Shown: positions 1 to 64,000 of the stretch, piece after piece
Layout: each line of letters opens with the position of its first letter
How positions within the stretch are numbered: position 1 is the first letter of the stretch
Origin: Candidatus Latescibacterota bacterium
Lineage (GTDB): Bacteria > Latescibacterota > UBA2968 > UBA8231
Assembly (NCBI GenBank): GCA_965248265.1
Contig: CBDFJF010000001.1
Coordinates: 576,001-640,000, forward strand
Direction: 5' to 3'
DNA: 64,000 nucleotides
Program-made: the position numbers and the translations under genes
Notes under the pieces: generated by a model
Database searches by the model: none
Seen by the model: the letters and a program-made list of their open reading frames with translations, nothing else
What the model was told of the DNA's origin: nothing

Positions 1-1044
1 GCGCTGGACGAAGAATTCGAGCATATCCCTGAGGCGGTCTCTGGCACCGCTGGCAGGGATGTGTTCCAGATGAGCCAGCGCCTTCGATGTCATCTGTTCA
101 CTAACACCTTCTGCGTATTCCATCGCGCCGTAGCGCTCCGCCAGCTGAATGACTTCCTCTGTTTGAGCTGTCGTCGTCTCCTGCCGCTCACTGTGCAGGA
201 TCTCGAGAACCCGTTCCCCTTCTTGTGCCGAACACTTTCGCAACAGATCGATTATGATCAAAGTGCGTTTGCCCTCGGCGATATCTCCACCTCGCTCCTT
301 GCCGTAGGCGCCCGAAGTTATCCCGGGAGCGTGATCAGCGTCCTGAGCAGAGGCGGTCAGGTTCAGCAGGTCATCACGAATCTGGAAGGCAATCGCCGTT
401 GCCTGACCGAAGGCTGCGATCGAATCACGCTGGGACGACGTCGCCCCGGCGATGATCGCGCCGGCCGTGCAGGGGCCGTGGCCGGTGTACCACCCGGTCT
501 TCTTCCTCAACATGGTCATGAATTCGTCTTCGCTGGGAACGTAGCGCTCACGAATCCAACCCACGTCGTAGGCCTGTCCTTCGAAGGTTTCGCGCGAACC
601 CCGGATCATTTCCTCGATCAGCAGCAGGGTCGTCTCACACCCCAGCAGTTCGCTATTCGCTGCCAGGACCTCGAACACCTTGGCGTAGAGGGCGTCGCCG
701 ATGTTGATGCTGAGTGGAATCCCGTGCAGCTTGTGAATGCAGGGCTTGCCGCGACGAAATTCCGAGTCGTCTTCGATGTCGTCGTGAAGAAGGGCGAACG
801 ACTGAAACATCTCGAAAGCGGCGGCCGTGCGCAGCGCCTTGCCGGTGTCGCCGCCCAGAGCCTCGCAGGCCAGCAGCACCATCGCAGGCCGCGAGCGCTT
901 CCCCCCGCGTTCGGGGTAATCCCGCATCGGCCTGTACATGTAGCCTTCCGGTTCGAGTACCGGAAGGAAGGAGAACATCTCCTTTTCGATCAATGGGATG
1001 AAACGTTCGAGAAACTGCTTGAGTGCCGGCGAGGGATCCGACAT
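1..1044 (-). CDS. Polyprenyl diphosphate synthase (GGPP synthase/IdsA-like); 3' end runs off the window
   Basis: Not in the ORF track. Hand translation from ATG 1044 gives MSDPSPALKQF...GGKRSRP...FALLHDDIEDDSEFRRGKP (first Asp-rich motif), AFQIRDDLLN (second motif), GKERGGDIAEGKRT and ...MLEFFVQR at the edge. It starts 1 bp after the atpC stop. Confidence 0.93.
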   Translation of the reverse strand, partial: MSDPSPALKQFLERFIPLIEKEMFSFLPVLEPEGYMYRPMRDYPERGGKRSRPAMVLLACEALGGDTGKALRTAAAFEMFQSFALLHDDIEDDSEFRRGKPCIHKLHGIPLSINIGDALYAKVFEVLAANSELLGCETTLLLIEEMIRGSRETFEGQAYDVGWIRERYVPSEDEFMTMLRKKTGWYTGHGPCTAGAIIAGATSSQRDSIAAFGQATAIAFQIRDDLLNLTASAQDADHAPGITSGAYGKERGGDIAEGKRTLIIIDLLRKCSAQEGERVLEILHSERQETTTAQTEEVIQLAERYGAMEYAEGVSEQMTSKALAHLEHIPASGARDRLRDMLEFFVQR

Positions 1045-1045
1045 C

Positions 1046-1447
1046 TCAGTCACCGCCGGCGATGCGGAGACGGTTGAGCGCTCTGGTAAGGGCGACCTCT
1101 GCTCGCACCGCATCCACGCCGTCACGCTGATTCAGGCGTTCTTGAGCACGCTCTCGCGCTGCCGAGGCACGGGCTCGATCGATCTCGTCGCCGAACTCGG
1201 CGGCCTCCGCCAGCACGGTGACGCGGTCTCCCCCAACCTCGACGAAGCCGCCGCTGCAGGCGAGAGTGCGTGGCTCGGTGCTGCCTTCTTCGACGAACCC
1301 GAGAGCGCCGACCTTCATCGCCGCGATCATGGGAGCGTGCCGTGCCAGCACTCCGAAGGAGCCCTGGCTGCCCGAGGCCTGCAGGCTTTCAACCGAACCG
1401 GAGTAGATCGTGCGTTCGGGCGTGACGATGTCGAGAGTAAATGCCAT
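1046..1447 (-). CDS. atpC: ATP synthase F1 epsilon subunit
   Basis: MAFTLDIVTPER...GSFGVLARHAPMI...GGFVEV. Start trimmed to ATG 1447. Confidence 0.96.
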   Translation of the reverse strand: MAFTLDIVTPERTIYSGSVESLQASGSQGSFGVLARHAPMIAAMKVGALGFVEEGSTEPRTLACSGGFVEVGGDRVTVLAEAAEFGDEIDRARASAARERAQERLNQRDGVDAVRAEVALTRALNRLRIAGGD

Positions 1448-1451
1448 GCTA

Positions 1452-2882
<1,431 letters not shown>

Positions 2883-3749
2883 CTAATGCGCTACGGCTTC
2901 GGCGCCGCCGATGATATCCATCAATTCGAGTGTGATGGAGGCTTGGCGCTCCTTGTTCATTTCGCGGGTCAAATCCTCGATCAATTCCCCGGCATTCTTC
3001 GTGGCATTGTCCATGGCGGTCATGCGTGCTGCCTGCTCGCAGGCGTTTGATTCCAGCAACGCGCGCCAGATCTGAAAATTGACGTGACGCGGTACCAACT
3101 CCTCGAGCAGCACCCCTGGATCCGGTTCGAACAGATAGTCCAGACTGGTCTCCTCCTCCGCCCCCTCATCGCCTGGAACGATTGGCAGTAACTGCCTCGC
3201 CACCGGTACTTGCTGCGACACGGAGCGGAACTCGCTGAATACGATGGTCACGCGATCGGCTTCGTCTGACAGAAATCGTCGAGTCAGGTCCTGGCCGATC
3301 TGGGCGGCGCGGCTGAACACGAGGGAACCGAACACGTCCTCATGATCGTGGATGACGTTGTAACCTCTGTTGCGAAAAAAATCACGTCCCTTGCGGCCGA
3401 TGGTGATCACTCCGGCGGACTCGCCCCCTGTTTCCTCGCTCAACTCGCCCTGCGCCACGCGGCACAAATTGCCATTGAAACCGCCACACAAACCGCGGTC
3501 GGATGTCACCGTGACGACGATGGTCTTGTTGACGGGCCGCTCCGCCAACAAAGGGCTCTGCGACACGTCGACGCTGCCGTGCAGGCGCCTGAGCACACTG
3601 CTCAGCTGCTGCGCGTACGGACGCGCGCCTTCAATCGCCTCCTGGGCTCGCCGCATCTTGGCGGCGGCAACCATCTGCATGGCGTTGGTGACGCGCTGGA
3701 TGTTGGAGATGCTGGCAACGCGGGTGCGCAGCTCTCGAAGAGTGGCCAT
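2883..3749 (-). CDS. atpG: ATP synthase F1 gamma subunit
   Basis: SDRGLCGGFN, RMTAMDNATKNA, RQASITLELMDI. Confidence 0.98.
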   Translation of the reverse strand: MATLRELRTRVASISNIQRVTNAMQMVAAAKMRRAQEAIEGARPYAQQLSSVLRRLHGSVDVSQSPLLAERPVNKTIVVTVTSDRGLCGGFNGNLCRVAQGELSEETGGESAGVITIGRKGRDFFRNRGYNVIHDHEDVFGSLVFSRAAQIGQDLTRRFLSDEADRVTIVFSEFRSVSQQVPVARQLLPIVPGDEGAEEETSLDYLFEPDPGVLLEELVPRHVNFQIWRALLESNACEQAARMTAMDNATKNAGELIEDLTREMNKERQASITLELMDIIGGAEAVAH

Positions 3750-3775
3750 CGGCTAGTAGGTCATCCCCCGGCAAT

Positions 3776-5302
3776 TCATGATTGCGACGGTTTGAAATGG
3801 CTGACGAAATCGCGGATGGCTGCGTCGAGTTTCTCTCTCATCTCATCGTTCAGTTCGCGACTCGACTGGATCTGCTGCATCAGATCCTGCTGACGATCGC
3901 GCATGTGGGCGAGCAACTCGTCCTCGAAGCGCATCACATCGGCCGTTGGCAACTCCAGCACATGGTCGATGGCGGCCAAAGCCACCGTCTCATCCGCCAG
4001 TGACATCGGCTTGTACTGACCTTGCTTGAGGACCTCGAGCAACTTCTCGCCACGATTGAGCAGATTGCGCGTGGACTGATCGAGATCTGAGGTGCCAAAC
4101 TGGGCGAACGCCTTGACCTCATTGTAGCGCGACACGTCGCCCTTGATGGTCTTGGCAACGGCCTTCATCGCTTTCGTCTGGGCGTTGCTGCCGACGCGTG
4201 ACACCGACGCGCCCACATCCATGGCTGGACGGTTGCCGGCGTAGAACAATTCGGGCTTGAGCAGGATCTGGCCATCGGTGATGGATATGACATTGGTCGG
4301 CACGAAGGTCGAGACATCACCTTCGAGAATCTCGATGATCGGCAGGGCTGTCAGGGAACCCGCTCCCTTGTCGTCACTCATTTTGGCGGCACGCTCGAGC
4401 AACCGCGAATGCAGATAGAACACATCACCAGGATAGGCTTCGCGGCCCGGCGGACGCCGCAGTACAAGTGACATCTCGCGGTAAGCCCAGGCCTGCTTTG
4501 ACAGATCGTCGTAGATGGCCAAGGCGTGCTGACCACTGTCGCGGAAATACTCCCCCATCGAGGCACCCGAATACGGAGCCAGAAACTGCAGCGGCGCCGG
4601 ATCCGAGGCGGTTGCCGACACCACCGTCGTGTAGGACATGGCGCCGTTGGCCTCCAATTCGGCCACCACCTTGGCAACGGTGGATGCCTTTTGCCCGATT
4701 GCCACGTAGATGCACTTAACGTCCTGGTCCTTCTGATTGATGATGGTGTCCACGGCGATGGCCGTCTTGCCCGTCTGTCGGTCACCGATGATCAACTCTC
4801 GCTGGCCGCGCCCGATGGGTACGGTTGAGTCGATGATCTTGATACCGGTCTGCAGGGGCTCCGTCACCGGCTGACGCTCGATCACGCCCGGCGCCTTGCG
4901 CTCTACCGGCAAGGTCTGGTTCGACGCCACCTCCCCTTTGCCATCCAGGGGCTGACCGAGTGGATTCACCACCCGACCGAGCAGGCCCTCGCCGACCGGC
5001 ACCTCGACGATGCGTCCGGTGCGCTTGACCTGGTCACCCTCACTGATCAGGGTGTCGGCGCCAAACAGCACGCAACCGACATTGTCCTCTTCCAGGTTCA
5101 GGGCCATCCCCATGATGCCGTGGGGAAATTCCACCAACTCAGTGGCCCGCACGTTCGACAGGCCGTGAACGCGGGCGATGCCGTCGCCGACGTACAGCAC
5201 GGTGCCGGTCTCGTAGACATCGATCTCCTTTTCGAATCCCAGCAGCTGCTGCTTCAGTATCTGGGATATCTCATCGGGTTGAACCATCGCTTCTGCGGGC
5301 AT
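3776..5302 (-). CDS. atpA: ATP synthase F1 alpha subunit
   Basis: GDRQTGKT and [26 protein letters not shown]. Confidence 0.99.
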
Positions 5303-5317
5303 GTGTCGGTATCCTCT

Positions 5318-5860
5318 TTAGTGTTCGCCGAGCAGTCTTCGGTGCAGGCGCTGCAACTGCGCTTCAACGGTGCCGTCGAAGACCGTGTCTCCGACCGTGG
5401 CGATCAAACCACCGCGCATGGCGTCGTCGACGCTGACCTCGAGCCTTATCTCGCCGCCGAAGTACCCAGACAGCTTTTGCCGCAAGTGGTCGGTTTGACT
5501 CTGATCGAGCGCTGTGGCCGAACGCACGTGAGCCGTGGAGACCCCGGAGCGCTCATCAATGATCTGCAGGCAAGCCTGCGTGGTTTCCTGGAGCATCTCT
5601 GCGCGCCTACGCTGGACCAACAGGCGCATGAAATTCATCGCCAACGCCTCGACCCGCCCTTCAAACACCTTCTCAAGAGCGGCCTGCTTTGAATCAATAC
5701 TGACCAGTCGATTCTGCAGAAAGTCACACAGTTCGCTGGAGCCGTTGAGCGCCGCGTCGATCCCTTCGAGATCACGACGCGTATTATCCAGCGCACCGGT
5801 TTCCTCTGCTGCATCCAGCAGGGTTACGGCGTAACGTCTGACGACTTCGGGAATGTTCAT
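5318..5860 (-). CDS. atpH: ATP synthase delta subunit
   Basis: RRYAVTL N-terminus, GGLIATVGDTVFDGTV C-terminus, and operon position. Confidence 0.95.
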   Translation of the reverse strand: MNIPEVVRRYAVTLLDAAEETGALDNTRRDLEGIDAALNGSSELCDFLQNRLVSIDSKQAALEKVFEGRVEALAMNFMRLLVQRRRAEMLQETTQACLQIIDERSGVSTAHVRSATALDQSQTDHLRQKLSGYFGGEIRLEVSVDDAMRGGLIATVGDTVFDGTVEAQLQRLHRRLLGEH

Positions 5861-6345
5861 GCTTCGGGAACCTGGGCGATCAGATCGTCCACCAGCTTGC
5901 GGTTGCTGTCAGCATCGATGTTGGCGTCGATAATGGCACCCGCCGCCTGCACGGCCAGGTCAGCGACTTCGCGTCGCAACTCGCCGATGGCGGCCGTCTT
6001 TTCACTCTCGATGGTACGCCGTGCCTGTTCCACGGTCTGCTGCGCTTCCGAGCGTGCCTCTTCGACAATCCCCTGACGCACCTTCTCCGCGGCCTCTCGG
6101 GCCTCGGCGATGATCTGCCGGGATTCAGCTTCAGCGCCGGCGAGCAACTTCTGATGCTCCTCCAGTGTTGACTGAGCGTCCTGGCGCGCGCGGTCAGCGC
6201 CTTCCAGCGCATCCCTGATGCGCGCCTCGCGTTCGTCCAGCGCGCCCAGCAACGGCTTCCAGACGGTGCGCTTCAGCACCAGCAGGACGACGACGAAAGT
6301 GACGATCGTCCAGACGATGAGTCCCGCGTGGGGGGTGAGTAACAT
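5857..6345 (-). CDS. atpF: ATP synthase Fo b subunit
   Basis: N-terminal TM helix, then WKPLLGALDEREARI and a long coiled coil. Confidence 0.96.
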   Translation of the reverse strand: MLLTPHAGLIVWTIVTFVVVLLVLKRTVWKPLLGALDEREARIRDALEGADRARQDAQSTLEEHQKLLAGAEAESRQIIAEAREAAEKVRQGIVEEARSEAQQTVEQARRTIESEKTAAIGELRREVADLAVQAAGAIIDANIDADSNRKLVDDLIAQVPEA

Positions 6346-6408
6346 AGTCGTGTCTCTCCCTAGGTAGCTATCCGTGCCACTATGTCGTTACGCTTTCCTT
6401 CCAGACCT

Positions 6409-6455
6409 AGACGTGATCTGCCAGACGTGATCTGCCAGACGTGATCTGATAGACG
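6409..6455. repeat. 14-bp tandem repeat (AGACGTGATCTGCC x3 plus a partial copy) in the atpE-atpF spacer
   Basis: Copies at 6409-6422, 6423-6436 and 6437-6450 (last ends AT), then AGACG. Confidence 0.85.
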
Positions 6456-6486
6456 CGAGCACACGACGTCGAGGTCGGACGAATCG

Positions 6487-6744
<258 letters not shown>

Positions 6745-6777
6745 TCATCACTGTCACCAACCAAACCGCCCACCGCC

Positions 6778-7599
6778 CTAGTGATCGGGATGAGCGGCCA
6801 TGCTGATGAACAGTGCCGAGAGCAGAGTAAAAATGAAGGCTTGGATGAAACCGATGAAAATCTCAAGCATGTAGATGGCTGCTGCGAAGGCGATGGAAAA
6901 CGGGGCCAGATAATAGCTCTTGAGCATTATGATCAGACCCAGAAAAACCAGTATCGCCACGTGTCCGGCGATCATGTTGGCGAACAGACGGATGGCCAGG
7001 GCGAACGGCTTGGACAACAGGCCCATGATTTCGATCGGAATCATGATCGGCAACAGCCAGGTAGGCATTCCAGACGGCACCAGGCTGCGACAGTAGCCGA
7101 CGAATCCGTTGTTGACGATGCCGCTGACCTGAGTGACCGTGAAGGTACACAGGGCCAGCGCCGCGGTAACGCTGATGTTGCCCGTTGCCGTGGCACTGTA
7201 GGGAAACAGGCCGATCAGATTGCAAAACAGGATGAAGAAGAAAACGGTGAGCAGGTACGGCATGTATTTGCGGCCGTCCTCGCCCATGATCGGGAGCACT
7301 ACCTCGTCACGGATGAAAAGGACCATCGCCTCGAACAGGTTGGCCAGCCCGAAGGGCACGGCTTTGGGCCTGCGGAAGGCTACGGTCAACAGCAAAATCA
7401 GCAGGCTGCTGGCCACCCACATCATCAGGACGTGTTTCGAGATGGATAAATCGATGCCGTAGATTGGAGCGAACTGCGGCAAGTTGATGTGCCCGTCGAC
7501 CCAGTTGTGGGCGTTGACGAAGGGCACGTCCAGCTGCTTGGAATCGAGGATGTGCCCGATGATATCTACTTGACCGTCTGACCCTGCGTCACCCGCCAT
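6778..7599 (-). CDS. atpB: ATP synthase Fo a subunit
   Basis: KPFALAIRLFANMIAGH and IQAFIFTLLS; FCB-like N-terminal extension (IIGHILDS). Confidence 0.97.
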   Translation of the reverse strand: MAGDAGSDGQVDIIGHILDSKQLDVPFVNAHNWVDGHINLPQFAPIYGIDLSISKHVLMMWVASSLLILLLTVAFRRPKAVPFGLANLFEAMVLFIRDEVVLPIMGEDGRKYMPYLLTVFFFILFCNLIGLFPYSATATGNISVTAALALCTFTVTQVSGIVNNGFVGYCRSLVPSGMPTWLLPIMIPIEIMGLLSKPFALAIRLFANMIAGHVAILVFLGLIIMLKSYYLAPFSIAFAAAIYMLEIFIGFIQAFIFTLLSALFISMAAHPDH

Positions 7600-7630
7600 T
7601 CAATCACTCAGCCAATATCGTCAGTGTTAT

Positions 7631-7659
7631 CTATCAGTTGATCTTGCTATCAGTTGATC
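7631..7659. repeat. Direct repeat CTATCAGTTGATC x2 in the atpI-atpB spacer
   Basis: Identical 13-mers at 7631-7643 and 7647-7659. Confidence 0.75.
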
Positions 7660-7697
7660 CGGTAGACGACTGATCGTCACCTACCAAACGTTCAAAA

Positions 7698-8033
7698 TTA
7701 TGACGCTTGATTGCTCTGGTCAACCCGAGCAGGATCGATCGGCTGTCGCCTCTCGCGCTCGTTGCGGCGCACGACCGCTACGATCTCGACGATCATAGCC
7801 AGGATGCAGGTCGTCCCCAGGCCGGCGACGAAATAGCCCGGATGGATTGGCGTCACCAGGAGCAGGATGGCGGAGGCGGCCGCCATCAGCACCAGCCGGA
7901 GCGCCATGCCTCCCAGAAACACCTTGACGAAAAGTTGCGGCCGGCTGTTCCAGGTCCACCGGATACTCAACCAAGCTATGGCCCCGTTGACGAGCGCCAG
8001 CCCGATACCACAGGCCAACCCTGCCCATATCAT
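7698..8033 (-). CDS. AtpI-like membrane protein
   Basis: Hydrophobic protein with FLGGMALRLVL between atpZ and atpB. Start set at ATG 8033 (ATGA overlap). Confidence 0.8.
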   Translation of the reverse strand: MIWAGLACGIGLALVNGAIAWLSIRWTWNSRPQLFVKVFLGGMALRLVLMAAASAILLLVTPIHPGYFVAGLGTTCILAMIVEIVAVVRRNERERRQPIDPARVDQSNQAS

Positions 8034-8320
8034 TCTGTTTCCTCTCCTTTGGCTTGAGGGTCCTGGTTCGTCGCAGGCCCATCGCCGTCCTCGCTGTCTG
8101 GACGGGTCAGCATCCGGTAAAGATGGTAGAAGGCCGCCGTCGCCCCAAAGAGCATGCCGGCGATCAACAGTAAGGGAGATGTAGATAGCTTGTCGTCCAG
8201 CCACCATCCTCCGATGGTCGCGATGATGATGGTAACGGCAAACTGCAATCCCGCTCCCAGCAACAGGCCGGCCTGGGCCATGCCTGCCTGTTTCTTTGTC
8301 CGCTTGTCATCAGCGGTCAT
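8030..8320 (-). CDS. AtpZ/AtpI family protein
   Basis: Two TM helices with the GWWLDDKLSTSP motif; first gene of the atp cluster. Confidence 0.88.
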   Translation of the reverse strand: MTADDKRTKKQAGMAQAGLLLGAGLQFAVTIIIATIGGWWLDDKLSTSPLLLIAGMLFGATAAFYHLYRMLTRPDSEDGDGPATNQDPQAKGEETE

Positions 8321-8339
8321 GGCTGCTTACCACTATTCC

Positions 8340-9752
8340 TCACCAACCGATCAAGCCGGCCTGGCGAGCGGCACTTACCAATGGTTCTGACCACACACCA
8401 CCTCCTACCGAAAACAAGAGCATCAATACCAGGGCGGCGGCGAGTGGGGGGTCGACATGGACGGCCACCGACTCGCCAGCACCGGGAGGCGATAGTACTC
8501 GGACGATCAACCGCGCATACACGTAAGCCATCAGCAGACTGTTGATCAATATGCCTAGGGCGAGCCCGCCAAAGCCGGCATCCAACACCGAACTCAATAC
8601 CCAGTAGCGGGCAGTGAATCCCATCGTCGGCGGCACCCCGACCAGCGCCAGTAGCAGGACCAGCAGCGTCCCTGCCAGCAGTGGGTGTCTACGTGCCAGG
8701 CCCAGACAGTCGTCGATCTCCAGCTCCGTTTCCCGCTGACGGCAAAGCGCCAGCAGCACGGCGCAGCAACCACATACCGCCATGCCGTAAAAGGACAGAT
8801 AGAACACAACCCCGCCACCACCGCGACTGCCCATCGCGCAGAGCCCGGCCAGGGCGTAGCCGATATGAGCGAGTGAGGCGTAGCCCAGCAGGCGCTTTAG
8901 CCGGCGCTGATTCATCGCCAGCAGATTGCCCACCGTCATCGTCAACACGGCAGCAACCCAGGTCAAGGCGACCGCATACTCCTCGACCAGGTCGAAGCCG
9001 ACGGCGCACAGGCGCATCGCCACGGCAACGGCCGAAGCCGTGCCAGCGGAGGCCAGCAGCGCCGATACCGGTGCGGGCGCGCCATGAAAAACGTCGGCAA
9101 ACCACATGTGTAAAGGGACGACGCCGATGCGGGCGCCGACAGCAACCGCGAGCAGGGCCATTCCCGCCAGCGTCAACCGGCTCACGGTGACGTCCGTACC
9201 GTGATACGCGGCGACGAGTTCCGCCAGGTCGGTCGTACCGGTCGCCCCGTACACGAGGACAAGCCCGAGAAGGAAGAACGCACTGGCGACGGCTCCCGTC
9301 ATCGCCAATCGGAGACCGGCCTCCACGGCGATCCGGCTCGACTTCCCGCAGATGATGAGAGCCTGTAGGGACAGGACAGCCAGCTCGAGACTGACAAACA
9401 GCAGCAACAGGTCATTTGCGCGCACCATCACCATCATCCCCAGCACCGAACACAACAGCAGAGGATAAAACGCCAAGCCCGGGGAATCTGTGTCTGCGCC
9501 GCGGTGGCGAGAGAGAGACATGAGGATGGTCAAGCAGGCAAAGCTCAGGATCAGGACGGTGCAGTAGGAGTAAAATTCGGCGGCGAAGCTCTGTCTGAGC
9601 GCAACGGCGAGAATGGCGAGACTACCGAAAAGACTGGTATAGCCCATGCTTGCCGTCACCCTGGAGCCCAGCGACGTAAAGAAGGCTTCGAGCAGGACCA
9701 CGGCGACGATCAGAGCTGCCAGCAGTAGCTCCGGAGTTGAGAAGAAATCCAT
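8340..9752 (-). CDS. nuoN: NADH-quinone oxidoreductase subunit N-like (divergent)
   Basis: NDLLLLFVSLEL, VPLHMWFADVFHGAPAP, KRLLGYASLAHIGY. Start at ATG 9752 (TAATG overlap). Confidence 0.9.
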   Translation of the reverse strand: MDFFSTPELLLAALIVAVVLLEAFFTSLGSRVTASMGYTSLFGSLAILAVALRQSFAAEFYSYCTVLILSFACLTILMSLSRHRGADTDSPGLAFYPLLLCSVLGMMVMVRANDLLLLFVSLELAVLSLQALIICGKSSRIAVEAGLRLAMTGAVASAFFLLGLVLVYGATGTTDLAELVAAYHGTDVTVSRLTLAGMALLAVAVGARIGVVPLHMWFADVFHGAPAPVSALLASAGTASAVAVAMRLCAVGFDLVEEYAVALTWVAAVLTMTVGNLLAMNQRRLKRLLGYASLAHIGYALAGLCAMGSRGGGGVVFYLSFYGMAVCGCCAVLLALCRQRETELEIDDCLGLARRHPLLAGTLLVLLLALVGVPPTMGFTARYWVLSSVLDAGFGGLALGILINSLLMAYVYARLIVRVLSPPGAGESVAVHVDPPLAAALVLMLLFSVGGGVWSEPLVSAARQAGLIGW

Positions 9753-11362
9753 TAAGGATTCTCCTCGATATTGACTGGATGCTGAGTGCTGTCCGTAGTC
9801 GCCGGTGCCAGCGGAGGCGCCGACTCGTCGTTTCCAACTCTGATGACGGAATACCCGGTCGTCGGCAGCCAACCGGTGATGTGGTCGACGGCCGGTGCCG
9901 TAACCTGCACTAGTGGCGCAGGGTGGAGGCCCAGAAACAGAACCAGTCCCAGGATGGCTACCGCCATCCCGGTGAGCGCGCCCCTGGAGCCGCCGGCTCC
10001 AGTCGAGTCGGCCCCAGTTGTGGCGGACAGCAGGGTGTAGGCAGCGACTGACAACCCCAGGAGCGTTGCTACAGTGTGGCCTGGAAACGCCGCGAAGCCG
10101 GCGACCATGCACAGGATAGCTCCGCTGAACGGGGCCGATGCTGGAAAGCCGAGGAAGGCGACGACAGCACTCCACCACAGCAGCGCTTGCCATCGCCCGA
10201 TCCGCTCGCCGCCCGCGGCCAGAGAAACTGAGAGGGCAAGCGCAACCAACAGCGCCCGCACGAGACCGTGACTGAGAGCATACAGGAAACTGCCCTGGAT
10301 ACCCTCACCCGTGAGCGTCCACAGGCCCAGCAAAATGACTCCGTTGAAGCCCAGGCACAGGTAAGCCAGCCGGCGACGCAAGGAAGAGCGCTGCCCGAGA
10401 GCAAGAGCCCCACCGTACAGAGCAACCCAGGCGGCCAGTGCACCTCCCCAGTGAGCACCGATCTGCTCGACGGGTTCGGGACACAGTGGCATGGCAAACC
10501 GCAGTATCACGTAAGTGGCTATCAGGGGCCAGCCGCCAACGACCACGACCGCGACCAGCGGATTTTTCGTGCGTAGCGCCAATAGATCCACCAACCAACC
10601 ATGAAACGGCGCGATCGGCAGCTGGATGACCAGGTACAATCCGAAGGCGGCGGCGATCCACATCTGCGCCTCAGCGGGCAGCGCAAGCGTCAGCAACTGC
10701 TCTGGATCGAGTTGGGGGCTGCCTGTCTTTTGCTGAGCCGTCGAGCGCACCGACAGGGCTGCAGCCAACAGCGCCAGTGTGGCCGCGTAGTTAAAGAGGA
10801 GAAACCTCAATGCGACCCGGCGGCGCTCACTGCTGCGCACGCCACCCCCTGCCTCGTCATCCTTGGCCATACAAAGAGCGAAAAACAGAGCGAAAACGGC
10901 GGCCTGAGAGAACAGCGTCAGCAGCAGGAGGTTGGCCGCGACGAAGACGCCCTGGAGCGATGCCATAGCCACCAGCAATCCCATGCTTGCCCCCCTACCG
11001 CCGACGGAATTTGCTGACATGGCGATGAGAAACAGGAGTGGGATGACAACCAGCGCGAAGACATTGAGATGGTCGATCCCCAGCTGCAGGTCGAGGCCCA
11101 GTGAAGGCGCCCATGGTACGCTGCCGGCGACCCCCACGGCCTGCGATCCTGCTGATCCGAACAATTCAACGGTTGAGTGGAACTGTTCCGGTAGATCCAG
11201 GAAGTTGCCAACAGCCAGTAACCCTAACGCCAATTCCAGAAAGGTCACGGCCAGCAGGACCAGACGGCGGCCCTGCCCCGACGCGGGTGGCAGGAGAGCG
11301 ACAACGGCTGCGCCGATCAGAGGCACGACCACGAAACTCGACAGGATCAGGGCGGGCATCAT
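9752..11362 (-). CDS. nuoM: NADH-quinone oxidoreductase subunit M-like (highly divergent)
   Basis: PWAPSLGLDLQLGID, PIAPFHGWL, RRRLAY and ALSHGL; lies between nuoL and nuoN. Start at ATG 11362. Confidence 0.85.
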   Translation of the reverse strand: MMPALILSSFVVVPLIGAAVVALLPPASGQGRRLVLLAVTFLELALGLLAVGNFLDLPEQFHSTVELFGSAGSQAVGVAGSVPWAPSLGLDLQLGIDHLNVFALVVIPLLFLIAMSANSVGGRGASMGLLVAMASLQGVFVAANLLLLTLFSQAAVFALFFALCMAKDDEAGGGVRSSERRRVALRFLLFNYAATLALLAAALSVRSTAQQKTGSPQLDPEQLLTLALPAEAQMWIAAAFGLYLVIQLPIAPFHGWLVDLLALRTKNPLVAVVVVGGWPLIATYVILRFAMPLCPEPVEQIGAHWGGALAAWVALYGGALALGQRSSLRRRLAYLCLGFNGVILLGLWTLTGEGIQGSFLYALSHGLVRALLVALALSVSLAAGGERIGRWQALLWWSAVVAFLGFPASAPFSGAILCMVAGFAAFPGHTVATLLGLSVAAYTLLSATTGADSTGAGGSRGALTGMAVAILGLVLFLGLHPAPLVQVTAPAVDHITGWLPTTGYSVIRVGNDESAPPLAPATTDSTQHPVNIEENP

Positions 11363-13197
11363 CGGCTCGTCAACCACACAACAGCCACAAGAGTGATGGC
11401 AGCGCTCAGCACGGCGGCCGTGACGGCCGAGGAAAAACGGCCGTCGTGCAGGGTTCCGATCAACCAACCGCAGACGCGAACGCCTGCGCCGATCCCGCGC
11501 AGGCACAGCAACTCGACGGCCACATCGACGAACGTCGATACCCGGTCCGCCAACCAACAGACGGACCGCGCAATGGCCGTGTAGAGATCGTCGAACAGCA
11601 ATCCATTTCCTAGCAGATGCCTCAGGAGGTGCGGCGGACGGCCGGTGACACCCCTGGGGCTCGGTCTCAGGCGCCCCACCAGGACCCACGCCCATCCACA
11701 TCCGGCGAGCGTGAGCACGACGCAGGCGATTCCGACCGTGGACTCCACCAGCACCGCCGAGGGCATCGCGCCGACGTCAGCGAAAGCCCGCGGGATTGCA
11801 GCCGCCAGACGGATCGGAGAAGCCTGGTGACTGATTAACATCGCAATGACAGCAAGACCGGACAGACAGGCCATGAAGGCGACAGGAACTGTGGTCGAGC
11901 CCTCGCGGATCACAGTACGGGGATTGACACCCGTGAAAATGCCGAACAGCAGGCGGAAAAGGTGGAGGGAGGTAAGCAGCACGACCAGGCTTCCCAGAAT
12001 CGCGAAGGGAGTGCTCTCTGCCGCAGCTGCCTCCAGGAACGACAGCTGCACCCAGAAACTCGCGAACGGGGGCAACACCAACACGATGGTGGCTACCAGA
12101 GTGAACCGGTACGCCGTCTTCAAGTGGACCCGCAGACCACCAAGTGTGGACAGCTCAAAGGCCGCCGAACTCGCGCGCTCGGCCAGGCCGGTGGTGAGCA
12201 GGAGTACACATTTGACACAGGTATGAATCGACAACTGCAGCAATGCCACGGCCGGCATTCCCATGGACGCGAGGGTCAGGGCGATCGCGCCCTGGCTTGA
12301 GGTGGAATAGGCCAGCGACCGGCGGGGGTCGCGAGCGGCCGCGGCACAAGCCGCCATCAGCGCGGCACCGGCCAATCCAATGCCCGACAAACCTTCCGGA
12401 GACATCAGCTGCCAGGATCGAACCAGCAGGTAGAGACCGAGCGGGACCGCGAAGACGACCTGGATGAAGGTGGCTGCCGGCGTCCCTAACGACGCGCTTC
12501 GCTCCAACCAGGGATGCAACGGCCACATGCCAGTCCGGGCAATACCAGCCACCGCAATCGACAGGCCGATGACGGCAGTTGTCGAACCCCCCAAGACCTC
12601 CACGAAGGCGACGGAACCCAGGTGCAAGAGCATGAACACGAGCGCGCTCAGGAGTCCCAGCGAGGCGAGGCCCTGGAAGACCAAAGTCCGCGCCGCGGCC
12701 GGACCGTCGCCGCGCAAACGGACCAGCAGCCAGGTCGACAACGCGACTCCCTCCCAACCGGCATACAGCATACCGTAATTGTTGGCGATCACCGCCAAGA
12801 GTGCACAGGACACTCCGAAGTGGACGACGGCGTCCTGGCGGCGCTGCTGATGGAGTTCCTCAGTCTCAAATGCCGATTTGCATACATGGACCGCCAGGTT
12901 GGTCGAGGCCACGACGAAGGCTGTGATCGCGGACATTGGATCGATGAGAAAACCGGCCGTTATGACGGTGTCCTGCCCCAGGACGATCCAGGTCATGACA
13001 TCCCAGTTTGCTGTCACCGCTGTACCGCAGCTCAAGACCAGAAGCACCAGCGCACACAGCCAGGTGAGGGCGGCAGTATTGATACCACGCATGCGCAACG
13101 CGCCTGTAGATCGCGCGCCCGCTGTGGCGACGGCTCCTGCCAGTGGCGTGAGCAGAAGACCGTATGCGGCTATTTTCGTTAGCAGAACCAACTGCAT
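11359..13197 (-). CDS. nuoL: NADH-quinone oxidoreductase subunit L-like (divergent)
   Basis: GFLIDPMS, GWEGV, PLHPWL, LAYSTSSQ, IHTCVK and a C-terminal FDDLY lateral-helix region. Confidence 0.88.
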   Translation of the reverse strand: MQLVLLTKIAAYGLLLTPLAGAVATAGARSTGALRMRGINTAALTWLCALVLLVLSCGTAVTANWDVMTWIVLGQDTVITAGFLIDPMSAITAFVVASTNLAVHVCKSAFETEELHQQRRQDAVVHFGVSCALLAVIANNYGMLYAGWEGVALSTWLLVRLRGDGPAAARTLVFQGLASLGLLSALVFMLLHLGSVAFVEVLGGSTTAVIGLSIAVAGIARTGMWPLHPWLERSASLGTPAATFIQVVFAVPLGLYLLVRSWQLMSPEGLSGIGLAGAALMAACAAAARDPRRSLAYSTSSQGAIALTLASMGMPAVALLQLSIHTCVKCVLLLTTGLAERASSAAFELSTLGGLRVHLKTAYRFTLVATIVLVLPPFASFWVQLSFLEAAAAESTPFAILGSLVVLLTSLHLFRLLFGIFTGVNPRTVIREGSTTVPVAFMACLSGLAVIAMLISHQASPIRLAAAIPRAFADVGAMPSAVLVESTVGIACVVLTLAGCGWAWVLVGRLRPSPRGVTGRPPHLLRHLLGNGLLFDDLYTAIARSVCWLADRVSTFVDVAVELLCLRGIGAGVRVCGWLIGTLHDGRFSSAVTAAVLSAAITLVAVVWLTSR

Positions 13198-13509
13198 TTA
13201 GCCCTCGAACTCCGGCGATCGCTTGTCGAGATCGGTGTCACCACCGCGACGGTGGCGCAGGCACAGCAATGACAGCAGGACGACGGCTTGCCCTACACCG
13301 GCGGCCAACGTGATCAGGGCCATCACCTGGCCGGAATCGTCAGCATGAAAGTGTGCGAAGGCTGCGAGGGTGACGACGGCTCCCAACCCCATCAGCTGAA
13401 ACCCCAGGATGACGGCCAGAACGTTGCGCCGCAGGACGATGCCCGTTAGCCCGAGCCCGAACAGGAGCAAACCAAAAAGCGTAGTCACCTGCAGGATCGC
13501 CGCGCTCAT
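13198..13509 (-). CDS. nuoK: NADH-quinone oxidoreductase subunit K-like
   Basis: LFGLGLTGIVLRRN and GQVM motifs; both conserved Glu appear as Gln. Confidence 0.9.
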   Translation of the reverse strand: MSAAILQVTTLFGLLLFGLGLTGIVLRRNVLAVILGFQLMGLGAVVTLAAFAHFHADDSGQVMALITLAAGVGQAVVLLSLLCLRHRRGGDTDLDKRSPEFEG

Positions 13510-14093
13510 GGACCCTCCCCGGTACTGGCAGGATCATCTACCCGATTGGATTCGACAATCGCCAGCGTGGTGGCGAAAAGGACGAAGCCGATGACGATGA
13601 ATGACACCAAGTGTCTCCTCACCAGTAGACCGGTGAGTGACTCGCTATCGGCAACCACGCCATCGGCGACGATGGCGGCAGTGGTCTCCCCTTGGACGGC
13701 GACCGTTGGAGCTATCCCTGGAGTCGCCGCAATGACACCGAGCGCGACTACCAGGATTGCGGCCGCGCACAAGATCAGCCTTCGCCTCTTGGAATCCGAG
13801 GCGGCTCGCGGACCTTGCCGCGAGTGTCCCACGAGCGGAGTGCCCGATTCTTCTTGATTGACAACCATGTGACCTACGAGATAGACGGCGGCGATGACAC
13901 CACCCTGCATCAGGACTAGCCCGATGGCAACCAGTGGCGCATTCGCGAAGATCCCCACGATGCCGGCTGCGGCCAGGACCACCACGCCGAGAGCGAGAGC
14001 AGACCGAGTCACCGATCGACTGGTGGCGACGACGACGGCGGCGGCCACGGCGAGTGCTGCCAGTAACACGTACAGGACCAGACCGGAGATCAC
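13506..14093 (-). CDS. nuoJ: NADH-quinone oxidoreductase subunit J-like
   Basis: Multi-TM protein between nuoH and nuoK. GTG start at 14093 overlaps the nuoH stop (GTGA). Confidence 0.8.
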   Translation of the reverse strand: MISGLVLYVLLAALAVAAAVVVATSRSVTRSALALGVVVLAAAGIVGIFANAPLVAIGLVLMQGGVIAAVYLVGHMVVNQEESGTPLVGHSRQGPRAASDSKRRRLILCAAAILVVALGVIAATPGIAPTVAVQGETTAAIVADGVVADSESLTGLLVRRHLVSFIVIGFVLFATTLAIVESNRVDDPASTGEGP

Positions 14094-15115
14094 GCGTTTG
14101 TCATCATTTTCAGGAGCCGCGAACCGACCGCTACCATCAGCAGATTGGCAAAAGCCAGCGGCAGCAGGTATTTCCAGCCGACGGTGGCTGCGCGCTCGAG
14201 TACCAGCGACGGCAGGCTCGAACGGACCCAGAGAAACAGCAGGACGACAGCGGCGGTTTTGATGACGGTTGCGCTGGCCTGCACATGCGGCACTTCCCCG
14301 TTGCCGACGAGTCCGGGAATGTGCCACCCCCCCAGGTACAGGGTGACGAGGAAGGCGCTGGCGGCTATCAGATGCACCCGCTCCGCCACCAGCATCAAGG
14401 CCAAGTGGCGGCCGCTGTAGAGGCTGCCGAGGCGGCCGCCTCTGGTCGGGTCTCGCTGGGTGAGTGGACGCCAGGGGATAATCTGCAGGAGGGCGGCGAA
14501 GCAGACGACGAAACCCAACGGTTGAACCATCAGGTTCCAGGCGAGGATGACGTGTCCGTCGATCGCTGTCTGGGCGGCGATGATCTGGTCAAAACGAGCT
14601 GTTCCGCCGGCCGTTATGACTCCGAAAACGGCGACCCCGAGCGCCAGGTAACAGCTCAGCTGGCGCGCCACCAGACGCAGTCCTCCGAAATCACGAAAGC
14701 CTCCTATTTGAGCGCGGGTTCCGGCGATCAGACCAACCTGGAGAGCGATGAAGCCCAGGGCCATGACGTAGACGACCCCCAGGCTGGTGTGCCCTCCCCA
14801 CGCCGCCAGCGCTGTCCAGAGCCCACCACCATCACTCTGGCAAAACGGAACCACGGCGAGGGCGGTGAACGAAATGGCCAACAACAGAGGGGCGGCCCAC
14901 TTGCCGCCAGCTCCAGCCGCGGCCCGTGGCGATCTCTTTGACGCCAGCTTGATCAGATCGGCTACGGGGCGCAATCCGAAACCCGCCCGCTGGCGCCTGC
15001 CCGGCGCGGTCCGGTACTCAGCGAGCATGATCGCCATGACTCCGATCGCCGTACATAACAGCAGCGCGCCGTTGGAGCCCAGCGCGTTGATGAGTGGAAG
15101 GTCCTGGAAGGCCAA
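14090..15115 (-). CDS. nuoH: NADH-quinone oxidoreductase subunit H-like (divergent)
   Basis: PVADLIKL, GGLR, YSG, LYLGGW, WVRSSLP, GWKYLLPL. The TTG start at 15115 is approximate. Confidence 0.87.
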   Translation of the reverse strand: MAFQDLPLINALGSNGALLLCTAIGVMAIMLAEYRTAPGRRQRAGFGLRPVADLIKLASKRSPRAAAGAGGKWAAPLLLAISFTALAVVPFCQSDGGGLWTALAAWGGHTSLGVVYVMALGFIALQVGLIAGTRAQIGGFRDFGGLRLVARQLSCYLALGVAVFGVITAGGTARFDQIIAAQTAIDGHVILAWNLMVQPLGFVVCFAALLQIIPWRPLTQRDPTRGGRLGSLYSGRHLALMLVAERVHLIAASAFLVTLYLGGWHIPGLVGNGEVPHVQASATVIKTAAVVLLFLWVRSSLPSLVLERAATVGWKYLLPLAFANLLMVAVGSRLLKMMTNA

Positions 15116-15116
15116 T

Positions 15117-16796
15117 TCAGTCGGTATCCGCCGGCCGCTGTCTCGACAGCCAGTCTCGTTTGTTGTGATCGTCAACGGCCAGAAAACCACGTCGTTGCAG
15201 AGCGGTGGACCATCCACCGCCGTAGGCCTGTGCGATACCTGCCGCACCGAGCCCCGCACCCGGGTCCCCCTGATTCTGATCGAGGACAGTCTCGGCTTCC
15301 GCTATGACGGAGTTCGGCGCCGCGAATCGAACCGCCACTCGTTTGAGAATCTCGATATCGTCCAGGCACCCGGGAGCGGGTCCAACGGCCTTTTGCAACC
15401 GCTGAAGGTGCCCGTCGGCGTTGGTCATGGTACCGGCTTTTTCTGGGAAACTGCATCCTGGCAGCACGACCCGCGCCAGGGCGGCCAGTTCGTCCTGCAG
15501 GATATCCAGGACGACCAGATTGTCGGCAACAGCACCCAGGGCGCTGAGCTCGATGTCGTCCGGCCGAACGCCCGGTCCCCCACCCACAACGAAGGCCGCA
15601 CCGATCAATCCCTCCTGCAGTGCTTCCACCATCTGATCCATCCCCAGCAAACTCTGGCCCAGCTCTGCCGCCACCCCTTTGATGCCATGCGAATTCGCCG
15701 CCTTGTCGCCTCGAATCGTGAATCCACTCGGGTAGATCGTGTCGCCTTCCGTAGCGAGGGACTGCCGCAAGGATATCAATTCGGTGTCCCAGCCTTGAGC
15801 AAGGCGAATCAACAGACGGGCTTCCTCGTTCGTCATCTGGCCGCCGAGTATGACTCCGATCTGCTGTCCCTGAGAGCGGCAGGCGGTAAAAGCGAGATGA
15901 ATGGCCTCGCACGCGTCCTCCCAAGATGCGACAACGTCTGCAACGCCATCAGCTGACTGGATCAGGGGATGCGTCAACCGCTCCGAACTGTGGACGTAGT
16001 GCCATCCGTGACGTCCATCATCGCACATCCAGTACTCGTTGACATCCATGTTCACGCGGGGCTTGAGTCTCTTCACCTGATCGCCGGCAACATCGATGCG
16101 GATGTTGCATCCGGAGGAACAGCCGGTGCAGATCGAGTCGACACCGCGCAATCTCCAGGCCGGCTGCAGCTGGAAACGCTTGTCGATCAGAGCACCGGCC
16201 GGACACAGATCCACGGTGTTGCCGGACAGCCGATTGTCCATCTTTGACCCGGGAAAGGTAGCGACTTCGAGGCGGTCACCTCGATCGAACATCGACAGCT
16301 CTTCCGTACCGGTGACCTCCGCGCAGAAACGGACGCAACGGGTACAATGGATGCATTTCCCCGGGTCTATGGCAACGTGATCTCCCAGATCCCGAATTTC
16401 ACTCGCGCCCTTTTCGGGAAGCACGTATGGACCGTCGCCGCCGTAGGCGAAGCTGAATTCCTGTAACTCGCACTCTCCCGAATTGTCGCACGATGGACAT
16501 TCCAATGGGTGCCGCACCAGCTGGAACTCAAGCGCTGTAGCTCGCGCCTGCCTTACGGCCTCCGATTCCGTGCGCACCACCATGCTGTCCTGTACCTGCG
16601 CATCGCACGCCGTCGTCAAACGCCAGCCGTCGTCGTCTCGCACCTCTATCGCACATAGCCGACACAGTGCCGGAGTAGACAGGGCCGGATGAAAACACAG
16701 ATGGGGGACGAAAATTTCAGCCTCGAGAGCGCCCATGAGCAGATTGGCCCCGTCCTCGATCTCCAGCGCTCTGCCGTCCCATGTTATTCGGGCCAT
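15117..16796 (-). CDS. nuoG: NADH-quinone oxidoreductase subunit G-like (short form)
   Basis: Motifs for N1b (LCFHP...CRLC...TAC), N5 (HPLECPSCDNSGEC), N4 (CIHCTRC...CP) and N7 (CTGCSSGC...C). Confidence 0.93.
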   Translation of the reverse strand: MARITWDGRALEIEDGANLLMGALEAEIFVPHLCFHPALSTPALCRLCAIEVRDDDGWRLTTACDAQVQDSMVVRTESEAVRQARATALEFQLVRHPLECPSCDNSGECELQEFSFAYGGDGPYVLPEKGASEIRDLGDHVAIDPGKCIHCTRCVRFCAEVTGTEELSMFDRGDRLEVATFPGSKMDNRLSGNTVDLCPAGALIDKRFQLQPAWRLRGVDSICTGCSSGCNIRIDVAGDQVKRLKPRVNMDVNEYWMCDDGRHGWHYVHSSERLTHPLIQSADGVADVVASWEDACEAIHLAFTACRSQGQQIGVILGGQMTNEEARLLIRLAQGWDTELISLRQSLATEGDTIYPSGFTIRGDKAANSHGIKGVAAELGQSLLGMDQMVEALQEGLIGAAFVVGGGPGVRPDDIELSALGAVADNLVVLDILQDELAALARVVLPGCSFPEKAGTMTNADGHLQRLQKAVGPAPGCLDDIEILKRVAVRFAAPNSVIAEAETVLDQNQGDPGAGLGAAGIAQAYGGGWSTALQRRGFLAVDDHNKRDWLSRQRPADTD

Positions 16797-16797
16797 G

Positions 16798-18156
16798 TTA
16801 GTAACGCACGCTTACGCTATCCGGCACCCTGAACCCGGGGTCTTTCAGCTCCTGCATTGGGCAGGCTCCTGCCGTAGCGTGCGCCTCGAATTCGGCTCTG
16901 AACGAATGGAAGAAATCCTGCACGGTCCAAGCGAAGGCGCTACCGAATCCACACAGCGCCGTGGTCTGCTCAGGCCGGAGCCGGGGGGCGATCTGACGCG
17001 CCACGGATTCGATCAGCTTCACCTCGTCGGCGTCACCCCCCTTACCCTCCTCCAGTCGTTGCAGCAACTGGAGGATCCAACTCGAGCCCTCCCTGCACGG
17101 CGCGCACTGCCCGCACGATTCCACCGCATAGAAGCGCATCATCTGGATCGCCGTGTCCACCATGCAGGTGGTATCATCCAGGACGATGACCGCGCCGTTG
17201 CCGAAGGCTCCATCGATCGGTCCTGCGCCGGGTATCGCCCATTGTTGGGGGTCGAGATCGACATCGAGCTGCTGTGGCTGCAGAACCGTCGACAGTGTGC
17301 CACCGACGATGACCGCCTTGAGCGAGCGACCATCGGGTACACCACCGGCGTAGTCGTCTACCAACTCCCTCAGCGTCGCCTCGCCCAAAGCCAGTTCGTA
17401 CAAACCTGGACGACGCACGTGCCCGCTGACACAAAACACGCACGTACCTGGATAGGCATGCGTGCCGATGGTCCTGAACTCGACCGCACCGGCTGACAGA
17501 ATGTCAGGTAGATAGGCCAGGGTGCCGACGTTGTGGACAACGGCCGGCTCGCCAAAGAGGGTGCGTGGGGACGACGCCGGTGCCGGCTCAGGTCGTCCCC
17601 CTTCGAGCCCCTGTAGCAAGGCCGATTCCTCGGCGGCAATATGGGCACCACCCCCTGGATGCACGTAGACATCCAGGTCGAAACCACTGCCGGCAATATC
17701 ACGCCCCAGCCAGTTGGCTTTGTAGGCCTCGTCTATTGCCTGGTTGATGACGGTGGTTGGACGGGCAAGTTCACCTCTCACGCATAGATAGGCGACCCGT
17801 GCGCCAAGAGCTCGGGCGGCGATGAGTATACCTTCGAGAAGGCGATGAGGTACGCGCTCCATGAGCTTGCGGTCACGAAACAGACCCGGATCGGCATCGT
17901 AGGCATTGACACACAGGTAGGGCGGCGGTGCCGACGTCATCGCCGGCTGCGCCGACCGCCGCCACTTATCCGCGACCGGCTCCCAACCGCCGCCACGACC
18001 GCGCAGACCACTGGCGGCGACTTCCTCCAGCAGCTGCTGTTGGGTCATGGCCAACGCCTTGGCCGCTCCCCGATAGCCGCCGTGGGTGAGGTAGGCCTGG
18101 ATGCCCTCGATGTCGGGGATCTCGATATTCTTGAGGAGCAGTCTGTGCTCAGCCAT
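16798..18156 (-). CDS. nuoF: NADH-quinone oxidoreductase subunit F-like (remodelled nucleotide site)
   Basis: SGLRGRGG, PHRLLEG, SGHVRRPGLYE and the N3 motif ESCGQCAPCREG...LCGFG. Confidence 0.93.
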   Translation of the reverse strand: MAEHRLLLKNIEIPDIEGIQAYLTHGGYRGAAKALAMTQQQLLEEVAASGLRGRGGGWEPVADKWRRSAQPAMTSAPPPYLCVNAYDADPGLFRDRKLMERVPHRLLEGILIAARALGARVAYLCVRGELARPTTVINQAIDEAYKANWLGRDIAGSGFDLDVYVHPGGGAHIAAEESALLQGLEGGRPEPAPASSPRTLFGEPAVVHNVGTLAYLPDILSAGAVEFRTIGTHAYPGTCVFCVSGHVRRPGLYELALGEATLRELVDDYAGGVPDGRSLKAVIVGGTLSTVLQPQQLDVDLDPQQWAIPGAGPIDGAFGNGAVIVLDDTTCMVDTAIQMMRFYAVESCGQCAPCREGSSWILQLLQRLEEGKGGDADEVKLIESVARQIAPRLRPEQTTALCGFGSAFAWTVQDFFHSFRAEFEAHATAGACPMQELKDPGFRVPDSVSVRY

Positions 18157-18160
18157 GGCC

Positions 18161-18667
18161 TCAGTCCTCGATACGCTCTACGGTACGCTCTAGTAATTGA
18201 GTCAGTTTCTCGAGACTCAGGCTTTCATGCAGCTCGTCGTCTACGAGCATCACCGGAGCCGTGCTGCAGGATGCCAGACACGGAACACGTTCGAGGGTGA
18301 AATGGCCGTCCAGGGCCGTGTCCCCCGGCTCAATGCCGAGCGCGACACGCAGTTGGCCCAGAACCGTTTCAGCACCCATCAAGCGGCAGGAGAGGCCATC
18401 GCACACCCGCAGCCGGCTTCTACCAGCCGGCTTGTCAGTCCTCAGCAGGGGATAGAAACTGGCCACGCCGGCAGCTCGAACTGGAGGTATTGCCAACAGG
18501 TCGGCCACGTGGCCGATCACAGACGGTGAGCACCAGCCCCACTCTCGCTGTGCCAGCAGCAGGACCGGAAGAAGCGCACCGCCAGCCTCGGGATAGCGCT
18601 CCCGGATGCGCTGGTACTCGGCCTCCGTGTCCGGACCGAAAGCCAATTTGTCGATGGTCTGCTCCAT
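18161..18667 (-). CDS. nuoE: NADH-quinone oxidoreductase subunit E-like
   Basis: GVASFY and the 2Fe-2S motif CDGLSC...CLASC. Start at ATG 18667 (TGATG overlap). Confidence 0.93.
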   Translation of the reverse strand: MEQTIDKLAFGPDTEAEYQRIRERYPEAGGALLPVLLLAQREWGWCSPSVIGHVADLLAIPPVRAAGVASFYPLLRTDKPAGRSRLRVCDGLSCRLMGAETVLGQLRVALGIEPGDTALDGHFTLERVPCLASCSTAPVMLVDDELHESLSLEKLTQLLERTVERIED

Positions 18668-20319
18668 CACCGGTCCATCTCCGCAGGCACCACATTGAGA
18701 CTGCACAGAGCCTGGCGCGCTTGTGCCATCGGCAGATCGGCGACCAGGCCTCCGGCGACCTGAAAGTTCAACAACGAAGGCGAGCGCAGGTGGAGCCGGT
18801 AGGGCCGGTCGGTGCCGTCTGCGCACAAGAACACGCCGAGCTCGCCATTCGGACTCTCGGTCGCTTGGTAACACTGGGCGCCCGCCGGCAGGCGAAGGCC
18901 ATGCCCCTCCGTCCACAACTGCATGTGGCGGATCATTACCTCCACGCGTTCGCGCACTTGCTCGGACGTGCCCGGAAAAACGCGGGCGTCCTCGGTGCGC
19001 CAGGCACCGGTCGGCATCGACCGCAAAGCCCGTTCGATGAGGCCGGTACTCTCCACCATCTCCTCCATGCGCACCCGGCAGCGATCCAGCGCGTCGCCGT
19101 TCGAGCCAACGGGCACCTCGAAATCCAGCTCGCCATACGCCAGGTACGGCGTCGTCTTGCGCAGATCCGACTCCGTGCCGCAGGCACGCTGGACCGGACC
19201 ACTCAAACCCCATTCGGCGGCTTCATGGGCGCTCAGCGCTGCCACTCCGTCGACCAGGTCACGCCACAGGCGATTGCCCATGAGCTGCTTGTGCAACCGT
19301 GCCACCGCAACTCGTATCGACCGCGACAAGGCCAGCGCGCAGTTCATGAAATCATCCGGAAAATCGGCTGCCTGTCCCCCGATAGCCAGTAATCCGGTAC
19401 CGGTACCCACACCTCTCAACCGACCCATCGTCTCCAGTACTGCAGCACGCAGCTGCATGGCTTGTCGCCAAACTCTGTCGGCGCCGGCCGTCTCGGTTTG
19501 GATCGACAGCCAAGCCAGGTGTCCCGCGAGGCGGGAAAGCTCGGCGATGACGACACGCTGAAAGTTGCCTCTCGGTGGCACCTCGATTCCCAGCATCGCC
19601 TCGACCGCCAGTGCGAGGGTCAAGCTGGCGGCGTGAGGGGACTGGTCGTTCAGGCGTTCGCACACAACCATGTTCTGTATACAAGTCAACGACTCGGAGA
19701 GCTTCTCGATGCCACTGTGGGCAAATCCAGGCACCGGAGCAGCACGCACCACCCGGCCGGCCACCACCTCGAGGCGCATGCGCAGTGTCGGTATCGGCGC
19801 GACCAGAGCCGCGGTGTCCGGGCCAGTTGGCACAGGATTACCGGTTTCGCCCTCACCGAGCAAGGGATAGCGCTTGCGCAGCGGGTGAACGGAGGAGGGG
19901 GAGTGCAGGATCAGGGCTCGGGTCGTGGATCTGCCGGTAAAGCGGACCCCGAACATCTCCGCCACCTCACGCTCCTGCCAGTCTGCGCCCGGAAACAGAT
20001 CGGTGACGCTGGCCAGCGTGGTTTCTTCTGGATCGAAATCAGCACTCAATTGCAAACACGCAAAGGGTGTCTGGACTGACCGCAACTGGTAGACTATCCG
20101 CAGAGGCGCCGCCTCACCGGCGAGAGCGGACAGATCGACTGCAGTCATATCTGCGAGGGTGTAGCTTCCGTCCGTCCTCAGCGAGGTGAGCACCTCGTGC
20201 ACGGCATCCGCTTCCAGTACCAGCAATGTGCGTCCAGCAACTTCACGGATCTCGGCCGTCGGAAAGTTGACATGCAAGGTGGACAGCACGGTGTCGGCCT
20301 CGGCGAGTGTTTCAGCCAT
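18667..20319 (-). CDS. nuoCD: Fused NuoC/NuoD-like protein (quinone site degenerate)
   Basis: NuoC part WQEREVAEMFG...HPLRK. NuoD part GFAHSGIEK, GLSGPVQRA, ESPNGELG, RSPS and C-terminal EMDR. Start at ATG 20319. Confidence 0.9.
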   Translation of the reverse strand: MAETLAEADTVLSTLHVNFPTAEIREVAGRTLLVLEADAVHEVLTSLRTDGSYTLADMTAVDLSALAGEAAPLRIVYQLRSVQTPFACLQLSADFDPEETTLASVTDLFPGADWQEREVAEMFGVRFTGRSTTRALILHSPSSVHPLRKRYPLLGEGETGNPVPTGPDTAALVAPIPTLRMRLEVVAGRVVRAAPVPGFAHSGIEKLSESLTCIQNMVVCERLNDQSPHAASLTLALAVEAMLGIEVPPRGNFQRVVIAELSRLAGHLAWLSIQTETAGADRVWRQAMQLRAAVLETMGRLRGVGTGTGLLAIGGQAADFPDDFMNCALALSRSIRVAVARLHKQLMGNRLWRDLVDGVAALSAHEAAEWGLSGPVQRACGTESDLRKTTPYLAYGELDFEVPVGSNGDALDRCRVRMEEMVESTGLIERALRSMPTGAWRTEDARVFPGTSEQVRERVEVMIRHMQLWTEGHGLRLPAGAQCYQATESPNGELGVFLCADGTDRPYRLHLRSPSLLNFQVAGGLVADLPMAQARQALCSLNVVPAEMDR

Positions 20320-20713
20320 CGGAATCCGTGACGGGCGAGCGCTCTTCCCAGTCGAAGGCCCGTCGACGGGCAGCGTACACGAAGGCGCAGAGCAGGACGA
20401 TGATGAAAACGGCAACGACACCGAGCACGGCCGCATCACCATCCAGCAACTGATTGAACCCGAGAGCCCATGGCAACAGCAGGACGAGCCCTGCTTGAAA
20501 AACCGCTGCGATGAGCGCGATTCGGTAGAAGGGCAGGATTTGAGCCGGTGTGGACTGCGTTTGAGAGTCCCGCGCGGACGCCGTGTCATCGGCTCTATCG
20601 CGGCTGAGCAAGCGTGCCCCGAACAAGAAAGCCGCCGCAAACAGAAGGATTGCGACGGCTGAGATCACGGCAGCTGGAATTTCGATTGCGACCTCGTAGG
20701 CGGGAAGAGCCAC
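20312..20713 (-). CDS. nuoA: NADH-quinone oxidoreductase subunit A-like
   Basis: Three TM helices, FYRIAL...LLPWA and a C-terminal RRAFDW; first gene of the nuo cluster. Confidence 0.82.
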   Translation of the reverse strand: MALPAYEVAIEIPAAVISAVAILLFAAAFLFGARLLSRDRADDTASARDSQTQSTPAQILPFYRIALIAAVFQAGLVLLLPWALGFNQLLDGDAAVLGVVAVFIIVLLCAFVYAARRRAFDWEERSPVTDSDG

Positions 20714-20789
20714 TGGTGCCGGGTCAACCGTCTCGCCGACACTCGGTCACGACTGTGTCAGGCTGTAATGTGGGGAACGGCCATGGAAC

Positions 20790-21038
20790 TCATTGGGCGG
20801 CGCCCACAGCCGCCGGCACGGCCTCAGGCGTGAATACCGCGTCCTTGGCGGCGTCCTCCGAGGCGCAGGAGTCGCCGGGAGACGCGCCGCAGTCGCACAT
20901 CGGCATGCCCAACTCGTCACGCATGTTTCCCAGACCACCGCAGGTGCCCTTCAAGGGTCTGTCACGAAAAATCACGCCCACAGCCATGCCGGCCATGACG
21001 ATGCCGATGATGATGAAGGCTGGAATGAGGAGTTCCAT
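20790..21038 (-). CDS. nqrM: Na+-NQR maturation protein NqrM (DUF539)
   Basis: TM helix, then GMAVGVIF...PLKGTCGGL and further Cys; lies downstream of nqrF. Confidence 0.88.
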   Translation of the reverse strand: MELLIPAFIIIGIVMAGMAVGVIFRDRPLKGTCGGLGNMRDELGMPMCDCGASPGDSCASEDAAKDAVFTPEAVPAAVGAAQ

Positions 21039-21060
21039 CGACCCGCTCCCTGCTATTACC

Positions 21061-22299
21061 CTAACCGAAGTCGTCGAAGCGGATCATCTCTTCTTCCACT
21101 CCGAGCTCGTCCAGCATGTTCATCACTGCTTGCAGCATCATCGGTGGACCGCACAGATAGTACTCGATGTCTTCCGGAGCCGCGTGGGAGCTCAGATAGT
21201 GGTCGAGGACGACCTGGTGAATGAAACCCTGGTACCCGGTCCAGTTGTCTTCTGGCAGAGGCTCCGACATGGCCACATGCCACGAGAAGTTCGGGAACTC
21301 CTCGGCGATAGCCTCGAAGTGGTCCTCGTAGAACAATTCCTTGGAGGATCGAGCCCCGTACCAATACGACACCTTGCGACCGGTCCTCAAGGTGTGGAAC
21401 AGGTGAAAAATGTGCGACCGCAACGGTGCCATGCCAGCGCCGCCACCGATGTAGACCATCTCGCGCTCGGTTTCCTGGATGAAGAACTCCCCGTAGGGAC
21501 CGGAAATGGTAGCCTTGTCTCCAGCCTTCAGATTGAACACGAAGGAAGACACGATGCCGGGGTTGACCTTCATCCAGCCGCCGATGCTCGGATCGAATGG
21601 CGGCGTGGCGATACGGATGTTGAGCATGACGATGTTGCCCTCGGCCGGGTGATTCGCCATCGAGTAGGCACGAAAAACCGTATCGGCGTTCACCGTTCGC
21701 AGATCCCACACCTTGAAACGGTCCCAGTCGCCGTGAAAACGCTCGTCGACTTCGAAATCCCTGAAGGAGCACTGGAAGGACGGTACTTCTATTTGGATGA
21801 AGCCGCCGGATTCGAAATTCAGGTTCTCGCCTTCTGGTAATTTGAGGACGAGTTCCTTGATAAAGGTTGCGACGTTCTTATTGGAGATGACCTCGCATTC
21901 CCAGCGTTTGACCGAGAACACCTCGGGCGGCACTTCGATCTTCAAGCTCTCCTTGACGGCGACCTGACATGAGAGCCGATCCCCTTCGCGGGCTTCACGC
22001 TTGGTGATCTGTTCCAGCTCCGTGGCCAGAATCTCACCGCCCCCCTCGTGTATCTTCACGACACACTGGCCACAGGTACCGCCCCCACCGCATGCCGATG
22101 AAACGAAAAGCTGGTTATCTGCCAGCACGTTGAGCAGCTTGCCGCCCGCTGGCGTGGTCAGGGTGCGTTCATCGTTGATGACGATCTCGACGTCGCCGCT
22201 GGCAACCAGCTTGGAACGGGCTGCCAGGATGACGCCCACCAGCGCCAGCACGACCATCGTGAACATGCCGACACCGGCGGTTATTTCCACGGCCATCAT
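21061..22299 (-). CDS. nqrF: Na+-translocating NADH:quinone reductase subunit F
   Basis: [42 protein letters not shown] and a C-terminal DDFG. Confidence 0.98.
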
Positions 22300-22907
22300 A
22301 GTTGAATACCCGAGAAGGCCATGAAGGCCATCGCCATCAGGCCAACGGTCATGAAGGTAATCCCCAGACCCCGCAGGCCGGGGGGAACGTCACTGTAGCG
22401 CATCTTCTCGCGGATACCTGCCAACGCCACGAGGGCGAGGGCCCAACCGATGCCCGACCCCAGGCCGTAGACGACGCTCTCTCCGAAGTCGTAGTCGCGT
22501 TCCACCATGAACAGCGATCCACCCAGGATGGCGCAGTTGACGGTGATCAAGGGCAGAAAAATGCCCAACGCGTTGTAGAGCTTGGGAACGTACTTGTCCA
22601 GGAACATCTCGAGAATCTGGACGCTGGCCGCGATAACGCCGATGTAGCTGATGAGACCGACGAAGGTCAGGTCGACCCCTTCCAGGCCCAGCCATACCAG
22701 CGCGTTTTCTTTGAGCAGATAGTTGTAGACGAGGTTGTTGATCGGCACGGTCAGTGTCTGTACCACGATTACAGCCACACCGAGCCCGAAGGCGGTGGAA
22801 ACTCGCTTGGAAATGGCCAGGAAGGTGCACATGCCCAGGAAGAAGGCGAGGGCGATGTTCTCGACGAAGATCGCCTTGACGAAGAGATTCAGATAGGCCT
22901 CAAACAT
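22296..22907 (-). CDS. nqrE: Na+-NQR subunit E
   Basis: [29 protein letters not shown]. Confidence 0.97.
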
Positions 22908-22911
22908 CGGC

Positions 22912-23535
22912 TCAAGCCTCCTCTTCGATCTGTTCGGTCTTGAAGGAACGCAGCACCCAGATGAAACCGCCGATTATGAAGAAGGCACTGGGAGGCAGCA
23001 GCATCAATCCGTTGGGGACGTACCAGCCGCCCTCGGTGTTGAGGGCCAGAATCTCCAGACCGAAGAAATTGCCGGCGCCGAACAGCTCCCGCAACACTCC
23101 CACGCACAGCAGTATGACACTGTAGCCGAGGGCGTTGCCCAGGCCGTCCAGCATGCTCATGCCGACACCATTCTTCATGGCAAATGCTTCGGCGCGCCCC
23201 ATGACGATGCAGTTGGTGATGATCAGCCCGACGAACACGGACAGCTGCTTGCTGATATCGAAGGCGTAAGCCCGCAGAAACTGGTCCACGATGATGACGA
23301 GTGAGGCGATGATCGTCATCTGCATGATCATGCGGATGTTCGACGGCATGTGATTGCGAATCAGACTGACGGCGCCGTTGCTGAACACGAGTACGAAGAT
23401 GACCGCCAGACACATGGTCACGGCCGTTTCCATCTTGCTGGTCACCGCCAGCGCCGAACAGATTCCGAGAATCTGCAGAGCGATCGGGTTGTCGTCGAGA
23501 ACGGGACCGAGGAGAGTTTCCCGTGCCTTACCCAT
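22912..23535 (-). CDS. nqrD: Na+-NQR subunit D
   Basis: [17 protein letters not shown] and [16 protein letters not shown]. Confidence 0.97.
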
Positions 23536-23547
23536 TGGGTTTTCCCG

Positions 23548-23571
23548 TGTTTGATACCATGTTTGATACCA
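23548..23571. repeat. 12-bp tandem duplication TGTTTGATACCA x2 in the nqrC-nqrD spacer
   Basis: Identical copies at 23548-23559 and 23560-23571. Confidence 0.75.
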
Positions 23572-23575
23572 TTGT

Positions 23576-24349
23576 CTATCCGGCTCCTTGCGTCTTCAGT
23601 TTGGCCAGGTAAGGACCGTAGCCGTCTGCACTCAACCAGTAACGCAGCATGTAGTGAACACCGCGTGATGTAATCGTGGCCCCGGAAAGGCCGTCCACCT
23701 TGAATTCGGATCCCTTGTCGGCGGGATTGACGCGGCCCTTGATGACTGAAATTTTCGCCTTCCCCGTGGCATCAAACGCCTGCTTGCCGTTCCACAACGC
23801 CTTCCACGTGGGATTGTCGACCTCGCCGCCCAGACCGGGAGTCTCTGCGTGCTCGTAGAAGACGAGGCCCTTGATCGTGGTCAGATCAGCGGCATCGAGA
23901 GCCAGGAATCCGTAGAGGGTCGACCATAGCCCCTTGCCATGAACGGGAAGGATGACTTTGTCGAGCCGGTCACCCTTGCTCACGATATAGACGGACGCGT
24001 TTTTAGCGCGCCGTTTGATTCCAGCCCGCTCCAAGTCCGAGGTCTCCTGACTCGTGGCCGGGTCAGCAGCCGCCTTGCGCGTGTCGTAGGTCGACGCGTC
24101 GATATCCTCAGCATACTGCCCCGTAGACAGGTCGACGACCTTGGGCTCGATGCTCTGGTAGGCGGCGTCGATGTCGATTCCCTCTTCGTACAGTCCGGCG
24201 GCGGTGAGGATGTTGCGTTTTTTATCGAGCGCCTTGTTGATATTCTGCGTTGGCCGCAGCACTACCGCCGCACTCGACACCAGCACCGAGCAGGCAACGC
24301 AAAGCAGAAAGGCGACCGTGAAGGTCTTGGTGATCGTATCTCGCGGCAC
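23576..24349 (-). CDS. nqrC: Na+-NQR subunit C
   Basis: [16 protein letters not shown] and the FMN-Thr motif VDGLSGAT. Confidence 0.97.
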
Positions 24350-24364
24350 AGGAATCGTCCCCTG

Positions 24365-25594
24365 TTAGGCGGCGGTGCGGACAAGCCGCCGTTTGATGTT
24401 CGCCTGGACGACGAAATAGTCGAAGACCGGGGCGAACACGTTGCCGAACAAAATTGCCAGCATCACACCCTCGGGAAAAGCCGGGTTGACGACGCGAATC
24501 AGGGCCGTCATGATGCCGATGACACCTCCGTAAATCCACTTACCGCTGTTGGTGAACGAGGCAGATACCGGGTCCGTCGCCATGAAAACGCACCCGAAGG
24601 CGAAACCACCCAGCACCATGTGCCACAGTGCGCTCATACCGAACATCGGGTTTGTCGAACTGTCGACAGTGGCCAACAGGGCTGAGAGCACAAACGTAGT
24701 CAATGTCATACTCAGCATGATGCGCCATGATCCAAGGCCGGTCGCGATCAGAATGAAGGCTCCGATCAAACACGCCAGCACCGAAGTCTCTCCCATGGAT
24801 CCTGGTTGGAGACCGAGAAAACCATCCCACAGGGTTACCGCGCTACCCGAAACCGATCCGCTGTCCATCGCGCCCATGCCCTCGGCCGCGACCAGGCCCA
24901 ACGGCGTGGCGTGAGAGAATCCATCGACGGCGACCCAAACCTTGTCACCGGTGATCTCAGCGGGATAAGCGAAATATAGAAATGCGCGAGCGGTTAGCGC
25001 TGGATTGAGAAAATTCTTGCCCGTTCCCCCGAAAATCTCCTTGCCGATGACGACACCGAAACTGATCCCAACAGCCACCTGCCACAGCGGTATTGTGGGC
25101 GGGAGCGTCAGCGGAAACAGCATACCGGTAACCAGGAAACCCTCGTTGATCTCGTGGCGGCGTATGATCGAAAACAGAGCTTCCCAGAAGCCGCCGGCCA
25201 TCTGACAAACGAGGAACACAGGTATGAAATAGAGGGCACCGTGGAAGATGTTGGCGAAGAAACTGTTGGGACTGTAGCCGATCTCCAGCGCGTCGATGAT
25301 GACGCCGCGCCAGCCCCCGGCCGTTTCCGCTCCGAGACTGGCCAGCGCCAGATTGGTCTGGTAGCCGGTGTTCCACATGGCCATGAAAATGCAAGGCACC
25401 AATGCCCCCACGACCATGATCATGGTACGCTTGAGGTCTAGGCTGTCGCGTACGTGCGAAGCACCCTTGGTGACGTCGGCCGGCGTGTACAGGAAGGTGT
25501 CTATCATCTCGAACGCGGGGTACAACCGTTCGAGCGGCGCGCCTTTCTTGAACGCCGGCTCGGCCTGATCCAACATCTGCCTTAGCAGCTTCAT
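24365..25594 (-). CDS. nqrB: Na+-NQR subunit B
   Basis: [18 protein letters not shown] and the FMN-Thr motif DGFSHAT. Start at ATG 25594 (TGATG overlap). Confidence 0.97.
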
Positions 25595-26958
25595 CAGCCT
25601 TCTTTCTCGAGAATGTCCAGACTGGAGCGCAACAGTGGGCCGTACTCGGTCTTCCCTGGACAGACGAAGGTGCACAGACCCAGATCCTCTTCATCCAGTT
25701 CCAGGCAACCCAGATCCTGGGCCCTGTCGACGTCGCCGACGATGAGCGCCCGCAAAAGGAAGGTGGGCAGAATATCGAGAGGCATGACCGTTTCGTAGGA
25801 TCCGATCGGTACCATGGCCCTGACGCTGCCTTCCGTCGAAGTCGTGAAATCAAACCTCTTGCCGTTGCCGAGAAACTTGGAGAGGAAGACGCTCTTCACC
25901 GAGAACTTGTCCAGACCCGGATCCTGCCAGCCCAGAAACTCGCGCTGCGTCCCCTCGCTGACCGCACCCACCTGTAGATGGTATCGACCCAGGAAATCAC
26001 CCGAACCTTCGGCCGTCCTCCCTGACAGTGCAGGGCCACTGATCAAACGGTTGTGACCGGCCTCCACCTGCCCGGCTGCAAGTTCGCTGATGCAGGCCCC
26101 TACCCGGGTGCGCAACAGCCTCGGCCTGTTGACGACCGGCCCGCTCAGTGCGATGACGCGCTCGGTCCAGATGCTGCCGGTGGTCAGCAACTTACCGATG
26201 GCGATGGTGTCCTGGTAGTTGATCCAGAAAACGGTCTTGTTGACGCCTGCTGCTTCCAGAAAATGGATGTGAGTGCCGGCCAGTCCCGCGGGATGAGGAC
26301 CACCGAATTCCGCGATGGAGATGTTGGGACCCTCCGGCTCCGGCATACCTGAGCCCGGCGCCTTGCAGACAAAGAGCTCGCCCTCGGTGAGCTTCGCCAG
26401 TGCGCGTACGCCAGTGGCGAAGTCCTCTTCATGGCCGGCGGCGGCGATGCTGGGATCAGCTGCCAGCGGATTTGTGTCCATGGCAGTGACGAAGATGGCC
26501 CGCGGAGCCGTGTCTGGTGTCGGCACCTTGCTGAAGGGACGTGCCCGCAACGCCGTCCACAATCCCGATTCGACCAACAGGTCCTTGATCTGGTCGGCCG
26601 TGAGATCTGCAGGTGCGGCCGGAATGTCGAAAGTCTGCGCCCTCTCTTGACTGGGTAGGCTCAGTTCAACGACAACCGACAGCAGTGCCCGCTTGGCGCC
26701 GCGATTGATCGCCACCACTTTGCCGCCACCCGGCGAGGTGAACTTGACTCCCGGGGTGCGCTTGTCTTCGAACAGGAGCTGACCGGTTGCGACATCATCA
26801 CCTTCCTGAACGGCCATGGTCGGTCGGAGCCCGTGATGATCGGGGCCGACGACGGCGACCTGCGTCACGGCGGGCGCATCATCGATGGCCTGGGCGCAGT
26901 CTCCGGAAATTGGCAGATCAAGACCCTTCTTCAGGGAAAAGGATCGACGCTCACCCAT
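25594..26958 (-). CDS. nqrA: Na+-NQR subunit A
   Basis: [35 protein letters not shown]. Confidence 0.97.
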
Positions 26959-27077
26959 ACGTGACTGTCAGACCTCCACAGATCGCCTCGCGGACACGGT
27001 ATCCAGCCCAGGAACCATGGCGGTTGCTATTATTGTCGGAAAGAGAAAGATTGGAATCGCTAAATCGCACTGAACGC

Positions 27078-27178
27078 TGTGACCATGGTTGTGACCAAGG
27101 GCAGTGATCAAAAGGCAGTGATCAACAATGGTGGGCTCGTGGAAATACCGGCCGTAAATACCGTAAGTGCCGTAAATA
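27078..27178. repeat. Cluster of short direct repeats in the nqrA leader
   Basis: TGTGACCA x2 (27078, 27090), GGCAGTGATCAA x2 (27100, 27114) and CCGTAA x3 with 9-bp period (27152, 27161, 27170). Confidence 0.7.
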
Positions 27179-27208
27179 AAACAACCTAAGTGCAGTTGAT
27201 AACATCCT

Positions 27209-27237
27209 ATCCTAAGGCGATTTAGGGCTGATGTCAA
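27209..27237 (-). promoter_or_regulatory. Sigma70-type promoter for the nqr-nuo-atp run
   Basis: Minus strand TTGACA (27237-27232), 17-nt spacer, TAGGAT (27214-27209). Confidence 0.75.
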
Positions 27238-27366
27238 GGAGTGTTAAAGAGCGCTGGCCTCGTGGTAGTTTTGCTTTCCCTGCGAACATCCAGGGCTCAG
27301 CCGGTGTCTACCGAAAATAAGCCCTGTTGAGCCAATACTTTCCCGCAACCGGATGGATTAGGACTG

Positions 27367-29256
27367 ATGATTCGATCCTTGCTCATGTGCCGAAGTGGCA
27401 TGGCTGTGTGTTTGGTAGGCATTTTTGCCACCTCGAATGCCGTTACTTCCGAAACACCGCCTCAACGTGAGGCTTACCTGCTGCCAACCGTCTACGTCAG
27501 TGCCTCACGCATGCCTGTCGACGGGGAAGGGGCGCGAAACGTCCTCGTCATCGATAGCGACGAGATCTCCCGGATGGCTCCAGAAAGCATTACCGACCTG
27601 CTCGCCGGCCTACCTGGTGTCGACGCCCGGACCCGAGGACCCTTTGGAGTGCAGACCGACCTGGAGGTGAATGGCGCGACCTACAGTCAGGTGCTCGTCC
27701 TCGTCGACGGTATGCGAGTGAACGATCCGCAGACTGGTCACCACACCATGAACCTGCCGTTTACTCCTCAGGATCTCGAACGAGTGGAAATCACTTACGG
27801 ACAGGGGTCCGCCGTCCACGGACCGGACGCCCTGGGTGCTGTCGTCAATCTGGTCCCTCGGGACGATGCAGCCAATCGGCTCAGTCTGACTGGTCATTGG
27901 GGCGACACCCAGGGGGGTAACACCTTCGACGATGCGCTGGAGGTGGCTCGCGGCGGCCAGGATGCCAGCCTGAACTACGGACTGCGGGGAGAGTGGGGGT
28001 CCGTCTGGGCGGCGGTGGGAAAAAGTCGCTCGGGCGGTTATCGCCCCGACACCGACTTCGACGCGGATCGGGCGATGGCGTCAGCACGCCTGCCCCTCGC
28101 CGCGGGACACTTGAGCTTGCTCTGGGGTGTGCAGGACAAGGCATTCGGAGCCAATCAGTTTTACGGTGACTCCAACTCAGTGGAGTGGACGAGGAACTGG
28201 CTGTACAGCGCCCGGTACCGTAGAGCCACCGCGAGTTCGCGCTCGATTGAGGCCGCCATTTCCTACAAACGGCATCGCGATCGCTTTGTCTGGATCAGGG
28301 GCAATCCAGCTTATTCCGAAAACATCCACACCAGCGAGTTGGTCACGGCGCAGGTCCATGCAACGGTGGCTTCTGGGTCTTGGGGAGCCGTGGTTGCTGG
28401 CAGCGAGGTCGCTCAGGAAAAGATCGACAGTAACAACCTCGGCGATAGACAGCAAAACCGGGGCGGCGTGTTCTCCGAGTACGTCGGCGGCGCGGGTCGC
28501 TGGAGCTACAGCGCGGGCGCACGCTTGGACAACCACGAGGAATTCGGCTGGGAAAGCTCGCCGTCGCTGGCTCTGAGCCTTCGGCACACCCCGAAAACCA
28601 GGTATTTCGCCTCGGCTGGACGTTCTTTCCGGGCTCCGGACTTCACCGAGCGATTTCTGAATTCTCCCGCGAACACCGGCAATCCCGATCTCGAAGCGGA
28701 GAACGCCTGGTCCTACGAACTTGGTGCCCAGATCACCCCAGCCAAGGCAGTACAGGTAACGACGACGGGGTTCGCCCGTTTCGAGAAAAACCGGGTCGAC
28801 TACATCAGCCGCGTGGACCCAGTGCAGTGGAAGGCAGAAAATTTGGGCGAGATGCGCACCCTGGGTATGCAACTGTCTGCTTCCGGAAGCTGGCCGGTCG
28901 TGCGCACACGGCTCGACTATACACTCGTGGACAAGGAACAGACTCTGGAGAACGGCGTACAGTCAAAGTACGTGTTCACCCAACCACGCCATCAGTTGGG
29001 CCTGCGATTCGACCACGCCCTTCGCGCCGGATTCGAAGCGGGTTGGATCCTGACTGCGAAAGAACGCAGTGTGCAGGAAGACTACATGGTGATAGATCTG
29101 ATCGTGCAACGGCGTTTTGCCCATGGCCGCTCGTTGCTGCGCATCCGCAATCTGACGAATCGGCACTACGAATCTGCCCTCTATAATTCACATCCACCCC
29201 GCGGCATACCGATGCCGGGGCGCTGGTTCAGTCTGGAGACTCAGATCGACCTGTAA
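27367..29256 (+). CDS. TonB-dependent receptor (plug plus barrel, BtuB-like family)
   Basis: Signal peptide; TVYVSASR TonB-box region; VLVLVDGMRVNDPQTGHH plug; GNPDLEAE; PMPGR near the C-terminus. Confidence 0.92.
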   Translation: MIRSLLMCRSGMAVCLVGIFATSNAVTSETPPQREAYLLPTVYVSASRMPVDGEGARNVLVIDSDEISRMAPESITDLLAGLPGVDARTRGPFGVQTDLEVNGATYSQVLVLVDGMRVNDPQTGHHTMNLPFTPQDLERVEITYGQGSAVHGPDALGAVVNLVPRDDAANRLSLTGHWGDTQGGNTFDDALEVARGGQDASLNYGLRGEWGSVWAAVGKSRSGGYRPDTDFDADRAMASARLPLAAGHLSLLWGVQDKAFGANQFYGDSNSVEWTRNWLYSARYRRATASSRSIEAAISYKRHRDRFVWIRGNPAYSENIHTSELVTAQVHATVASGSWGAVVAGSEVAQEKIDSNNLGDRQQNRGGVFSEYVGGAGRWSYSAGARLDNHEEFGWESSPSLALSLRHTPKTRYFASAGRSFRAPDFTERFLNSPANTGNPDLEAENAWSYELGAQITPAKAVQVTTTGFARFEKNRVDYISRVDPVQWKAENLGEMRTLGMQLSASGSWPVVRTRLDYTLVDKEQTLENGVQSKYVFTQPRHQLGLRFDHALRAGFEAGWILTAKERSVQEDYMVIDLIVQRRFAHGRSLLRIRNLTNRHYESALYNSHPPRGIPMPGRWFSLETQIDL

Positions 29257-29293
29257 CGGTTCAGCATCCAGGCACAGTAGCGGTACGTGATTC

Positions 29294-29322
29294 TTGACCC
29301 GTGCAAAGCGGGGATCTATTAT
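29294..29322 (+). promoter_or_regulatory. Sigma70-type promoter upstream of the AgcS symporter
   Basis: TTGACC, 17-nt spacer, TATTAT. Confidence 0.6.
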
Positions 29323-29419
29323 TGGCCAACGCCGCAAAACGAGCCTGCCTGTGCTGCAGGCCGGCGTGCCCACGACCATCCCTTTTTGTGCTAATCCTGT
29401 CCAGTAATTTTCCACAAGG

Positions 29420-30964
29420 ATGAAAATGCCGATGCTGCCGCGCGTGCTGATGCTGTTGATGCTCCTGTTGATTGTGACTGGGGACTCGACTCCCGCATGG
29501 AGCGCCACCGGAGAAGAAGCAACGACCTTGACCGAAGATCTGGACGCGGCCTTCGGTTCCATCGTGAAAGCCCTCATCTTCGTCATCTTTGCCGACTTCG
29601 GCACTGGACTGCCTCTCGTCGTCGCCGTGCTGTTGGGAGGTGGCATCTTCTACAGCTTTTACTTTCGCTGGTTGCCGATCCGCGGCTTCCGCCACGCCAT
29701 CGACGTGGTCCGCGGACGCTATGACGAGCCGGATGACCCGGGGGAAATCAGCCACTTTCAAGCACTGAGCAGCGCCTTGTCCGCAACCATTGGACTGGGC
29801 AACATCGCCGGCGTCGCTATCGCCGTGAGCCTGGGCGGTCCGGGCGCCGTGTTCTGGATGCTGATCACGGCCGTGTTCGGCATGTCCTCCAAGCTCGCCT
29901 CGTGCACCCTGGCGGTGATGTATCGGAAGATCAACCCGGACGGTCATGTATCGGGTGGGCCGATGTATTACCTGGAACAGGGGCTGGCGGCCAAGGGTCC
30001 AGCCTGGGGCGTTCTCGGGCGCACACTGGCCGTCATCTTTGCGATCCTGACCATCGGCGGCAGCCTTGGGGGCGGCAACATGTTCCAGGCCAATCAGACC
30101 CTCGAGATCTTGAGCACCGTTTCCCCGGTGTTTCGTGAGTACAACTGGGTGGTCGGCATCGTCCTGGCCTCCTTCGTGGCCCTCGTCATCATCGGCGGCA
30201 TTCGCCGCATCGGTCACGTGACCTCCCGCATAGTACCGTTCATGTGTGTGTTGTACCTGTTGACGTCGGCACTGATCGTCCTGTCACACGCATCCCTGAT
30301 ACCGGACATGATCGCCAAGATCGTCTCCGATGCTTTCACCGGGCCGGCGATGTATGGAGGATTCGTCGGAGTGTTGGTGATGGGCATTCGCCGCGCTTCG
30401 TTTTCCAACGAGGCCGGCCTCGGATCGGCCGCGTTCGCCCATGCGGCGGCGCGCACCAATGAGCCGGCGCGCGAGGGCATGGTTGCCATGCTCGGTCCGT
30501 TCATCGACACCATCGTCGTGTGCATGATGACGGCGATGGTTTGTATGATCACTGGGGTGTACGCTGACCCGGAGTTCCAGGCCTCTCAGGGATTTTTGGT
30601 CGGCTCCAAAATGACCGCCGCCGCGTTCGAGTCCTTCATACCGGGTGCCCGGTATGTTCTGGCCGTGGCGGTTTTGCTGTTTGCCTACTCGACGATGATC
30701 TCCTGGTCATACTACGGTGAGCGCGCCTGGGAGTACTTGTTCGGCATGGGCTCCACGCTGATCTATCGGATCATCTTCGTCTGCTTCGTGTTCGTAGGCG
30801 CCGTAACGGCCCTCAGCAACGTCCTCGATTTCTCCGACATGATGATCCTGGGTATGGCCTTCCCCAATATTGTCGGCGGGGTGATACTGAGTCCGCGGAT
30901 CAAGGCCTGTCTGAACGAGTACTGGGATCGCTACAAGAGCGGTGAGATGGTGCGCATCAAGTAG
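29420..30964 (+). CDS. Alanine/glycine:cation symporter (AgcS family)
   Basis: GEISHFQAL, GLGNIAGVA, GGPGAVFWM, GGPMYY, FSNEAGLGS. Confidence 0.96.
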   Translation: MKMPMLPRVLMLLMLLLIVTGDSTPAWSATGEEATTLTEDLDAAFGSIVKALIFVIFADFGTGLPLVVAVLLGGGIFYSFYFRWLPIRGFRHAIDVVRGRYDEPDDPGEISHFQALSSALSATIGLGNIAGVAIAVSLGGPGAVFWMLITAVFGMSSKLASCTLAVMYRKINPDGHVSGGPMYYLEQGLAAKGPAWGVLGRTLAVIFAILTIGGSLGGGNMFQANQTLEILSTVSPVFREYNWVVGIVLASFVALVIIGGIRRIGHVTSRIVPFMCVLYLLTSALIVLSHASLIPDMIAKIVSDAFTGPAMYGGFVGVLVMGIRRASFSNEAGLGSAAFAHAAARTNEPAREGMVAMLGPFIDTIVVCMMTAMVCMITGVYADPEFQASQGFLVGSKMTAAAFESFIPGARYVLAVAVLLFAYSTMISWSYYGERAWEYLFGMGSTLIYRIIFVCFVFVGAVTALSNVLDFSDMMILGMAFPNIVGGVILSPRIKACLNEYWDRYKSGEMVRIK

Positions 30965-32372
30965 AGTCCAGGTGCTCGCCCATGACGTCCGGGCCATCGG
31001 CGGGCTTGGCCTCGACCTCCTCGAACTCAAGGTCCACGGCGTCTGCTCGGGGCGTGGGGGAGGAAGAAAGGAAATACCGCATCGCCTCCAGGGCGGCCTC
31101 GTACCGATTGCTCGGATTCCACAGCAACCAACCGGAAGCCCCGCCTTCTCTGGCCGCCCGTAGTTGTTCCGCTACGTAGAGGGCCGAGTAGTCGGTTACC
31201 CCCCAGGGAAACGCCTGGATCCACGGGCGCAGCGTGACACCGTGATGGGCGGCCGTGGCACGGGTTCGTACACACCCTCGGTAGACCAGGTCGAAAGGCC
31301 GTTGCGAGGGATCTTCTATCTCGCCAAACCCAGCGGAAAAATGAGAAGGGTACAGCATCGGGCTGACGATGTCGAGAAACGGCAGCATGCGTTGCAGATC
31401 CTGACCGGTCCGGTGAGAGTCCTCCTCGTGCGCCCAGGCGGCAACACCGAAGACATCGGCCGACATCTGTACTCCATGCGCCTCAGCCACGGCAGAAGCC
31501 TTCTCCACGAAGTCGGTAATGATATCGGCCCGTGAGGGCTCCGAGTGCCCGGGCAGCGCACCGTCGCCGACCGTGGGAAAACGCACGTAGTCAAGTTGAA
31601 GCTCGTCGACTCCCAGCGACGCCGCTTCCTGTATGAGCTCGAAGAGATAACCCTGAACCTCTGGCAGATCCGGATCAACCCACCTCGAAGACCCGTGCTG
31701 GGACCACGCCTGTCCTGTCGCCGTGAGGGGGACCAGGTCAGGCCGGGACGCCGCCAAATGGACGTCTTGGAAGCATACCAGGCGGGCGATCACGTACAGA
31801 CCGAGCTCGTGCAGTCGCTGAACGAAAACACGGGGATCGGCGATTACCGTCTCCCCGGTGGCGCCGAAATCCACGGCGAAATCCACGCGTGAATGGTAGG
31901 TCAGCATGCCATCCCGGTCTTTGATGTCGAAGACGATGGCGTTACCCCCCGCCTCCTTCAGCCGCCGGGCCATGCCAATGCCACCGGTCTCCCCGGACCG
32001 ACGCACGTTGATGTAGATGCCGCGTACGGTTTCACCGCCGATGGTCGAGTCTCGCTCCTGCGTTGGACGGGGATTCAGTCCGAGCGGACCCAGTGGTATG
32101 CGCAGGGACTGTCCCGTGGTCAACACATCGCTGGTCAAGCGGTTGTGGTAGCGTGTCCAGTCCAGCATCTCATGGGCGGTGGCATAGTCGCTTGTTAGAA
32201 AATGCCGCATCACGACTTGAGACAGACTCTGCCCCCGGCGAACGATTACCAGCGTGTCCCGCACGGCCGACAGACTGCCGTCCGCAACCACCGGAGCTCG
32301 CGCGGCGACCTCAGGAGTGCTCACCGCGAGGCCTAGAAGAAGCAAGGCCTGACAGCGGAGTGACGCCTTCAT
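30957..32372 (-). CDS. Exported putative glycoside hydrolase (DUF4015-like TIM barrel) with a LysM-like N-terminus
   Basis: Signal peptide; NAIVFDIKD, ELQLDYVRFP, SPMLYPSH, RPWIQAF, WLLWNPSNRY. Start at ATG 32372 (ATGA overlap). Confidence 0.8.
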   Translation of the reverse strand: MKASLRCQALLLLGLAVSTPEVAARAPVVADGSLSAVRDTLVIVRRGQSLSQVVMRHFLTSDYATAHEMLDWTRYHNRLTSDVLTTGQSLRIPLGPLGLNPRPTQERDSTIGGETVRGIYINVRRSGETGGIGMARRLKEAGGNAIVFDIKDRDGMLTYHSRVDFAVDFGATGETVIADPRVFVQRLHELGLYVIARLVCFQDVHLAASRPDLVPLTATGQAWSQHGSSRWVDPDLPEVQGYLFELIQEAASLGVDELQLDYVRFPTVGDGALPGHSEPSRADIITDFVEKASAVAEAHGVQMSADVFGVAAWAHEEDSHRTGQDLQRMLPFLDIVSPMLYPSHFSAGFGEIEDPSQRPFDLVYRGCVRTRATAAHHGVTLRPWIQAFPWGVTDYSALYVAEQLRAAREGGASGWLLWNPSNRYEAALEAMRYFLSSSPTPRADAVDLEFEEVEAKPADGPDVMGEHLDST

Positions 32373-34162
32373 GGCATCCAGCCCTCGGCGAGAAAACGCT
32401 CTTCGATGGTCAGGTCCGCGAAACTGGTGAGCCACTGCTCCGGTGCTACGAGCTCTTGCTGCTGCTTCATCGTCAGGCGTGAAAACATGATCACCCGGTT
32501 CATGGCAAAAGTCACCGTGGACACCTTGCCACCCTCTAGAAGAACATCAAGATCGTGCCTCTTACCCTGGTACCAAAGTTGGAGGGAGTGGGGGCCGGCG
32601 CTGAGATTGTGCAGCAGCAAACCGTTGGTCGCCTCCATTGTCGAGTCGATGGCGTTGCCGTCGTCGAGTCGTAGGCGCAGTCCGTTGCTTATCAAAGACC
32701 CCAGCGGCGAGAGGACTACGGCCAGCGACGCGTCCAGGGTCTCCAGCATCTCCGGGTCCATCCAGGATTCGGTGGTACCCGCCAGCTCTTCTCGGTACGC
32801 GCCGGGTGTGCGCTGTTCCGGTCGTGACTGCATCCAGGATGGCGGTGACCGGCGCACTACCGGACCATCGGTGCGTTGCAGAGCGTGGGCGACGATATTC
32901 ACAGCCGCCATGAGGGAGGGGCCGGTGGTGACTTCTTCCCCTTCAGCGTCCACACCACCAACCCAATTGCTGTGCAGACCGAGATCACTGACCAGTGCGA
33001 CCAGACGTCCGTCGAGTTCGGCTCCGTAGAGGCCGAGCGCGGGCAGGGTCGGCTGCGCCGGTGGCGCCGGTGTGACGTCTCGTCGGCGCCGGACTCGGAC
33101 ATCGACGGTCGCCGTCGGGGCCAGCCTGCCGGGCCGAAAAGCCCCGGGATAATACCACGAGGTCCCCGGTAGCGAAGCGAAATCAGCAGTTTCCTCTTTG
33201 TAGTACTCGCCCGGAAAGCCCGCGTCGAAATCGTAGTACGAGTGATAAACCGGGTGCGTGGTTGGCAGTGGCGCGAGTCGAGCACCGGGTCCGAGTACCT
33301 CGTGCAGCACGGCCAGCGTCTGGGTGAGAAAGCGATAGCCGTGTGGGCTTACAGGATTCGACTCGATGAACAGGAATCCCCCCTCTCTCAGATAGCGCCC
33401 CAGTAACGTCTTCTCAGCCTGGTTGAAGTTTACAAGAATCGCATCCTGCGAGATCGGCATTCCCCCACCTTCCAACAAAAAGTGAATGGGGTCCTTCAAC
33501 AATTGTTCAGACACGAAATGGCGGTGCTGGACTCCCCGAACCCGGGCAAATATTCCAGTGTAGTCGCGCAAATGACGGGCCACGCCTTCCAACTCACCTG
33601 TACGGCCCGCGCCCACCCCGTAGAGGTTGAGACGCGTGAAGTTGATGAAACCGCGCGTATCCCGACGTCCGAGGGCGCCGACGATTATGGCGGCTCGATA
33701 TCCGTCTGCTTCGGCGAGATCCTGAATACGAAGCAGATCCATGGCGGTCTCCCCCTCTGCCAGCCCTCCAGGCCCGTGCCTGCCCGGAGACATCATACGC
33801 TGGCTGGTGATCGCCAGGGTATCGGCTCGCATTCCCGGGTTCGGTGCAACCAGATCCGTCGCCAGGACGGTTGACGCATCCAGAGATAGTCGCGGCGGTG
33901 GTGCCTCATCAGCATCCTCAGCCTTGCGGGACATCGGCTCTGATGGCACGTATGCAATCTGGGGTGCCGGGCGCGATTTCGGACGCACAGTGGTCAGTCG
34001 TCGGGGTTCGAAGCGGGGGGTCAATGCCAATCGGTAGCGGAATGCCTCGCCCTGCCGTACCTCGCTCCACCAGATATCGGCGAACCAGATCACCAGAACA
34101 TGCAGGAGCGCGGAGGCGGCGATACCCACCACCACTGCACGGTCACGGGGAGATCGTTTCAC
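32369..34162 (-). CDS. Membrane-anchored DUF4159-like protein
   Basis: N-terminal TM (ASALLHVL); YLREGGFLFIE, HPVYHSYYDF, LDGRLVALVS, AVNIVAHAL. Confidence 0.65.
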   Translation of the reverse strand: MKRSPRDRAVVVGIAASALLHVLVIWFADIWWSEVRQGEAFRYRLALTPRFEPRRLTTVRPKSRPAPQIAYVPSEPMSRKAEDADEAPPPRLSLDASTVLATDLVAPNPGMRADTLAITSQRMMSPGRHGPGGLAEGETAMDLLRIQDLAEADGYRAAIIVGALGRRDTRGFINFTRLNLYGVGAGRTGELEGVARHLRDYTGIFARVRGVQHRHFVSEQLLKDPIHFLLEGGGMPISQDAILVNFNQAEKTLLGRYLREGGFLFIESNPVSPHGYRFLTQTLAVLHEVLGPGARLAPLPTTHPVYHSYYDFDAGFPGEYYKEETADFASLPGTSWYYPGAFRPGRLAPTATVDVRVRRRRDVTPAPPAQPTLPALGLYGAELDGRLVALVSDLGLHSNWVGGVDAEGEEVTTGPSLMAAVNIVAHALQRTDGPVVRRSPPSWMQSRPEQRTPGAYREELAGTTESWMDPEMLETLDASLAVVLSPLGSLISNGLRLRLDDGNAIDSTMEATNGLLLHNLSAGPHSLQLWYQGKRHDLDVLLEGGKVSTVTFAMNRVIMFSRLTMKQQQELVAPEQWLTSFADLTIEERFLAEGWMP

Positions 34163-34192
34163 TTGCTATGCCATTCTGACTTCGTGAACACG

Positions 34193-34210
34193 GGCGTGCG
34201 ATCGCACGCC
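34193..34210. promoter_or_regulatory. Perfect 18-bp palindrome in a divergent promoter region
   Basis: GGCGTGCGATCGCACGCC is its own reverse complement. Confidence 0.45.
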
Positions 34211-34309
34211 AGCCCGACACCGAAGATATGCTGCTAACGTTAATAAAATCAATTTTTTATCGATCGGCGCAAGAGCGCTTCAGGGCCGTTTTCGGCTGCC
34301 TTACGACCC

Positions 34310-34337
34310 TTGCACGACAAGGCCCCTCCCGTATATT
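34310..34337 (+). promoter_or_regulatory. Possible sigma70 promoter for the PDH operon
   Basis: TTGCAC, 16-nt spacer, TATATT. Confidence 0.5.
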
Positions 34338-34388
34338 GTCTTGCTCTCGCAGACCCCGTCCTCGCGATCATCAAGATGATCAGTCACC

Positions 34389-34554
34389 AGGAGCCTGTCC
34401 GAGTATTCGCTTTGATAGGCGAGGGGGCGTCATTGTCGTCGATGGCAAGGCGCGTGATCGATCTGAATTGATGAATTCAGAGAGAGAAACGGAACGCTGG
34501 CAGCGGCGGCAATGACGCCCCCGCAGCCCAAATGGGATACTCGGACAGGCTCCT
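34389..34554. mobile_element. MITE-like long hairpin element in the aceE leader
   Basis: Perfect 18-bp terminal inverted repeats (AGGAGCCTGTCCGAGTAT / ATACTCGGACAGGCTCCT), an inner 13-bp inverted repeat and a central hairpin; no transposase. Confidence 0.6.
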
Positions 34555-34572
34555 AGAGAGGTTGGATCCGAA

Positions 34573-37251
34573 TTGAGTCAGGAATCGAAACCGGATACCC
34601 ACGAGTACGCGCTGGAAGAGCAGGAGTGGCTGGAGTCTCTGGATTATGTCCTCGCCACCCATCCGGCGGAGCGAGTTCAGCAATTGTTGCGGCAATTGCT
34701 CGACCGCGCCGAACAGACGGGCGTCCAGTTCCCCTTTTCGGCCAACAGGCCTTACGTCAATACGATCAGACGGTCTGAGCAGCCGGCCTTCCCCGGCGAT
34801 CGAGAGATCGAGCGGCGAATCAAGAGCCTGATTCGCTGGAACGCCATGGCGATGGTGGTGCGAGCCAATCGGGATGCCGAGGCGTCTCCTGGAGGGCACA
34901 TTTCAACCTATGCCTCCCTGGCCACCCTCTACGAGGTCGGCTTCAATCACTTCTTCAAAGCCCGCGGCGACGGGCACAGCGGCGATCAGATCTATTTCCA
35001 GGGGCACTCCACCCCGGGGATTTACGCCCGCGCTTTTCTCGAGGGACGGCTGACGGAGCGCCATCTCGAAAACTTCCGGCGCGAACTGCGAGAAGAGGGC
35101 GGTCTGTCATCCTATCCACACCCGTGGTTGATGCCCGATTTCTGGCAATTCCCAACGGTGTCGATGGGGCTGGGACCGATTCTGTCGATCTACCAGGCTC
35201 GTTTCAACAAATACCTGCACGATCGCGACCTGGTGACCACCGATGGTTCGAAGGTATGGGCCTTTTTGGGAGACGGAGAGACCGATGAGCCTGAGGCTCT
35301 GGGTGCCATCAACCTGGCCTCCCGTGAACACCTCGACAATCTGATCTGGGTTATAAACTGCAATCTGCAGCGGCTCGACGGACCAGTCCGCGGCAACAGC
35401 AAGATCATCCAGGAACTCGAGGCGGCCTTCCGGGGCGCTGGCTGGAACGTCATCAAGGTGGTCTGGGGTGACGACTGGGATCCCCTTCTGGAGCGAGACA
35501 GCGAGGGCGCCCTGATGAAGCGCATGGGTGAGGTGGTGGATGGCGAGTACCAGAAATACACCGTCTCCGATGGCGCCTACATCCGCGAGCACTTTTTCGG
35601 CACGGACCCGAGGATGCTCAAGCTGGTCGAGCATCTGACGGACGATCAGCTACAGAAGATGCGCCGCGGCGGACATGATCCGGAGAAGGTCTACTCCGCC
35701 TTCAAGGCCGCGGTGGAAAACAGCGGATCGCCAACAGTCATTCTTGCGAAAACGGTCAAGGGATACGGGTTGGGAGAGGCGGGTGAGGGCAAGAACATTA
35801 CGCATCAACAGAAAAAACTCAACGAGGAAGAACTCGGCGAGTTTCGTTCCCGCTTCGGCATACCGATCTCGGATGACGACGTTGCCGCCGCGCCGTTCTA
35901 CCGCCCTCCAGAAGACAGCCCGGAGATCCGCTACTTGCATGAAAGGCGGGAAGCGCTCGGAGGATACTTGCCCGATCGCAAGGTGCTGGCGCAACCGCTG
36001 AAGACCCCGCCGACCGATTTCTTCGAGGAGTTCAAGGAAGGCTCGGGCGAGCGCGAGATTGCCACGACCATGGCTTTCGCCCGGGTGCTGACGAAGCTGA
36101 TGCGGCACGAGGAGATCGGCAAGCTGATCGTCCCCATCATCCCGGACGAGGCCCGCACCTTTGGCCTGGACGCCCTGTTCAGACCATTCGGCATCTACTC
36201 CCACGCCGGGCAGCTCTACGAGCCGGTGGACCGGGATACCCTGTCCTATTACAAAGAGGCCAAGGACGGGCAGGTTCTCGAGGAAGGCATCACGGAAGCC
36301 GGAGCCATGTCATCGTTCATCGCCGCCGGCACGGCCTACTCGACACACGGCGTCAACACCATCCCGTTTTTCGTCTACTACAGCATGTTCGGCATGCAAC
36401 GCATCGGCGACCAGGTCTGGTTGGCCGGGGACATGCGCTGCCGCGGCTTCATGATCGGAGGCACGGCCGGCCGCACCAGCTTGAGCGGCGAAGGCCTGCA
36501 GCACAACGACGGCAACAGCCATCTGCTGGCCTATCCAGTTCCGAACCTGATGGCCTACGATCTGGCCTTTGCCTACGAAATCGAGGTGGTCATCCGCGAC
36601 GGCATCCGGCGGATGTACGAGGAGCAGGAAAGCATCTTCTATTACCTGACGGTGGAGAACGAGAACTACGTCATGCCACCGATGCCGGAGGGTTGCGAGG
36701 AGGGCATTCTCCGCGGCCTCTATAAGTTCAAGCCGTCGACGAAAAAACGCTCAAAGCTGAAGGCCCATCTGCTGGGCAGCGGTGCCATCGTCAACATGGC
36801 TCTCGAAGCCCAGGATATTCTGGAGGAGCGCTATGGCGTCGCCACCGACGTATGGAGTGTGACCAGCTTCAAGCAACTACATTACGATGGAATCGAATGC
36901 GACCGCTGGAATCGAATGCACCCGGGAGAGGAGCCGCGTGTGCCTCACGTTGCTTTCTGTGTCGGCGGCGAAAAAGGAGTGTTCGTCGTCGCTTCCGACT
37001 ACGTCAAAGCTCTGTCGGAATCGATTGCCCGCTGGTTCCCGAAACCGCCGGTGTCACTGGGCACTGATGGCTTCGGGCGCAGCGAAGGACGTCGCGAGTT
37101 GCGAGATTTCTTCGAGGTCGACGCCCGCTTCATCGTGCTTTCCGCCCTCAGTGCCCTCGCCTCCGAAGACAGCATCGAGGAAAACGTCGTAGTTGACGCC
37201 ATGAAGGACATGGGTATCGACCCGGAAAAGCCCAACCCCGTTATCAGCTGA
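34573..37251 (+). CDS. aceE: Pyruvate dehydrogenase E1 (homodimeric type)
   Basis: GGHISTYAS, SSYPHPWLMP, TPP motif GDGETDE...N, DEARTFG. Confidence 0.98.
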   Translation: MSQESKPDTHEYALEEQEWLESLDYVLATHPAERVQQLLRQLLDRAEQTGVQFPFSANRPYVNTIRRSEQPAFPGDREIERRIKSLIRWNAMAMVVRANRDAEASPGGHISTYASLATLYEVGFNHFFKARGDGHSGDQIYFQGHSTPGIYARAFLEGRLTERHLENFRRELREEGGLSSYPHPWLMPDFWQFPTVSMGLGPILSIYQARFNKYLHDRDLVTTDGSKVWAFLGDGETDEPEALGAINLASREHLDNLIWVINCNLQRLDGPVRGNSKIIQELEAAFRGAGWNVIKVVWGDDWDPLLERDSEGALMKRMGEVVDGEYQKYTVSDGAYIREHFFGTDPRMLKLVEHLTDDQLQKMRRGGHDPEKVYSAFKAAVENSGSPTVILAKTVKGYGLGEAGEGKNITHQQKKLNEEELGEFRSRFGIPISDDDVAAAPFYRPPEDSPEIRYLHERREALGGYLPDRKVLAQPLKTPPTDFFEEFKEGSGEREIATTMAFARVLTKLMRHEEIGKLIVPIIPDEARTFGLDALFRPFGIYSHAGQLYEPVDRDTLSYYKEAKDGQVLEEGITEAGAMSSFIAAGTAYSTHGVNTIPFFVYYSMFGMQRIGDQVWLAGDMRCRGFMIGGTAGRTSLSGEGLQHNDGNSHLLAYPVPNLMAYDLAFAYEIEVVIRDGIRRMYEEQESIFYYLTVENENYVMPPMPEGCEEGILRGLYKFKPSTKKRSKLKAHLLGSGAIVNMALEAQDILEERYGVATDVWSVTSFKQLHYDGIECDRWNRMHPGEEPRVPHVAFCVGGEKGVFVVASDYVKALSESIARWFPKPPVSLGTDGFGRSEGRRELRDFFEVDARFIVLSALSALASEDSIEENVVVDAMKDMGIDPEKPNPVIS

Positions 37252-37264
37252 TGGCATCGTCTCT

Positions 37265-38902
37265 ATGAGTTCGATTGAGTTCAAACTCCCCGATCTGGGA
37301 GAAAACATCGAGGCCGGAGAAGTCTTGAGTGTACTAGTCAGTGCCGGCGATCAATTGGAAGAAAACCAACCGGTAGTCGAACTGGAGACCGACAAGGCCG
37401 TGATCGAGGTGCCCTCATCCGTGAGCGGGCGGGTCACCGAGGTCCATGTGAGTCAGGGTGACCGGGCCGCGGTGGGACAGCTGATCCTGACCGTGGATGG
37501 AGCGGCTGAGGGTGACTCCGAACCCCCGAGCGCGGCAGCGGAACCGGCCACCTCAACCTCCGACGAGACGCCTGAGCTGCCAGCACCGGCGCCAGAGCCG
37601 GTTGCCTCAGCCGCAACGGCCGGGGGCTCGCGCGCCGAATTGCATCTCCCGGAACTGGGCGAGGGCGTGGATGGCGGTGATGTTATCGGCATTCTCGTCA
37701 ATGTCGGGGACAGCATCGCCGTGGATCAGCCGGTAATCGAAATCGAGATCGACAAAGGAGTGGTGGAGATGCCCGCGACGGTGGCCGGCATCGTTGAAGA
37801 GATCCATGTGAAGAAAGGAGACCGCGCCACGGAGGGACAGCTGATCCTCGTGATCAATGCTGCCGGCGTCTCCCCAGCTGTCGAAGCCGTTGCGCCCGTG
37901 GAAGCAAAAACCGCGACGCCGTCCCCTGCACCGGCTGTGCCACCGCCGGCTGCTCCAGCACCGGTGGCTGCTCCGGCACCAGCAACAGCCCCAGCTCGAA
38001 AGTTGATCCCCGCCGCACCTTCCGTACGACGTTTCGCGCGCGAGATCGGCATCGACATCGCACAGGTGACTGGGTCAGGTTCACGAGGACGGCTGTCGAT
38101 CCAGGACGTTAAGACCCACGCCAAGGGGCTGAACACCGGCCGTACTCAGGGGACCTCCTCCACCGTTGAAGCGGCGCCGCTTCCTGATTTCACCAAATGG
38201 GGTGAGATCGAGCGCGAACCGATGAGCAACGTCCGCCGAATTACTGCTAACCACATGGCGCGAGCCTGGGCGACGATCCCGCACGTGACCCAGTTCGACA
38301 AGGCCGACGTCACTCAGCTGGAGGTGTGGCGCAAGCAATTCGCCAAGCGAGCGGAGGCCGCCGGTGGCAAGCTGACGCCAACGGCAATCGTGCTCAAAAT
38401 CGCCGCCGCCGCACTGCACCGGTTTCCGCAGTTTTGCGCCAGCATCGATATGGCTGGTGAAGAGGTGATCTACAAAAAGTATTGCCACATCGGTGTCGCC
38501 GTCGACACACCCAGAGGACTGCTGGTACCGGTCGTTCGTGATGTCGACCGCAAGAATATCATCGAATTGGCAGTCGAATTGACTTCGATTGCCGAGAAGG
38601 CACGCACCGGTAAGCTCTCCATCGATGACATGCAGGGTGGCTGCTTTACCATCAGCAATCTCGGGGGAATCGGCGGCACCGCCTTCACCCCGATCGTCAA
38701 CGCACCGGAGGTGGGCATCCTCGGTATCGCGCGCAGCAACCACGAGCCGGTACTCACGGACGGACAGTTTGAGCCGCGCCTCATGATGCCACTGTCACTG
38801 TCGTTCGACCACCGTCTCATCGATGGGGCGGACGGGGCGCGCTTCCTGCGCTGGCTCTGCGAAGCCGTCGAGAATCCGTTCCTGCTGGCCCTCGAGGGTT
38901 GA
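37265..38902 (+). CDS. aceF: Dihydrolipoamide acetyltransferase E2 with two lipoyl domains
   Basis: Lipoyl-Lys motifs ETDKA and EIDKG, E3-binding PSVRRFARE, catalytic DHRLIDG. Confidence 0.96.
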   Translation: MSSIEFKLPDLGENIEAGEVLSVLVSAGDQLEENQPVVELETDKAVIEVPSSVSGRVTEVHVSQGDRAAVGQLILTVDGAAEGDSEPPSAAAEPATSTSDETPELPAPAPEPVASAATAGGSRAELHLPELGEGVDGGDVIGILVNVGDSIAVDQPVIEIEIDKGVVEMPATVAGIVEEIHVKKGDRATEGQLILVINAAGVSPAVEAVAPVEAKTATPSPAPAVPPPAAPAPVAAPAPATAPARKLIPAAPSVRRFAREIGIDIAQVTGSGSRGRLSIQDVKTHAKGLNTGRTQGTSSTVEAAPLPDFTKWGEIEREPMSNVRRITANHMARAWATIPHVTQFDKADVTQLEVWRKQFAKRAEAAGGKLTPTAIVLKIAAAALHRFPQFCASIDMAGEEVIYKKYCHIGVAVDTPRGLLVPVVRDVDRKNIIELAVELTSIAEKARTGKLSIDDMQGGCFTISNLGGIGGTAFTPIVNAPEVGILGIARSNHEPVLTDGQFEPRLMMPLSLSFDHRLIDGADGARFLRWLCEAVENPFLLALEG

Positions 38903-38905
38903 GGG

Positions 38906-40333
38906 TTGATGGGAAACAGCACTCAACTGGTCGTCATCGGCGCTGGACCCGGAGGCTACGTCGCCGCCTTCAAAGCAGCGGACCTCGGCCTCGACGTCAC
39001 CCTGATCGATCTGGACCCCAACCCCGGAGGCGTCTGCCTCTACCGGGGATGCATCCCATCCAAAGCCCTGTTGCACGTTTCGCGCCTGCTGACCGAGTCG
39101 CGGGAAGCAGAAGAGTGGGGCATCAAGTTCGCCGAACCCGAAGTCGATCTGGACCAATTGAGGGCGTTCAAGGATCGCGTTGTCGCGCGCATGACCGGCG
39201 GCCTGGGGCAACTGTCCAAAGCCCGTAAGGTCACCTACATCCAGGGCCGCGCGCGTTTCAGTGGCCCGCACTCAGTGCAGATCGAAAAGCAGGACGGCAG
39301 CGAATCCGAGTTGACCTTCGAGCACGCCATCCTGGCTACGGGATCACGACCGGCCATGCCGAGACTGTTCGACATCGGTGACGACGTCGGTAGAGTCATG
39401 GATTCGACCGACGCCCTCGAACTGACTGACATTCCAGCGCGTCTTCTGGTAGTCGGCGGCGGCATCATCGGGGTGGAGCTGGGATCCGTCTACGCCGCCC
39501 TGGGCTCGGCTGTGTCCGTTGTCGAGATGATGCCGGGCTTGGTACCTCCGGCTGACCGCGACCTGGTGAAGCCGCTGCATTCGATGCTCGACAAGCGCTT
39601 TGAGAGCATCATGGTGGACACCAAGGTCACCCGCGTGGAGGCGGAGGGCGATTCCATCAGCGTCGAGATGGAGGCAGCCGACGGCACCAAATCATCTGCC
39701 CAGTATGACAAACTGCTGATCTCGGTAGGGAGAATCCCCAACTCGCAGGACCTGGGCCTGGAGACGACGGCCGTCGCCGTCGATGAGGCTGGCTACGTGC
39801 AGGTCGATGGACAACGTCGCACCGCGGAAACCTCGATTTTCGCCATCGGCGACATCATCGGTTCGGGCCTGGCCCACACGGCATCCCATGAGGGCACGGT
39901 CGCGGCGGAGGTGATCGCCGGCCATCAGAGAGTCGTCTTCGAACCCAACGCCATCCCCAGCGTCGTTTACACGGATCCGGAGGTCGCCTGGTGCGGGTTG
40001 ACGGAGGAGGAGGCCAGAATAGAGGGCCGCGAGATCGTCGTGTCCCGCTTCCCCTGGGCAGCATCGGGAAGAGCCACGACCGTCGACCGCAACGAGGGCC
40101 TGACCAAGATCATCGTCGATCCCGAAACGGATCGGGTGCTTGGGGTCGGTATCGTCGGCGTCGGCGCCGGCGAACTCATTGCCGAGGGCGTTCTGGCCGT
40201 CGAAATGGCTGCCCTGGTCAGCGACCTGCAGCTGACCATTCACCCACATCCCACCCTGTCGGAGACCGTGATGGAAGCCGCTGAGGCCCACTACGGCCAG
40301 AGCCCCCATATCTACGCCCCAAAGAAGAAGTAG
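38906..40333 (+). CDS. lpdA: Dihydrolipoamide dehydrogenase E3
   Basis: IGAGPGGY, GGVCLYRGCIPSK, HPHPTLSE. Confidence 0.97.
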   Translation: MMGNSTQLVVIGAGPGGYVAAFKAADLGLDVTLIDLDPNPGGVCLYRGCIPSKALLHVSRLLTESREAEEWGIKFAEPEVDLDQLRAFKDRVVARMTGGLGQLSKARKVTYIQGRARFSGPHSVQIEKQDGSESELTFEHAILATGSRPAMPRLFDIGDDVGRVMDSTDALELTDIPARLLVVGGGIIGVELGSVYAALGSAVSVVEMMPGLVPPADRDLVKPLHSMLDKRFESIMVDTKVTRVEAEGDSISVEMEAADGTKSSAQYDKLLISVGRIPNSQDLGLETTAVAVDEAGYVQVDGQRRTAETSIFAIGDIIGSGLAHTASHEGTVAAEVIAGHQRVVFEPNAIPSVVYTDPEVAWCGLTEEEARIEGREIVVSRFPWAASGRATTVDRNEGLTKIIVDPETDRVLGVGIVGVGAGELIAEGVLAVEMAALVSDLQLTIHPHPTLSETVMEAAEAHYGQSPHIYAPKKK

Positions 40334-40447
40334 CTACACCAACACCCATCGCCCACAGCCCGCCTGCCCCGGCAAGGTTTTCCCACACCAGATGCTGGAT
40401 AGTGGGAAATCGATTCCACTGCCATCGACCCGACTGGGTTCTAGGTA

Positions 40448-40461
40448 GGTCTATTAAGACC
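40448..40461. promoter_or_regulatory. Palindrome GGTCT-N4-AGACC, candidate enhancer site
   Basis: Inverted repeat in an AT-rich spacer about 140 bp upstream of a sigma54 motif. Confidence 0.4.
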
Positions 40462-40595
40462 AATAAAAACAAGAGGTTGTATTATTTACGTCCTGTCCCC
40501 CAGTCAATCTGATGAAGGGCACGGTTTTTGCGGGTTTTTGCGATTGAGAAGAGTGATTGACAGATACTACCGGTCCGCCCGGGCGATTGGGCCTC

Positions 40596-40611
40596 TGGCG
40601 CTAGGATTGCT
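40596..40611 (+). promoter_or_regulatory. Sigma54 (-24/-12) promoter motif
   Basis: TGGCGCT-AGGA-TTGCT with exact GG-N10-GC spacing, just upstream of a small ORF. Confidence 0.6.
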
Positions 40612-40625
40612 CTGGATTCCTGACC

Positions 40626-40865
40626 GTGCAAACTGAGATGAATACTTCGAACACCAACGTCATCGGACGCAGGCTGGACGAGCTGGATCGCCAGATCCAT
40701 ACCTGCCTCAAGGACATCCGCAAGAACCTGAAGGAACTTGAACAGGTGTCCAGCCAAGACGATTCCACTCCAGCCGGCGGCTCGGCCAAGACCGGTGCCG
40801 ACAAGCGTTTCTCTACCCTGTTCAAGGCCGCTCTGCAGGATCAAGACCCCCCGGCACCCGAATAG
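40626..40865 (+). CDS. Small hypothetical coiled-coil protein
   Basis: 79-aa ORF with a heptad-like segment LDELDRQIHTCLKDIRKNLKELEQ, directly behind the sigma54 motif. The start may be ATG 40638. Confidence 0.6.
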   Translation: MQTEMNTSNTNVIGRRLDELDRQIHTCLKDIRKNLKELEQVSSQDDSTPAGGSAKTGADKRFSTLFKAALQDQDPPAPE

Positions 40866-41050
40866 CCACCACCCCCCACAGACCGGTCGCCAGGGTCATC
40901 CTTCGCTGGCGGCCAAATTATTGCCTCACGGTCTTCTTCCATATATCCGATAAGTTTGTTGTCGGGGGTAACGGCACCTACTTATCTTTGGCCACCCGTC
41001 TTCAGGCTGTATCTCGAAACGCTCCATCCTCGAAACGCGAGCATCCGTCG

Positions 41051-43207
41051 ATGCCCCCCAAATCCTCGAATATGCGGCTGGCTCTTGGAACCGTGGGGTT
41101 GATGCTGATCGTCCTGCTGCCGTTCGCCGGACGCGTGTTCCTCTTCGACGCTGGGGTCGGTAAGAGGTCGACTCCGAGTGTGGCAGGCCAGGAGAGCACG
41201 GCCTCAGAGCTTATGGCTGCTCATCGTTACCAAGAAGGCTGTGGCGATCTGGCTGACTTGAGCGAGCAAGGTGTCAGCCAGCAACAGCAGGTTCTGGCCT
41301 TTCAGCACGCCATCTGCGACCAGCTTCTGGGCAGACCGGAAAAGTCATACGTACGCTATCATCGGCTGCACGGGGTATTGCCGCTGCTCGACGACCATCG
41401 ACGGCTGTGGATGGGACGGGCCCTCAACAGTCTTGGCGATCAGGACGCCGCGCGCCTGTTGTACGAGGATCTGTTGCTGAGTTCCCGCAGTCAGGCAGTC
41501 GCCGACTCGGCGCGCATCTACCTGGCTGGCATGATCGGTGAGCTTGGTGAGTATCACCGCGCTCTCGAACTGTACACCGATTATGCCGAAGCCAATCCAG
41601 CCAGTTGGCCCGAAATCCTGTACCGTATGATCGAGGTGCACGACGCCACGTCTGACGACGAGGCATCGCGCCAGACTCGACTGCGGTTGATGGAAAAATA
41701 CCCTGCCCATCGCAGTGCCCTGGATGCGCTCAGGTTCGGCAAGAGCTCCGGCACCGACCGCGAGCAATACGCACGGGCTATGGTGTATTACCGTCACGGA
41801 CAACAGAGTCGTGCCCGCAAGACCCTCGACCGCTTGTTGCGCTCCGACCCCGATCATGCGATCAAGGAAAAGGCGCGTTACCTGCAGGCGCGCTGCTATC
41901 TCAAGAGCGGCGAGTACCAGCGCGCGCGCACGGGCTTCGATCGGCTGTTCCATGAGTACGGCAGCGCCGCTGCTCTCTACCGCATCGGCGGCATCGAGAT
42001 CAGGCTCGACCAGGAACAGCGTGCCATCGAAACCTACGCCCGTTTCGTGCGCTCCTTTCCACGCCATGAGCTCGCCGATGACGCCTTGTGGCAAGCGGCA
42101 AAGGCGGCGGAGCGCCACAGTCACTTCGACCAGGCCCAAAAAATCTACCGCCAGCTGGCCACCGAGTACCCGGAAGGCGATTACTCCGATGAAGCCCGTT
42201 GGGGCATAGGCTTCATGCAGTACTGCCGGCTGGAGTTCTCTGAAGCTCTGACCTATTTCAAGGCCGCTGGTAGCAGCGCCAGGGAGCCTCACATCGTCGA
42301 CCAGTCCCTGTTCTGGGCCGCCAAGAGCGCCTTCAAGCTGAACCGACTCGAAGAAGCTCAGCAGCTGTACGAGTCAGCGGCGAAAGGCTTCCCGCGATCT
42401 TACTACTCGACGCGGGCGGTCCAGATGGGCTATGGCGGCGGCGATCTGCCGCTGCAGGCGAAGAGTATCACCCAAAACGCGGCGTCGACACGAAAACTGG
42501 CAGGGCGCGACTATCTCGAGCGCGCCGAACTGCTCCGGGTGTTGGGCATGCGCTCGCATGCGGAAGCCGAACTCTTGCGTGCAGAGCGGCTGAACAAAGG
42601 TGACAGCCCGGCGCTGCGAGTCATCCGCGACCATTATGAGCGTGCCGGCATCTTGAACCGCGCTTTGGTGCTGTCAGTGAAGATATTCGCGGCCGAGGGC
42701 GACGACATGGAGATCGCCAGGGTCTATCCCAGCTACTACTGGGATCAGGTCGCCGCCGCCTCCAGGGAGGCCTCCGTCGACCCCTACCTGGTGCTCTCAG
42801 TGATTCGCCAGGAGAGCTTCTTCAACGAAGATGCCGTGTCCCACGCCGGAGCCATCGGCCTGATGCAGATCATGCCACAGACGGGCCGCAGACTTGCCCG
42901 CAGACTGGGCATGGGCCCTTTCGACCGCAGGCAACTGTTCAATCCGCAGCAGTCCATCCGCATGGGCAGTTATTTTCTGGCTGGTCAGGTGCGTGACTTC
43001 ATGGAGGGTCCTACCAGGACGGTGGGTTTCGAACTGGGACTCGCCGCCTATAACGCGGGGCCGCATGTCGCGCGGCAGTGGGTGGACCGGTTTCCCTTCG
43101 AGGACCCGGATACCTTCGTGGAACGCATTCCGTACCGGGAGACACGTCTTTACGTGAAGAAGGTGCTCAAGAATTACACCATCTATAAATCACTGGCGCA
43201 GGCATAG
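41051..43207 (+). CDS. TPR-containing lytic murein transglycosylase (Slt family)
   Basis: N-terminal TM and TPR-like repeats; catalytic IRQES, GAIGLMQIMP, AAYNAG, ETRLYVKKV. Start approximate. Confidence 0.92.
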   Translation: MPPKSSNMRLALGTVGLMLIVLLPFAGRVFLFDAGVGKRSTPSVAGQESTASELMAAHRYQEGCGDLADLSEQGVSQQQQVLAFQHAICDQLLGRPEKSYVRYHRLHGVLPLLDDHRRLWMGRALNSLGDQDAARLLYEDLLLSSRSQAVADSARIYLAGMIGELGEYHRALELYTDYAEANPASWPEILYRMIEVHDATSDDEASRQTRLRLMEKYPAHRSALDALRFGKSSGTDREQYARAMVYYRHGQQSRARKTLDRLLRSDPDHAIKEKARYLQARCYLKSGEYQRARTGFDRLFHEYGSAAALYRIGGIEIRLDQEQRAIETYARFVRSFPRHELADDALWQAAKAAERHSHFDQAQKIYRQLATEYPEGDYSDEARWGIGFMQYCRLEFSEALTYFKAAGSSAREPHIVDQSLFWAAKSAFKLNRLEEAQQLYESAAKGFPRSYYSTRAVQMGYGGGDLPLQAKSITQNAASTRKLAGRDYLERAELLRVLGMRSHAEAELLRAERLNKGDSPALRVIRDHYERAGILNRALVLSVKIFAAEGDDMEIARVYPSYYWDQVAAASREASVDPYLVLSVIRQESFFNEDAVSHAGAIGLMQIMPQTGRRLARRLGMGPFDRRQLFNPQQSIRMGSYFLAGQVRDFMEGPTRTVGFELGLAAYNAGPHVARQWVDRFPFEDPDTFVERIPYRETRLYVKKVLKNYTIYKSLAQA

Positions 43208-43214
43208 CGAGCCG

Positions 43215-43469
43215 ATGGCGGAAACTCCACAGACACCACAGACACCTGAAGAAAAGAGGGCGAAGGTAGTACGTCTGATTGAGGACGCCTTCATCCTGCT
43301 CTGTATCCTGACGTTGTGGCCGGTGATTCTGGGTTGGACCGGTGTGATCTACGAGGTCCTTCTATATGTTGCACTCGCCGGGCTGGTTTTCATCTTCGTG
43401 CGCCGCATCAGACGCTTCCGCGCGTCGCGTTTGGAATTGGAGAACGACTCGGCCCAGTCCCCCGGCTGA
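43215..43469 (+). CDS. Small membrane protein
   Basis: 84 aa with two hydrophobic segments, 7 bp after the slt-like gene. Confidence 0.7.
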   Translation: MAETPQTPQTPEEKRAKVVRLIEDAFILLCILTLWPVILGWTGVIYEVLLYVALAGLVFIFVRRIRRFRASRLELENDSAQSPG

Positions 43470-43536
43470 AAGCTGACGCCACCTGGTCCGCCGTACCGCG
43501 ACCAGACCTGCCGACATGTTCCCCGGTACCATGCTG

Positions 43537-44478
43537 TCAACCTTGTTCCACGCCAGCTGTACGCCCCAGTCGTTCAAGCAACAACACAGCCGCGATTCCG
43601 ACGAGCATCAGCAACACCGTGACGATGACCTCACCATCGAGGCGGTCCGGGAAAACGCAGTCGTAGTATTGCGTCGTCGAATCTGTCGTCTGCCCATCGA
43701 CATTCTGGTAGCGTTTGAACGGCCACACCCGCCGTACCGAACCCGCCATTAACCCCACCAGCAGCGTCATCGTCAGTGCGTGATAGCGCGCGAGCAGGAA
43801 CTTGAGCACGCGCGAGAACGCCAGTATGCCACCGCCAAAGCCGATCCCGAATACGATCAAGACACCGAGATCGAACTCGTGCACCGCGCGCATCACCTGA
43901 CCGTACTTCCCCATGATCACGAGCAGAAACGAGCCGCTTATTCCGGGCAGGATCATGGCGACACTGGCGATGCTCCCAGACAGCAGGAACTTGTACCACT
44001 CGCTTCCGGTTTCCATCGGCCACAACAGCGTCACGCCGTAACCGGCCGCGGTACCGGCGATCAGCAGCGCCAGCCCAGCCGCGGTCCATCCCTGTACCCG
44101 GCGGCTGACGACCAGCGCGCTGGCCAGGATGAGACCGGTGAGAAAACCCCACAACGGTACCGGATGATGTTCCAACAGATAAGTGATGCCGCGTGCGAGT
44201 GAGACCACGGCGGCGGCGATCCCGCACAACAGGGGCACCAGGAAACCGGCGTTGACGTGAGCCCATAAGCCAGCGATACGACCGCGAAGCACGAGGCCGA
44301 TCAGCCGGGTGTCGATGCCGGCAATGGTGCGGATGAGTTCGTCGTAGATACCCGTGATCAGGGCCACGGTGCCGCCGGAGACGCCCGGAATCACATCCGC
44401 AGTACCCATGGCGAAGCCGCGGACAAACAAACCTGGAGTTCGCCGGCGCAGTTCAGCCGGTGCGTTTTCAACAGCCAC
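43537..44478 (-). CDS. DUF368 family membrane protein (putative undecaprenyl-phosphate translocase)
   Basis: Two family motifs: MGTADVIPGVSGGT and AMILPGISGS. Confidence 0.9.
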   Translation of the reverse strand: MAVENAPAELRRRTPGLFVRGFAMGTADVIPGVSGGTVALITGIYDELIRTIAGIDTRLIGLVLRGRIAGLWAHVNAGFLVPLLCGIAAAVVSLARGITYLLEHHPVPLWGFLTGLILASALVVSRRVQGWTAAGLALLIAGTAAGYGVTLLWPMETGSEWYKFLLSGSIASVAMILPGISGSFLLVIMGKYGQVMRAVHEFDLGVLIVFGIGFGGGILAFSRVLKFLLARYHALTMTLLVGLMAGSVRRVWPFKRYQNVDGQTTDSTTQYYDCVFPDRLDGEVIVTVLLMLVGIAAVLLLERLGRTAGVEQG

Positions 44479-45616
44479 GGATTTTCCTCTCGGTGTATGA
44501 CATCGGCAGCAGGTCCCGCTCGCCCTTGTCAGCGAGCCCCTCTAGAATACGGCGATCGGCGCGCGGCATCGGATAGTCTTGCAGTTGCGACGGCCGAATC
44601 CATTTCAGGTCAGCGCAGCCCAGTGCCCGCGGCCGTCCTGAAAGATAGTGAGCCTCGAAGGCGTGCAGGGTGATGCTGAAATGGGAGTAGGCGTGGTCGA
44701 CCTGGGCGAGGTGCACTCCGACTTCGATGTCGAAATCGAGCTCCTCCCTGATCTCTCGCTTCAAGCATCCGGCCAGGGATTCTCCGTCTTCCTGCTTGCC
44801 GCCGGGAAATTCCCACAATCCGCCGAGCATGCCGTCTGCCGGTCGTTGGGCGATCAGCAACCAGCCCCCGCGCTTCCAGATCATGCCGGCCGTAACCTCG
44901 AAATGCGGGCGCGGTTTTCTTCGACCCTTCACGGGCAGCTGAGCCGGATCATTCAACTCCGCTCGGGCGCGGCACATGGAGTTTACCGGGCAATTCGTAC
45001 AGTCGGCCCTGGCCGGCTTGCACACGCGCGCGCCCAGTTCCATCAGGGCCTGGTTAAAGTCGCCCGGCCGCTTGCGCGCCAGCAGCCGTTCGGCAGCGGC
45101 GATCAATTCGGTCTTTACCGCTGCGGTGCGCGGTTCCTCTTCAATTCGCAGAAGACGGCACAACACGCGAGTGACGTTGCCGTCCAGTACCGGGTGGGGA
45201 GCGTCGAAGGCGATGCTGCTGATGGCAGCCGCGGTGTAGCTACCGATCCCGGGCAGACGCAGCAGCTCGTCGTGATCGCGCGGCAGGCTGCCGTCGCCAT
45301 CGTCCACGAGACTGCGGGCAGCCCGATGCAGATTGCGTGCCCGGCTGTAGTATCCCAGCCCTTCCCAGGCCTTGAGCACCTCAGCTTCGGTGGCGTCGGC
45401 GAGCGCGCGAACGGTCGGGAAGAGGCTGATGAAGCGCTCGTAGTAGGGCGCCATCTGGTCGACGCGAGTCTGCTGCAGCATGGTCTCGGAAACCCAGACC
45501 TGGTAGGAGTTGTCCTTATCGCGCCAGGGCAGATGTCGTTTGTTGTGATCGTACCAGCGCAGTAGGCGAGCGCGAAACTGGCTGCAGGCCTTGCCGTCGT
45601 CGAGCAGCCCGGTCAT
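44468..45616 (-). CDS. mutY: A/G-specific adenine glycosylase with a C-terminal NUDIX domain
   Basis: WVSETMLQQT, WEGLGYYSRARN, HhH LPGIGSYTA, LDGNV and 4Fe-4S C-X6-C-X2-C-X5-C. Start at ATG 45616. Confidence 0.96.
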   Translation of the reverse strand: MTGLLDDGKACSQFRARLLRWYDHNKRHLPWRDKDNSYQVWVSETMLQQTRVDQMAPYYERFISLFPTVRALADATEAEVLKAWEGLGYYSRARNLHRAARSLVDDGDGSLPRDHDELLRLPGIGSYTAAAISSIAFDAPHPVLDGNVTRVLCRLLRIEEEPRTAAVKTELIAAAERLLARKRPGDFNQALMELGARVCKPARADCTNCPVNSMCRARAELNDPAQLPVKGRRKPRPHFEVTAGMIWKRGGWLLIAQRPADGMLGGLWEFPGGKQEDGESLAGCLKREIREELDFDIEVGVHLAQVDHAYSHFSITLHAFEAHYLSGRPRALGCADLKWIRPSQLQDYPMPRADRRILEGLADKGERDLLPMSYTERKIRGC

Positions 45617-45620
45617 GTGC

Positions 45621-46733
45621 TCAACGGACGCGGCGTTGCCGGTGAGTACGGACCAGCTGCGGCCATGTCGACGTCGGCAGCGTACGGTGAGCATTGACGA
45701 GCCCCGGTCGATCGGGAGTCTGGGGTATATCTAGTAGCACATCTGATAGTGGCCGGGCGGCAAGCAGCCCGTTCAGGACCGCCTCCTCGCAGGCTTCGGC
45801 GGCCGCCGCAAACAACGCTGGCAACTGCCGCTCCGATGTCGTCTTCATCGATGAAGTAACCCCGGACTCACCCCCGGCGTCATCGAGACCCGTCGTCGAC
45901 AGCGCAATGACGAGTCCATCCGTGGTGAATGCGTCGAGCAAGCCAACCCGGGTGAGGCCAAGTGCTGCTCGGCCCGCCAGGCGATTCAGTTGCCCGGGAT
46001 CACAGGGCGCATCGGTGGCGACGACAGCGGTGGCCGTTCTCGGCACGCCGGGCGCCGCCGGAATGATTGATAGTTCGCCCCCGGCCGGCACACCATCGAC
46101 GCTGAGCTTCTCGGGCTCTCCAGCGTTGGCAGCCACCAGTACCCCAACGTGAATCCGCTTGCCGTCCAGCTCCACCCAGCGGGATGCCGTACCGACGCCG
46201 CCGCGCACGCCAAACGAGACCAGGCCTGCGCCGATGCCGACGGCACCCTCCTCAACTTCCCCTGTCCGCGCATTCGCCAATGCGGCGTCGAGATGACCCT
46301 GTGCAATACTGGCATGCGCGACCATCGGGTCGTTGATGCCACTGTCATCGACGCCGATGACGACGGGCGGCCAGCCGGCATCCTCTGGCAGGCCTTCGGC
46401 CAGGCCGAGACCGTAGCGGATGAGTCCGTCGTAGACCTTGCCGACGGCGGCAGCCGGCGCCAGCACGATGGGGGTGGACAGAGCGCCGAAATCCTCGGTG
46501 ACACCGAGTCCGGTGAAGCCGTCCCCACCGTCCAGGGCGTAACGGCCGGCGAAGAAACGCCGGGGTGTGCGCGGGTACGGGATTACCGCCGTTATGCCAG
46601 TCGCCAGGCTGGAGATTGTGTTGTTGGCAACAATATCCGCGTGTCCGACGCGAACACCCGGTACATCCGTTATGGCATTGGCCGGGCCGGGTTGACCGCT
46701 TCCAACAGCGATATCGAAATCCCGCAACCGCAT
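45621..46733 (-). CDS. P1/S58 (DmpA-like) peptidase paralog, no signal peptide, divergent active site
   Basis: NAITDVPGVRVGH, EEGAVGIGAG, VATDAP, EEAVLN. Confidence 0.85.
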   Translation of the reverse strand: MRLRDFDIAVGSGQPGPANAITDVPGVRVGHADIVANNTISSLATGITAVIPYPRTPRRFFAGRYALDGGDGFTGLGVTEDFGALSTPIVLAPAAAVGKVYDGLIRYGLGLAEGLPEDAGWPPVVIGVDDSGINDPMVAHASIAQGHLDAALANARTGEVEEGAVGIGAGLVSFGVRGGVGTASRWVELDGKRIHVGVLVAANAGEPEKLSVDGVPAGGELSIIPAAPGVPRTATAVVATDAPCDPGQLNRLAGRAALGLTRVGLLDAFTTDGLVIALSTTGLDDAGGESGVTSSMKTTSERQLPALFAAAAEACEEAVLNGLLAARPLSDVLLDIPQTPDRPGLVNAHRTLPTSTWPQLVRTHRQRRVR

Positions 46734-47977
46734 TACTTCAACCGGCCGTGCCGTCTCATGGCGTCGACGAAGCGATCCAAGGGCAGAGCGAAGATGCGGT
46801 TGTCGTCGCGGCCGACCATCGTACGGGCGGCCGTCAACGCGTTGAGGATGGCCTCTTCGGTGGCTTCGACGACGGCCTGGTGCAGACTGGTAATCTGAGA
46901 GAAATGGAGCATCTCCCCCTTGATAATGCCGGCATTCACGCTCTCTGTCGTCGCTGTCGAGAAGGCGATCAACAGGTCACCACTGCCATGCGTTGAAATA
47001 CCCCCGGTGCGCGCCATGCCAAGGGCAGCCCGCTTGCACAGGCGCTGCAGCTGAATCGGCAACAGAGGTGCGTCGGTGGCGATGGCGATGAGGAGCGAAT
47101 GGCCAGTGGCAGCGGCCTTGCCCGGGGTCGGCAGCAGATCCGGAATCTCGGTGCCGACGGGGACTCCCTGAACCGTGAGTTGGTGGCGGCGACCGTGGTT
47201 GGCCTGCACCAGGACGCCGACGGTGTACTGCCGGGCCCGGGCTTCCTCGTCCTCGCCGTCCGGGGCACAGGTGACAACTCTCGAGGAAGTGCCGATGCCG
47301 GCTTTGAAGCCGTACGCCCGCATTCCGGTCCCACCACCCACGGAGCCTTCCGCAACCACGCCATTCCCGTCACGCTCGGCGGCGGCGAGCGCGGCCCGCA
47401 CCTCGGTTCTACCGACGTGGCGGCCTGCCGTGTCGTTGAGAAAACCGGCCCAGGTCTCGCCGACCACCGGCTCAGGCCTGAATAACTGCGAGAACACCTG
47501 TGGGTTGCTCTCCAGCAGGTGCCCCATGGCAGCGTCGTACACGGTGCCGATGCACCCGGTATCGGTAAAATAGATCGGGCTTCCCAACAGTCCCTGCCGG
47601 CGCACAGGTCCCAGGCCGGTGAGTTCGCCATTGCCATTGAGCGTCCAGTCCGCCGCGCGCACGGGATGGCGCGAAACATCGTCAGCGCGAGGCAGAATCA
47701 CCGTTACCCCGGTGCGCACGGGACCTTCCCCAGCGACCAACGGGCCGTCCCCGCGGATGATCGTGGCGTGGCCGACGAGAACTCCAGGAACGTCAGTGAT
47801 GGCGTTGTACCTGGCGGTGGGCAACGATCCGATAGCGATGCCGAGATCGCGCAGGCGAGGGCGCTCACCGACACCCGCCGTCACCGCCATGACCTGACCG
47901 ACCTCGAACGGCATCCCACCCAGAATGGGTACGGAGGCGGCAGCCAGGCCAGTGCGCAGAAAGTGGCGTCGCTTCAT
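46733..47977 (-). CDS. P1/S58 (DmpA-like) aminopeptidase with a Tat signal
   Basis: MKRRHFL Tat motif; NAITDVPGV, NGNGELTG, EGSVGGGTGM, SLLIAIATDAP, GSGD. Confidence 0.9.
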   Translation of the reverse strand: MKRRHFLRTGLAAASVPILGGMPFEVGQVMAVTAGVGERPRLRDLGIAIGSLPTARYNAITDVPGVLVGHATIIRGDGPLVAGEGPVRTGVTVILPRADDVSRHPVRAADWTLNGNGELTGLGPVRRQGLLGSPIYFTDTGCIGTVYDAAMGHLLESNPQVFSQLFRPEPVVGETWAGFLNDTAGRHVGRTEVRAALAAAERDGNGVVAEGSVGGGTGMRAYGFKAGIGTSSRVVTCAPDGEDEEARARQYTVGVLVQANHGRRHQLTVQGVPVGTEIPDLLPTPGKAAATGHSLLIAIATDAPLLPIQLQRLCKRAALGMARTGGISTHGSGDLLIAFSTATTESVNAGIIKGEMLHFSQITSLHQAVVEATEEAILNALTAARTMVGRDDNRIFALPLDRFVDAMRRHGRLK

Positions 47978-47993
47978 TTCATAGAGCCGCCAC

Positions 47994-49082
47994 TCATAGA
48001 ACTGCCACGATCGCCTGACCCATCTGGCTGGTCGTCATGCGTCCGCCCAAATCAGGGGTGGCGTTGTCGGGAGAGGTCAGTACGCTTTGCACCGCCTCCT
48101 CAATCCGGGCTCCGGCCGCGGTGGATGCGTCGTCGTCGTGGCGCTGTCCGAGCCAGCGCAGCATCATGGCGGCCGACAGGATGGTCCCCACCGGGTTGGC
48201 CACCCCCTTGCCGGCGATGTCGGGGGCAGTACCGTGAGAAGGCTGGAACACGGCCGCATCCTCGCCGATGTCCCCGGAGGGCGCCATGCCCATGCCGCCG
48301 ATGAGGCCGGCGGCCAGGTCCGAGAGGATGTCCCCGTACATGTTCTCCGTGACCATGACATCATACAACTGTGGCTGTTCGACCAGGTGGAAAGCCATAG
48401 CGTCGACGTACTCGTACGCACGGGCGATGTCGGGATAACCGGCCGCAACCTCGTCGAAGACGCTGCGAAAGAAGGCCATGGACCGGAAGATGTTGGCTTT
48501 GTCAACGCAGGTTACCATGGCCTGGCGTTGCGAATTCCCGGTCTCCTGTCGTCCGCGCGCCAACTCGAAGGCGTAGCGGGCGATGCGCTCGGTGCCCGAA
48601 CGCGTAATCACCATCGAGTCGACGGCGACCTCACCCCGCAGTTCGATGCCGGCGTCCATCGAGGCGAACAGGCCTTCCACGTTCTCACGCAAGATGACCA
48701 GGTCGATGGCGCCCGGACCCAAGCCCTTTAGCGGCGTCAGGTGCTCCGCGTACAGGTAGATCGGGCGAACGCCAGCGTATAGATCCAGCTTGATGCGCAA
48801 ATCCACCTGAGGGCGCATCTCGGTGCCGTCCGGCCACCGGATATCGGGCCGGCCCATCGCACCCAGCAGCACAGCGTCTGCAGTACGACACGCCCCCAGA
48901 GTCTCATCCGGCAACGGTGTGCCGCATTCCAGGTAGCAATCGGCCCCGGATGGGTACTCACAAAACTCGAAACTGACTGCACTGCTGTTGCCCAGCGCGG
49001 TGAGAACGCGGAGGGCCTCGTCGACGACATCGGGACCTATGCCGTCCCCCTTCAACACAGCAATACGGTAATTCGAGCTCAT
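47994..49082 (-). CDS. Isocitrate/isopropylmalate/tartrate dehydrogenase family protein
   Basis: GDGIGPDV, VDKANIF, NMYGDILSD, HGTAPDIAG. Confidence 0.92.
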   Translation of the reverse strand: MSSNYRIAVLKGDGIGPDVVDEALRVLTALGNSSAVSFEFCEYPSGADCYLECGTPLPDETLGACRTADAVLLGAMGRPDIRWPDGTEMRPQVDLRIKLDLYAGVRPIYLYAEHLTPLKGLGPGAIDLVILRENVEGLFASMDAGIELRGEVAVDSMVITRSGTERIARYAFELARGRQETGNSQRQAMVTCVDKANIFRSMAFFRSVFDEVAAGYPDIARAYEYVDAMAFHLVEQPQLYDVMVTENMYGDILSDLAAGLIGGMGMAPSGDIGEDAAVFQPSHGTAPDIAGKGVANPVGTILSAAMMLRWLGQRHDDDASTAAGARIEEAVQSVLTSPDNATPDLGGRMTTSQMGQAIVAVL

Positions 49083-49162
49083 GTGTTCTGGCTTTTACGG
49101 GGAGTGGGGGGAGAGAGCCAAAGGGTACGGCGGCCACGAACGACCGTCAACAGGAGTCATAC

Positions 49163-49178
49163 TGGCCTGTCGTTTGCT
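49163..49178 (+). promoter_or_regulatory. Possible sigma54 motif upstream of the NtrC-family gene
   Basis: TGGCCTG-TCGT-TTGCT with GG-N10-GC spacing. Confidence 0.4.
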
Positions 49179-49183
49179 GTACT

Positions 49184-49223
49184 CAAGTATCAGGCTTTAC
49201 TGCAAGTGTCAGGCTTTACTCAA
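49184..49223. repeat. 19-bp-period direct repeat CAAGT(A/G)TCAGGCTTTACT
   Basis: Copies at 49184-49201 and 49203-49220 with one mismatch. Confidence 0.7.
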
Positions 49224-49273
49224 CTCTCCAATGGTTGCTCAGGTGTACCGTGCAGCAGACATTAATGAACACA

Positions 49274-50683
49274 ATGACTGAACAGACTAACATGACGACG
49301 GCCGTCGCCGAGGAGCGCCAGATCAAGATCCTCCTGGTCGATGACGATGAGATGATCCGCAAGAGCGCGGGCGCTTTTCTGCGCAAAATGGGGCACGAAG
49401 TCATCTTCGCCACCAACGGGCGAGAGGGCCTCGAACGTTTTGAGCAGGAAGGGGCCGATATAGTCATCAGCGATATCATGATGCCTGACGTGGATGGCCT
49501 CGATTTCATGCGTTCGCTCAAGGAGCGTGGCTCCGACGTCGAGGTCATTCTGGTCACGGGACATGGGGATCTCGAGACGGCGGTCGAGGCATTGCGAGAG
49601 GGGGCGTTCGACTTCTTTACTAAACCAGTACGGCTCGAAGAACTCAAGGCTGCTCTCGAGCGTACCCGTCGCTACCAGTCCATTCGCCGGGAGAAAGATC
49701 GTATCCAGGCCCGGCTCGAGTCACTGACGCGGGCATCCGACTTCGACCAGTCGGACATCATCGGTGAGAGCGACGCCATGGGGCAGGTCGGGGAGTTGGT
49801 AGAAAAGGTCGCCCGCACCGAACGCACCACCGTGCTCATCCGCGGTGAGAGCGGCACGGGCAAGGAACTCGTGGCCCGTGCCATTCACCGCTCCAGTCCG
49901 CGGGCCAACGCCGCCTTTATCAGTATCAACTGCACGGCGGTGCCTGATAGCCTGTTCGAGAGCGAGTTGTTCGGCCACGAGAAGGGCTCCTTCACCGACG
50001 CCACGCAATCTCGCAAAGGCATGTTCGAACTCAGCCATGGCGGCACCCTGTTCCTGGACGAGGTCGGCGACATGAGCCCGGCGTCTCAAGGCAAGATTCT
50101 GCGCGCCCTCGAGGAGCGGGTGATCCGGCGTGTCGGCGGCGTCGAGGAAATCCCCGTCGACGTGCGTCTGGTGGCGGCTACCAATCAGGATCTCGACGAG
50201 CTCTTGAGCAACGGTGCCTTTCGCCAGGACCTGTTTTTCCGTCTGAACGTATTCACCATTGACCTCCCGCCTCTGAGAGAACGCGGTGACGACGTCCTGT
50301 TGCTGGCCTATCACTATCTGGGCCGCTACGCCAGAGAATTCCGCAAAGACATTTCCGGCATAGACAAGGAGGCGACCCGCCTCTTGCGTGGCTACGAATT
50401 CCCCGGCAATGTCCGCGAGCTGCGCAATCTGGTGGAGCGGGCCGTCATCCTGGCGGACGGTCCATCGCTCACGGTGAGCGAGTTAGCCGATCTGCAGACG
50501 ACCACAACCACGACGGACGCCGCAGGAAGTGACCCCGGCCAGCCGCTGACGCTGGTCGAGTTCGAACGTCGCGCCATCGTGCAGGCTCTCGAGAGCAGCG
50601 GTGGCAACCAGACTGAAGCCGCCCGCCGTCTGGGAATCGGTACCGACGCCCTCCGGTACCGCCTCAAGAAGCACAACCTGTAA
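49274..50683 (+). CDS. Sigma54-interacting response regulator (NtrC family: REC, AAA+, HTH)
   Basis: REC (VDDD, SDIMMP), GESGTGKE, ESELFGHEKGSFTDA, FRQDLFFRL, PGNVREL and Fis-type HTH. Start uncertain between 49265 and 49292. Confidence 0.95.
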   Translation: MTEQTNMTTAVAEERQIKILLVDDDEMIRKSAGAFLRKMGHEVIFATNGREGLERFEQEGADIVISDIMMPDVDGLDFMRSLKERGSDVEVILVTGHGDLETAVEALREGAFDFFTKPVRLEELKAALERTRRYQSIRREKDRIQARLESLTRASDFDQSDIIGESDAMGQVGELVEKVARTERTTVLIRGESGTGKELVARAIHRSSPRANAAFISINCTAVPDSLFESELFGHEKGSFTDATQSRKGMFELSHGGTLFLDEVGDMSPASQGKILRALEERVIRRVGGVEEIPVDVRLVAATNQDLDELLSNGAFRQDLFFRLNVFTIDLPPLRERGDDVLLLAYHYLGRYAREFRKDISGIDKEATRLLRGYEFPGNVRELRNLVERAVILADGPSLTVSELADLQTTTTTTDAAGSDPGQPLTLVEFERRAIVQALESSGGNQTEAARRLGIGTDALRYRLKKHNL

Positions 50684-50761
50684 GCAGCCAAATCACCGCC
50701 TCGATTCCGCTATTTGGCCGGATTCGGCCTCGATTCACCTGCCATTGCCCCTGAAAGCTCC

Positions 50762-50777
50762 TGGCACATCAATTGCG
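50762..50777 (+). promoter_or_regulatory. Sigma54 (-24/-12) promoter motif
   Basis: TGGCACA-TCAA-TTGCG, close to the consensus TGGCACG-N4-TTGC. Confidence 0.7.
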
Positions 50778-50848
50778 TCCGTTAACGCAAGTCCACGGAT
50801 CTTTGGGTGGACCTGACCGCCATCTCCCCGAAATGGAGCTGAATCCCC

Positions 50849-51262
50849 GTGCGAGTACTGATCGTCGACGACGAACCCACAATCAGGGAGTTCTTCACGC
50901 AGATGGCACGCAATCGGGGGTGCGATACGGCACACTCGGTTGATTCGGCTGAGGCAGCGCTCTCCACCGTACTGCGTCAGTCGTATGACCTCATCACCCT
51001 GGATATCCTGATGCCAGGCCTGAGCGGGCTGGAGATCATCGCGGTGTTGCGAAACATGAATCCTCACGCCGTCATCGCAGTGATTTCGGGCTTTATCCCT
51101 GAACAGATTCCCGAAGAAGTGGAAGGCTGCATCGACGTACTGCTGCCCAAACCGATCAGTGTCGAAACCTTCTCCGAGCTCATCGACATAGCGAGCCGGA
51201 TCTCCCAAATGCTGGAGGAGTTACAAACGCTGGGCGTATCCACGGAGGTCTCGGTTCGATGA
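50849..51262 (+). CDS. Single-domain response regulator
   Basis: LIVDDE, LDILMPGLSG, LPKP. Confidence 0.9.
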   Translation: MRVLIVDDEPTIREFFTQMARNRGCDTAHSVDSAEAALSTVLRQSYDLITLDILMPGLSGLEIIAVLRNMNPHAVIAVISGFIPEQIPEEVEGCIDVLLPKPISVETFSELIDIASRISQMLEELQTLGVSTEVSVR

Positions 51263-51314
51263 AGCCAATCCGCTAACCACCACATCTCCCACCCACCCAC
51301 TCACACACGCTCTC

Positions 51315-52499
51315 ATGCCCTCCCCCCTGGCAGGCAGATCCCCAGCGGCCTCGGAGTTGTTCGATATCCAGACCGTGGCCGCGGCAGTGATGCGATCATC
51401 CGCGTTGACGGAGACGTCGTTCGATGGCTCGGACGGCTCGTCGACCTTCGTCGACGCGGGTGATGCGGATCTATTGATCCGTGAGGACATATCGGGGCCG
51501 GTGCTGATAAAGGGCAAAGGCTCCGTTCTGATTGAAGGTGACCTCATCGGCGAGCCGGGTGCTCCCTGTCGCATCGAGGTTACAGGGGACGCGGTGGTCA
51601 ACGGTGAGGTCAGCCACGCCGCAGTCACCGCGGAGCGTGTCTTCGTCAAGAGCGACGTTTCCGAGGTGCACTTCACGGCCGGAGAGACCGTCCGCATTGG
51701 AGGAAATCTCACAGCTTCGCGGTTGACATTGGGAAGCTATGACGAGAATCGCCGCCGGATCGACCGCTGCGGTGTCGTCATCGACCGTGCCAAAGAGAGT
51801 GCGGAGGGAATCAGCCGGCGAGTCGACCACGAAGAGAAACGCATGGACAAGGCCTGCAGGGCCTTGCGGGTCCCACTCGACTTCAACGTCGGCAACGTGG
51901 TCCAGCATGATGAGGGCCGTGTCCGCGTGGACCTGAGTAATTTCTACCGCTCGGTCGAGGACAAGGAAGCCCGGCCGGAAATCGCCCTGGCTGAATTCTT
52001 CGCTAAAGGGGTTGTTGGAGTAGTCGCACGCACCAATCGCAAGTACCTCCTCAACTACCCGGCTCGCGAGAAAGTCTTCATGCAGTTACTCAAGAGTCTG
52101 CGTGAACTCCTCGAAATAGTCATGGAGCGGGACCGCCTGCTGGAGGAAGTGTCGACCTCGCGGGCCGAGTTGCAGGACCTGATAAGCGACCTCGCCCAGC
52201 GTCAGCCGACCGTGGCAATCCGGGGACGCGTTGCACCGGATCTCGAAATCGAGTTCATTCTCCCGCAGTCGATCCCTCTGACCGGCGGTGGATACGACTT
52301 CGCTCACAAGAGCGCGGGACTGCAGGCGCATCAGAGCAGCCTTCCCGGTCAGCTCGATTTCATCACCAGAACCGCCTCCGGCGAGCGCCGAAATGTCCTT
52401 CCTTCCGATGTGCCAGACCTGCGTGGCATCCAGCTGTTCGTCCGCGATGGTCATATCCGCTGGGACAACATCAACACCATGGAAATGCAGCACGCCTGA
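51315..52499 (+). CDS. Hypothetical protein with a beta-solenoid (FapA/DUF342-like) region and a coiled coil
   Basis: Repeated V/I-x-G-D/N strands (VLIEGDL, EVTGDAVVNGEV, VRIGGNL) followed by helical regions. Confidence 0.55.
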   Translation: MPSPLAGRSPAASELFDIQTVAAAVMRSSALTETSFDGSDGSSTFVDAGDADLLIREDISGPVLIKGKGSVLIEGDLIGEPGAPCRIEVTGDAVVNGEVSHAAVTAERVFVKSDVSEVHFTAGETVRIGGNLTASRLTLGSYDENRRRIDRCGVVIDRAKESAEGISRRVDHEEKRMDKACRALRVPLDFNVGNVVQHDEGRVRVDLSNFYRSVEDKEARPEIALAEFFAKGVVGVVARTNRKYLLNYPAREKVFMQLLKSLRELLEIVMERDRLLEEVSTSRAELQDLISDLAQRQPTVAIRGRVAPDLEIEFILPQSIPLTGGGYDFAHKSAGLQAHQSSLPGQLDFITRTASGERRNVLPSDVPDLRGIQLFVRDGHIRWDNINTMEMQHA

Positions 52500-52556
52500 C
52501 GTCAACCCGGGACGACCAACCTCCCCCTCCTCCCGCAACACAGGAGTTGCGGTGCC

Positions 52557-53132
52557 GTGCGCATCGTAACGGGCACCCTGAAGGGAAGGGTCATCCCCTT
52601 CAACCCGCGGCGCCACGGCGATGTCCGGGGCACCTCGTCTCGTCTCAAGGAGTCCCTCTTCGCCATGCTGGGCGCTGACCTCGACGCCACGGCCTTCCTG
52701 GATCTGTGCGCCGGCACCGGTCAGATGGCTCTGGAAGCCGCCAGCCGCGGATCCCGCGTCGTCGCCTCCGAGCCGGACCAGAGACGGTATGGGTTTCTGA
52801 AGAAGCTGGTCAGCGAGTGGAATGTTGAAGCCATTGAGCTGATCAACGCCAAGGCTCAGACTGTGATCGAGCGCCTCCAGGAGCAGGAGGAAGGGGCATT
52901 CCATTGCGTCTTTATCGATCCCCCCTACGAGGCCACGGCCGCAGGAGAACCGCTATCTGTGGTCCTGTTGAACCGTGTCGCCGAGGCCAACCTGTGCGCC
53001 GCTGACAGCATCGTCGCCGTGCAACACTTCAAGCGACTGGAGCTGCCCGAAAGCAGCGGCCGGCTACGCCTGCAACGCCAGCGGCGTTTCGGTGACTCGC
53101 TGTTGAGCCTGTACGAAATGGGCCCTTCTTGA
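52557..53132 (+). CDS. rsmD: RsmD-family rRNA methyltransferase
   Basis: MRIVTGTLKGR, FLDLCAGTGQMALEAASRG, FIDPPY. Confidence 0.88.
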   Translation: MRIVTGTLKGRVIPFNPRRHGDVRGTSSRLKESLFAMLGADLDATAFLDLCAGTGQMALEAASRGSRVVASEPDQRRYGFLKKLVSEWNVEAIELINAKAQTVIERLQEQEEGAFHCVFIDPPYEATAAGEPLSVVLLNRVAEANLCAADSIVAVQHFKRLELPESSGRLRLQRQRRFGDSLLSLYEMGPS

Positions 53133-53164
53133 TCCCGAAACGGCGCTCCAGTATCCTTGCCTGA

Positions 53165-54253
53165 ATGAAGATCACTTCCGTCACCGCTACGGCCGTGAGC
53201 GTGCCGAGGGTGCAATCATTCCTGAGCAGTCTCGGAACCCACACCTACACCGAGAATGCGGTGGTCGAAGTCACCACGGACGAGGGCATTTCCGGTTTTG
53301 GTGAGGCCGCCAGCGTCTGGGAACGCAAGGGCCGCGGTGAGGCCGATTCCATCAACGATGCGTTGGCCAACGTCGTCATCGGCACTGATCCCTTCCGCAT
53401 CAACCAGACGGTGGCGCTCATGAACCAGCGCCTGCCAGATGCCTGGCCCGCCAAATCCGGAATCGAGATGGCCTTGTTCGACGTCGTCGGCAAGGCTTTG
53501 GGCCGGCCGGTCTACGATCTGCTGGGAGGCTGTGTTCGTGACCGTCTGCCGCTGAGTCGCTCCCTGTCGATGGGTCCCGTCGACGACGTCGTCGCTCAGG
53601 CGCGTCTCCTCGCGGACGAAGGCTACAAGACGCTGAAAGCAAAAATCGGCCGGGATGCGGTAGCAGACCGGGCCATTGTCGCCGCCCTGCGTGAGGCCTT
53701 CCCGGAAATCATATTGCGTGTCGACGCCAACATGGGCTGGCAGCCTGATGATGCGGTGCGCCACATCCGCGCCCTCGAGGAGTTCGATCTGGAACTGGTT
53801 GAGCAACCAGTACCCGGTGACGACCTTGATGGCATGCGATTGATCCGGGAGGCCGTCGAAGTACCGATCATGGCGGACGAATCCGTGTGGACATCCGCCC
53901 ACGCGCTCGCCTGTATCAAGGCCAATGCCGCGGATATCTTCAATGTCTATGTCGCAGAAGCCGGCGGTCTCGCTGCTGCGACTGCCGTTTTTACCCTCGC
54001 GGAAGCAGCGGGTATCCCCTGCGTGATCGGCTCGATGCCGGAACTCGGCATCGGCACCGCCGCCCAGGCCCATCTCGCCTTCGCCATGCGCAACATCGGT
54101 TTTGGTTGTGACGTCAATGGGTTCGTCTATCAGAGCGACGATGTCTGTGACCATGGGTTGAGGATCGAAGACGGCTATCTTTACCCCCCTCGCGGTCCGG
54201 GACTTGGCGTCGATGTCGACAGGGCCCGGGTCGACCAGTACCGCGTCGCCTGA
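53165..54253 (+). CDS. Enolase superfamily enzyme (muconate lactonizing enzyme subgroup)
   Basis: KAKIG, metal ligands VDAN / EQP / ADES, and GPGLG. Confidence 0.9.
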   Translation: MKITSVTATAVSVPRVQSFLSSLGTHTYTENAVVEVTTDEGISGFGEAASVWERKGRGEADSINDALANVVIGTDPFRINQTVALMNQRLPDAWPAKSGIEMALFDVVGKALGRPVYDLLGGCVRDRLPLSRSLSMGPVDDVVAQARLLADEGYKTLKAKIGRDAVADRAIVAALREAFPEIILRVDANMGWQPDDAVRHIRALEEFDLELVEQPVPGDDLDGMRLIREAVEVPIMADESVWTSAHALACIKANAADIFNVYVAEAGGLAAATAVFTLAEAAGIPCVIGSMPELGIGTAAQAHLAFAMRNIGFGCDVNGFVYQSDDVCDHGLRIEDGYLYPPRGPGLGVDVDRARVDQYRVA

Positions 54254-54265
54254 GGCAGCTGCACT

Positions 54266-55027
54266 ATGCGCTTTCGACCTTGCATCGACCTCCACCAGGG
54301 GGTGGTGAAGCAGATCGTCGGTTCGACTCTGGAGAATGGCACGGACACGCCGGAGACCAATTTCGCTTCCAGCGAGCACTCTGCCGCCGATTTTGCCGCT
54401 CTTTATCGGCGTGACAACCTGTCAGGCGGCCACGTCATCAAGCTGGGGCCCGGCAATGATGAGGCCGCTGCCGCTGCCCTGGCGGCATACCCGGCAGGTC
54501 TGCATCTGGGTGGTGGTATCACGGGCGACAACGCTGAAGACTGGTTGAGCAAGGGTGCCGCGGCCATCATCGTCACCTCATACGTGTTCAGCGATGGCCA
54601 GCTCAATCGAGACCATCTCGAGCAGCTGGCGCATAGTGTAGGGACCGACAAACTGGTGCTGGACCTGAGCTGTACCCGACGTGGCGATCAGTATGTCGTG
54701 GCCACGGAGCGCTGGCAGAATCTGACGGATTTCGTCGTCGATGGGGCAAACCTGAAGTTCCTCGCGGATTATTGTTGCGAGTTTCTCGTCCACGCCACCG
54801 AGCGCGAAGGTAAGCAGGAAGGGATCGATGCGGAGCTGGTGCGACTACTGGGCGCGGAGTCACCGATCGCGACTGTCTACGCCGGCGGCATCCGCAGTAT
54901 GGAGGATATCGAGACGGTGAGACAGCAAGGTGGAGGCCGCCTCGACTATACCGTCGGCAGCGCCCTGGACATCTTCGGTGGCAACGGCGTCCGCTACGAC
55001 GACCTCGTCAGCCTGAATCGGAGTTGA
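54266..55027 (+). CDS. hisA: ProFAR isomerase, eukaryotic His6-type
   Basis: MRFRPCIDLHQGVVKQIVGSTL, GGHVIKLG, TVGSALDIFGG. Confidence 0.93.
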   Translation: MRFRPCIDLHQGVVKQIVGSTLENGTDTPETNFASSEHSAADFAALYRRDNLSGGHVIKLGPGNDEAAAAALAAYPAGLHLGGGITGDNAEDWLSKGAAAIIVTSYVFSDGQLNRDHLEQLAHSVGTDKLVLDLSCTRRGDQYVVATERWQNLTDFVVDGANLKFLADYCCEFLVHATEREGKQEGIDAELVRLLGAESPIATVYAGGIRSMEDIETVRQQGGGRLDYTVGSALDIFGGNGVRYDDLVSLNRS

Positions 55028-55031
55028 CGGC

Positions 55032-56390
55032 TCAGCTGCCGCCCGTCCATTTGAGGTAGAGGTTGATGGCGGTGAAGTTGATGATCACCCAAATCGTCAG
55101 CATCAAGCCCAGTTCCGCCCACATCGGCATGCGAACCTTGCTGGCCGTGCGCATGGCTAGGTGTACGATGCCGTACGCCAACGGGATCAACAACAGGTTG
55201 TTGGCGTTGGCCCCCAGCAGCAGCAGAAAGAACGGATTCTTACCGTACCCCCAGAGCACGAACAACCACAACAGCGGAAATCCGATCTGCAGCGCACGCA
55301 GAGTCATCCGCCGGGCTTCTTCGCGATCCAATGCAGCAACCCCTATGTGGCGCAGGAAGTCAATACCGATACGACCAGAGCTGGCGGCGAAGACAAGCAG
55401 CGTCGAGAACAGGGTACAGAAGGCACCGAAAAGGAAGACTCCTTCCGCCCAAGTCCCGATCGATTCGGTGAATATCAGCGAGACCTGTTCAACGACCTTG
55501 AAGCCCTCGGGAATGACGTTGAGCTTGTTCAATATGGATGCACCCAACAGGTAATAGGCACACGTGATCACCAGGGCGATCGCCGTGCACACAGAGGCGT
55601 CGGCGACCAGCACACGCATCCAGCCGCGATAGCGATCCCGCCAGACATCTGTATCCTCCTGAGGCCCGACGAAATCGGGGTAGCCCTTTTCCCGGATCCA
55701 GTAGGGATACATGAACAGCTCGACAGCCGTGGCTCCCACTGACCCCATCACGGCCAGTGCCACGAAGGCACCTTCGGCTGGCATGGCAAAGCGAAAGCCA
55801 GATAGCAATTGCGCGCCTGTGATCGAGTGCTCCGTCGCCTGCAGCATCAGTACGGAGCCGATGACGATCAGACTGAAGGCGGCCACCAGGAAGGTTACCA
55901 TCTTCTCCAGGTCGTTGTAGAGGCCTCGCCATAGCAGGATTGACAATAGAATCACGACAGGTAACGCCCACGCCTCTTTGCTGATGCCGTCGAAGACCGT
56001 GTTCATCAAACCGGAGACGGCGCCGAGAATGCCGACCAGAGCGAGCATGACGCCCAGGTAACCCGCCGAGCACAGCCAGGCGACCCACGAGGTGTTGCGA
56101 AAGCGGAATCCGGCTATCCGGTCGAGTGCCTGAATCGTCGTCTGATTGTGCAGCACGCACTGCCGTCCGAGCTCGACCTGGATGAAGAACTTGACCAGAC
56201 AAGCGACGATGATGCCCCACAGAAACACGAACCCGACCTCCGCCCCCATGCGTGTGGTCACCAGTAACTCGCCGGAACCCACCACGGATCCGGAGACCAC
56301 GACCCCGGGACCGATGTTGCGCAATAGTCCAAGAAGGCCACGCGGTGCTTCGCGAATCTCTCTTGCTACTGGCTCGACTCGATCTGACAT
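55032..56390 (-). CDS. Nramp-like (APC fold) transporter
   Basis: IGPGVVVSGSVVGSGEL, KFFIQVELGR and many TM helices. Start at ATG 56390. Confidence 0.85.
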   Translation of the reverse strand: MSDRVEPVAREIREAPRGLLGLLRNIGPGVVVSGSVVGSGELLVTTRMGAEVGFVFLWGIIVACLVKFFIQVELGRQCVLHNQTTIQALDRIAGFRFRNTSWVAWLCSAGYLGVMLALVGILGAVSGLMNTVFDGISKEAWALPVVILLSILLWRGLYNDLEKMVTFLVAAFSLIVIGSVLMLQATEHSITGAQLLSGFRFAMPAEGAFVALAVMGSVGATAVELFMYPYWIREKGYPDFVGPQEDTDVWRDRYRGWMRVLVADASVCTAIALVITCAYYLLGASILNKLNVIPEGFKVVEQVSLIFTESIGTWAEGVFLFGAFCTLFSTLLVFAASSGRIGIDFLRHIGVAALDREEARRMTLRALQIGFPLLWLFVLWGYGKNPFFLLLLGANANNLLLIPLAYGIVHLAMRTASKVRMPMWAELGLMLTIWVIINFTAINLYLKWTGGS

Positions 56391-56470
56391 CGTCTTAGTC
56401 CTGTGCAGGGTTGGTTGTGATTGCGCTATCCACTCGCGGAATACCTGCGCGTGTTCCCTTTCGCTCGGAG

Positions 56471-57151
56471 CTACTCGGCGAACAATTGGGCGTTGCCGCG
56501 CTTGCCGGTCACCTGCAGGGCGCCCATGCGCCTGAGGCAATAGGTCATCTTGCCGGCGAGCGCCAGGCGATAGCGCGTGGCCTCGGCGAGCTCTCGATTG
56601 GTAAACGGCCGCGGCAGGTCTGCCGGCACAAAGGCGAGGAAATCGTCGGCCTTCTCGAAGATGCGTCGTTCCTCGACATCCACCAGGCGGCGGTCGTGTC
56701 GCCGCCACTCCGGGTGACGCCAGCTCCCCTTACCGTCGTAGCAGCGGACCTCTTCTTCCTGAATCAGCAACAGCTCCAACGAAAAACTGTCATGGTTGAT
56801 CAAGTCCGGAATGCTGACCAGCTCTTCGAATATGTGCTCGGCCCGCCCGCGCTTGGGTGAACGGCGGCGTCCGATCTCTTTTACCCCGTCCGCCGCGACG
56901 CGCACGATCCACTTCATGGCCGCGATCGGATGCACGAGACGCACCGTGTAGTCAGCGGTCAATTCCCGCAGCTTGCGCTTGAGCGGTGCAAACCCTCCCG
57001 TCTGGATCTCGATCAGGGTGGTTTCGTCGCGCACGATGTCGACGACATAACCGTCCACCGCGTGCTCGAGACGGTCCCCCGGACTGGCGTACCAGTCTTT
57101 GACGGCGGCGTGCAGGGACTTCTCCTGCAGCGTACCGATGCCGTTGGTCAA
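56471..57151 (-). CDS. Hypothetical PD-(D/E)XK-like protein
   Basis: IGTLQEKSLHAAVK, VDGYVVDI, IEIQT and a possible C-terminal winged helix. Start approximate (the ORF extends to 57217). Confidence 0.6.
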   Translation of the reverse strand: MTNGIGTLQEKSLHAAVKDWYASPGDRLEHAVDGYVVDIVRDETTLIEIQTGGFAPLKRKLRELTADYTVRLVHPIAAMKWIVRVAADGVKEIGRRRSPKRGRAEHIFEELVSIPDLINHDSFSLELLLIQEEEVRCYDGKGSWRHPEWRRHDRRLVDVEERRIFEKADDFLAFVPADLPRPFTNRELAEATRYRLALAGKMTYCLRRMGALQVTGKRGNAQLFAE

Positions 57152-57255
57152 ATGATTCCTGGCCTGCGATTGCGGAGAGAGAAAACGTTGAGGGAGTGCA
57201 GCCACTCGAGTGAGCAACTGCTGAACTGAAAGGTAAGGTCAGTTGTGCAGGGCTG

Positions 57256-58809
57256 TCACGCCGCCTTCCCCGTCACCGGCAGGATGATGGTGAAGGTGGA
57301 GCCCTTTCCCGGCTCGCTTTCGACGTCGATCCGACCAGCGTGATCCTGCATGATCTGGTAGCAGATCGACAGTCCGAGACCCGTTCCCATGCCCACAGCC
57401 TTTGTGGTGTAACCCGCATCGAAGATCCTGTCGATGCGCTCGGGGTCGATACCGACTCCGTCGTCAGCGATGGCAACGTGGACTTCGTCATCGGCCGCCG
57501 ATGTGGTGATGGTGATCAGGCCGGTGCCGTCGATGGCCTGCTGTGCGTTGTTGAGAATATTGAGGAAAACCTGGTTGATGCGTCCCGCGTGGCAGGAAAC
57601 CAGGGGCAGTTGCCCGTACTGCTTAACCACTTCGATCCTGGTCTTCGTCGCATGATGAATCAGCATCAATGAATCCTCGAGGCCCTGGTGTAGATCAGCA
57701 TCCTGCATCTCGTCATCGTCGTCACGGGCGAAGTTGCGCAGGCTGCGCACGATCGTGGCGACGCGTTTGGACCCGGTCTCGATCACCTTGTGCGAATCGT
57801 CGATGACCTTCAGTGCGCGCTCCAACGGGCCACCTTCGCGACAGGCCTCCGGGCTCTTCTCCTCCACCTTACACCTGAGCTTGCCGACGGCGCGCATCAG
57901 CGTCTCGTGCATGCTGTGGATGGCGCCCACCGGGGTGTTGATCTCATGCGCGATGCCGGCGATGAGATTGCCCAGCGCGGCCATTTTTTCCGAACGCACC
58001 AACCGGTCCTTCATCTGCAGAAGCTGGGTGTTGGTCCGCCGAAGCTCCTCGCGCTCTTCCTGTCGCAGGCGCTCCTGCTGCTTGCGTTCCGTTATATCGC
58101 GCGCGAAACCGACGACGCAGTTCAGCTTTTCGTCGCTGCCCATGACCGGAAAGGCGCTGATCTCTATCTCGATCTCACGTCCATCCTTCGTCTTCGACGT
58201 TACTTCACCACGGTAGCCGCCCTGCTCCAGTTCCTTGCCGACTTCCTCGTAACTTTCCTGACCGCAATGACAGGCAGGTGTCTGGCCCTTGAGCTCCTCG
58301 GACGTGTACCCGAGCATGCGCTCGTGGGCAGGATTGACCTCCAGGTAGCGCCCTTCACAATCGTATATGGCGACGGCATCCTGGGAGTTCGTGATGATCT
58401 CTTTGTAGCGCTGCAGCTGTAGTTCAGTCTCTTTGTGCTCGGTCACATCGCGGGCGATGCCCTCGCCGCGAACGAACTCTCCGTCTTCGAACACCAGCCG
58501 CCGGTGCACCTCGTAGTGATGGGTTTCGCCCTCCTTGTCGACCATGCGCGCCTCGATGGTGCGCACCTCCTCATCCCGGCGCCGGACACTCTCCTCTATT
58601 CCGGCTCGGGCTTTCTCGAGTTCATCAGGATGGAGCAAGTCGAAGATGGACTTGCCGATCAGCTCGGAGGGAGCATACCCGAGAATCGGACCGGCCGACT
58701 CGTTGATGGATGTCAGCTTACCCTCGGCATCCATCGTGTAGACGACGTCGGGAGCGCTGTCGAGTATCAACGATATCTGGCTTTCTACATCCATATGCAC
58801 ATCACACAA
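57256..58809 (-). CDS. PAS-PAS sensor histidine kinase (cytoplasmic)
   Basis: Two PAS/PAC domains (ARDVTE, ARDITE), H-box AHEINTP, N-box NQVFLNILNNA and G-boxes. Confidence 0.95.
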   Translation of the reverse strand: MCDVHMDVESQISLILDSAPDVVYTMDAEGKLTSINESAGPILGYAPSELIGKSIFDLLHPDELEKARAGIEESVRRRDEEVRTIEARMVDKEGETHHYEVHRRLVFEDGEFVRGEGIARDVTEHKETELQLQRYKEIITNSQDAVAIYDCEGRYLEVNPAHERMLGYTSEELKGQTPACHCGQESYEEVGKELEQGGYRGEVTSKTKDGREIEIEISAFPVMGSDEKLNCVVGFARDITERKQQERLRQEEREELRRTNTQLLQMKDRLVRSEKMAALGNLIAGIAHEINTPVGAIHSMHETLMRAVGKLRCKVEEKSPEACREGGPLERALKVIDDSHKVIETGSKRVATIVRSLRNFARDDDDEMQDADLHQGLEDSLMLIHHATKTRIEVVKQYGQLPLVSCHAGRINQVFLNILNNAQQAIDGTGLITITTSAADDEVHVAIADDGVGIDPERIDRIFDAGYTTKAVGMGTGLGLSICYQIMQDHAGRIDVESEPGKGSTFTIILPVTGKAA

Positions 58810-59284
58810 AGGCTTTGAGAATATCCGTCTGAATCCCCTGCAGATCGGAATACGCTTTGTTGATTTTGTCGATTTTCTCTCGCAGGGTGCTCAGTAATTC
58901 TTGCTTATCGAGGCCATTTCGTATTACCAGAAGCAGGTCGTCGTTATCCCAGGGCTTTTCGAGGTACTGGAAGAGCCCGACATCGTTGATCGCCTTGATC
59001 GCGTTCTCCTTGTCGGCGTATCCCGTCAGTATGATACGCGTCACGTCGGGCTTGAGATCGCGCAGCTGTCCGAGAAAGGAGATTCCGTCCATGTCCGGCA
59101 TCAGGTAGTCGGAGATCACCAGGTGGATGTCATTTTCCTTCGCGTACTCCAACGCCTCCAGTGGTGACAGAAAGGTCTGAACCTGGTAGTCCGTTTCCAG
59201 CGAAAGAAAGGACTCCAGACTGGTGAGAACCATCTGCTCGTCGTCGACGATCAGTATGCTCGGGATGCGTTCCTGTTCACTCAT
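58802..59284 (-). CDS. Response regulator (REC plus coiled-coil tail), copy 2
   Basis: IVDDE, SDYLMP, LTGY, EKPW. Confidence 0.93.
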   Translation of the reverse strand: MSEQERIPSILIVDDEQMVLTSLESFLSLETDYQVQTFLSPLEALEYAKENDIHLVISDYLMPDMDGISFLGQLRDLKPDVTRIILTGYADKENAIKAINDVGLFQYLEKPWDNDDLLLVIRNGLDKQELLSTLREKIDKINKAYSDLQGIQTDILKAFV

Positions 59285-59787
59285 GAGAACGCCTTCAAGA
59301 TCTCCGTCTGGATTCCCTGCAGATCGGAGTGCGCCTTGTTGATCGCATCGATCTTGGTCCGCAACTCCTTTATCAGCTGCTGCTTCTCCAGGCCGTTGCG
59401 TATGATCAGGTGCAAGCGATCATTGTCCCACGGCTTTTCGACGTACTGGAACAAACCAACCTCGTTTATCGCCTTGATGGCATTCTCTTTATCAGAATAC
59501 CCGGTCAGAATGATGCGCGGTACGTCAGGTTGAACGGCTTTCACTTTGCCGAGAAAGGTGATGCCATCCATCTGCGGCATCAGGTAGTCCGAGATCACCA
59601 TGTCCACAGGATTCTGTGCAACGTGCTCGAGAGCTTCCTCGGGGTTGGTGAAGGTCCGGACCTCGTAGTCTGTCTCCAACATCAGGAAGGAATTGAGACT
59701 GTTGAGGACCATCTCCTCATCGTCGACGATGAGGACCACTTCGTTGGCTGGTGAGCCGTTGCTGCTACTTCCGTTCCCTTCGCTCAT
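59281..59787 (-). CDS. Response regulator (REC plus coiled-coil tail), copy 1
   Basis: IVDDE, SDYLMP, LTGY, EKPW; a paralog of the next gene. Confidence 0.93.
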   Translation of the reverse strand: MSEGNGSSSNGSPANEVVLIVDDEEMVLNSLNSFLMLETDYEVRTFTNPEEALEHVAQNPVDMVISDYLMPQMDGITFLGKVKAVQPDVPRIILTGYSDKENAIKAINEVGLFQYVEKPWDNDRLHLIIRNGLEKQQLIKELRTKIDAINKAHSDLQGIQTEILKAFS

Positions 59788-59820
59788 GTCAGATATCCTA
59801 TTGGGTTTTCCTTATGTCCG

Positions 59821-60237
59821 CTACCGCTCGCCGCCGACACGACCGATCAGACCTCGCACGCGCGAGACCAGGGCCTTCAACACGCCCTGGGTGATCTCGA
59901 CGTTGTCGGCGAGCAAGTCTATGAAGTCATCCTTGTCGAGGCGCAGCACCATGGCATCTTCGCGTGCGGTCGCAGCCGATACCCTCGGTTCCTCGTCGAA
60001 CAGGGCCCATGTGCCGAAGGCCTGGCCGGGACCGGATTCGGTGATATCGAGCTCCTCTTTGTGCAGCCGCACCTTCCCCTCGACAACCAGGTACATCGAA
60101 TCGGCGGCGTCTTTGTCGTTGTAGGCGGCGTAGTCGTGCTCCGTGACGATGGCAGCCAGGTAGGCCAACTCCTCCGCCGAAACCTGCGAGAAGATGTCCA
60201 CGTCCTGCAGGGCGATGACTTTTTCAATTGTCGTCAT
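59821..60237 (-). CDS. Cyclic nucleotide-binding domain protein
   Basis: TTIEKVIALQDVDIF, MYLVVEGKV, FGTWALFDEEPR. Confidence 0.88.
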   Translation of the reverse strand: MTTIEKVIALQDVDIFSQVSAEELAYLAAIVTEHDYAAYNDKDAADSMYLVVEGKVRLHKEELDITESGPGQAFGTWALFDEEPRVSAATAREDAMVLRLDKDDFIDLLADNVEITQGVLKALVSRVRGLIGRVGGER

Positions 60238-60283
60238 AACTTCATCATAATTAATCGTTTGGCAAGGTCAACTGGACCGGCCC

Positions 60284-63028
60284 TCAGGACTGTTGTCCCT
60301 GGATCAGCTCAGCGGCCTCACGCACTACGATATGTCGATCCTCTGCCAGGCGCCGGACGTGGTCTCCGTATCTGTGTGCAGAATCGCTGCAAAGACTGAA
60401 GGTGGCGCATGCCCGCAGCCATGGATCGCGATCGGACAACAGGAACTCGAGAGCCTCGTCCACGTCCGAGAAACGGTTCCCGAATGTGCGTTGCCCGTGA
60501 CTGATGGCGGCTGCGAGTGAAGTCATTTCCAGTAGAGGCATCAGCAGCTCCTTGGTTCCGCGGTCGAGGACATTCTCCAGGAATTCGAGGGCGCTGGCCC
60601 GTGTCGATCGCTCGCCACTGACGAATCCCATGTACGCGTTGAGCATGTCCTTGGGCGGATGCCGCAAAGCGAGCAGGCGAAATATGCGCTCGACCTGTTG
60701 GTCTCGCTTCTCTCCAAGCGATCTGGTCAACAGGCGCACAGGGGGACCGTCGGCGATGCCTTCGTACAGGTGCAATATCTGTAGTTGATCGGAATAGGTC
60801 TTCGCAGAATGCCGCAGTGCGGCGTCCACTTCACCTGCGGCAAACTCCAGGCGCGTACTCTTGTTGCGCAATTTATTGAGAGACTTGATGATACCGTACT
60901 GCAGTTGCGGCTCTACACGCTCGAGTTGCTCCAACAGGACATCGACCGTTTCCTGCTCGACGATCTCCGCCAGCACCCGTGCCGCACGCATGCGCCTGGG
61001 CGTATCGAGTTCAACAGCGGCCAGGCGCTCTCGCAGAACCGGGAGCACCTGGGTGCCGAAGCGCGCCAACGCCTCCCTGGCCGCGCGGCGAAACCTGCGG
61101 TCATCCAGCCGATCCAGCAGCCATGAAACATGCTGAGGATCCCTGAGCTCACCGAGACTCTGGATCGTCTCCAGAACGACGGGAGGATCCGGCATTTCCA
61201 TCAGCTGGCGAATCGTCTCCTGCAGGTAGGGACGGTCGCTGTCGACGAGCGTGCCGACGAGTCGTGCCGCCTGCACCCGGACCTGGGTACCACCCTCGGC
61301 ATCGGCGAACAGTTGTCGAATGAAGGACTCGTCGATCAGATCGTGCTCTTCGTCGGTGCCGTAACCGGCTATGCAGCCGACCGCCGCCTGTCTCATGCGC
61401 AGATCGGAGTGAACCAACGCGGCATGCAGGCGCTCACTGCGATCCCCTTCTCCGTGCAGACACATACAGTAGAGGGCCTCCACCCGCACCTGGAGATCCT
61501 CGTCCAGTTGCAGAGCCTCGATTTGCGCCAGCGGCAGGGCTGCCGATTCCTGATTCTGCAGGACCTCGATTGCCCGCCTGCGCACCTCGGCGGACGGATG
61601 GCCCAGCAGCGCGCTGACCGGGTCGACCAACGGTGCCGCGACAACTCCCGAAAGCATGTCCAGCCCGTAGACAAGACGTCGTTCGTTCGGACTCTCCAGC
61701 AGCTTGACGATACTCTCCATGGCGGCCGCTTCGGTGATATCGACCGTGTAGTCTCCGAGATCGATCTCCCGACGTTCCAGCGCCTGACGGAAAGAGTCCA
61801 CGTAGGCGCGCCGGCTGCGGGCGCTCAAGCCGAACCACAGGGCGATCAAGCCCAGGGTTAGGTAACTGAGATGTTGGTACGGCATGCCGAACAGCTTCAG
61901 AGCGATCAGCACCAGCACGGCGCCCGCTCCTGTAGCCAGATTGTCGACGGTGGTGTCCAGGAAAACCTTGGCGCGGCGCTTGATGTGCGCCGGTATGGGC
62001 AGGTAGAGAATCTCCGTCGCCGATTTGTGGATGGAATGGCGAAAGGCTCCATCCCCGAACTTTACCAGCACTCCGGCCAGCAGCCCGGGCACCAACAGGA
62101 TGGCGAACGAACCCAGGGCCATGCTCAAGGGCAGGAACATCAAGGCCGAGGCAACTCCCCAGCGACGCAAGACCCGTGACGTGACTACCAGCTGAAACAC
62201 GAAGGCGAAGGCGCTCAGGAAGGCGAAGAACTGTGCGAAGAAGGCGGTCTTGGCGTCGGTGCTGGGAAACGCCTCATCAACGATTTGATTGAACTGCACA
62301 TCGATGATGGCGGCGATCATGGCCACCAGAGCCGCCACCCCGCCCAACATCTGCACCAGTTCAGAGCCTTTGATGGCATCGACGATGCCGCCGCCCCGTT
62401 CCGCATCAGCCTTGGTACCGGTCTCTCGCACCCGCACCGGATAGAGGGTCAGCAGGCAGGCACCAAGCACCGCGGCGCATACCAGCAGCAGGTTCTCGGT
62501 GCCGACGATACTGACCGCCCAGCTGGTGAAGGCACCGCCGATCACGGCCCCGAGTATGCCGGAAGTACCGATCAAGCCGAACAGCCGGCGCCCTTCCCTG
62601 GCGTTGAACACGGCGTTGGCCAACAGCCAAATTAGTGAAGTAGCCAGCAAACCGTAGATGTTCACCCAGACGTAAAACAGGTAATAACTCCACGACCACT
62701 GCTGCGGCAGGATGAAACGAAAACCGATCAGGCAGACGATGAGAACGAGGTAAGTCCCCAGAACCAGGCGGTCGATGCGCAACCTGGAGGTGAAGCGGGT
62801 GAATACCAGAGCGGTGGCAGCGCCGATGGCGGCGACCAGGATCAACACGAACGGCAGCTGGTCGATGCCGAGCCGATCGAGAAACAGGGCGTTGCGCGCA
62901 GGCTTGAGGATGTAGAGCGAGGCCATCACCAGGCCGTAGGCCGTCGTCAACGGCAGGATCCGATAGACCTCTCTTCGGCGCACACCGAAGAAACGCTCCA
63001 GGAATCGTGCTATCGAAAGACCGGCCAT
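60284..63028 (-). CDS. Npt/TLC-family nucleotide transporter fused to HEAT repeats
   Basis: YILKPARNALFL, FYVWVNIY, REGRRLFG, EILYLPIP, followed by HEAT-like helical repeats. Confidence 0.88.
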   Translation of the reverse strand: MAGLSIARFLERFFGVRRREVYRILPLTTAYGLVMASLYILKPARNALFLDRLGIDQLPFVLILVAAIGAATALVFTRFTSRLRIDRLVLGTYLVLIVCLIGFRFILPQQWSWSYYLFYVWVNIYGLLATSLIWLLANAVFNAREGRRLFGLIGTSGILGAVIGGAFTSWAVSIVGTENLLLVCAAVLGACLLTLYPVRVRETGTKADAERGGGIVDAIKGSELVQMLGGVAALVAMIAAIIDVQFNQIVDEAFPSTDAKTAFFAQFFAFLSAFAFVFQLVVTSRVLRRWGVASALMFLPLSMALGSFAILLVPGLLAGVLVKFGDGAFRHSIHKSATEILYLPIPAHIKRRAKVFLDTTVDNLATGAGAVLVLIALKLFGMPYQHLSYLTLGLIALWFGLSARSRRAYVDSFRQALERREIDLGDYTVDITEAAAMESIVKLLESPNERRLVYGLDMLSGVVAAPLVDPVSALLGHPSAEVRRRAIEVLQNQESAALPLAQIEALQLDEDLQVRVEALYCMCLHGEGDRSERLHAALVHSDLRMRQAAVGCIAGYGTDEEHDLIDESFIRQLFADAEGGTQVRVQAARLVGTLVDSDRPYLQETIRQLMEMPDPPVVLETIQSLGELRDPQHVSWLLDRLDDRRFRRAAREALARFGTQVLPVLRERLAAVELDTPRRMRAARVLAEIVEQETVDVLLEQLERVEPQLQYGIIKSLNKLRNKSTRLEFAAGEVDAALRHSAKTYSDQLQILHLYEGIADGPPVRLLTRSLGEKRDQQVERIFRLLALRHPPKDMLNAYMGFVSGERSTRASALEFLENVLDRGTKELLMPLLEMTSLAAAISHGQRTFGNRFSDVDEALEFLLSDRDPWLRACATFSLCSDSAHRYGDHVRRLAEDRHIVVREAAELIQGQQS

Positions 63029-63031
63029 GAC

Positions 63032-64000
63032 TTACGGATTGTACTGAAATCCCTTGAAGCGAACCCGGAAGAACAGGGAGTACAACACCGGCACGACGCC
63101 CAGGGTCAGTGCCGTCGCGAACAACAAACCGAAGATGATGGCGACCGCCATCGGTTGAAACATCGGCCCCCCGCCGTACCACAGCGGCAGCATGCCGCCG
63201 ATGGTCGTGCACGTCGTCAGTACGATCGGACGCAGACGGCGTTGCGCCGCCTCGATTATGGCTTGCTGGGGCTCCAGGCCGTTCACCTCAATCTCGATCT
63301 TGATACGGTCCAGCAGAACGATGGCATTGTTGATAACGATACCGCTGAGTGAGATGATTCCGAGAAAGGTCATGAACCCCATGACTGAGCGCGCGACCAG
63401 CAGACCGATGACGACGCCGATCAACCCCAGCGGGATCGCCATCAAGATAATCGCCGGCCGCCGCAATGAGTTGAACTGGCCGACGAGGAGCAGCAGTATG
63501 ATGAGCCCGGCAATCGGCATCTTCACACCGATGGACTCGTTCGCTTTCACCGAGGCCTCGTACTCGCCGCCGAACTCCCAGCGGTAGCCGAGCGGCCAGT
63601 TCGGGCTCGCCCCGTCCAGCCAGATTCCCAGTTGACTGAAAATCGCCAGCGCAGTCACCTCCCCTTCGATCGCGGATGACACCGTCACGGTCTTGAGGCG
63701 ATCGCGGCGCAGAACCTTCGACGGTTGCCAAACGACCTCGATGTCGGCGACCTGCTTGAGCGGCACCGATTGCCCCGTCAACTGCGAGAAAATGTTCAAG
63801 CTCTCCAGCTTGCCGATGTCCTTGCGATCCGCCTTGACCGATCGCAGGGTCACCGGAATCAACTCGTCCCCCTCGCGGTACTCGGTGGTCTGAAAGCCGC
63901 TCAGAACTGTCTGCAGAGACACCGCCACGTCGCGACTGGTCAAGCCTGCCCGCCGGGCCCGCGCCTGGTCGATGTTGACGACCAGCTTCTTGGTTCTTGC
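63032..64000 (-). CDS. RND efflux permease (AcrB family), 5' part outside the window
   Basis: QFNSLRRPAII, GIVINNAIVLLD, RLRPIVLT, FQPMAVAIIFGL. Confidence 0.95.
   Translation of the reverse strand, partial: ARTKKLVVNIDQARARRAGLTSRDVAVSLQTVLSGFQTTEYREGDELIPVTLRSVKADRKDIGKLESLNIFSQLTGQSVPLKQVADIEVVWQPSKVLRRDRLKTVTVSSAIEGEVTALAIFSQLGIWLDGASPNWPLGYRWEFGGEYEASVKANESIGVKMPIAGLIILLLLVGQFNSLRRPAIILMAIPLGLIGVVIGLLVARSVMGFMTFLGIISLSGIVINNAIVLLDRIKIEIEVNGLEPQQAIIEAAQRRLRPIVLTTCTTIGGMLPLWYGGGPMFQPMAVAIIFGLLFATALTLGVVPVLYSLFFRVRFKGFQYNP

What the first reader, a model, noticed from the sequence alone, without database searches (positions are those of the whole stretch)
8340..20713. Intact but catalytically disarmed complex I between Na+-NQR and ATP synthase: candidate new membrane redox complex
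Seen in sequence: 11 genes in canonical order (nuoA, CD, E, F, G, H, J, K, L, M, N), full length, with no stops or frameshifts, joined by overlaps or gaps of a few bases. Established knowledge: complex I needs NADH binding at NuoF, the NuoI/NuoB clusters, the NuoD quinone site and a chain of protonatable residues. All four functional layers are altered here, yet folds, TM helices and NuoE/F/G Fe-S ligands are kept. Inference: this is not random decay but a repurposed complex maintained in the main bioenergetic operon, with Na+-NQR doing NADH oxidation. Possible roles are a membrane-anchored Fe-S relay to another partner, an ion-converting or sealed scaffold, or a supercomplex organiser.
Basis: partly seen in the sequence, partly recalled or inferred. 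Interest (0 to 1): 0.96.

Follow-up and report, generated by a model that had tools for sequence, protein, structure and literature searches.

The report
Disarmed but conserved complex I relative
This bacterium keeps a full set of complex I genes whose NADH, quinone and proton-pumping residues are gone but whose iron-sulfur sites survive under purifying selection, so a respiratory machine seems to have taken on another, unknown job.

Summary
The 11 abutting genes nuoA-CD-E-F-G-H-J-K-L-M-N between nqr(+nqrM) and atp are real and intact. The "missing" nuoB and nuoI exist elsewhere in the genome with all Fe-S cysteines. They lie in conserved contexts and were found in every cluster-bearing relative searched.

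The other disarmament claims hold for the window:
- NuoF: FMN/NADH motifs changed.
- NuoD: quinone-site His, Tyr and Asp lost.
- NuoH: TM5-6 loop lost.
- NuoA/J/K: acidic residues lost.
- NuoL/M/N: most Lys/Glu replaced.
- NuoE/F/G/I/B: Fe-S ligands kept.

This is one clade ("Group II"): 35 of 40 fetched NuoF relatives and 8 of 41 related genomes, always beside Na+-NQR. Sister clusters in genomes where no NQR was found keep canonical residues.

dN/dS is 0.13-0.32 against the window's nearest relatives, similar to a canonical complex I in the same family at 0.08-0.25. The cluster has also been lost cleanly in at least 8 related genomes.

Most likely it is a non-pumping Fe-S complex of unknown role. 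Expression and function are untested.

The parts
20790..21038 (-). nqrM-like small ORF (82 aa), last gene of the upstream Na+-NQR operon; 76 bases upstream of nuoA
   Evidence: PF04400 NqrM, E 9.9e-5, 22.5 bits against a cut-off of 22. Sequence read. A homolog follows nqrF in 7 of the 8 relatives' loci.
20312..20713 (-). nuoA (133 aa from GTG 20713; alternative start 20668), divergent
   Evidence: PF00507 E 2.2e-9, against 2e-29 for the canonical paralog. The canonical 'FDIEVVF' Asp/Glu read 'FQAGLVL' here.
18667..20319 (-). nuoCD fusion (550 aa); overlaps the end of nuoA by 8 bases
   Evidence: PF00329 E 1.3e-24 and PF00346 E 2.1e-65. Quinone-site His, Tyr and Asp are absent. dN/dS 0.146 over 550 codons against L155.
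18161..18667 (-). nuoE (168 aa)
   Evidence: PF01257 E 5.5e-40. Four Cys of the 2Fe-2S site are kept. dN/dS 0.173.
16798..18156 (-). nuoF (452 aa) with remodelled FMN/NADH site, intact N3 cysteines and a clade-specific C-terminal tail ending ...DSVSVRY
   Evidence: PF01512 E 7.6e-29 and PF10589 E 5.5e-24. Alignment to solved NuoF chains. Motif table over 40 relatives.
15117..16796 (-). nuoG (559 aa, short form)
   Evidence: Pfam Fer2_4, NADH-G_4Fe-4S_3, Fer4_Nqo3, Molybdop_Fe4S4 and Molybdopterin. All Cys/His ligand columns are kept. dN/dS 0.130 over 546 codons.
14090..15115 (-). nuoH (341 aa from TTG 15115; ATG alternative at 15037)
   Evidence: PF00146 E 8.2e-35, against 5e-115 for the canonical paralog. 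9 of 24 invariant charged residues are kept, and the TM5-6 loop acidic residues are lost. dN/dS 0.292.
13506..14093 (-). nuoJ (195 aa, GTG start)
   Evidence: PF00499 E 1.7e-8. The conserved Tyr of 'VYAGA' reads Q, and the Glu of 'PFE' is lost. dN/dS 0.316.
13198..13509 (-). nuoK (103 aa)
   Evidence: PF00420 E 5.5e-17. Both membrane Glu are replaced by Gln (Q38, Q74).
11359..13197 (-). nuoL (612 aa)
   Evidence: PF00361 E 2.8e-21, against 5.5e-76 for the canonical paralog. TM7 K->R, TM8 H->Q, TM12 K->Q; TM5 Glu kept. Only 4 Lys in the whole protein.
9752..11362 (-). nuoM (536 aa)
   Evidence: PF00361 E 8.6e-14. TM5 E->Q, TM7 K->Q, TM8 K->I, TM12 E->A. Only 3 Lys in the whole protein.
8340..9752 (-). 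nuoN (470 aa); its stop lies 19 bases before the atpZ start
   Evidence: PF00361 E 1.1e-53. TM5 Glu kept, TM7 K->R, TM8 K->T, TM12 K->R. Only 2 Lys in the whole protein.
8030..8320 (-). atpZ-like gene, first gene of the downstream F-type ATP synthase operon (context, not part of the complex)
   Evidence: PF09527 E 1.1e-14. The same nuoN-atpZ adjacency occurs in L007, L049 and L051-L057.
21061..22299 (-). nqrF (context: Na+-NQR operon immediately upstream)
   Evidence: Pfam Fer2, FAD_binding_6 and NAD_binding_1. 73-80% identical orthologs occupy the same position in relatives.

Best explanation
The window encodes 11 of the 13 subunits of a complex I derivative. The other two, NuoB and NuoI, are encoded at conserved unlinked sites: NUBPL-like gene-nuoB-prmA-like gene, and rny-nuoI-dxr.

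The cluster belongs to one clade, here called 'Group II'. Inferred history: it descends from an ordinary CD-fused complex I that sat upstream of the atp operon, and it changed after a Na+-NQR operon came to lie directly upstream.

Shown in the window:
- Lost: the residues needed for canonical FMN/NADH binding, quinone reduction, the E-channel and the antiporter-type proton paths.
- Kept: every Fe-S ligand of NuoE, F, G, I and B, and the transmembrane architecture.
- Selection: the genes evolve under purifying selection about as strong as for a canonical complex I in the same family.

Inferred mechanism: the proteins still assemble into an L-shaped particle whose membrane arm is a sealed, non-pumping anchor. 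In NuoN and NuoL the TM5 Glu is kept and the TM7 Lys is replaced by Arg, which cannot shuttle protons. The peripheral arm keeps an Fe-S wire and a remodelled, still constrained NuoF pocket. The particle therefore no longer works as an energy-converting NADH:quinone oxidoreductase; that job falls to Na+-NQR. It would serve instead a non-pumping role centred on the NuoE/F/G-Fe-S module, such as redox relay, buffering or sensing, or structural organisation with the co-encoded NQR and ATP synthase. Which of these holds is not resolved.
For: Gene set and integrity.

Unlinked nuoB and nuoI:
- Both are present with all ligand Cys.
- In Group I genomes the orphan NuoB scores 298-341 bits to the in-cluster NuoB of L007, against 170-174 bits to the 11-subunit type.
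- An orphan NuoI was found in 12 of 12 cluster-bearing genomes (the window's own plus G004, G005, G008, G013, G017, G019, G021, G026, G028, G030, G040). It lies after rny in 12 of 12 fetched loci, and between rny and dxr in the 8 loci from the window's own family.
- The NUBPL-nuoB-prmA context holds in 8 of 8 own-family loci.
- Eleven own-family genomes without the cluster gave no NuoB or NuoI hit at E<=1e-8.

Lost residues:
- NuoF.
- NuoD.
- NuoH keeps 9 of 24 invariant charged residues, NuoK 3 of 5, NuoN 8 of 13, NuoM 4 of 10, NuoL 9 of 21.
- NuoA and NuoJ.
- Independent of any alignment, NuoN, NuoM and NuoL hold only 2, 3 and 4 Lys in total.

Kept Fe-S ligands.

Selection:
- Window against L155/L158 (dS 0.15-0.37): nuoCD 0.146, nuoE 0.173, nuoG 0.130, nuoH 0.292, nuoJ 0.316.
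- G008 against G021: 0.09-0.57.
- Canonical 14-subunit control, G023 against G012: 0.08-0.25.
- Orphan nuoB 0.127 and orphan nuoI 0.341.

New conserved features:
- A C-terminal NuoF tail in 35 of 40 fetched relatives.
- In all 35 of those, the Asp of NADESEPG, the Cys of YICGEE and the first Asn of NNVET are replaced.
- The remodelled NuoH loop is conserved between the window and L084.
- 'LN(D/E)Q' replaces the Tyr motif in several subclades.

One clade: the branch separating Group II from Group I plus canonical sequences has SH-aLRT 100 (quick tree).

Constraint pattern: identity within Group II, relative to a canonical comparison, is about 1.0-1.2 for E, F, G and N, but 0.57-0.79 for H, K, L and D.

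NQR link: NqrF was found in 8 of 8 Group II genomes, 0 of 4 Group I genomes and 0 of 2 canonical-14 genomes.

Internal control: a second NuoEF-like protein of the same genome keeps the canonical GRGGAGFPTG, NADEGEPG, GAGAYVCGEE and VNNVET motifs.
Against: - No expression or protein evidence exists; no RNA run was listed.
- The cluster is dispensable. In 8 of 8 examined own-family genomes that have NQR but no cluster, the nqr operon is followed directly by the atp operon, and G024 lacks the cluster while its congener G013 has it.
- G021 carries two uncompensated 1-base deletions, in nuoCD and nuoF, relative to G008. These are real decay or assembly error; I cannot tell which.
- G008 has Arg at one NuoG cluster Cys, and the G013 orphan NuoB reads CAC instead of CC.
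- H, J, K and L of G017 and G019 are no longer recognised by Pfam, apart from one weak NuoK hit in G017.
- dN/dS came from a simple Nei-Gojobori count on local alignments. Some pairs are saturated (dS>1).
- Residue mapping rests on sequence alignments, not on a structure. The names of the canonical residues are partly recalled and partly taken from passages of PMC5938582.
- Many Group II NuoF proteins still keep GAGAYIAGEETAL, so some flavin or nucleotide binding is not excluded.
- No positive evidence identifies the new role.
Confidence: 0.55

Rival explanations
1. Expressed relic on its way out. After Na+-NQR took over, the complex lost its function. The genes persist only because they lie between nqr and the essential atp operon. 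Nonsense mutations would be polar and misfolded membrane proteins toxic, so indirect selection alone would keep the frames open and hold dN/dS below 1.
For: The spacing is tight: 76 bases from nqrM to nuoA and 19 bases from nuoN to atpZ, with no convincing terminator between them. Whole-cluster loss is repeated and clean in 8 of 8 examined relatives. G021 has two frameshifts. H, K, L and D diverge strongly.
Against: The unlinked nuoB and nuoI are under no operon constraint. They are nevertheless kept with intact Cys ligands and dN/dS of 0.13-0.34, and they were found in all cluster-bearing genomes but in none of 11 own-family genomes lacking the cluster. The dN/dS of E, F, G and CD equals that of a canonical complex I. 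Clade-specific motifs are conserved in 35 of 35 NuoF proteins. No partially deleted cluster was seen among the 8 Group II genomes.
Confidence: 0.2
2. It is still a redox enzyme: a non-pumping or weakly coupled oxidoreductase. It would take electrons from NADH or another donor through the conserved NuoE/F/G module and pass them to quinone or another acceptor at a remodelled NuoB/NuoD site.
For: The Fe-S chain ligands are complete. E, F and G are as constrained as in canonical enzymes. Many Group II NuoF proteins keep GAGAYIAGEETAL and the GEE pair. An acidic 'LN(D/E)Q' motif recurs at the former Tyr position. G008 and P0131 still have the Tyr.
Against: In the window all three quinone-site residues (His, Tyr, Asp) are gone, together with the NuoH TM5-6 loop acidic residues. 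The loop before the NuoD beta-sheet is poorly conserved among Group II subclades. In 35 of 35 Group II NuoF proteins the Asp of NADESEPG and the first Asn of NNVET are replaced, and the Lys of 'xKW' varies among them.
Confidence: 0.15
3. Module sharing: the cluster's NuoE/F/G supplies the missing NADH-oxidising module to the canonical 11-subunit NuoABCDHIJKLMN encoded elsewhere in the genome.
For: The second operon (L006) lacks E, F and G. The only complex-I-type NuoE/F/G genes found lie in the window cluster.
Against: The NuoF FMN/NADH motifs are degenerate. The cluster keeps its own full membrane arm under selection. G008 and G021 carry Group II but gave only one NuoB and one NuoI hit each, so no 11-subunit operon was found there with these queries.
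Confidence: 0.05
4. Ion converter: the disarmed membrane arm works as a Mrp-like Na+/H+ antiporter, linking the sodium gradient made by NQR to an H+-coupled ATP synthase.
For: The cluster sits between Na+-NQR and an ATP synthase. By eye, the c subunit lacks the Na+ motif as I recall it. Deactive mammalian complex I is reported to act as a Na+/H+ antiporter (PMC3464577; title and abstract seen in the listing only).
Against: The Lys/Glu residues shared by complex I and Mrp antiporter subunits are the very ones replaced. The peripheral arm, which such a role would not need, is the best conserved part.
Confidence: 0.04

Closest known systems
Respiratory complex I (NADH:quinone oxidoreductase, Nuo/Nqo), form with fused NuoCD
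   Same: All 13 subunit homologs are present in the canonical gene order. The Pfam families match. The Fe-S ligands of NuoE, F, G, I and B are kept. TM-like segment counts are similar. The best solved-structure matches are NuoF and the 49-kDa subunit of complex I.
   Different: nuoB and nuoI are unlinked. The NuoF FMN/NADH motifs are remodelled. The NuoD His/Tyr/Asp, the NuoH loop, the NuoA/J/K acidic residues and most NuoL/M/N Lys/Glu are replaced. NCBI names one member only as an 'F iron-sulfur binding region domain-containing protein' (P0019).
'Group I' clusters of related genomes (L007, a MAG labelled Gemmatimonadetes; G026, G028, G030, G040)
   Same: They share the fused CD, the short NuoG, the absence of nuoI from the cluster (nuoB is in the cluster only in L007), a nuoN-atpZ adjacency in L007, L049 and L052, and a Trp in the NuoF glycine loop.
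   Different: Group I keeps the quinone-site His/Tyr/Asp, the NuoH loop, the NuoK Glu residues and the antiporter Lys/Glu. Its membrane subunits score 229-365 bits to canonical paralogs. It lacks the NuoF C-terminal tail. It occurs in genomes where no NqrF was found.
11-subunit Nuo/NDH-1-type complex without an N-module (the second operon of this genome, L006)
   Same: The core subunits A, H, J, K, L, M and N are homologous.
   Different: L006 has its own B, C, D and I, no E/F/G, and canonical residues at all positions examined.
Pseudoenzymes: catalytically deficient homologs retained for other roles (concept)
   Same: Catalytic motifs are lost while fold and purifying selection are retained.
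   Different: Known cases are mostly single proteins; I saw only titles and abstracts in the listing. Here a whole 13-subunit membrane complex would be affected. I found no such case for complex I.

Membership tests
Respiratory complex I (Nuo/Nqo) | Homologs of all 14 core subunits (13 with the NuoCD fusion) | tested here: met
   Eleven genes lie in the window. The unlinked NuoB matches PF01058 at E 8.5e-22. The unlinked NuoI matches TIGR01971 at 75 bits, below the curated cut-off of 113.
Respiratory complex I (Nuo/Nqo) | Cys/His ligands of the Fe-S clusters (N1a, N3, N1b, N4, N5, N6a/b, N2) | tested here: met
   All ligand columns are kept in the window's NuoE, F and G and in the orphan NuoI and NuoB.
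Respiratory complex I (Nuo/Nqo) | NuoF FMN/NADH motifs (GRGGAGFPTG loop, NADESEPG, GAGAYICGEET, NNVET; motif names recalled, checked against solved NuoF chains) | tested here: not met
   The window reads GRGGGWEPVA, NAYDADPG, GGGAHIAAEES and VHNVGT.
Respiratory complex I (Nuo/Nqo) | NuoD quinone-site His-38, Tyr-87 and Asp-139 (Thermus numbering; PMC5938582, passages read) | tested here: not met
   GPQHPxxHG reads GPDTAALVAPIP, R(L/M)(D/N)Y reads RLND, and LD(I/L)GA reads TETAGA.
Respiratory complex I (Nuo/Nqo) | E-channel acidic residues in NuoH, NuoA, NuoJ and NuoK | tested here: not met
   The NuoH TM5-6 loop is lost, with 9 of 24 invariant charged residues kept. NuoK has E->Q at both positions. 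The NuoA Asp/Glu read Q/G. The NuoJ Tyr reads Q and the Glu of PFE is lost.
Respiratory complex I (Nuo/Nqo) | Lys/Glu proton-transfer residues of TM5, TM7, TM8 and TM12 in NuoL, NuoM and NuoN | tested here: not met
   Only the TM5 Glu of NuoL and NuoN, and one NuoL Lys, are kept; the rest read R, Q, I, T or A. NuoN, NuoM and NuoL hold 2, 3 and 4 Lys in total.
Respiratory complex I (Nuo/Nqo) | NADH:quinone oxidoreductase activity coupled to ion translocation | not testable with these tools
   This needs biochemistry on a cultured member.
Mrp-type Na+/H+ antiporter | Conserved Lys/Glu in the MrpA/MrpD-like subunits, and no peripheral redox arm | tested here: not met
   The shared Lys/Glu positions are replaced. 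A full peripheral arm is present.
Group 4 membrane-bound [NiFe] hydrogenases and relatives (Mbh/Ech/Mbx) | NiFe-binding CxxC pairs at both ends of the large subunit (recalled) | tested here: not met
   The NuoD part ends ...VVPAEMDR, like complex I, and shows no terminal CxxC in the alignment. NuoE, F and G are present.

The most novel reading that the evidence does not exclude
Group II is a widespread, anciently diverged and selection-maintained 'pseudo-complex I'. A 13-subunit Fe-S membrane assembly has given up NADH oxidation, quinone reduction and ion pumping. It has been recruited to a new role tied to the co-encoded Na+-NQR and ATP synthase, for example as a redox-sensing or organising platform. 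That would make it the first known case of a whole respiratory complex turned pseudoenzyme.
Probability: 0.45. Interest if true: 0.9.

Novelty: new variant of a known kind. Interest (0 to 1): 0.8.

Why it matters
Complex I is usually either kept working or lost. Here a whole clade keeps all 13 subunits and every Fe-S ligand under purifying selection, after losing the residues regarded as essential for each catalytic step. The clade comprises 35 distinct 90%-identity NuoF clusters and 8 of the 41 related genomes searched.

If the particle is made, three things follow:
- It is a natural 'all sites knocked out' complex I. It could show what the scaffold, the Fe-S chain and the Glu/Arg pairs do on their own.
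- It points to an unknown non-bioenergetic role for a respiratory complex.
- It warns annotators that 'nuo operon present' does not mean 'complex I activity present' in these bacteria.

The finding also documents an evolutionary series within one class: a canonical complex I, then NQR acquisition, then either disarmament or clean deletion.

Tried and rejected
- Second operon: a search for a second nuo operon found a canonical-looking 11-subunit nuoABCDHIJKLMN. It does not explain the window cluster.
- Module sharing with that operon was rejected; see the rival explanations.
- Taxon: the protein-atlas search on NuoF returned only generic NuoF clusters with no useful taxonomy. The only hints are the labels of two relatives' records: the L007 title 'Gemmatimonadetes' and the P0019 name beginning '[Gem'. 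The window's own taxon was not established.
- Expression: the look-up of sequencing runs listed no RNA holder.
- Literature: searches found no description of a degenerate or vestigial complex I. In PMC4453560 I read 'find' passages only; genomes missing any nuo gene were scored there as lacking complex I, and its supplementary files were not seen. In PMC9426454 and PMC11651109 I read 'find' passages only; they report nuo/nqr presence in Gemmatimonadota without residue analysis, and their supplementary tables were not seen and may list these genes.
- Promoters and terminators: the scan gave nothing above the shuffled expectation. It neither proves nor disproves co-transcription.
- Pfam on the presumed H, J, K and L of G017 and G019 found no family, apart from one weak NuoK hit and a weak DUF4149 hit. 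The ORFs were instead supported by conservation between G005 and G019 and by TM-like segment counts.
- Tree: the careful tree search did not finish within the time limit, so the quick IQ-TREE result was used. My first regular expression mislabelled five Group II rows in that call. The relaxed pattern corrected the protein rows (P0032, P0037). The locus rows G017, G005 and G019 were assigned by reading their tails.
- Not run: structure prediction, fold search, complex prediction and the search of protein representatives. Co-occurrence and orthology already bear on B and I partnership, and a pass for a textbook pair would add little.

Full report
**The observation**

The minus strand of window 8340-20713 carries eleven open frames. 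Each hits the expected Pfam family:
- NuoA, PF00507
- NuoC+D fused, PF00329 and PF00346
- NuoE, PF01257
- NuoF, PF01512 and PF10589
- NuoG
- NuoH, PF00146
- NuoJ, PF00499
- NuoK, PF00420
- three PF00361 proteins (NuoL, NuoM, NuoN)

With the start codons nearest the preceding stops, junctions range from an 8-base overlap to a 4-base gap. Upstream lie nqrD, nqrE and nqrF, then a small nqrM-like ORF (20790-21038) that ends 76 bases before nuoA. Downstream, atpZ starts 19 bases after the nuoN stop and is followed by atpI, atpB, c, b, delta and alpha. No NuoB or NuoI gene lies in the cluster.

Several subunits score far worse against Pfam than the canonical paralogs of the same genome:

| Subunit | Window cluster | Canonical paralog |
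|---|---|---|
| NuoH | 8e-35 | 5e-115 |
| NuoL | 3e-21 | 6e-76 |
| NuoM | 9e-14 | 1e-54 |

**NuoB and NuoI are unlinked, not missing**

The genome is 7.32 Mb in 2 contigs, and the window is C1:576001-640000. It holds two PF01058 genes outside the window. One belongs to a canonical-looking nuoABCDHIJKLMN operon without E, F or G at C1:~252-261.6 kb. The other, on C2, is a stand-alone 142-aa NuoB. It has the CC, GSCA and PGCPP cysteines. It overlaps the stop of a NUBPL/Mrp-type Fe-S NTPase gene (PF10609, E 5e-99).

A stand-alone 144-aa NuoI with two CxxCxxCxxxCP motifs lies between rny and dxr on C2.

Distribution across relatives:
- I searched 41 related genomes. Twelve, including the window's own, carry an E/F/G-containing cluster without nuoI. 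All twelve have an orphan nuoI after rny.
- In the window's own family the NUBPL-nuoB-prmA-like context holds in 8 of 8 fetched loci.
- In Group I genomes the orphan NuoB scores 298-341 bits to the in-cluster NuoB of the related locus L007, against 170-174 bits to the 11-subunit type. It is therefore the translocated ortholog.
- Eleven own-family genomes without the cluster gave no NuoB or NuoI hit at E<=1e-8.

Exceptions and flaws:
- G011 (84% complete) has both orphans, but no cluster was found there.
- G024 keeps a weak NuoI hit only.
- The ligand cysteines are kept in all orphan NuoI proteins aligned, and in all orphan NuoB proteins except G013, which reads CAC instead of CC.

**Two kinds of cluster**

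Group I comprises L007 (a MAG labelled Gemmatimonadetes) and G026, G028, G030 and G040.
- Full clusters were read in L007 and in G028, G030 and G040 (loci L049, L052, L050). G026 is assigned from its NuoG/NuoH fragment and its orphan NuoB and NuoI.
- It has the same architecture and is followed by atp in L007, L049 and L052.
- Its membrane subunits score 229-365 bits to the canonical paralogs.
- It keeps the catalytic residues.

Group II comprises the window, G004 (assigned from a NuoG/NuoH contig fragment only), G005, G008, G013, G017, G019 and G021, together with metagenome contigs L084, L085, L155 and L158.
- It sits between nqr and atp wherever the flanks are on the contig.
- It is strongly divergent.

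A third type, a canonical 14-subunit cluster with B and I in place, occurs in G012 and G023.

On a quick maximum-likelihood NuoF tree, the branch separating all Group II rows from Group I plus canonical rows has SH-aLRT 100. The careful search did not finish.

NqrF was found in 8 of 8 Group II genomes, 0 of 4 Group I genomes and 0 of 2 canonical-14 genomes.

**Disarmament in the window**

Motif names below are recalled. Residue roles come from passages of PMC5938582.

NuoF, aligned to solved NuoF chains and to relatives:

| Canonical motif | Window |
|---|---|
| GRGGAGFPTG | GRGGGWEPVA |
| NADESEPG | NAYDADPG |
| GAGAYICGEET | GGGAHIAAEES |
| NNVET | HNVGT |

The N3 cysteines are kept.

Among 40 fetched NuoF relatives, 35 are Group II. 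All 35 lack the Asp of NADESEPG, the Cys of YICGEE and the first Asn of NNVET. All 35 keep the loop Trp and end in a tail of the form ...(V/I)(S/N/H)(V/I/L/M)R(F/Y).

NuoD has none of the His-38, Tyr-87 and Asp-139 equivalents.

NuoH keeps 9 of 24 charged residues that are invariant in seven canonical sequences, and its TM5-6 loop is rewritten.

Both NuoK glutamates are Gln. The NuoA Asp/Glu, the NuoJ Tyr and a NuoJ Glu are gone.

Antiporter-like subunits:

| Subunit | TM5 | TM7 | TM8 | TM12 |
|---|---|---|---|---|
| NuoN | E kept | K->R | K->T | K->R |
| NuoM | E->Q | K->Q | K->I | E->A |
| NuoL | E kept | K->R | H->Q | K->Q |

Independent of any alignment, NuoN, NuoM and NuoL contain only 2, 3 and 4 lysines in total.

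All Fe-S ligand columns of NuoE and NuoG are kept.

A second NuoEF-like protein of the same genome keeps the canonical motifs and serves as an internal control.

**Not decay**

Pairwise Nei-Gojobori dN/dS values:

| Comparison | Genes | dN/dS | Note |
|---|---|---|---|
| Window vs L155/L158 | nuoCD (550 codons) | 0.146 | about 90% aa identity; dS 0.15-0.37 |
| | nuoE | 0.173 | |
| | nuoG (546 codons) | 0.130 | |
| | nuoH | 0.292 | |
| | nuoJ | 0.316 | |
| Window vs L084 | nuo genes | 0.09-0.18 | dS about 1-1.9, saturating |
| | nqrD, nqrE, nqrF | 0.03-0.06 | |
| G008 vs G021 | nuo genes | 0.09-0.57 | |
| G023 vs G012, canonical 14-subunit | nuo genes | 0.08-0.25 | present constraint is of the same order |
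| G008 vs G021 | orphan nuoB | 0.127 | |
| | orphan nuoI | 0.341 | |

Constraint is uneven. Identity within Group II, relative to a canonical comparison, is about 1.0-1.2 for E, F, G and N, but 0.57-0.79 for H, K, L and D.

The replaced segments are themselves conserved within the window's subclade. This holds for the NuoH loop and for NuoK Q38 against L084, and for the NuoD motifs in P0121-P0127.

In G005 and G019, Pfam no longer sees H, J, K or L. The ORFs there are still 49-66% identical between the two genomes and still carry TM-like segments.

**Evidence against a function**

- In 8 of 8 examined own-family genomes with NQR but no cluster, the nqr operon is followed directly by atpZ-atpI-atpB, or by atpZ-atpB in G009, where neither nqrM nor atpI was hit. 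G024 lacks the cluster although its congener G013 has it. The cluster is therefore repeatedly and cleanly lost.
- G021 has two uncompensated 1-base deletions, in nuoF and nuoCD, relative to G008.
- G008 has Arg at one NuoG cluster Cys where G021 has Cys.
- No RNA data could be found.

**Interpretation**

The all-or-none pattern fits a complex that is still assembled and useful in the lineages that keep it. In that pattern, all 11 genes plus both unlinked genes are either kept or lost together. The dN/dS values and the clade-wide new motifs point the same way. The lost residues exclude canonical energy-converting NADH:quinone oxidoreduction.

The best conserved part is the NuoE/F/G-Fe-S module. 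The most relaxed parts are the quinone and coupling elements. I therefore favour a non-pumping Fe-S assembly on a sealed membrane anchor whose role is unknown, either redox relay, buffering or sensing, or structural organisation (0.55).

The rivals are:
- an indirectly maintained relic (0.2)
- a residual uncoupled oxidoreductase (0.15)
- donation of the E/F/G module to the 11-subunit complex (0.05)
- a Na+/H+ converter (0.04)

**Novelty**

Five literature searches and passages of three papers gave no description of such a complex. The supplementary files of those papers could not be seen.

Noticed in passing
window 20790-21038 (-): A small ORF (82 aa, one TM segment, Cys-rich) lies between nqrF and nuoA. 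It matches NqrM (PF04400) just above the cut-off. A homolog follows nqrF in most relatives.
   Followed up: partly
L006 = G000:C1:250001-264000: A second, canonical-looking 11-subunit operon nuoA,B,C,D,H,I,J,K,L,M,N without nuoE/F/G sits in the same genome. Its electron-input module is unknown.
   Followed up: partly
L017 / G000:C2:~2985262-2988100: A fused NuoE-NuoF-like protein (567 aa) has fully canonical FMN/NADH motifs. It lies next to a NuoG/FdhA-like Fe-S protein and probably belongs to a soluble NAD-linked dehydrogenase.
   Followed up: no
L002:344-1803 (G000:C2:~3818214-3819673): The orphan nuoB start overlaps the stop of a NUBPL/Mrp/ApbC-type Fe-S transfer NTPase gene. The pairing is conserved in 8 of 8 own-family relatives fetched. 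As recalled, NUBPL/Ind1 is a complex I assembly factor in eukaryotes.
   Followed up: partly
L074, L075, L083 (G028, G030, G026): In Group I genomes the orphan nuoB lies about 1.5 kb from a second nuoB that is directly followed by a nuoI-like gene. This suggests another complex-I-related operon there.
   Followed up: no
L007:17025-18491: A CitMHS_2 transporter gene (PF16980, E 6e-186) is inserted between nuoM and nuoN in the Group I cluster of the MAG labelled Gemmatimonadetes.
   Followed up: no
L058:7201-9015 and L059:10773-12587: In the canonical 14-subunit clusters of G023 and G012, NuoE and NuoF lie in one 605-aa open frame, an apparent NuoEF fusion.
   Followed up: no
L054 (G021) ~11009 and ~13301: Two single-base deletions relative to G008 split nuoF and nuoCD into two frames each. 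Whether this is real decay or assembly error is undecided.
   Followed up: partly
window 6487-6708 (-): The ATP synthase c subunit (73 aa) reads ...ALVEGVALL... at the ion-binding Glu, without the Ser/Thr/Tyr of the Na+ motif as I recall it. The ATP synthase beside Na+-NQR therefore looks H+-coupled.
   Followed up: no
Group I and Group II NuoF: A Trp replaces the second Gly of the FMN-loop GAGF already in the otherwise canonical Group I NuoF (GRGGAWF...). This change predates the disarmament, and its effect on flavin binding is unknown.
   Followed up: partly

What the first reader, a model, noticed from the sequence alone, without database searches (positions are those of the whole stretch)
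8340..15115. Systematic charge-to-glutamine replacement along the proton-pumping axis
By hand alignment to remembered E. coli sequences (E. coli numbering): NuoK E36Q (GFQLM) and E72Q (VGQAV). NuoM E144Q (LFSQA), K234Q (VIQLP), K265L and E407A. NuoL H254Q, H334Q, K399Q and K229R. NuoJ Y59Q (MQGG). NuoN K217R, K247T and K395R. NuoH E157 is lost (LSCY), as is the acidic TM5-6 loop. NuoA (at 20312-20713) also shows D79Q/E81G. About nine positions converge on Gln, which is polar but non-protonatable. NuoL and NuoN keep the TM5 Glu and swap Lys for Arg. Inference: selection removed proton transfer but kept a polar axis, either to prevent leak or to carry another ion or water.
Basis: partly seen in the sequence, partly recalled or inferred. 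Interest (0 to 1): 0.9.

Follow-up and report, generated by a model that had tools for sequence, protein, structure and literature searches.

The report
Charge-neutralised second complex I operon
This marine bacterium carries a second, fast-evolving copy of respiratory complex I in which nearly all the charged residues needed for quinone binding and proton pumping were replaced, often by glutamine, yet the genes remain under purifying selection.

Summary
Alignment to E. coli K-12 Nuo proteins reproduces every listed substitution: NuoK E36Q/E72Q; NuoM E144Q/K234Q/K265L/E407A; NuoL K229R/H254Q/H334Q/K399Q; NuoN K217R/K247T/K395R; NuoJ Y59Q; NuoA D79Q/E81G; NuoH E157Y and a de-acidified TM5-6 loop.

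The genes belong to a tightly packed operon, nuoA-CD-E-F-G-H-J-K-L-M-N (window 20713 to 8340, minus strand). It has no nuoB or nuoI; intact orphan copies lie elsewhere in the genome. The genome also holds a conventional 11-subunit nuo operon, Na+-NQR and an Mrp-like cluster.

All Fe-S ligands checked in NuoE/F/G and orphan NuoB/NuoI are kept.

In orthologs 55-91% identical, Gln is invariant at five sites (NuoK 36 and 72, NuoM 144, NuoL 254 and 334) and variable at two. dN/dS is 0.11-0.22. More distant relatives carry the same operon with different replacements or fully canonical residues.

Best reading: a selected, redox-competent complex I paralog that no longer pumps by the canonical mechanism, with the membrane arm kept mainly as scaffold. 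Function is untested. A continuous polar axis or another ion is not supported.

The parts
20312..20713 (-). nuoA' (133 aa, GTG start)
   Evidence: Pfam Oxidored_q4, E = 2.2e-9. D79Q (codon 20495-20497) and E81G against E. coli. Conserved E51, R63 and K67 also changed.
18667..20319 (-). nuoCD' fusion (550 aa). Follows nuoA directly, with no room for nuoB.
   Evidence: Pfam Complex1_30kDa plus Complex1_49kDa. Start codon. Quinone-head ligands: H224 to A (19810-19812) and Y273 to D (19645-19647). Clade orthologs: no His in 3 of 3; Asp or Glu at the Tyr site in 3 of 3.
18161..18667 (-). nuoE' (168 aa)
   Evidence: Pfam 2Fe-2S_thioredx, E = 5.5e-40. The four N1a Cys are kept.
16798..18156 (-). nuoF' (452 aa)
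   Evidence: Pfam Complex1_51K, SLBB and NADH_4Fe-4S. The four N3 Cys are kept. 44-49% identical to relatives.
15117..16796 (-). nuoG' (559 aa, short form)
   Evidence: Pfam Fer2_4, NADH-G_4Fe-4S_3, Fer4_Nqo3, Molybdop_Fe4S4 and Molybdopterin. Every E. coli NuoG Cys column shown from C34 to C263 is kept.
14090..15115 (-). nuoH' (341 aa, TTG start). Followed directly by nuoJ, with no nuoI.
   Evidence: Pfam NADHdh, E = 8e-35. E157 to Y (14648-14650). TM5-6 loop acids lost and Arg present in their place; E228 to L. Terminal branch 2.62 substitutions per site against a median of 0.13.
13506..14093 (-). nuoJ' (195 aa, GTG start)
   Evidence: Pfam Oxidored_q3, 34.7 bits, just over the cut-off. Y59Q, codon 13905-13907.
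13198..13509 (-). nuoK' (103 aa)
   Evidence: Pfam Oxidored_q2. E36Q (13396-13398) and E72Q (13288-13290). Both Gln are present in 10 of 10 clade sequences.
11359..13197 (-). nuoL' (612 aa)
   Evidence: Pfam Proton_antipo_M, only 76 bits. E144, H338 and K342 kept. K229R, H254Q, H334Q, K399Q, D400L, D178S.
9752..11362 (-). nuoM' (536 aa)
   Evidence: Pfam Proton_antipo_M, only 52 bits. E144Q, K234Q, K265L, H322F, E407A. dN/dS 0.22.
8340..9752 (-). nuoN' (470 aa)
   Evidence: Pfam Proton_antipo_M, 183 bits. E133 kept. K158R, K217R, K247T, K395R. The same residues occur in the ortholog on L029. dN/dS 0.11.

Best explanation
The region is the membrane arm of a second, rapidly evolving complex I paralog. 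Shown: it is encoded by a compact operon, nuoA-CD-E-F-G-H-J-K-L-M-N. Inferred: the two missing electron-transfer subunits come from an orphan nuoB and an orphan nuoI elsewhere in the genome. Shown: the NADH-oxidising module and the Fe-S ligands keep their canonical residues. Shown: the sites that couple redox chemistry to pumping have been replaced by non-titratable residues (mostly Gln or hydrophobic ones) or by Arg. These sites are the NuoD His/Tyr quinone ligands, the NuoH and NuoA loops, the E-channel carboxylates of NuoH/A/J/K, all four key residues of NuoM, and part of the NuoL and NuoN sets. Shown: purifying selection holds these replacements in place. Inferred: the complex still assembles and oxidises NADH but no longer pumps protons by the canonical mechanism. 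The membrane arm would persist as a structural scaffold, with Gln favoured because it removes a buried charge while keeping size and hydrogen bonding. The electron acceptor at the remodelled N2-proximal site is unknown.
For: 1. There is no space for nuoB or nuoI in the cluster.
2. The orphan nuoB has the CC...GSC...GCP ligand pattern. The orphan nuoI-like gene has two CxxCxxCxxxCP motifs.
3. Orphan-type NuoB (44-56% identical) was found in all 7 relatives that carry a B/I-less operon. In G008 and G021 it is the only NuoB.
4. All substitutions were confirmed by two alignment methods.
5. Loss of the NuoD His and Tyr is shown.
6. NuoE, NuoF and NuoG Fe-S ligands are kept. This is the genome's only true nuoEFG. 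The other EF-like cluster is formate-dehydrogenase-like.
7. Selection: dN/dS is 0.22 over 309 codons and 0.11 over 417 codons against a 78%-identical contig. Contigs of a related organism cover all 12.4 kb with about 5% differences, and the indels listed for that run are in frame. Clade orthologs at 55-91% identity keep protein length and Gln at five sites.
8. The same operon type with fully canonical residues exists in other families of the class (L015-L017). The neutralised state is therefore derived.
9. In P. denitrificans, Nqo13 mutations slow catalysis but never uncouple it (abstract of PMC9802314). Loss of pump residues alone would thus stall a canonical enzyme. This fits the joint remodelling of the quinone site and pump seen here.
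Against: There is no expression, proteomic or activity evidence.

With both quinone ligands gone, the acceptor is unknown, so 'redox-competent' is an inference from conserved ligands only.

The link between the orphans and this operon rests on co-occurrence. G011 (84% complete) has the closest orphan-type NuoB but no antiporter-like gene was found there. The orphan NuoI type also occurs in G005, G017 and G019, where no B/I-less operon was found with the NuoL query.

NuoL keeps E144, R229, H338 and K342. NuoN keeps E133, R217 and R395. Some residual ion-handling function cannot be excluded.

Conservation of NuoJ Gln59 and NuoA Gln79 in the clade could not be tested.
Confidence: 0.5

Rival explanations
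1. The N-module encoded here (NuoEFG) actually serves the conventional 11-subunit complex, which has no EFG genes of its own. The divergent A/CD/H/J-N proteins would form an alternative docking or assembly platform, or a storage form, not an enzyme in their own right.
For: The canonical operon at C1:252066-261488 lacks nuoEFG. The only other EF-like genes look like a formate dehydrogenase. NuoE, F and G are the best conserved products of this operon, at 37-49% identity to relatives against 24-30% for NuoL and NuoM.
Against: G008 and G021 carry the divergent operon and no 11-subunit operon. They have six PF00361 hits, which are the operon plus an Mrp-like cluster, and one NuoB. The N-module there cannot be serving another complex. 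The membrane subunits are under purifying selection themselves. Complexes with 11 subunits generally use other donors (recalled).
Confidence: 0.15
2. One reading: the Gln-lined axis was selected to conduct another species (Na+, water or protons as a passive path) or to prevent leak, so the arm is still a transporter.
For: Gln is invariant at five axis positions in the clade. The operon lies between the Na+-NQR and ATP synthase operons. NuoL and NuoN keep a TM5 Glu paired with Arg.
Against: The axis is not continuously polar. In NuoM, position 265 is Leu, 322 is Phe and 407 is Ala, Phe or Val, while 234 and NuoL 399 vary to Met, Val, Leu or Tyr. No carboxylate is left at the E-channel positions examined to bind a cation. 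The quinone site that would power transport is degenerate. The neighbouring ATP synthase c subunit reads ...VEGVA..., which by recall is the H+ type. The genome's own Mrp-like proteins keep the canonical Lys and Glu.
Confidence: 0.1
3. The complex still pumps, at reduced stoichiometry, using the residues retained in NuoL (E144, R229, H338, K342) and NuoN (E133, R217, R395). A remodelled quinone site would use the Asp or Glu that replaced the Tyr.
For: Those residues are invariant in 7 of 7 clade NuoL sequences and are kept in the NuoN ortholog. The Tyr position is acidic in 3 of 3 clade NuoCD sequences and polar in most related clusters.
Against: The connection from the quinone site to NuoN and NuoL runs through the E-channel and NuoM, and every titratable residue checked there is gone. 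By recall, Arg is a poor proton shuttle. Strict coupling in canonical enzymes (PMC9802314 abstract) implies that a blocked NuoM stops turnover.
Confidence: 0.12
4. The membrane genes are relics in slow decay and have no function.
For: Pfam scores are very low for NuoL, NuoM, NuoJ and NuoA (76, 52, 35 and 38 bits). Branches are very long. Canonical functional residues are lost at 46 of 79 conserved charged columns.
Against: All eleven reading frames are intact and tightly coupled. dN/dS is 0.11-0.22. Orthologs at 55-91% identity keep length and share clade-specific conserved blocks. A related organism has the whole operon with about 5% nucleotide differences, and the indels listed for that run are in frame.
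Confidence: 0.05

Closest known systems
Canonical bacterial complex I (E. coli NuoA-N; solved structures such as 7p61 and 7nyh)
   Same: It has the same subunit families, the same gene order and a NuoCD fusion. NuoL has the same length as in E. coli and aligns with it to the C-terminus. The broken-helix motif (PxxPxHxW) is kept in NuoM. The N-module and Fe-S ligands are conserved.
   Different: nuoB and nuoI are not in the operon. The NuoD His and Tyr are lost. The E-channel Glu, Asp and Tyr are lost, as is the whole NuoM Lys/Glu set. Parts of the NuoL and NuoN sets are replaced by Gln, Arg, Thr or Leu.
The same B/I-less nuo operon in other families of the class (loci L015, L016, L017 from genomes G028, G030, G040)
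   Same: The order is A-C/D-E-F-G-H-J-K-L-M-N with no B or I in the cluster. NuoG is short. NuoD has the HTG/HSG variant of the HRG motif. Orphan-type NuoB and NuoI lie elsewhere in those genomes.
   Different: Those operons keep every canonical residue checked (E36/E72, Y59, D79/E81, E157, the loop acids, all Lys/Glu/His of L and M, and the NuoD His and Tyr), except in the last antiporter-like gene of L017, which is Mrp-like. The window's version is the most derived known state.
Divergent versions in the same family (L018 from G004; L019 and L021 from G008 and G021)
   Same: It is the same operon, and many coupling residues are also lost: NuoK E72Q in all three; NuoL K229R in all three; NuoH E157G; NuoD His to Thr (L019/L021 only; NuoCD is not on L018).
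   Different: Different residues are affected and different replacements are used: NuoL E144 to Thr or Val; NuoM E144 kept; NuoK E36 kept or Gly. The losses therefore look largely independent or stepwise.
Engineered charge-neutralising mutants of complex I (for example the P. denitrificans Nqo13 variants, PMC9802314, abstract read)
   Same: The chemistry is the same: Glu, Lys or His changed to neutral residues on the central axis.
   Different: Laboratory single mutants slow an otherwise canonical enzyme, which stays strictly coupled. Here dozens of sites, including the quinone site, changed together and are conserved by selection.
Ehr complexes and other complex I / group 4 hydrogenase relatives with a degenerate catalytic subunit
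   Same: The NuoD-like subunit has neither NiFe cysteines nor quinone ligands. Such sequences are common: among the 150 nearest 50%-identity cluster representatives of this NuoCD, 53 lack both His and Tyr and 61 have both.
   Different: This system clearly derives from a 14-subunit NADH-dependent Nuo, has NuoEFG, and has the full set of seven membrane subunits.

Membership tests
Proton-pumping NADH:quinone oxidoreductase (complex I, Nuo 13/14-subunit type) | All 14 core subunit families are present | tested here: inconclusive
   Twelve families sit in the operon (A, C, D, E, F, G, H, J, K, L, M, N). B and I are only present as orphan genes at C2:3819239-3819670 and C2:3326343-3326930. Their assignment to this complex rests on co-occurrence.
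Proton-pumping NADH:quinone oxidoreductase (complex I, Nuo 13/14-subunit type) | NADH/FMN module and Fe-S chain ligands | tested here: met
   NuoE has 4 of 4 Cys and NuoF 4 of 4 Cys. Every E. coli NuoG Cys column shown from C34 to C263 is kept. Orphan NuoB has four Cys in the N2 pattern. Orphan NuoI has two CxxCxxCxxxCP motifs.
Proton-pumping NADH:quinone oxidoreductase (complex I, Nuo 13/14-subunit type) | Quinone-head ligands in NuoD (E. coli NuoCD H224 and Y273) and the acidic NuoH TM5-6 loop | tested here: not met
   H224 to A and Y273 to D. The loop residues D213/E216/E218/E220 become T/D/T/G, with Arg present in the loop.
Proton-pumping NADH:quinone oxidoreductase (complex I, Nuo 13/14-subunit type) | E-channel residues (NuoH E157, NuoA D79/E81, NuoJ Y59, NuoK E36/E72) | tested here: not met
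   They read Y, Q/G, Q and Q/Q respectively.
Proton-pumping NADH:quinone oxidoreductase (complex I, Nuo 13/14-subunit type) | TM5 Glu, TM7 Lys, central Lys/His and TM12 Lys/Glu in each of NuoL, NuoM and NuoN | tested here: not met
   NuoM keeps 0 of 4. NuoL keeps the TM5 Glu, H338 and K342 only. NuoN keeps the TM5 Glu only, with Arg at the TM7 and TM12 positions.
Mrp-type cation/proton antiporter | MrpA/D-like subunits with canonical Lys and Glu, together with MrpB/C/E/F/G and no peripheral redox arm | tested here: not met
   The operon encodes NuoCD, E, F, G, H, J and A. The genome's separate Mrp-like cluster at C2:2932484-2937130 keeps the canonical residues. No search for MrpE/F/G was made.
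Group 4 [NiFe] hydrogenase / Ehr-type complexes | Large subunit with CxxC NiFe motifs (hydrogenase) or a small Nuo-like set without NuoEFG (Ehr; definition recalled) | tested here: not met
   No CxxC pairs were seen in the NuoCD' sequence. NuoEFG and seven membrane subunits are present. The best solved-structure matches are complex I 49-kDa subunits (E = 5e-66), against hydrogenase MBH at 7e-19.

The most novel reading that the evidence does not exclude
A lineage of marine bacteria maintains, under purifying selection, a complete complex I whose quinone site, E-channel and antiporter axis have all been charge-neutralised. It would be a natural 'pump-dead' complex I that has taken on a new job. 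One possibility is non-electrogenic NADH oxidation with a new acceptor at the remodelled N2 site. Another is a membrane-arm role unrelated to ion translocation. The graded series in relatives (canonical, then partly neutralised, then fully neutralised) would record how the coupling machinery can be dismantled step by step.
Probability: 0.35. Interest if true: 0.85.

Novelty: new variant of a known kind. Interest (0 to 1): 0.62.

Why it matters
How quinone reduction drives proton pumping about 200 Å away in complex I is still debated. The usual test is to neutralise single charged residues in the laboratory. Here evolution has neutralised most of them at once and kept the result under selection. 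Relatives preserve the canonical state and intermediate states of the same operon. Purifying and imaging this enzyme, or simply measuring its turnover and H+/e- ratio, would show what a complex I scaffold does without its charge relay. It would also show which retained residues (NuoL E144/R229/H338/K342; NuoN E133) matter for folding and which for pumping. For genome annotation, it warns that a 'nuo operon' call does not imply a proton pump. Among the 150 nearest NuoCD cluster representatives, 53 lack both quinone ligands.

Tried and rejected
Pseudogene or decay: rejected on the intact, coupled reading frames, dN/dS of 0.11-0.22 and a related organism's contigs that cover the operon with only in-frame indels listed for that run.

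A recent duplicate of the genome's own 11-subunit operon: rejected. NuoH' and NuoN' do not group with the canonical copy. The operon shares its order and the absence of B and I with operons in other families. Long-branch warnings apply to the exact placement.

Mrp identity: rejected (see membership test).

Attempts to fetch close orthologous operons as DNA:
- Two scans of genome contigs found none.
- The metagenome scan gave one 2.2-kb contig, L029.
- As a result, clade conservation could be read only for NuoK, NuoL, NuoM (protein searches), part of NuoN (L029) and NuoCD. It could not be read for NuoJ, NuoA or NuoH.

Expression: no RNA holder was listed.

Read laying: the table of differences was cut (40 shown, 1698 more not shown), so no codon-level analysis across the whole operon was possible.

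Promoter and terminator scan: 1 promoter-like site against 2.4 expected, and 12 terminator-like sites against 9.6 expected. It gave no usable signal on transcription units.

Names and taxon: the listing of cluster members returned no names. I did not pursue it further.

Literature: five full-text searches, one passage search in PMC4758237 and the abstract of PMC9802314. I found no description of a nuo operon without nuoB/nuoI, or of a naturally charge-neutralised membrane arm, in the held library. Subscription papers are not covered. Supplementary files were not consulted.

Structure prediction, fold search, complex prediction and the protein-atlas search were not used. Homology to solved chains already gives residue correspondence. 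A NuoB-NuoD 'pass' would be expected from likeness to solved structures alone.

The MAFFT gap at NuoH E36/R37 is probably an alignment artefact, because an AEYR stretch is present there. I make no claim for that site.

Full report
**What is at the coordinates**

The minus strand from 20713 to 8340 carries eleven tightly packed genes. Their stops and starts abut or overlap. Pfam assigns them as follows:

| Gene | Window coordinates |
|---|---|
| NuoA | 20312-20713 |
| NuoC/D fusion | 18667-20319 |
| NuoE | 18161-18667 |
| NuoF | 16798-18156 |
| NuoG (short, 559 aa) | 15117-16796 |
| NuoH | 14090-15115 |
| NuoJ | 13506-14093 |
| NuoK | 13198-13509 |
| NuoL | 11359-13197 |
| NuoM | 9752-11362 |
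| NuoN | 8340-9752 |

There is no space for nuoB between A and CD, or for nuoI between H and J. Pfam scores are unusually low for NuoL (76 bits), NuoM (52), NuoJ (35) and NuoA (38). Upstream on the same strand lie nqrA-F and nqrM. Downstream lie atpI, B, E, F, H and A.

**Genome context**

The window is C1:576001-640000 of a 7.3-Mb genome in two contigs. A tblastn of the E. coli Nuo proteins and family searches show four further elements:
- A conventional 11-subunit nuoABCDHIJKLMN operon at C1:252066-261488, without EFG.
- An Mrp-like trio at C2:2932484-2937130.
- A lone nuoB at C2:3819239-3819670. It sits after dnaK, dnaJ and a NUBPL/ParA-type Fe-S carrier gene and has the CC...GSC...GCP cysteines.
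- A lone nuoI-like gene at C2:3326343-3326930, between RNase Y and dxr, with two CxxCxxCxxxCP motifs.

A second NuoE/F-like cluster is fused to molybdopterin domains and looks like a formate dehydrogenase. The window operon therefore holds the genome's only true nuoEFG.

**Check of the observation**

I aligned each membrane subunit with E. coli, the genome's canonical copy and 8-12 relatives.
- NuoK: E36Q, E72Q.
- NuoJ: Y59Q.
- NuoA: D79Q, E81G.
- NuoH: E157Y.
- NuoL: K229R, H254Q, H334Q, K399Q. Also D178S and D400L. E144, H338 and K342 are kept.
- NuoM: E144Q, K234Q, K265L, E407A. Also H322F and K173R.
- NuoN: K217R, K247T, K395R. Also K158R. E133 is kept.

HMMER alignments to solved E. coli chains give the same pairings for NuoM and NuoH. 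In the NuoH TM5-6 loop, D213/E216/E218/E220 become T/D/T/G, three Arg are present in the loop, and E228 becomes Leu. The genome's own Mrp-like proteins keep the canonical Lys, Glu and His.

**Is the Gln pattern more than chance?**

79 columns hold a near-invariant D/E/K/R/H in the canonical sequences. The window proteins keep 33 and change 46: Gln 9, Arg 8, gaps 5, and 24 others.
- Against composition (Gln 2.5%), P = 1.8e-6.
- Against a BLOSUM62-weighted null, 2.5 Gln are expected and 9 are seen among 41 changes, P about 7e-4.

Gln is also among the commonest replacements in three other divergent lineages (5 of 24, 4 of 27, 4 of 36). I read the Gln preference as the general outcome when a buried charge is removed but packing must be kept.

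In NuoCD the loop that carries E. coli H224 has no His (Ala at the aligned position). The Tyr of the RLDY motif (Y273) is Asp. The Fe-S ligands of NuoE, NuoF and NuoG are all present. Electron input looks intact, but both the canonical output site and the coupling path are altered.

**Relatives**

A search of 41 related genomes with NuoL' found matches in 17. I fetched 11 loci.
- Three genomes of other families in the class (G028, G030, G040, plus a partial locus from G026) carry the same operon without B or I. Every canonical residue checked is present there, including the NuoD His and Tyr, except in the last, Mrp-like antiporter gene of G040.
- Three genomes of the window's own family (G004, G008, G021) carry divergent versions with different losses. 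NuoK E36 is kept or Gly. E72 is Gln in all three. NuoL E144 is Thr or Val. NuoM E144 is kept. The NuoD His is Thr in G008 and G021; NuoCD is not on the G004 contig.
- Two genomes (G012, G023) have a full 14-gene operon with B and I.
- Orphan-type NuoB (44-56% identical) occurs in all seven genomes with a B/I-less operon. In G008 and G021 it is the only NuoB. Those two genomes lack an 11-subunit operon.
- The orphan NuoI type is present in all seven too, but also in G005, G017 and G019.
- G011 (84% complete) has the closest orphan NuoB, but no antiporter-like gene was found there.

In trees, NuoH' sits on a branch of 2.62 substitutions per site against a median of 0.13, and it does not join the genome's canonical copy. 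Long-branch warnings apply.

**Close orthologs and selection**

Searches of the large protein collection found a small clade. No member carries a name.

| Subunit | Orthologs |
|---|---|
| NuoM | 59-88% identical; 4 full-length, 2 partial |
| NuoL | 55-90% identical; 6 |
| NuoK | 70-91% identical; 9 |

Conservation at the key sites, counting the window protein together with its orthologs:

| Site | Residue in the clade |
|---|---|
| NuoK 36 and 72 | Gln in 10 of 10 |
| NuoM 144 | Gln in 5 of 5 that cover the site |
| NuoL 254 and 334 | Gln in 7 of 7 |
| NuoL R229, E144, H338, K342 | kept in 7 of 7 |
| NuoM 234 | Gln 5, Met 1, Val 1 of 7 |
| NuoL 399 | Gln 4, Leu 2, Tyr 1 of 7 |
| NuoM 265 and 322 | Leu and Phe in 7 of 7 |
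| NuoM 407 | Ala 5, Phe 1, Val 1 of 7 |

Clade NuoCD sequences lack the His (3 of 3) and have Asp or Glu at the Tyr site (3 of 3).

Against a 2.2-kb metagenome contig (L029), dN/dS is 0.22 for NuoM (309 codons, dS 0.57) and 0.11 for NuoN (417 codons, dS 0.53). Contigs of a related organism (run X5) cover all 12.4 kb with about 5% differences. The only indels listed for that run are a 6-nt insertion and a 32/33-nt insertion. The second matches an 11-residue insert in the L029 NuoN. The genes are therefore under purifying selection.

**How common is a degenerate NuoD?**

The 150 nearest representatives of 50%-identity clusters break down as follows:

| State at the His and Tyr sites | Representatives |
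|---|---|
| Both kept | 61 |
| Both lost | 53 |
| His only lost | 11 |
| Tyr only lost | 10 |
| Partly covered | 9 |
| Not covered | 6 |

The automatic alignment of the His loop is less certain than that of the Tyr motif. Complex-I-like enzymes without the canonical quinone ligands therefore appear to be numerous.

**Mechanism**

The following are shown:
- The gene set.
- The substitutions.
- The conserved cofactor ligands.
- Purifying selection.
- The derived state relative to canonical operons of the same type.

The following are inferred:
- The complex assembles with the orphan NuoB and NuoI and oxidises NADH.
- It cannot run the canonical charge relay, because the E-channel and NuoM have no titratable residues left at the conserved positions examined.
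- Gln is kept for packing and hydrogen bonding.
- The membrane arm works mainly as a scaffold.

The P. denitrificans work (abstract of PMC9802314) reports that axis mutations slow catalysis but never uncouple it. That makes it plausible that a lineage abandoning pumping had to remodel the quinone site and the axis together. The acceptor is unknown.

The rival readings are set out in their own section with evidence for and against:
- N-module donor for the 11-subunit complex.
- Transport of another ion or of water.
- Residual pumping through NuoL and NuoN.
- Decay.

**Comparison and novelty**

This is a member of the complex I superfamily by descent and architecture. It fails three defining functional features of the proton-pumping enzyme: the quinone ligands, the E-channel and the antiporter charge sets. 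Five literature searches found no description of such a natural variant or of a nuo operon lacking nuoB and nuoI. The library does not cover subscription journals. I rate it a new variant of a known kind, of real interest to complex I specialists, with function still open.

Noticed in passing
window 20790-26958 (-) and 1-8207 (-): The divergent nuo operon is sandwiched, on the same strand, between a complete Na+-NQR operon (nqrA-F plus nqrM) and the F-type ATP synthase operon (atpI, B, E, F, H, A...). Together they form one bioenergetic supercluster of about 27 kb.
   Followed up: partly
own genome C2:3818211-3819670 (L025:4211-5670): The orphan nuoB lies directly downstream of a NUBPL/Mrp-type P-loop Fe-S carrier gene and overlaps its end. 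By recall, the eukaryotic homolog of that gene (Ind1/NUBPL) is a complex I Fe-S assembly factor. dnaK and dnaJ lie upstream.
   Followed up: no
own genome C1:258521-260194 (canonical nuoM; L027): The NuoM of the genome's conventional 11-subunit operon has Leu at the position of E. coli K234. G001 also has Leu there, and G012 and G023 have Trp. All keep E144, and E407 is also kept; K265 is kept in the 11-subunit type but is Asn in G012 and G023. The TM7 Lys of NuoM is therefore not universal even in otherwise canonical operons.
   Followed up: no
protein P0055 (metagenome, 287 aa): Its first 189 residues are 85% identical to NuoCD'. It then continues with a sequence matching the C-terminal part of NuoH'. 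This is either a deletion variant joining nuoCD to nuoH or a mis-assembly.
   Followed up: no
L017 (G040:C3) 13850-17850: In this relative, about 2 kb of extra sequence lies between nuoM and the last antiporter-like gene. That gene resembles the Mrp-like protein of the window's genome more than NuoN, with the same residues at the columns checked.
   Followed up: no
own genome C2:2983555-2988084 (L028): This is a NuoE/F fusion (567 aa) followed by a NuoG-like Fe-S protein and a separate molybdopterin subunit. It looks like an NAD-linked formate dehydrogenase whose catalytic subunit is split into two reading frames.
   Followed up: partly
L023 (G020:C393): One relative carries nuo genes 50-72% identical to those of E. 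coli (NuoI 72%, NuoH 61%). That is far closer than any other locus in the family. It suggests horizontal acquisition or contamination of that assembly.
   Followed up: no
window 8001-14000: AT skew on the plus strand reaches 0.22-0.34 over the membrane-subunit genes against about 0.05 elsewhere. This is as expected from T-rich codons of hydrophobic proteins on the minus strand. GC content shows no island signature.
   Followed up: no

Follow-up and report, generated by a model that had tools for sequence, protein, structure and literature searches.

The 64,000-nucleotide stretch of Candidatus Latescibacterota DNA analysed here (the window) carries the main gene cluster of a second complex I, one that has diverged strongly and whose NuoB and NuoI subunits are encoded at two other places in the genome. 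The Fe-S ligands of this enzyme are kept and the catalytic residues of its quinone site and membrane arm are lost. Judged from these sequences, the product is probably (a likelihood of roughly 0.6) an assembled, redox-wired derivative of complex I that would not pump protons.

The cluster comprises 11 genes, nuoA-CD-E-F-G-H-J-K-L-M-N (8340-20713, minus strand), as established by the ORF listing together with Pfam and NCBIfam scans. It lies between the end of a Na+-NQR operon and the start of an F-type ATP synthase operon:

21061..22907, minus strand: nqrF and nqrE, end of the Na+-NQR operon; conserved upstream neighbour (tblastn of flanking proteins)
20312..20713, minus strand: nuoA, 133 aa; no YECG loop between TM1 and TM2 and no acidic pair in TM2 (Pfam PF00507, E 2e-9; alignment with 8 canonical NuoA)
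18667..20319, minus strand: nuoCD fusion, 550 aa; quinone-site His-His loop, Tyr and Asp replaced (Pfam PF00329 and PF00346; PDB and homologue alignments)
18161..18667, minus strand: nuoE, 168 aa; 2Fe-2S Cys kept, 4/4 (PF01257; Cys columns)
16798..18156, minus strand: nuoF, 452 aa; 4Fe-4S Cys kept, 4/4; FMN/NADH motifs altered (Pfam; Cys columns; solved chains)
15117..16796, minus strand: nuoG, 559 aa; Cys invariant in canonical NuoG kept, 15/15 (Pfam; Cys columns)
14090..15115, minus strand: nuoH, 341 aa, assuming a TTG start at 15115; acidic cluster of the TM5-6 loop replaced (Pfam; alignments)
13506..14093, minus strand: nuoJ, 195 aa, GTG start; conserved Tyr replaced by Gln (Pfam; alignment)
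13198..13509, minus strand: nuoK, 103 aa; both membrane Glu replaced by Gln, Q38 and Q74 (alignment to E. coli NuoK, 3rko_K)
11359..13197, minus strand: nuoL, 612 aa; TM7 Lys to Arg, TM8 His to Gln, TM12 Lys to Gln; TM5 Glu kept (Pfam; alignments)
9752..11362, minus strand: nuoM, 536 aa; TM5 Glu to Gln, TM12 Glu to Ala (Pfam; alignments)
8340..9752, minus strand: nuoN, 470 aa; R208 (TM7), T238 (TM8) and R382 (TM12) in place of Lys (alignments; PDB 8e9g_N, 8qby_N)
6778..8320, minus strand: atpZ-like gene, atpI and atpB, start of the F-type ATP synthase operon; conserved downstream neighbour (Pfam PF09527, PF03899, PF00119)

As an earlier note on this DNA had stated, no nuoB- or nuoI-like sequence lies between the genes of the cluster, by the ORF listing and both scans, and the junctions it described are seen in the sequence: the nuoA stop overlaps the nuoCD start (ATGGCTGA, 20312-20319) and the nuoH stop overlaps the nuoJ start (GTGA, 14090-14093). 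The 11 related clusters examined, which come from five other genera, all share this gene order and likewise lack nuoB and nuoI, in agreement with the note's proposal of an old, fixed architecture. Searches with the window's flanking proteins (tblastn) placed nqr genes upstream of 11/11 related clusters and atp genes downstream of 10/10 whose locus extends beyond nuoN. Every subunit scores far below its NCBIfam equivalog cut-off, which makes this a strongly divergent cluster whose pattern does not arise by chance.

The absence of both genes from this cluster and from its 11 relatives, together with the loss of quinone-site residues in NuoD, would fit a complex from which NuoB and NuoI are truly missing, electrons ending in NuoG and leaving to a new acceptor on the freed surface of NuoCD. 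The earlier note had likewise taken the quinone module (clusters N2 and N6a/b) to be removed. A genome search for the two subunits, which it had set beforehand as a test, instead found unlinked copies of both, the genomic observation it had named as contrary evidence. A lone nuoB (G000:C2:3819245-3819673) sits between mrp and prmA, and rny and dxr flank a lone nuoI (C2:3326499-3326933); both genes are on a different contig from the window. Their products retain all cluster-binding Cys, as CC...C...CP in NuoB and as two CxxCxxCxxxCP motifs in NuoI, in this genome and in eight others, and the contexts dnaJ-mrp-nuoB-prmA-rsmE and rSAM-rny-nuoI-dxr recur in 8/8 other genomes fetched.

The lone genes also track the cluster. 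The order is represented by 76 genomes, 20 of which have a NuoCD of the divergent type (12 calls verified by locus annotation, 8 by similarity only), accompanied by the lone NuoI in all 20 and by the lone NuoB in 19; cluster, lone nuoB and lone nuoI are co-present or co-absent across the 76 genomes, the one exception being G021, which is 83% complete. In four complete genomes that lack the cluster all three sites are empty: nothing separates the genes of dnaJ-mrp-prmA, rny-dxr and nqrF-atpZ. The only nuo genes of genus g5, whose members include the single-contig genome G007, are those of the cluster plus a single nuoB and a single nuoI, each at a separate locus. Elsewhere in the window's genome (C1:251973-261630) lies a canonical operon of 11 subunits, nuoABCDHIJKLMN, which includes a nuoB and a nuoI of its own; g5 and g12 carry the divergent cluster but not this operon, on which the cluster is therefore not dependent.

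The predicted complex of NuoD(165-550) with the lone NuoB scored 0.80, against 0.00 for the best control, with at least 90% contact agreement among runs and a partner pLDDT of at least 77. Of 157 solved complexes, 116 attain this mark, as do 2 of 215 mismatched pairs. Because NuoD and NuoB are a textbook pair, the pass may merely mirror likeness to solved complexes. Clusters of other phyla that lack B and I in the same gene order are fully canonical in their residues, and in the one genome checked for it (L073, below) NuoB is encoded elsewhere. A true absence of the two subunits is thus very improbable, and NuoB (cluster N2) and NuoI (clusters N6a/b) would be supplied in trans from two fixed housekeeping loci.

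With these subunits in place, an intact Fe-S chain would run from NuoF to N2. The related clusters, 11 in number, likewise keep the Cys ligands of NuoE (4), NuoF (4) and NuoG (15), a single cell of the whole comparison being replaced, and the roughly 30 Fe-S ligands in total are retained by nearly all members. At the entry to this chain, comparison with solved chains revealed altered FMN/NADH motifs in NuoF (RGRGGGWEPVADKW, NAYDADPG, GGGAHIAAEES and HNVGT). The altered loop is conserved inside the lineage, and of all subunits NuoF shows the strongest constraint (dN/dS 0.04-0.09, from metagenome relatives and between-genome pairs), suggesting that ligand binding persists.

At the other end, NuoD was compared with solved complex I chains and 18 homologues. 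The loop ahead of Leu179 reads TGPDTAALVAPIPT where canonical NuoD has GPQHPxxHG, so both His are absent; ERLND occupies the DRLDY position (Tyr to Asp) and TETAGA the xxDxGA position (Asp to Thr). These replacements had been read correctly from the sequence, as had the loss of the NuoA YECG loop, here confirmed by alignment with canonical NuoA. In most members of the lineage the Tyr is replaced by Asp or Glu; genera g4 and g5 retain it along with one His, so that some members, at least, may still reduce quinone. The two non-canonical Cys remarked on in NuoD (TCIQNMVVC) are present, but they are not conserved across orthologues: the first is limited to the window and P0001, and the second, shared by the window and 4/4 close relatives (P0001-P0004), is absent from every other relative examined. 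They are lineage-specific and do not form a conserved site.

The loss of catalytic residues extends past NuoD and NuoA to NuoH, NuoK, NuoJ, NuoL, NuoM, NuoN and NuoF. Using eight canonical operons of the same order as reference (seven for NuoM and NuoN), the invariant charged, Tyr or Cys positions kept were 10/23 in NuoH, whose loop change was borne out against solved chains, and 1/3 in each of NuoA, NuoJ and NuoK; for invariant charged or His positions the values were 4/12 in NuoM and 9/18 in NuoN. NuoK Q38 and Q74 align with E36 and E72 of E. coli (3rko_K), and NuoN R208, T238 and R382 align with Lys in solved chains (8e9g_N, 8qby_N). The replaced residues are essential according to mutagenesis in E. 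coli, Thermus and Yarrowia. A search for compensating conserved charged residues in the membrane subunits revealed no such set, and the count of invariant columns falls far short of that in canonical operons (10 versus 61 in NuoH, 16 versus 83 in NuoM).

Could the complex nevertheless work as an energy-converting NADH:(mena)quinone oxidoreductase, an isozyme with unconventional residues? Its 13/13 intact genes under purifying selection, membrane subunits included, the position between nqr and atp in every cluster examined, the full set of Fe-S ligands, the acidic replacements of the Tyr and the residues retained in g4 and g5 are all compatible with this. We consider it unlikely, as it has to accommodate the joint loss of the NuoD triad, the NuoH acids, the NuoA loop, the NuoK Glu pair and the TM7, TM8 and TM12 Lys/His/Glu of NuoL, NuoM and NuoN, with no conserved charges in compensation. 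The residues that serve canonical complex I for quinone binding and protonation (NuoD His/Tyr/Asp, the NuoH and NuoA loops) are gone, as are those for signal transfer into the membrane arm (both NuoK Glu, the NuoJ Tyr) and the proton-moving Lys/Glu/His axis of NuoL, NuoM and NuoN, where several Lys became Arg. Given the loss of quinone, coupling and proton-path residues and the remodelled NuoF pocket, we favour a non-pumping, redox-wired derivative.

Remodelling of the active sites at both ends, and Lys-to-Arg changes that preserve charge but not proton transfer, might also be expected of a pseudoenzyme that acts in regulation or structure (organising the membrane, say, or serving Nqr or ATP synthase as scaffold or partner), its Fe-S clusters needed for folding only. 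The conserved nqr-nuo-atp arrangement would suit such a role, as would the dispensability of the complex, 28 of 31 genomes of genus g12 having no match to the divergent NuoCD. This interpretation is doubtful nonetheless: the constraint on NuoF and its conserved loop suggests a bound ligand, the Fe-S ligands persist in nearly all members, and a scaffold has no known partner.

Compared with canonical complex I (E. coli NuoA-N, T. thermophilus Nqo1-14), the redox-wired derivative proposed here has the 14 core subunits with C and D fused, the usual in-cluster gene order, all Fe-S ligands of NuoE, F, G, B and I and a NuoB-NuoD interface that passes prediction; it differs in its unlinked nuoB and nuoI, in the replaced catalytic residues of NuoD, H, A, K, L, M and N and in its NuoF motifs. 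Dispersed gene sets have precedents. Examples are the 'split' and 'NUO14minus' nuo classes of Degli Esposti (2015; PMC4758237), and NUO-2 of Nitrospina gracilis is described as split into nuoACHIJKLMN, nuoEGD, nuoB and nuoF (PMC3578206); as presented in the relevant passages of both papers, such sets have core genes, nuoB included, off the main cluster and are taken as one enzyme. NUO-2 is also described as having altered cofactor-binding patterns in NuoF, as here, but its NuoG and NuoF have additional Fe-S clusters and its split pattern is another (PMC3578206). The relevant passages of PMC3578206 and PMC4758237 make no mention of the loss of quinone-site, E-channel or pump residues.

Closer in gene order are L073 (Latescibacterota), L071 (Calditrichaceae) and L090 (an uncultured Planctomycetia MAG), with A-C/D-E-F-G-H-J-K-L-M and neither B nor I; the L073 NuoB lies 1.46 Mb from its cluster. 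In these three, unlike the divergent lineage, GPQHPxxHG, the Tyr, the NuoH acids, the NuoK Glu pair, the NuoL and NuoM Lys/Glu/His and the NuoF motifs are canonical. The 11-subunit NDH-1-type complex coexisting in the window's genome has homologues of the membrane arm and Q module, but its residues are canonical, it encodes B and I in cis, and it lacks the NuoEFG that the divergent complex has.

Among 168 genomes of the phylum, the divergent lineage was seen in the window's family only. In a NuoF tree its 12 sequences are monophyletic (support 0.999), on long branches, and L073, with its shared gene order and canonical residues, is their sister (0.997). The genes are under purifying selection, membrane subunits included: against metagenome relatives, dN/dS was 0.04-0.08 for NuoF, 0.13-0.19 for NuoG, 0.17-0.30 for NuoH and 0.25-0.30 for NuoJ, and pairs of three other genera gave 0.08-0.37, with dS saturated (>1.3) for most between-genome pairs. 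Pairs of genus g18 gave 0.28-1.15, values that are unreliable because their stop-to-stop frames take in non-coding extensions; constraint in that genus may be relaxed. The nuoCD of G006 and the nuoH of G024 appear split, by local decay or assembly error.

These two splits, the g18 values, the long branches and a patchy distribution with whole-cluster losses are what a non-functional relic, heading for loss after takeover by Nqr, would display. Such decay is hardly credible when frames are intact in 12 clusters of six genera whose NuoCD share only 34-42% identity between genera, start/stop overlaps are preserved, dN/dS values within the lineage of the window stay at 0.04-0.30, and the cluster and the lone nuoB and nuoI are kept in parallel.

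Most probably the 13 proteins still come together as a membrane complex of complex I shape, a derivative that selection would maintain beside the nqr and atp operons. The simplest guess for its terminal acceptor is a weakly bound quinone, with protons drawn from the Asp or Glu that replaced the Tyr. The antiporter-like subunits, some 1,600 residues under purifying selection, are hard to explain as a mere anchor, and the membrane arm may carry an activity that is invisible to residue checks.

The window encodes 11 tightly packed genes on the minus strand (8340-20713), assigned with Pfam and NCBIfam as nuoA, a nuoC-nuoD fusion, nuoE, nuoF, nuoG, nuoH, nuoJ, nuoK, nuoL, nuoM and nuoN. All of them missed their NCBIfam equivalog cut-offs by a wide margin (NuoD, 293 bits versus 360; NuoH, 102 versus 305), which marks a strongly diverged relative of complex I. 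No sequence resembling nuoB or nuoI was present between these genes, and the gene overlaps described in the earlier note were recovered: the stop of nuoA and the start of nuoCD share ATGGCTGA at 20312-20319, and the stop of nuoH and the start of nuoJ share GTGA at 14090-14093. With nuoE, nuoF and nuoG present, the cluster is not an 11-subunit NDH-1-like complex, in which the N-module is absent. Over the membrane-subunit genes (8000-14000), the AT skew of the plus strand is strongly positive, up to 0.34 in 2-kb windows, which fits the T-rich hydrophobic codons of the minus, coding strand.

The earlier note had taken the missing genes to mean that the quinone module was removed, and had called for a search of the genome for NuoB and NuoI. 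Family searches of the whole genome (7.3 Mb, two contigs, C1 and C2) detected one canonical 11-subunit operon and both genes sought, each standing alone on C2:

C2:3819245-3819673, lone nuoB-like gene, 142 aa, after dnaK, dnaJ and an Mrp/NUBPL-type Fe-S carrier ATPase gene and before prmA
C2:3326499-3326933, lone nuoI-like gene, 144 aa, between the RNase Y gene (rny) and dxr

The 11 genes of the window supply 12 subunits, NuoC and NuoD being fused, and with the two lone genes all 14 core subunits are encoded. The lone NuoB retains all its CC, C and CP cysteines and the lone NuoI both CxxCxxCxxxCP motifs. The carrier ATPase gene overlaps the lone nuoB by 1 nt (C2:3818214-3819673; 6215-7674 in the fetched locus L013), and the pairing of the two is kept in all eight other genomes checked; the eukaryotic homologue of this carrier is a complex I assembly factor.

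The distribution of the three loci was analysed by searching 76 genomes of the order, which comprises one family of 18 genera (g-numbers below), with NuoCD, the lone NuoB and the lone NuoI. NuoCD of the divergent type was found in 20 genomes; 11 related clusters were annotated with blastp and jackhmmer, and the other eight genomes were assigned by similarity alone. The order (A-)CD-E-F-G-H-J-K-L-M-N, without B or I, holds in 11 out of 11 annotated related clusters, divergence being too high to detect NuoJ, NuoK and NuoA in g17 and g18 and NuoH in g17. In 19 of the 20 carriers a NuoB match does not adjoin any NuoD (the exception, G021, is an 83% complete genome), and an unlinked NuoI occurs in every one. 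Two incomplete genomes, G009 (84%) and G070 (76%), yielded the lone genes and no detectable cluster. Where the cluster is absent, the NuoB matches that can be placed adjoin NuoC/NuoD or a NuoD-like match on the same contig; weak partial NuoB matches (G059:C19 and G061:C130) and weak NuoI-like matches (G029 and G055) were left aside.

The positions of the lone genes are fixed. In all eight other genomes fetched (from g5, g12, g17 and g18), nuoB lies within dnaJ-mrp-nuoB-prmA-rsmE and nuoI, likewise in eight out of eight, within rSAM-rny-nuoI-dxr. Four complete genomes without the cluster have all three sites empty, with dnaJ-mrp-prmA, rny-dxr and nqrF-atpZ each directly adjacent (the nqrF-atpZ gap is ∼350-630 bp); two of these belong to g12, a genus that also includes carriers. 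In genus g5, including the single-contig genome G007, there is no further complex I, and the lone genes are the sole nuoB and nuoI. Co-occurrence, fixed loci and three sites that are empty together indicate that the two subunits, which carry N2 and N6a/b, are supplied in trans, and removal of the quinone module is untenable.

Two further analyses bear on this association. A complex prediction of NuoD (residues 165-550) with the lone NuoB scored 0.80 against 0.00 for the best control and passed, a mark that 116 of 157 solved complexes attain, against 2 of 215 mismatched pairs; contact agreement between runs was at least 90% and the pLDDT of the partner at least 77. NuoD-NuoB is a textbook pair, so this pass may reflect only likeness to solved structures. 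A mirror-tree comparison of pairwise identities over seven genomes (21 pairs) gave Pearson and Spearman coefficients of 0.94 and 0.71 for NuoCD versus the lone NuoB, and of 0.62 and 0.02 for NuoCD versus the lone NuoI. This was discounted as evidence of co-evolution, because most of the signal comes from pairs inside a genus and common ancestry accounts for it.

The loss of the quinone-site residues from NuoD was confirmed. The loop His residues, Tyr and Asp of this subunit are the quinone-headgroup residues of complex I. Alignment by phmmer to solved structures begins only at residue 178, past the first loop, and pairs ERLND with DRLDY and TETAGA with SMDVGA (general motif xxDxGA); the loop itself was placed by a 19-sequence alignment and by a second one including related clusters, both of which set TGPDTAALVAPIPT opposite GPQHPxxHG. 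Both loop His residues are gone, Tyr is replaced by Asp and Asp by Thr. Within the family these losses are graded: one His and the Tyr remain in g4 and g5, and all three residues are gone from g12, g17, g18 and the window's lineage, most of which have Asp or Glu at the Tyr position. As aligned, the family shows what appear to be stepwise stages of loss, from g4/g5 through g12 to g1/g17/g18.

The two cysteines of TCIQNMVVC, just before this site, are real and lineage-specific. The first is restricted to the window and P0001, one of four close relatives (P0001-P0004), and the second to the window and these four. The idea that the pair forms a new site for a metal or for redox chemistry was rejected, as there is no conservation beyond the closest relatives. 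A NiFe site relies on paired Cys motifs at either end of the large subunit. Neither pair was found: the C-terminus ends in VPAEMDR with no Cys, and the only cysteines nearby are those of TCIQNMVVC, unconserved outside the closest relatives.

Residue loss, as read from the alignments, reaches much wider than NuoD. The reference was a set of eight canonical operons of the same order, of 11- and 14-subunit types (seven for NuoM and NuoN; L012, L025 and L043-L048). For NuoH, NuoA, NuoJ and NuoK we scored positions with a charged, Tyr or Cys residue common to the whole canonical set, and for NuoM and NuoN those where the residue common to that set is charged or His (K, R, E, D, H). NuoH keeps 10 of 23 such positions and has lost the acidic cluster of the TM5-6 loop entirely, the stretch PLTQRDPTRGGRLG..SLYSG standing against a 21-residue stretch of E. 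coli NuoH in the alignment to the solved chain. NuoA, NuoJ and NuoK each keep one of three: the YECG loop of NuoA is gone, as the earlier note had it, the conserved Tyr of NuoJ is not retained, and both membrane Glu residues of NuoK are replaced (Q38 and Q74, at the positions of E. coli E36 and E72 in the solved-chain alignment). NuoM keeps 4 of 12, with TM5 Glu changed to Gln and TM12 Glu to Ala. NuoN keeps 9 of 18, with Lys changed to Arg in TM7, Thr in TM8 and Arg in TM12 (R208, T238 and R382, opposite Lys in the solved chains 8e9g_N and 8qby_N). In NuoL, TM7 Lys is replaced by Arg, TM8 His by Gln and TM12 Lys by Gln; the TM5 Glu is retained in both NuoL and NuoN. The solved-chain alignments of NuoK, NuoN and NuoH bear out the key changes independently. 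The helix labels and the functional weight of these residues follow the complex I literature. Invariant columns are fewer in the divergent than in the canonical sequences (NuoH, 10 versus 61; NuoM, 16 versus 83; NuoN, 35 versus 78; NuoL, 10 versus 30), and a search for newly conserved residues in the divergent membrane subunits yielded a few Trp/Arg positions and no alternative charged network.

The electron-input end is differently affected. No canon-invariant Fe-S cysteine has been lost from the window (4 in NuoE, 4 in NuoF and 15 in NuoG), and apart from a single replacement the 11 related clusters retain them too; with those of the lone NuoB and NuoI, they make up the ligands of the Fe-S chain (N1a, N3, N1b, N4, N5, N6a/b and N2). 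Of its putative FMN/NADH-binding motifs, NuoF keeps RGRGG, DKW and the EE pair. Elsewhere these motifs are altered: RGRGGAGFPTGxKW reads RGRGGGWEPVADKW (within it, AGFPTG becomes GWEPVA), NNVE(T/S) reads HNVGT, GAGAYICGEET reads GGGAHIAAEES and ADESEPG reads AYDADPG. The altered loop is conserved inside the lineage.

The genes are under purifying constraint by the Nei-Gojobori method. Against metagenome relatives from the window's own lineage (L049, with 92% NuoG identity, and L050 and L051, with 76-79%), dN/dS was 0.04-0.08 for NuoF, 0.13-0.19 for NuoG, 0.17-0.30 for NuoH and 0.25-0.30 for NuoJ. Within-genus pairs of g5, g12 and g17 gave 0.08-0.37 over all subunits, with dS saturated; the values for g18 pairs (0.28-1.15) are unreliable, coming from stop-to-stop frames with non-coding extensions. 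That NuoF and the Fe-S ligands are so tightly constrained speaks for a redox function that persists. Irregular frames were seen in three relatives. nuoCD of G006 (G006:C1:70224-71815) and nuoH of G024 (L022, 7633-8986) each appear to fall into two overlapping frames, a sign of either local decay by frameshift or faulty assembly; G024 has ambiguous bases. In one g18 genome, G072, nuoF and nuoG share a single open frame of 1,199 codons (L018, 10679-14278), possibly through gene fusion or loss of a stop codon.

To place the family, a NuoF-only tree was built (FastTree, LG+gamma, 25 sequences, midpoint-rooted, no topology test), with outgroups from a contig search using the NuoCD alignment, a generic pattern whose matches were chiefly canonical fused NuoCD of other phyla. 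The 12 divergent sequences form one clade (support 0.999), whose sister is a Latescibacterota cluster, L073 (0.997). Their branches are longer, with mean distances to non-family taxa of 1.7-2.9 versus 1.0-1.4 among non-family taxa. L073, L071 (Calditrichaceae) and L090 (uncultured Planctomycetia; left out of the tree for its partial NuoF match) share the identical gene order without B or I; unlike the divergent family, they have canonical residues in NuoD, NuoH, NuoK, NuoA, NuoL and NuoM, and L073 and L071 also have canonical NuoF motifs. In L090 pattern matching returned VNNVETL only among the NuoF motifs, the Asp motif being unmatched. The NuoB genes of the L073 genome lie 1.46 Mb from the cluster. 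Canonical residues in these relatives indicate that nuoB and nuoI had separated from the cluster first, a state in which the enzyme can be normal, catalytic loss being later and family-specific. The phylum was covered by 168 genomes, 93 from outside the family; of these 93, only G120 and G148 gave full-length fused NuoCD matches, both with the canonical triad. Passages in two papers describe split nuo gene sets, namely NUO-2 of Nitrospina (PMC3578206) and the 'split' and 'NUO14minus' classes (PMC4758237); full-text searches, with passages of PMC11588811 and PMC4453560, yielded no account of these losses combined in one complex I lineage.

The surroundings of the cluster are equally constant, with nqrE and nqrF upstream and an ATP synthase operon downstream, which starts with an atpZ-like gene, atpI and atpB. 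In 12 out of 12 clusters examined (window 1-27000; L015-L024, L026 and L066-L069), the nqrA-F operon, the divergent cluster and the operon of the F-type ATP synthase are joined in a single co-oriented block; nqrF directly precedes the cluster in 11 of 11 related clusters, and the atp operon follows in all 10 that reach past nuoN. The ATP synthase c subunit (6487-6708, minus strand, 73 aa) has its carboxylate in the context ALVEGVA, with no Ser/Thr after the Glu; judged by the Na+-binding signature, this suggests that the rotor is coupled to protons and not to sodium, even with Na+-NQR encoded next to it.

The genome's own canonical 11-subunit operon, nuoABCDHIJKLMN without nuoEFG (C1:251973-261630; L012), has all catalytic residues intact. 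Supply of NuoEFG to that complex as the main role of the divergent cluster is unsupported, since genomes of g5 and g12 have the cluster without the operon; it may be a side function. One relative's 11-subunit operon carries an extra antiporter-like subunit, with four L/M/N-type genes instead of three (L047, G002:C100:14000-33000).

Taken together, the cluster and its lone genes retain the ligands of the whole Fe-S chain (NuoE, NuoF, NuoG, NuoB and NuoI) and lack the NuoD headgroup residues, the coupling elements (NuoH TM5-6 acids, NuoA loop, both NuoK Glu and NuoJ Tyr) and the Lys/Glu/His axis of the antiporter-like NuoL, NuoM and NuoN. The simplest account fitting these data would be an assembled complex I derivative with an intact Fe-S chain, which would no longer protonate quinone in the canonical way, couple by conformational change or pump protons. 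Its electrons might go to uncoupled quinone reduction or to a different acceptor, or the complex might act structurally or in regulation next to Nqr and ATP synthase. The constraint on the membrane arm is not covered by this account. Tentatively, at a probability of roughly one in three, we propose a new functional class derived from complex I: a 13-protein membrane complex with a complete Fe-S wire that has given up quinone chemistry and ion pumping, and that either feeds a non-quinone acceptor with electrons drawn at a remodelled nucleotide site or is a redox-sensing or structural partner of Na+-NQR and ATP synthase, whose operons always flank it.

Complex I is among the most conserved bioenergetic machines, and its quinone-site Tyr and His, NuoK glutamates and antiporter lysines are treated as near universal. 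This family keeps a whole enzyme of ∼4,000 residues and ∼30 Fe-S ligands under selection with nearly all those residues replaced. For annotation, the mrp-prmA and rny-dxr loci should be checked before nuo clusters without nuoB and nuoI are scored as incomplete, and 'NADH-quinone oxidoreductase' labels on the divergent genes probably overstate their activity. Surviving intermediates in sister genera, with a catalytically canonical sister cluster, provide a natural experiment for separating what complex I needs for assembly from what it needs for catalysis, and the family points to a possible non-respiratory or uncoupled role of the complex I scaffold.
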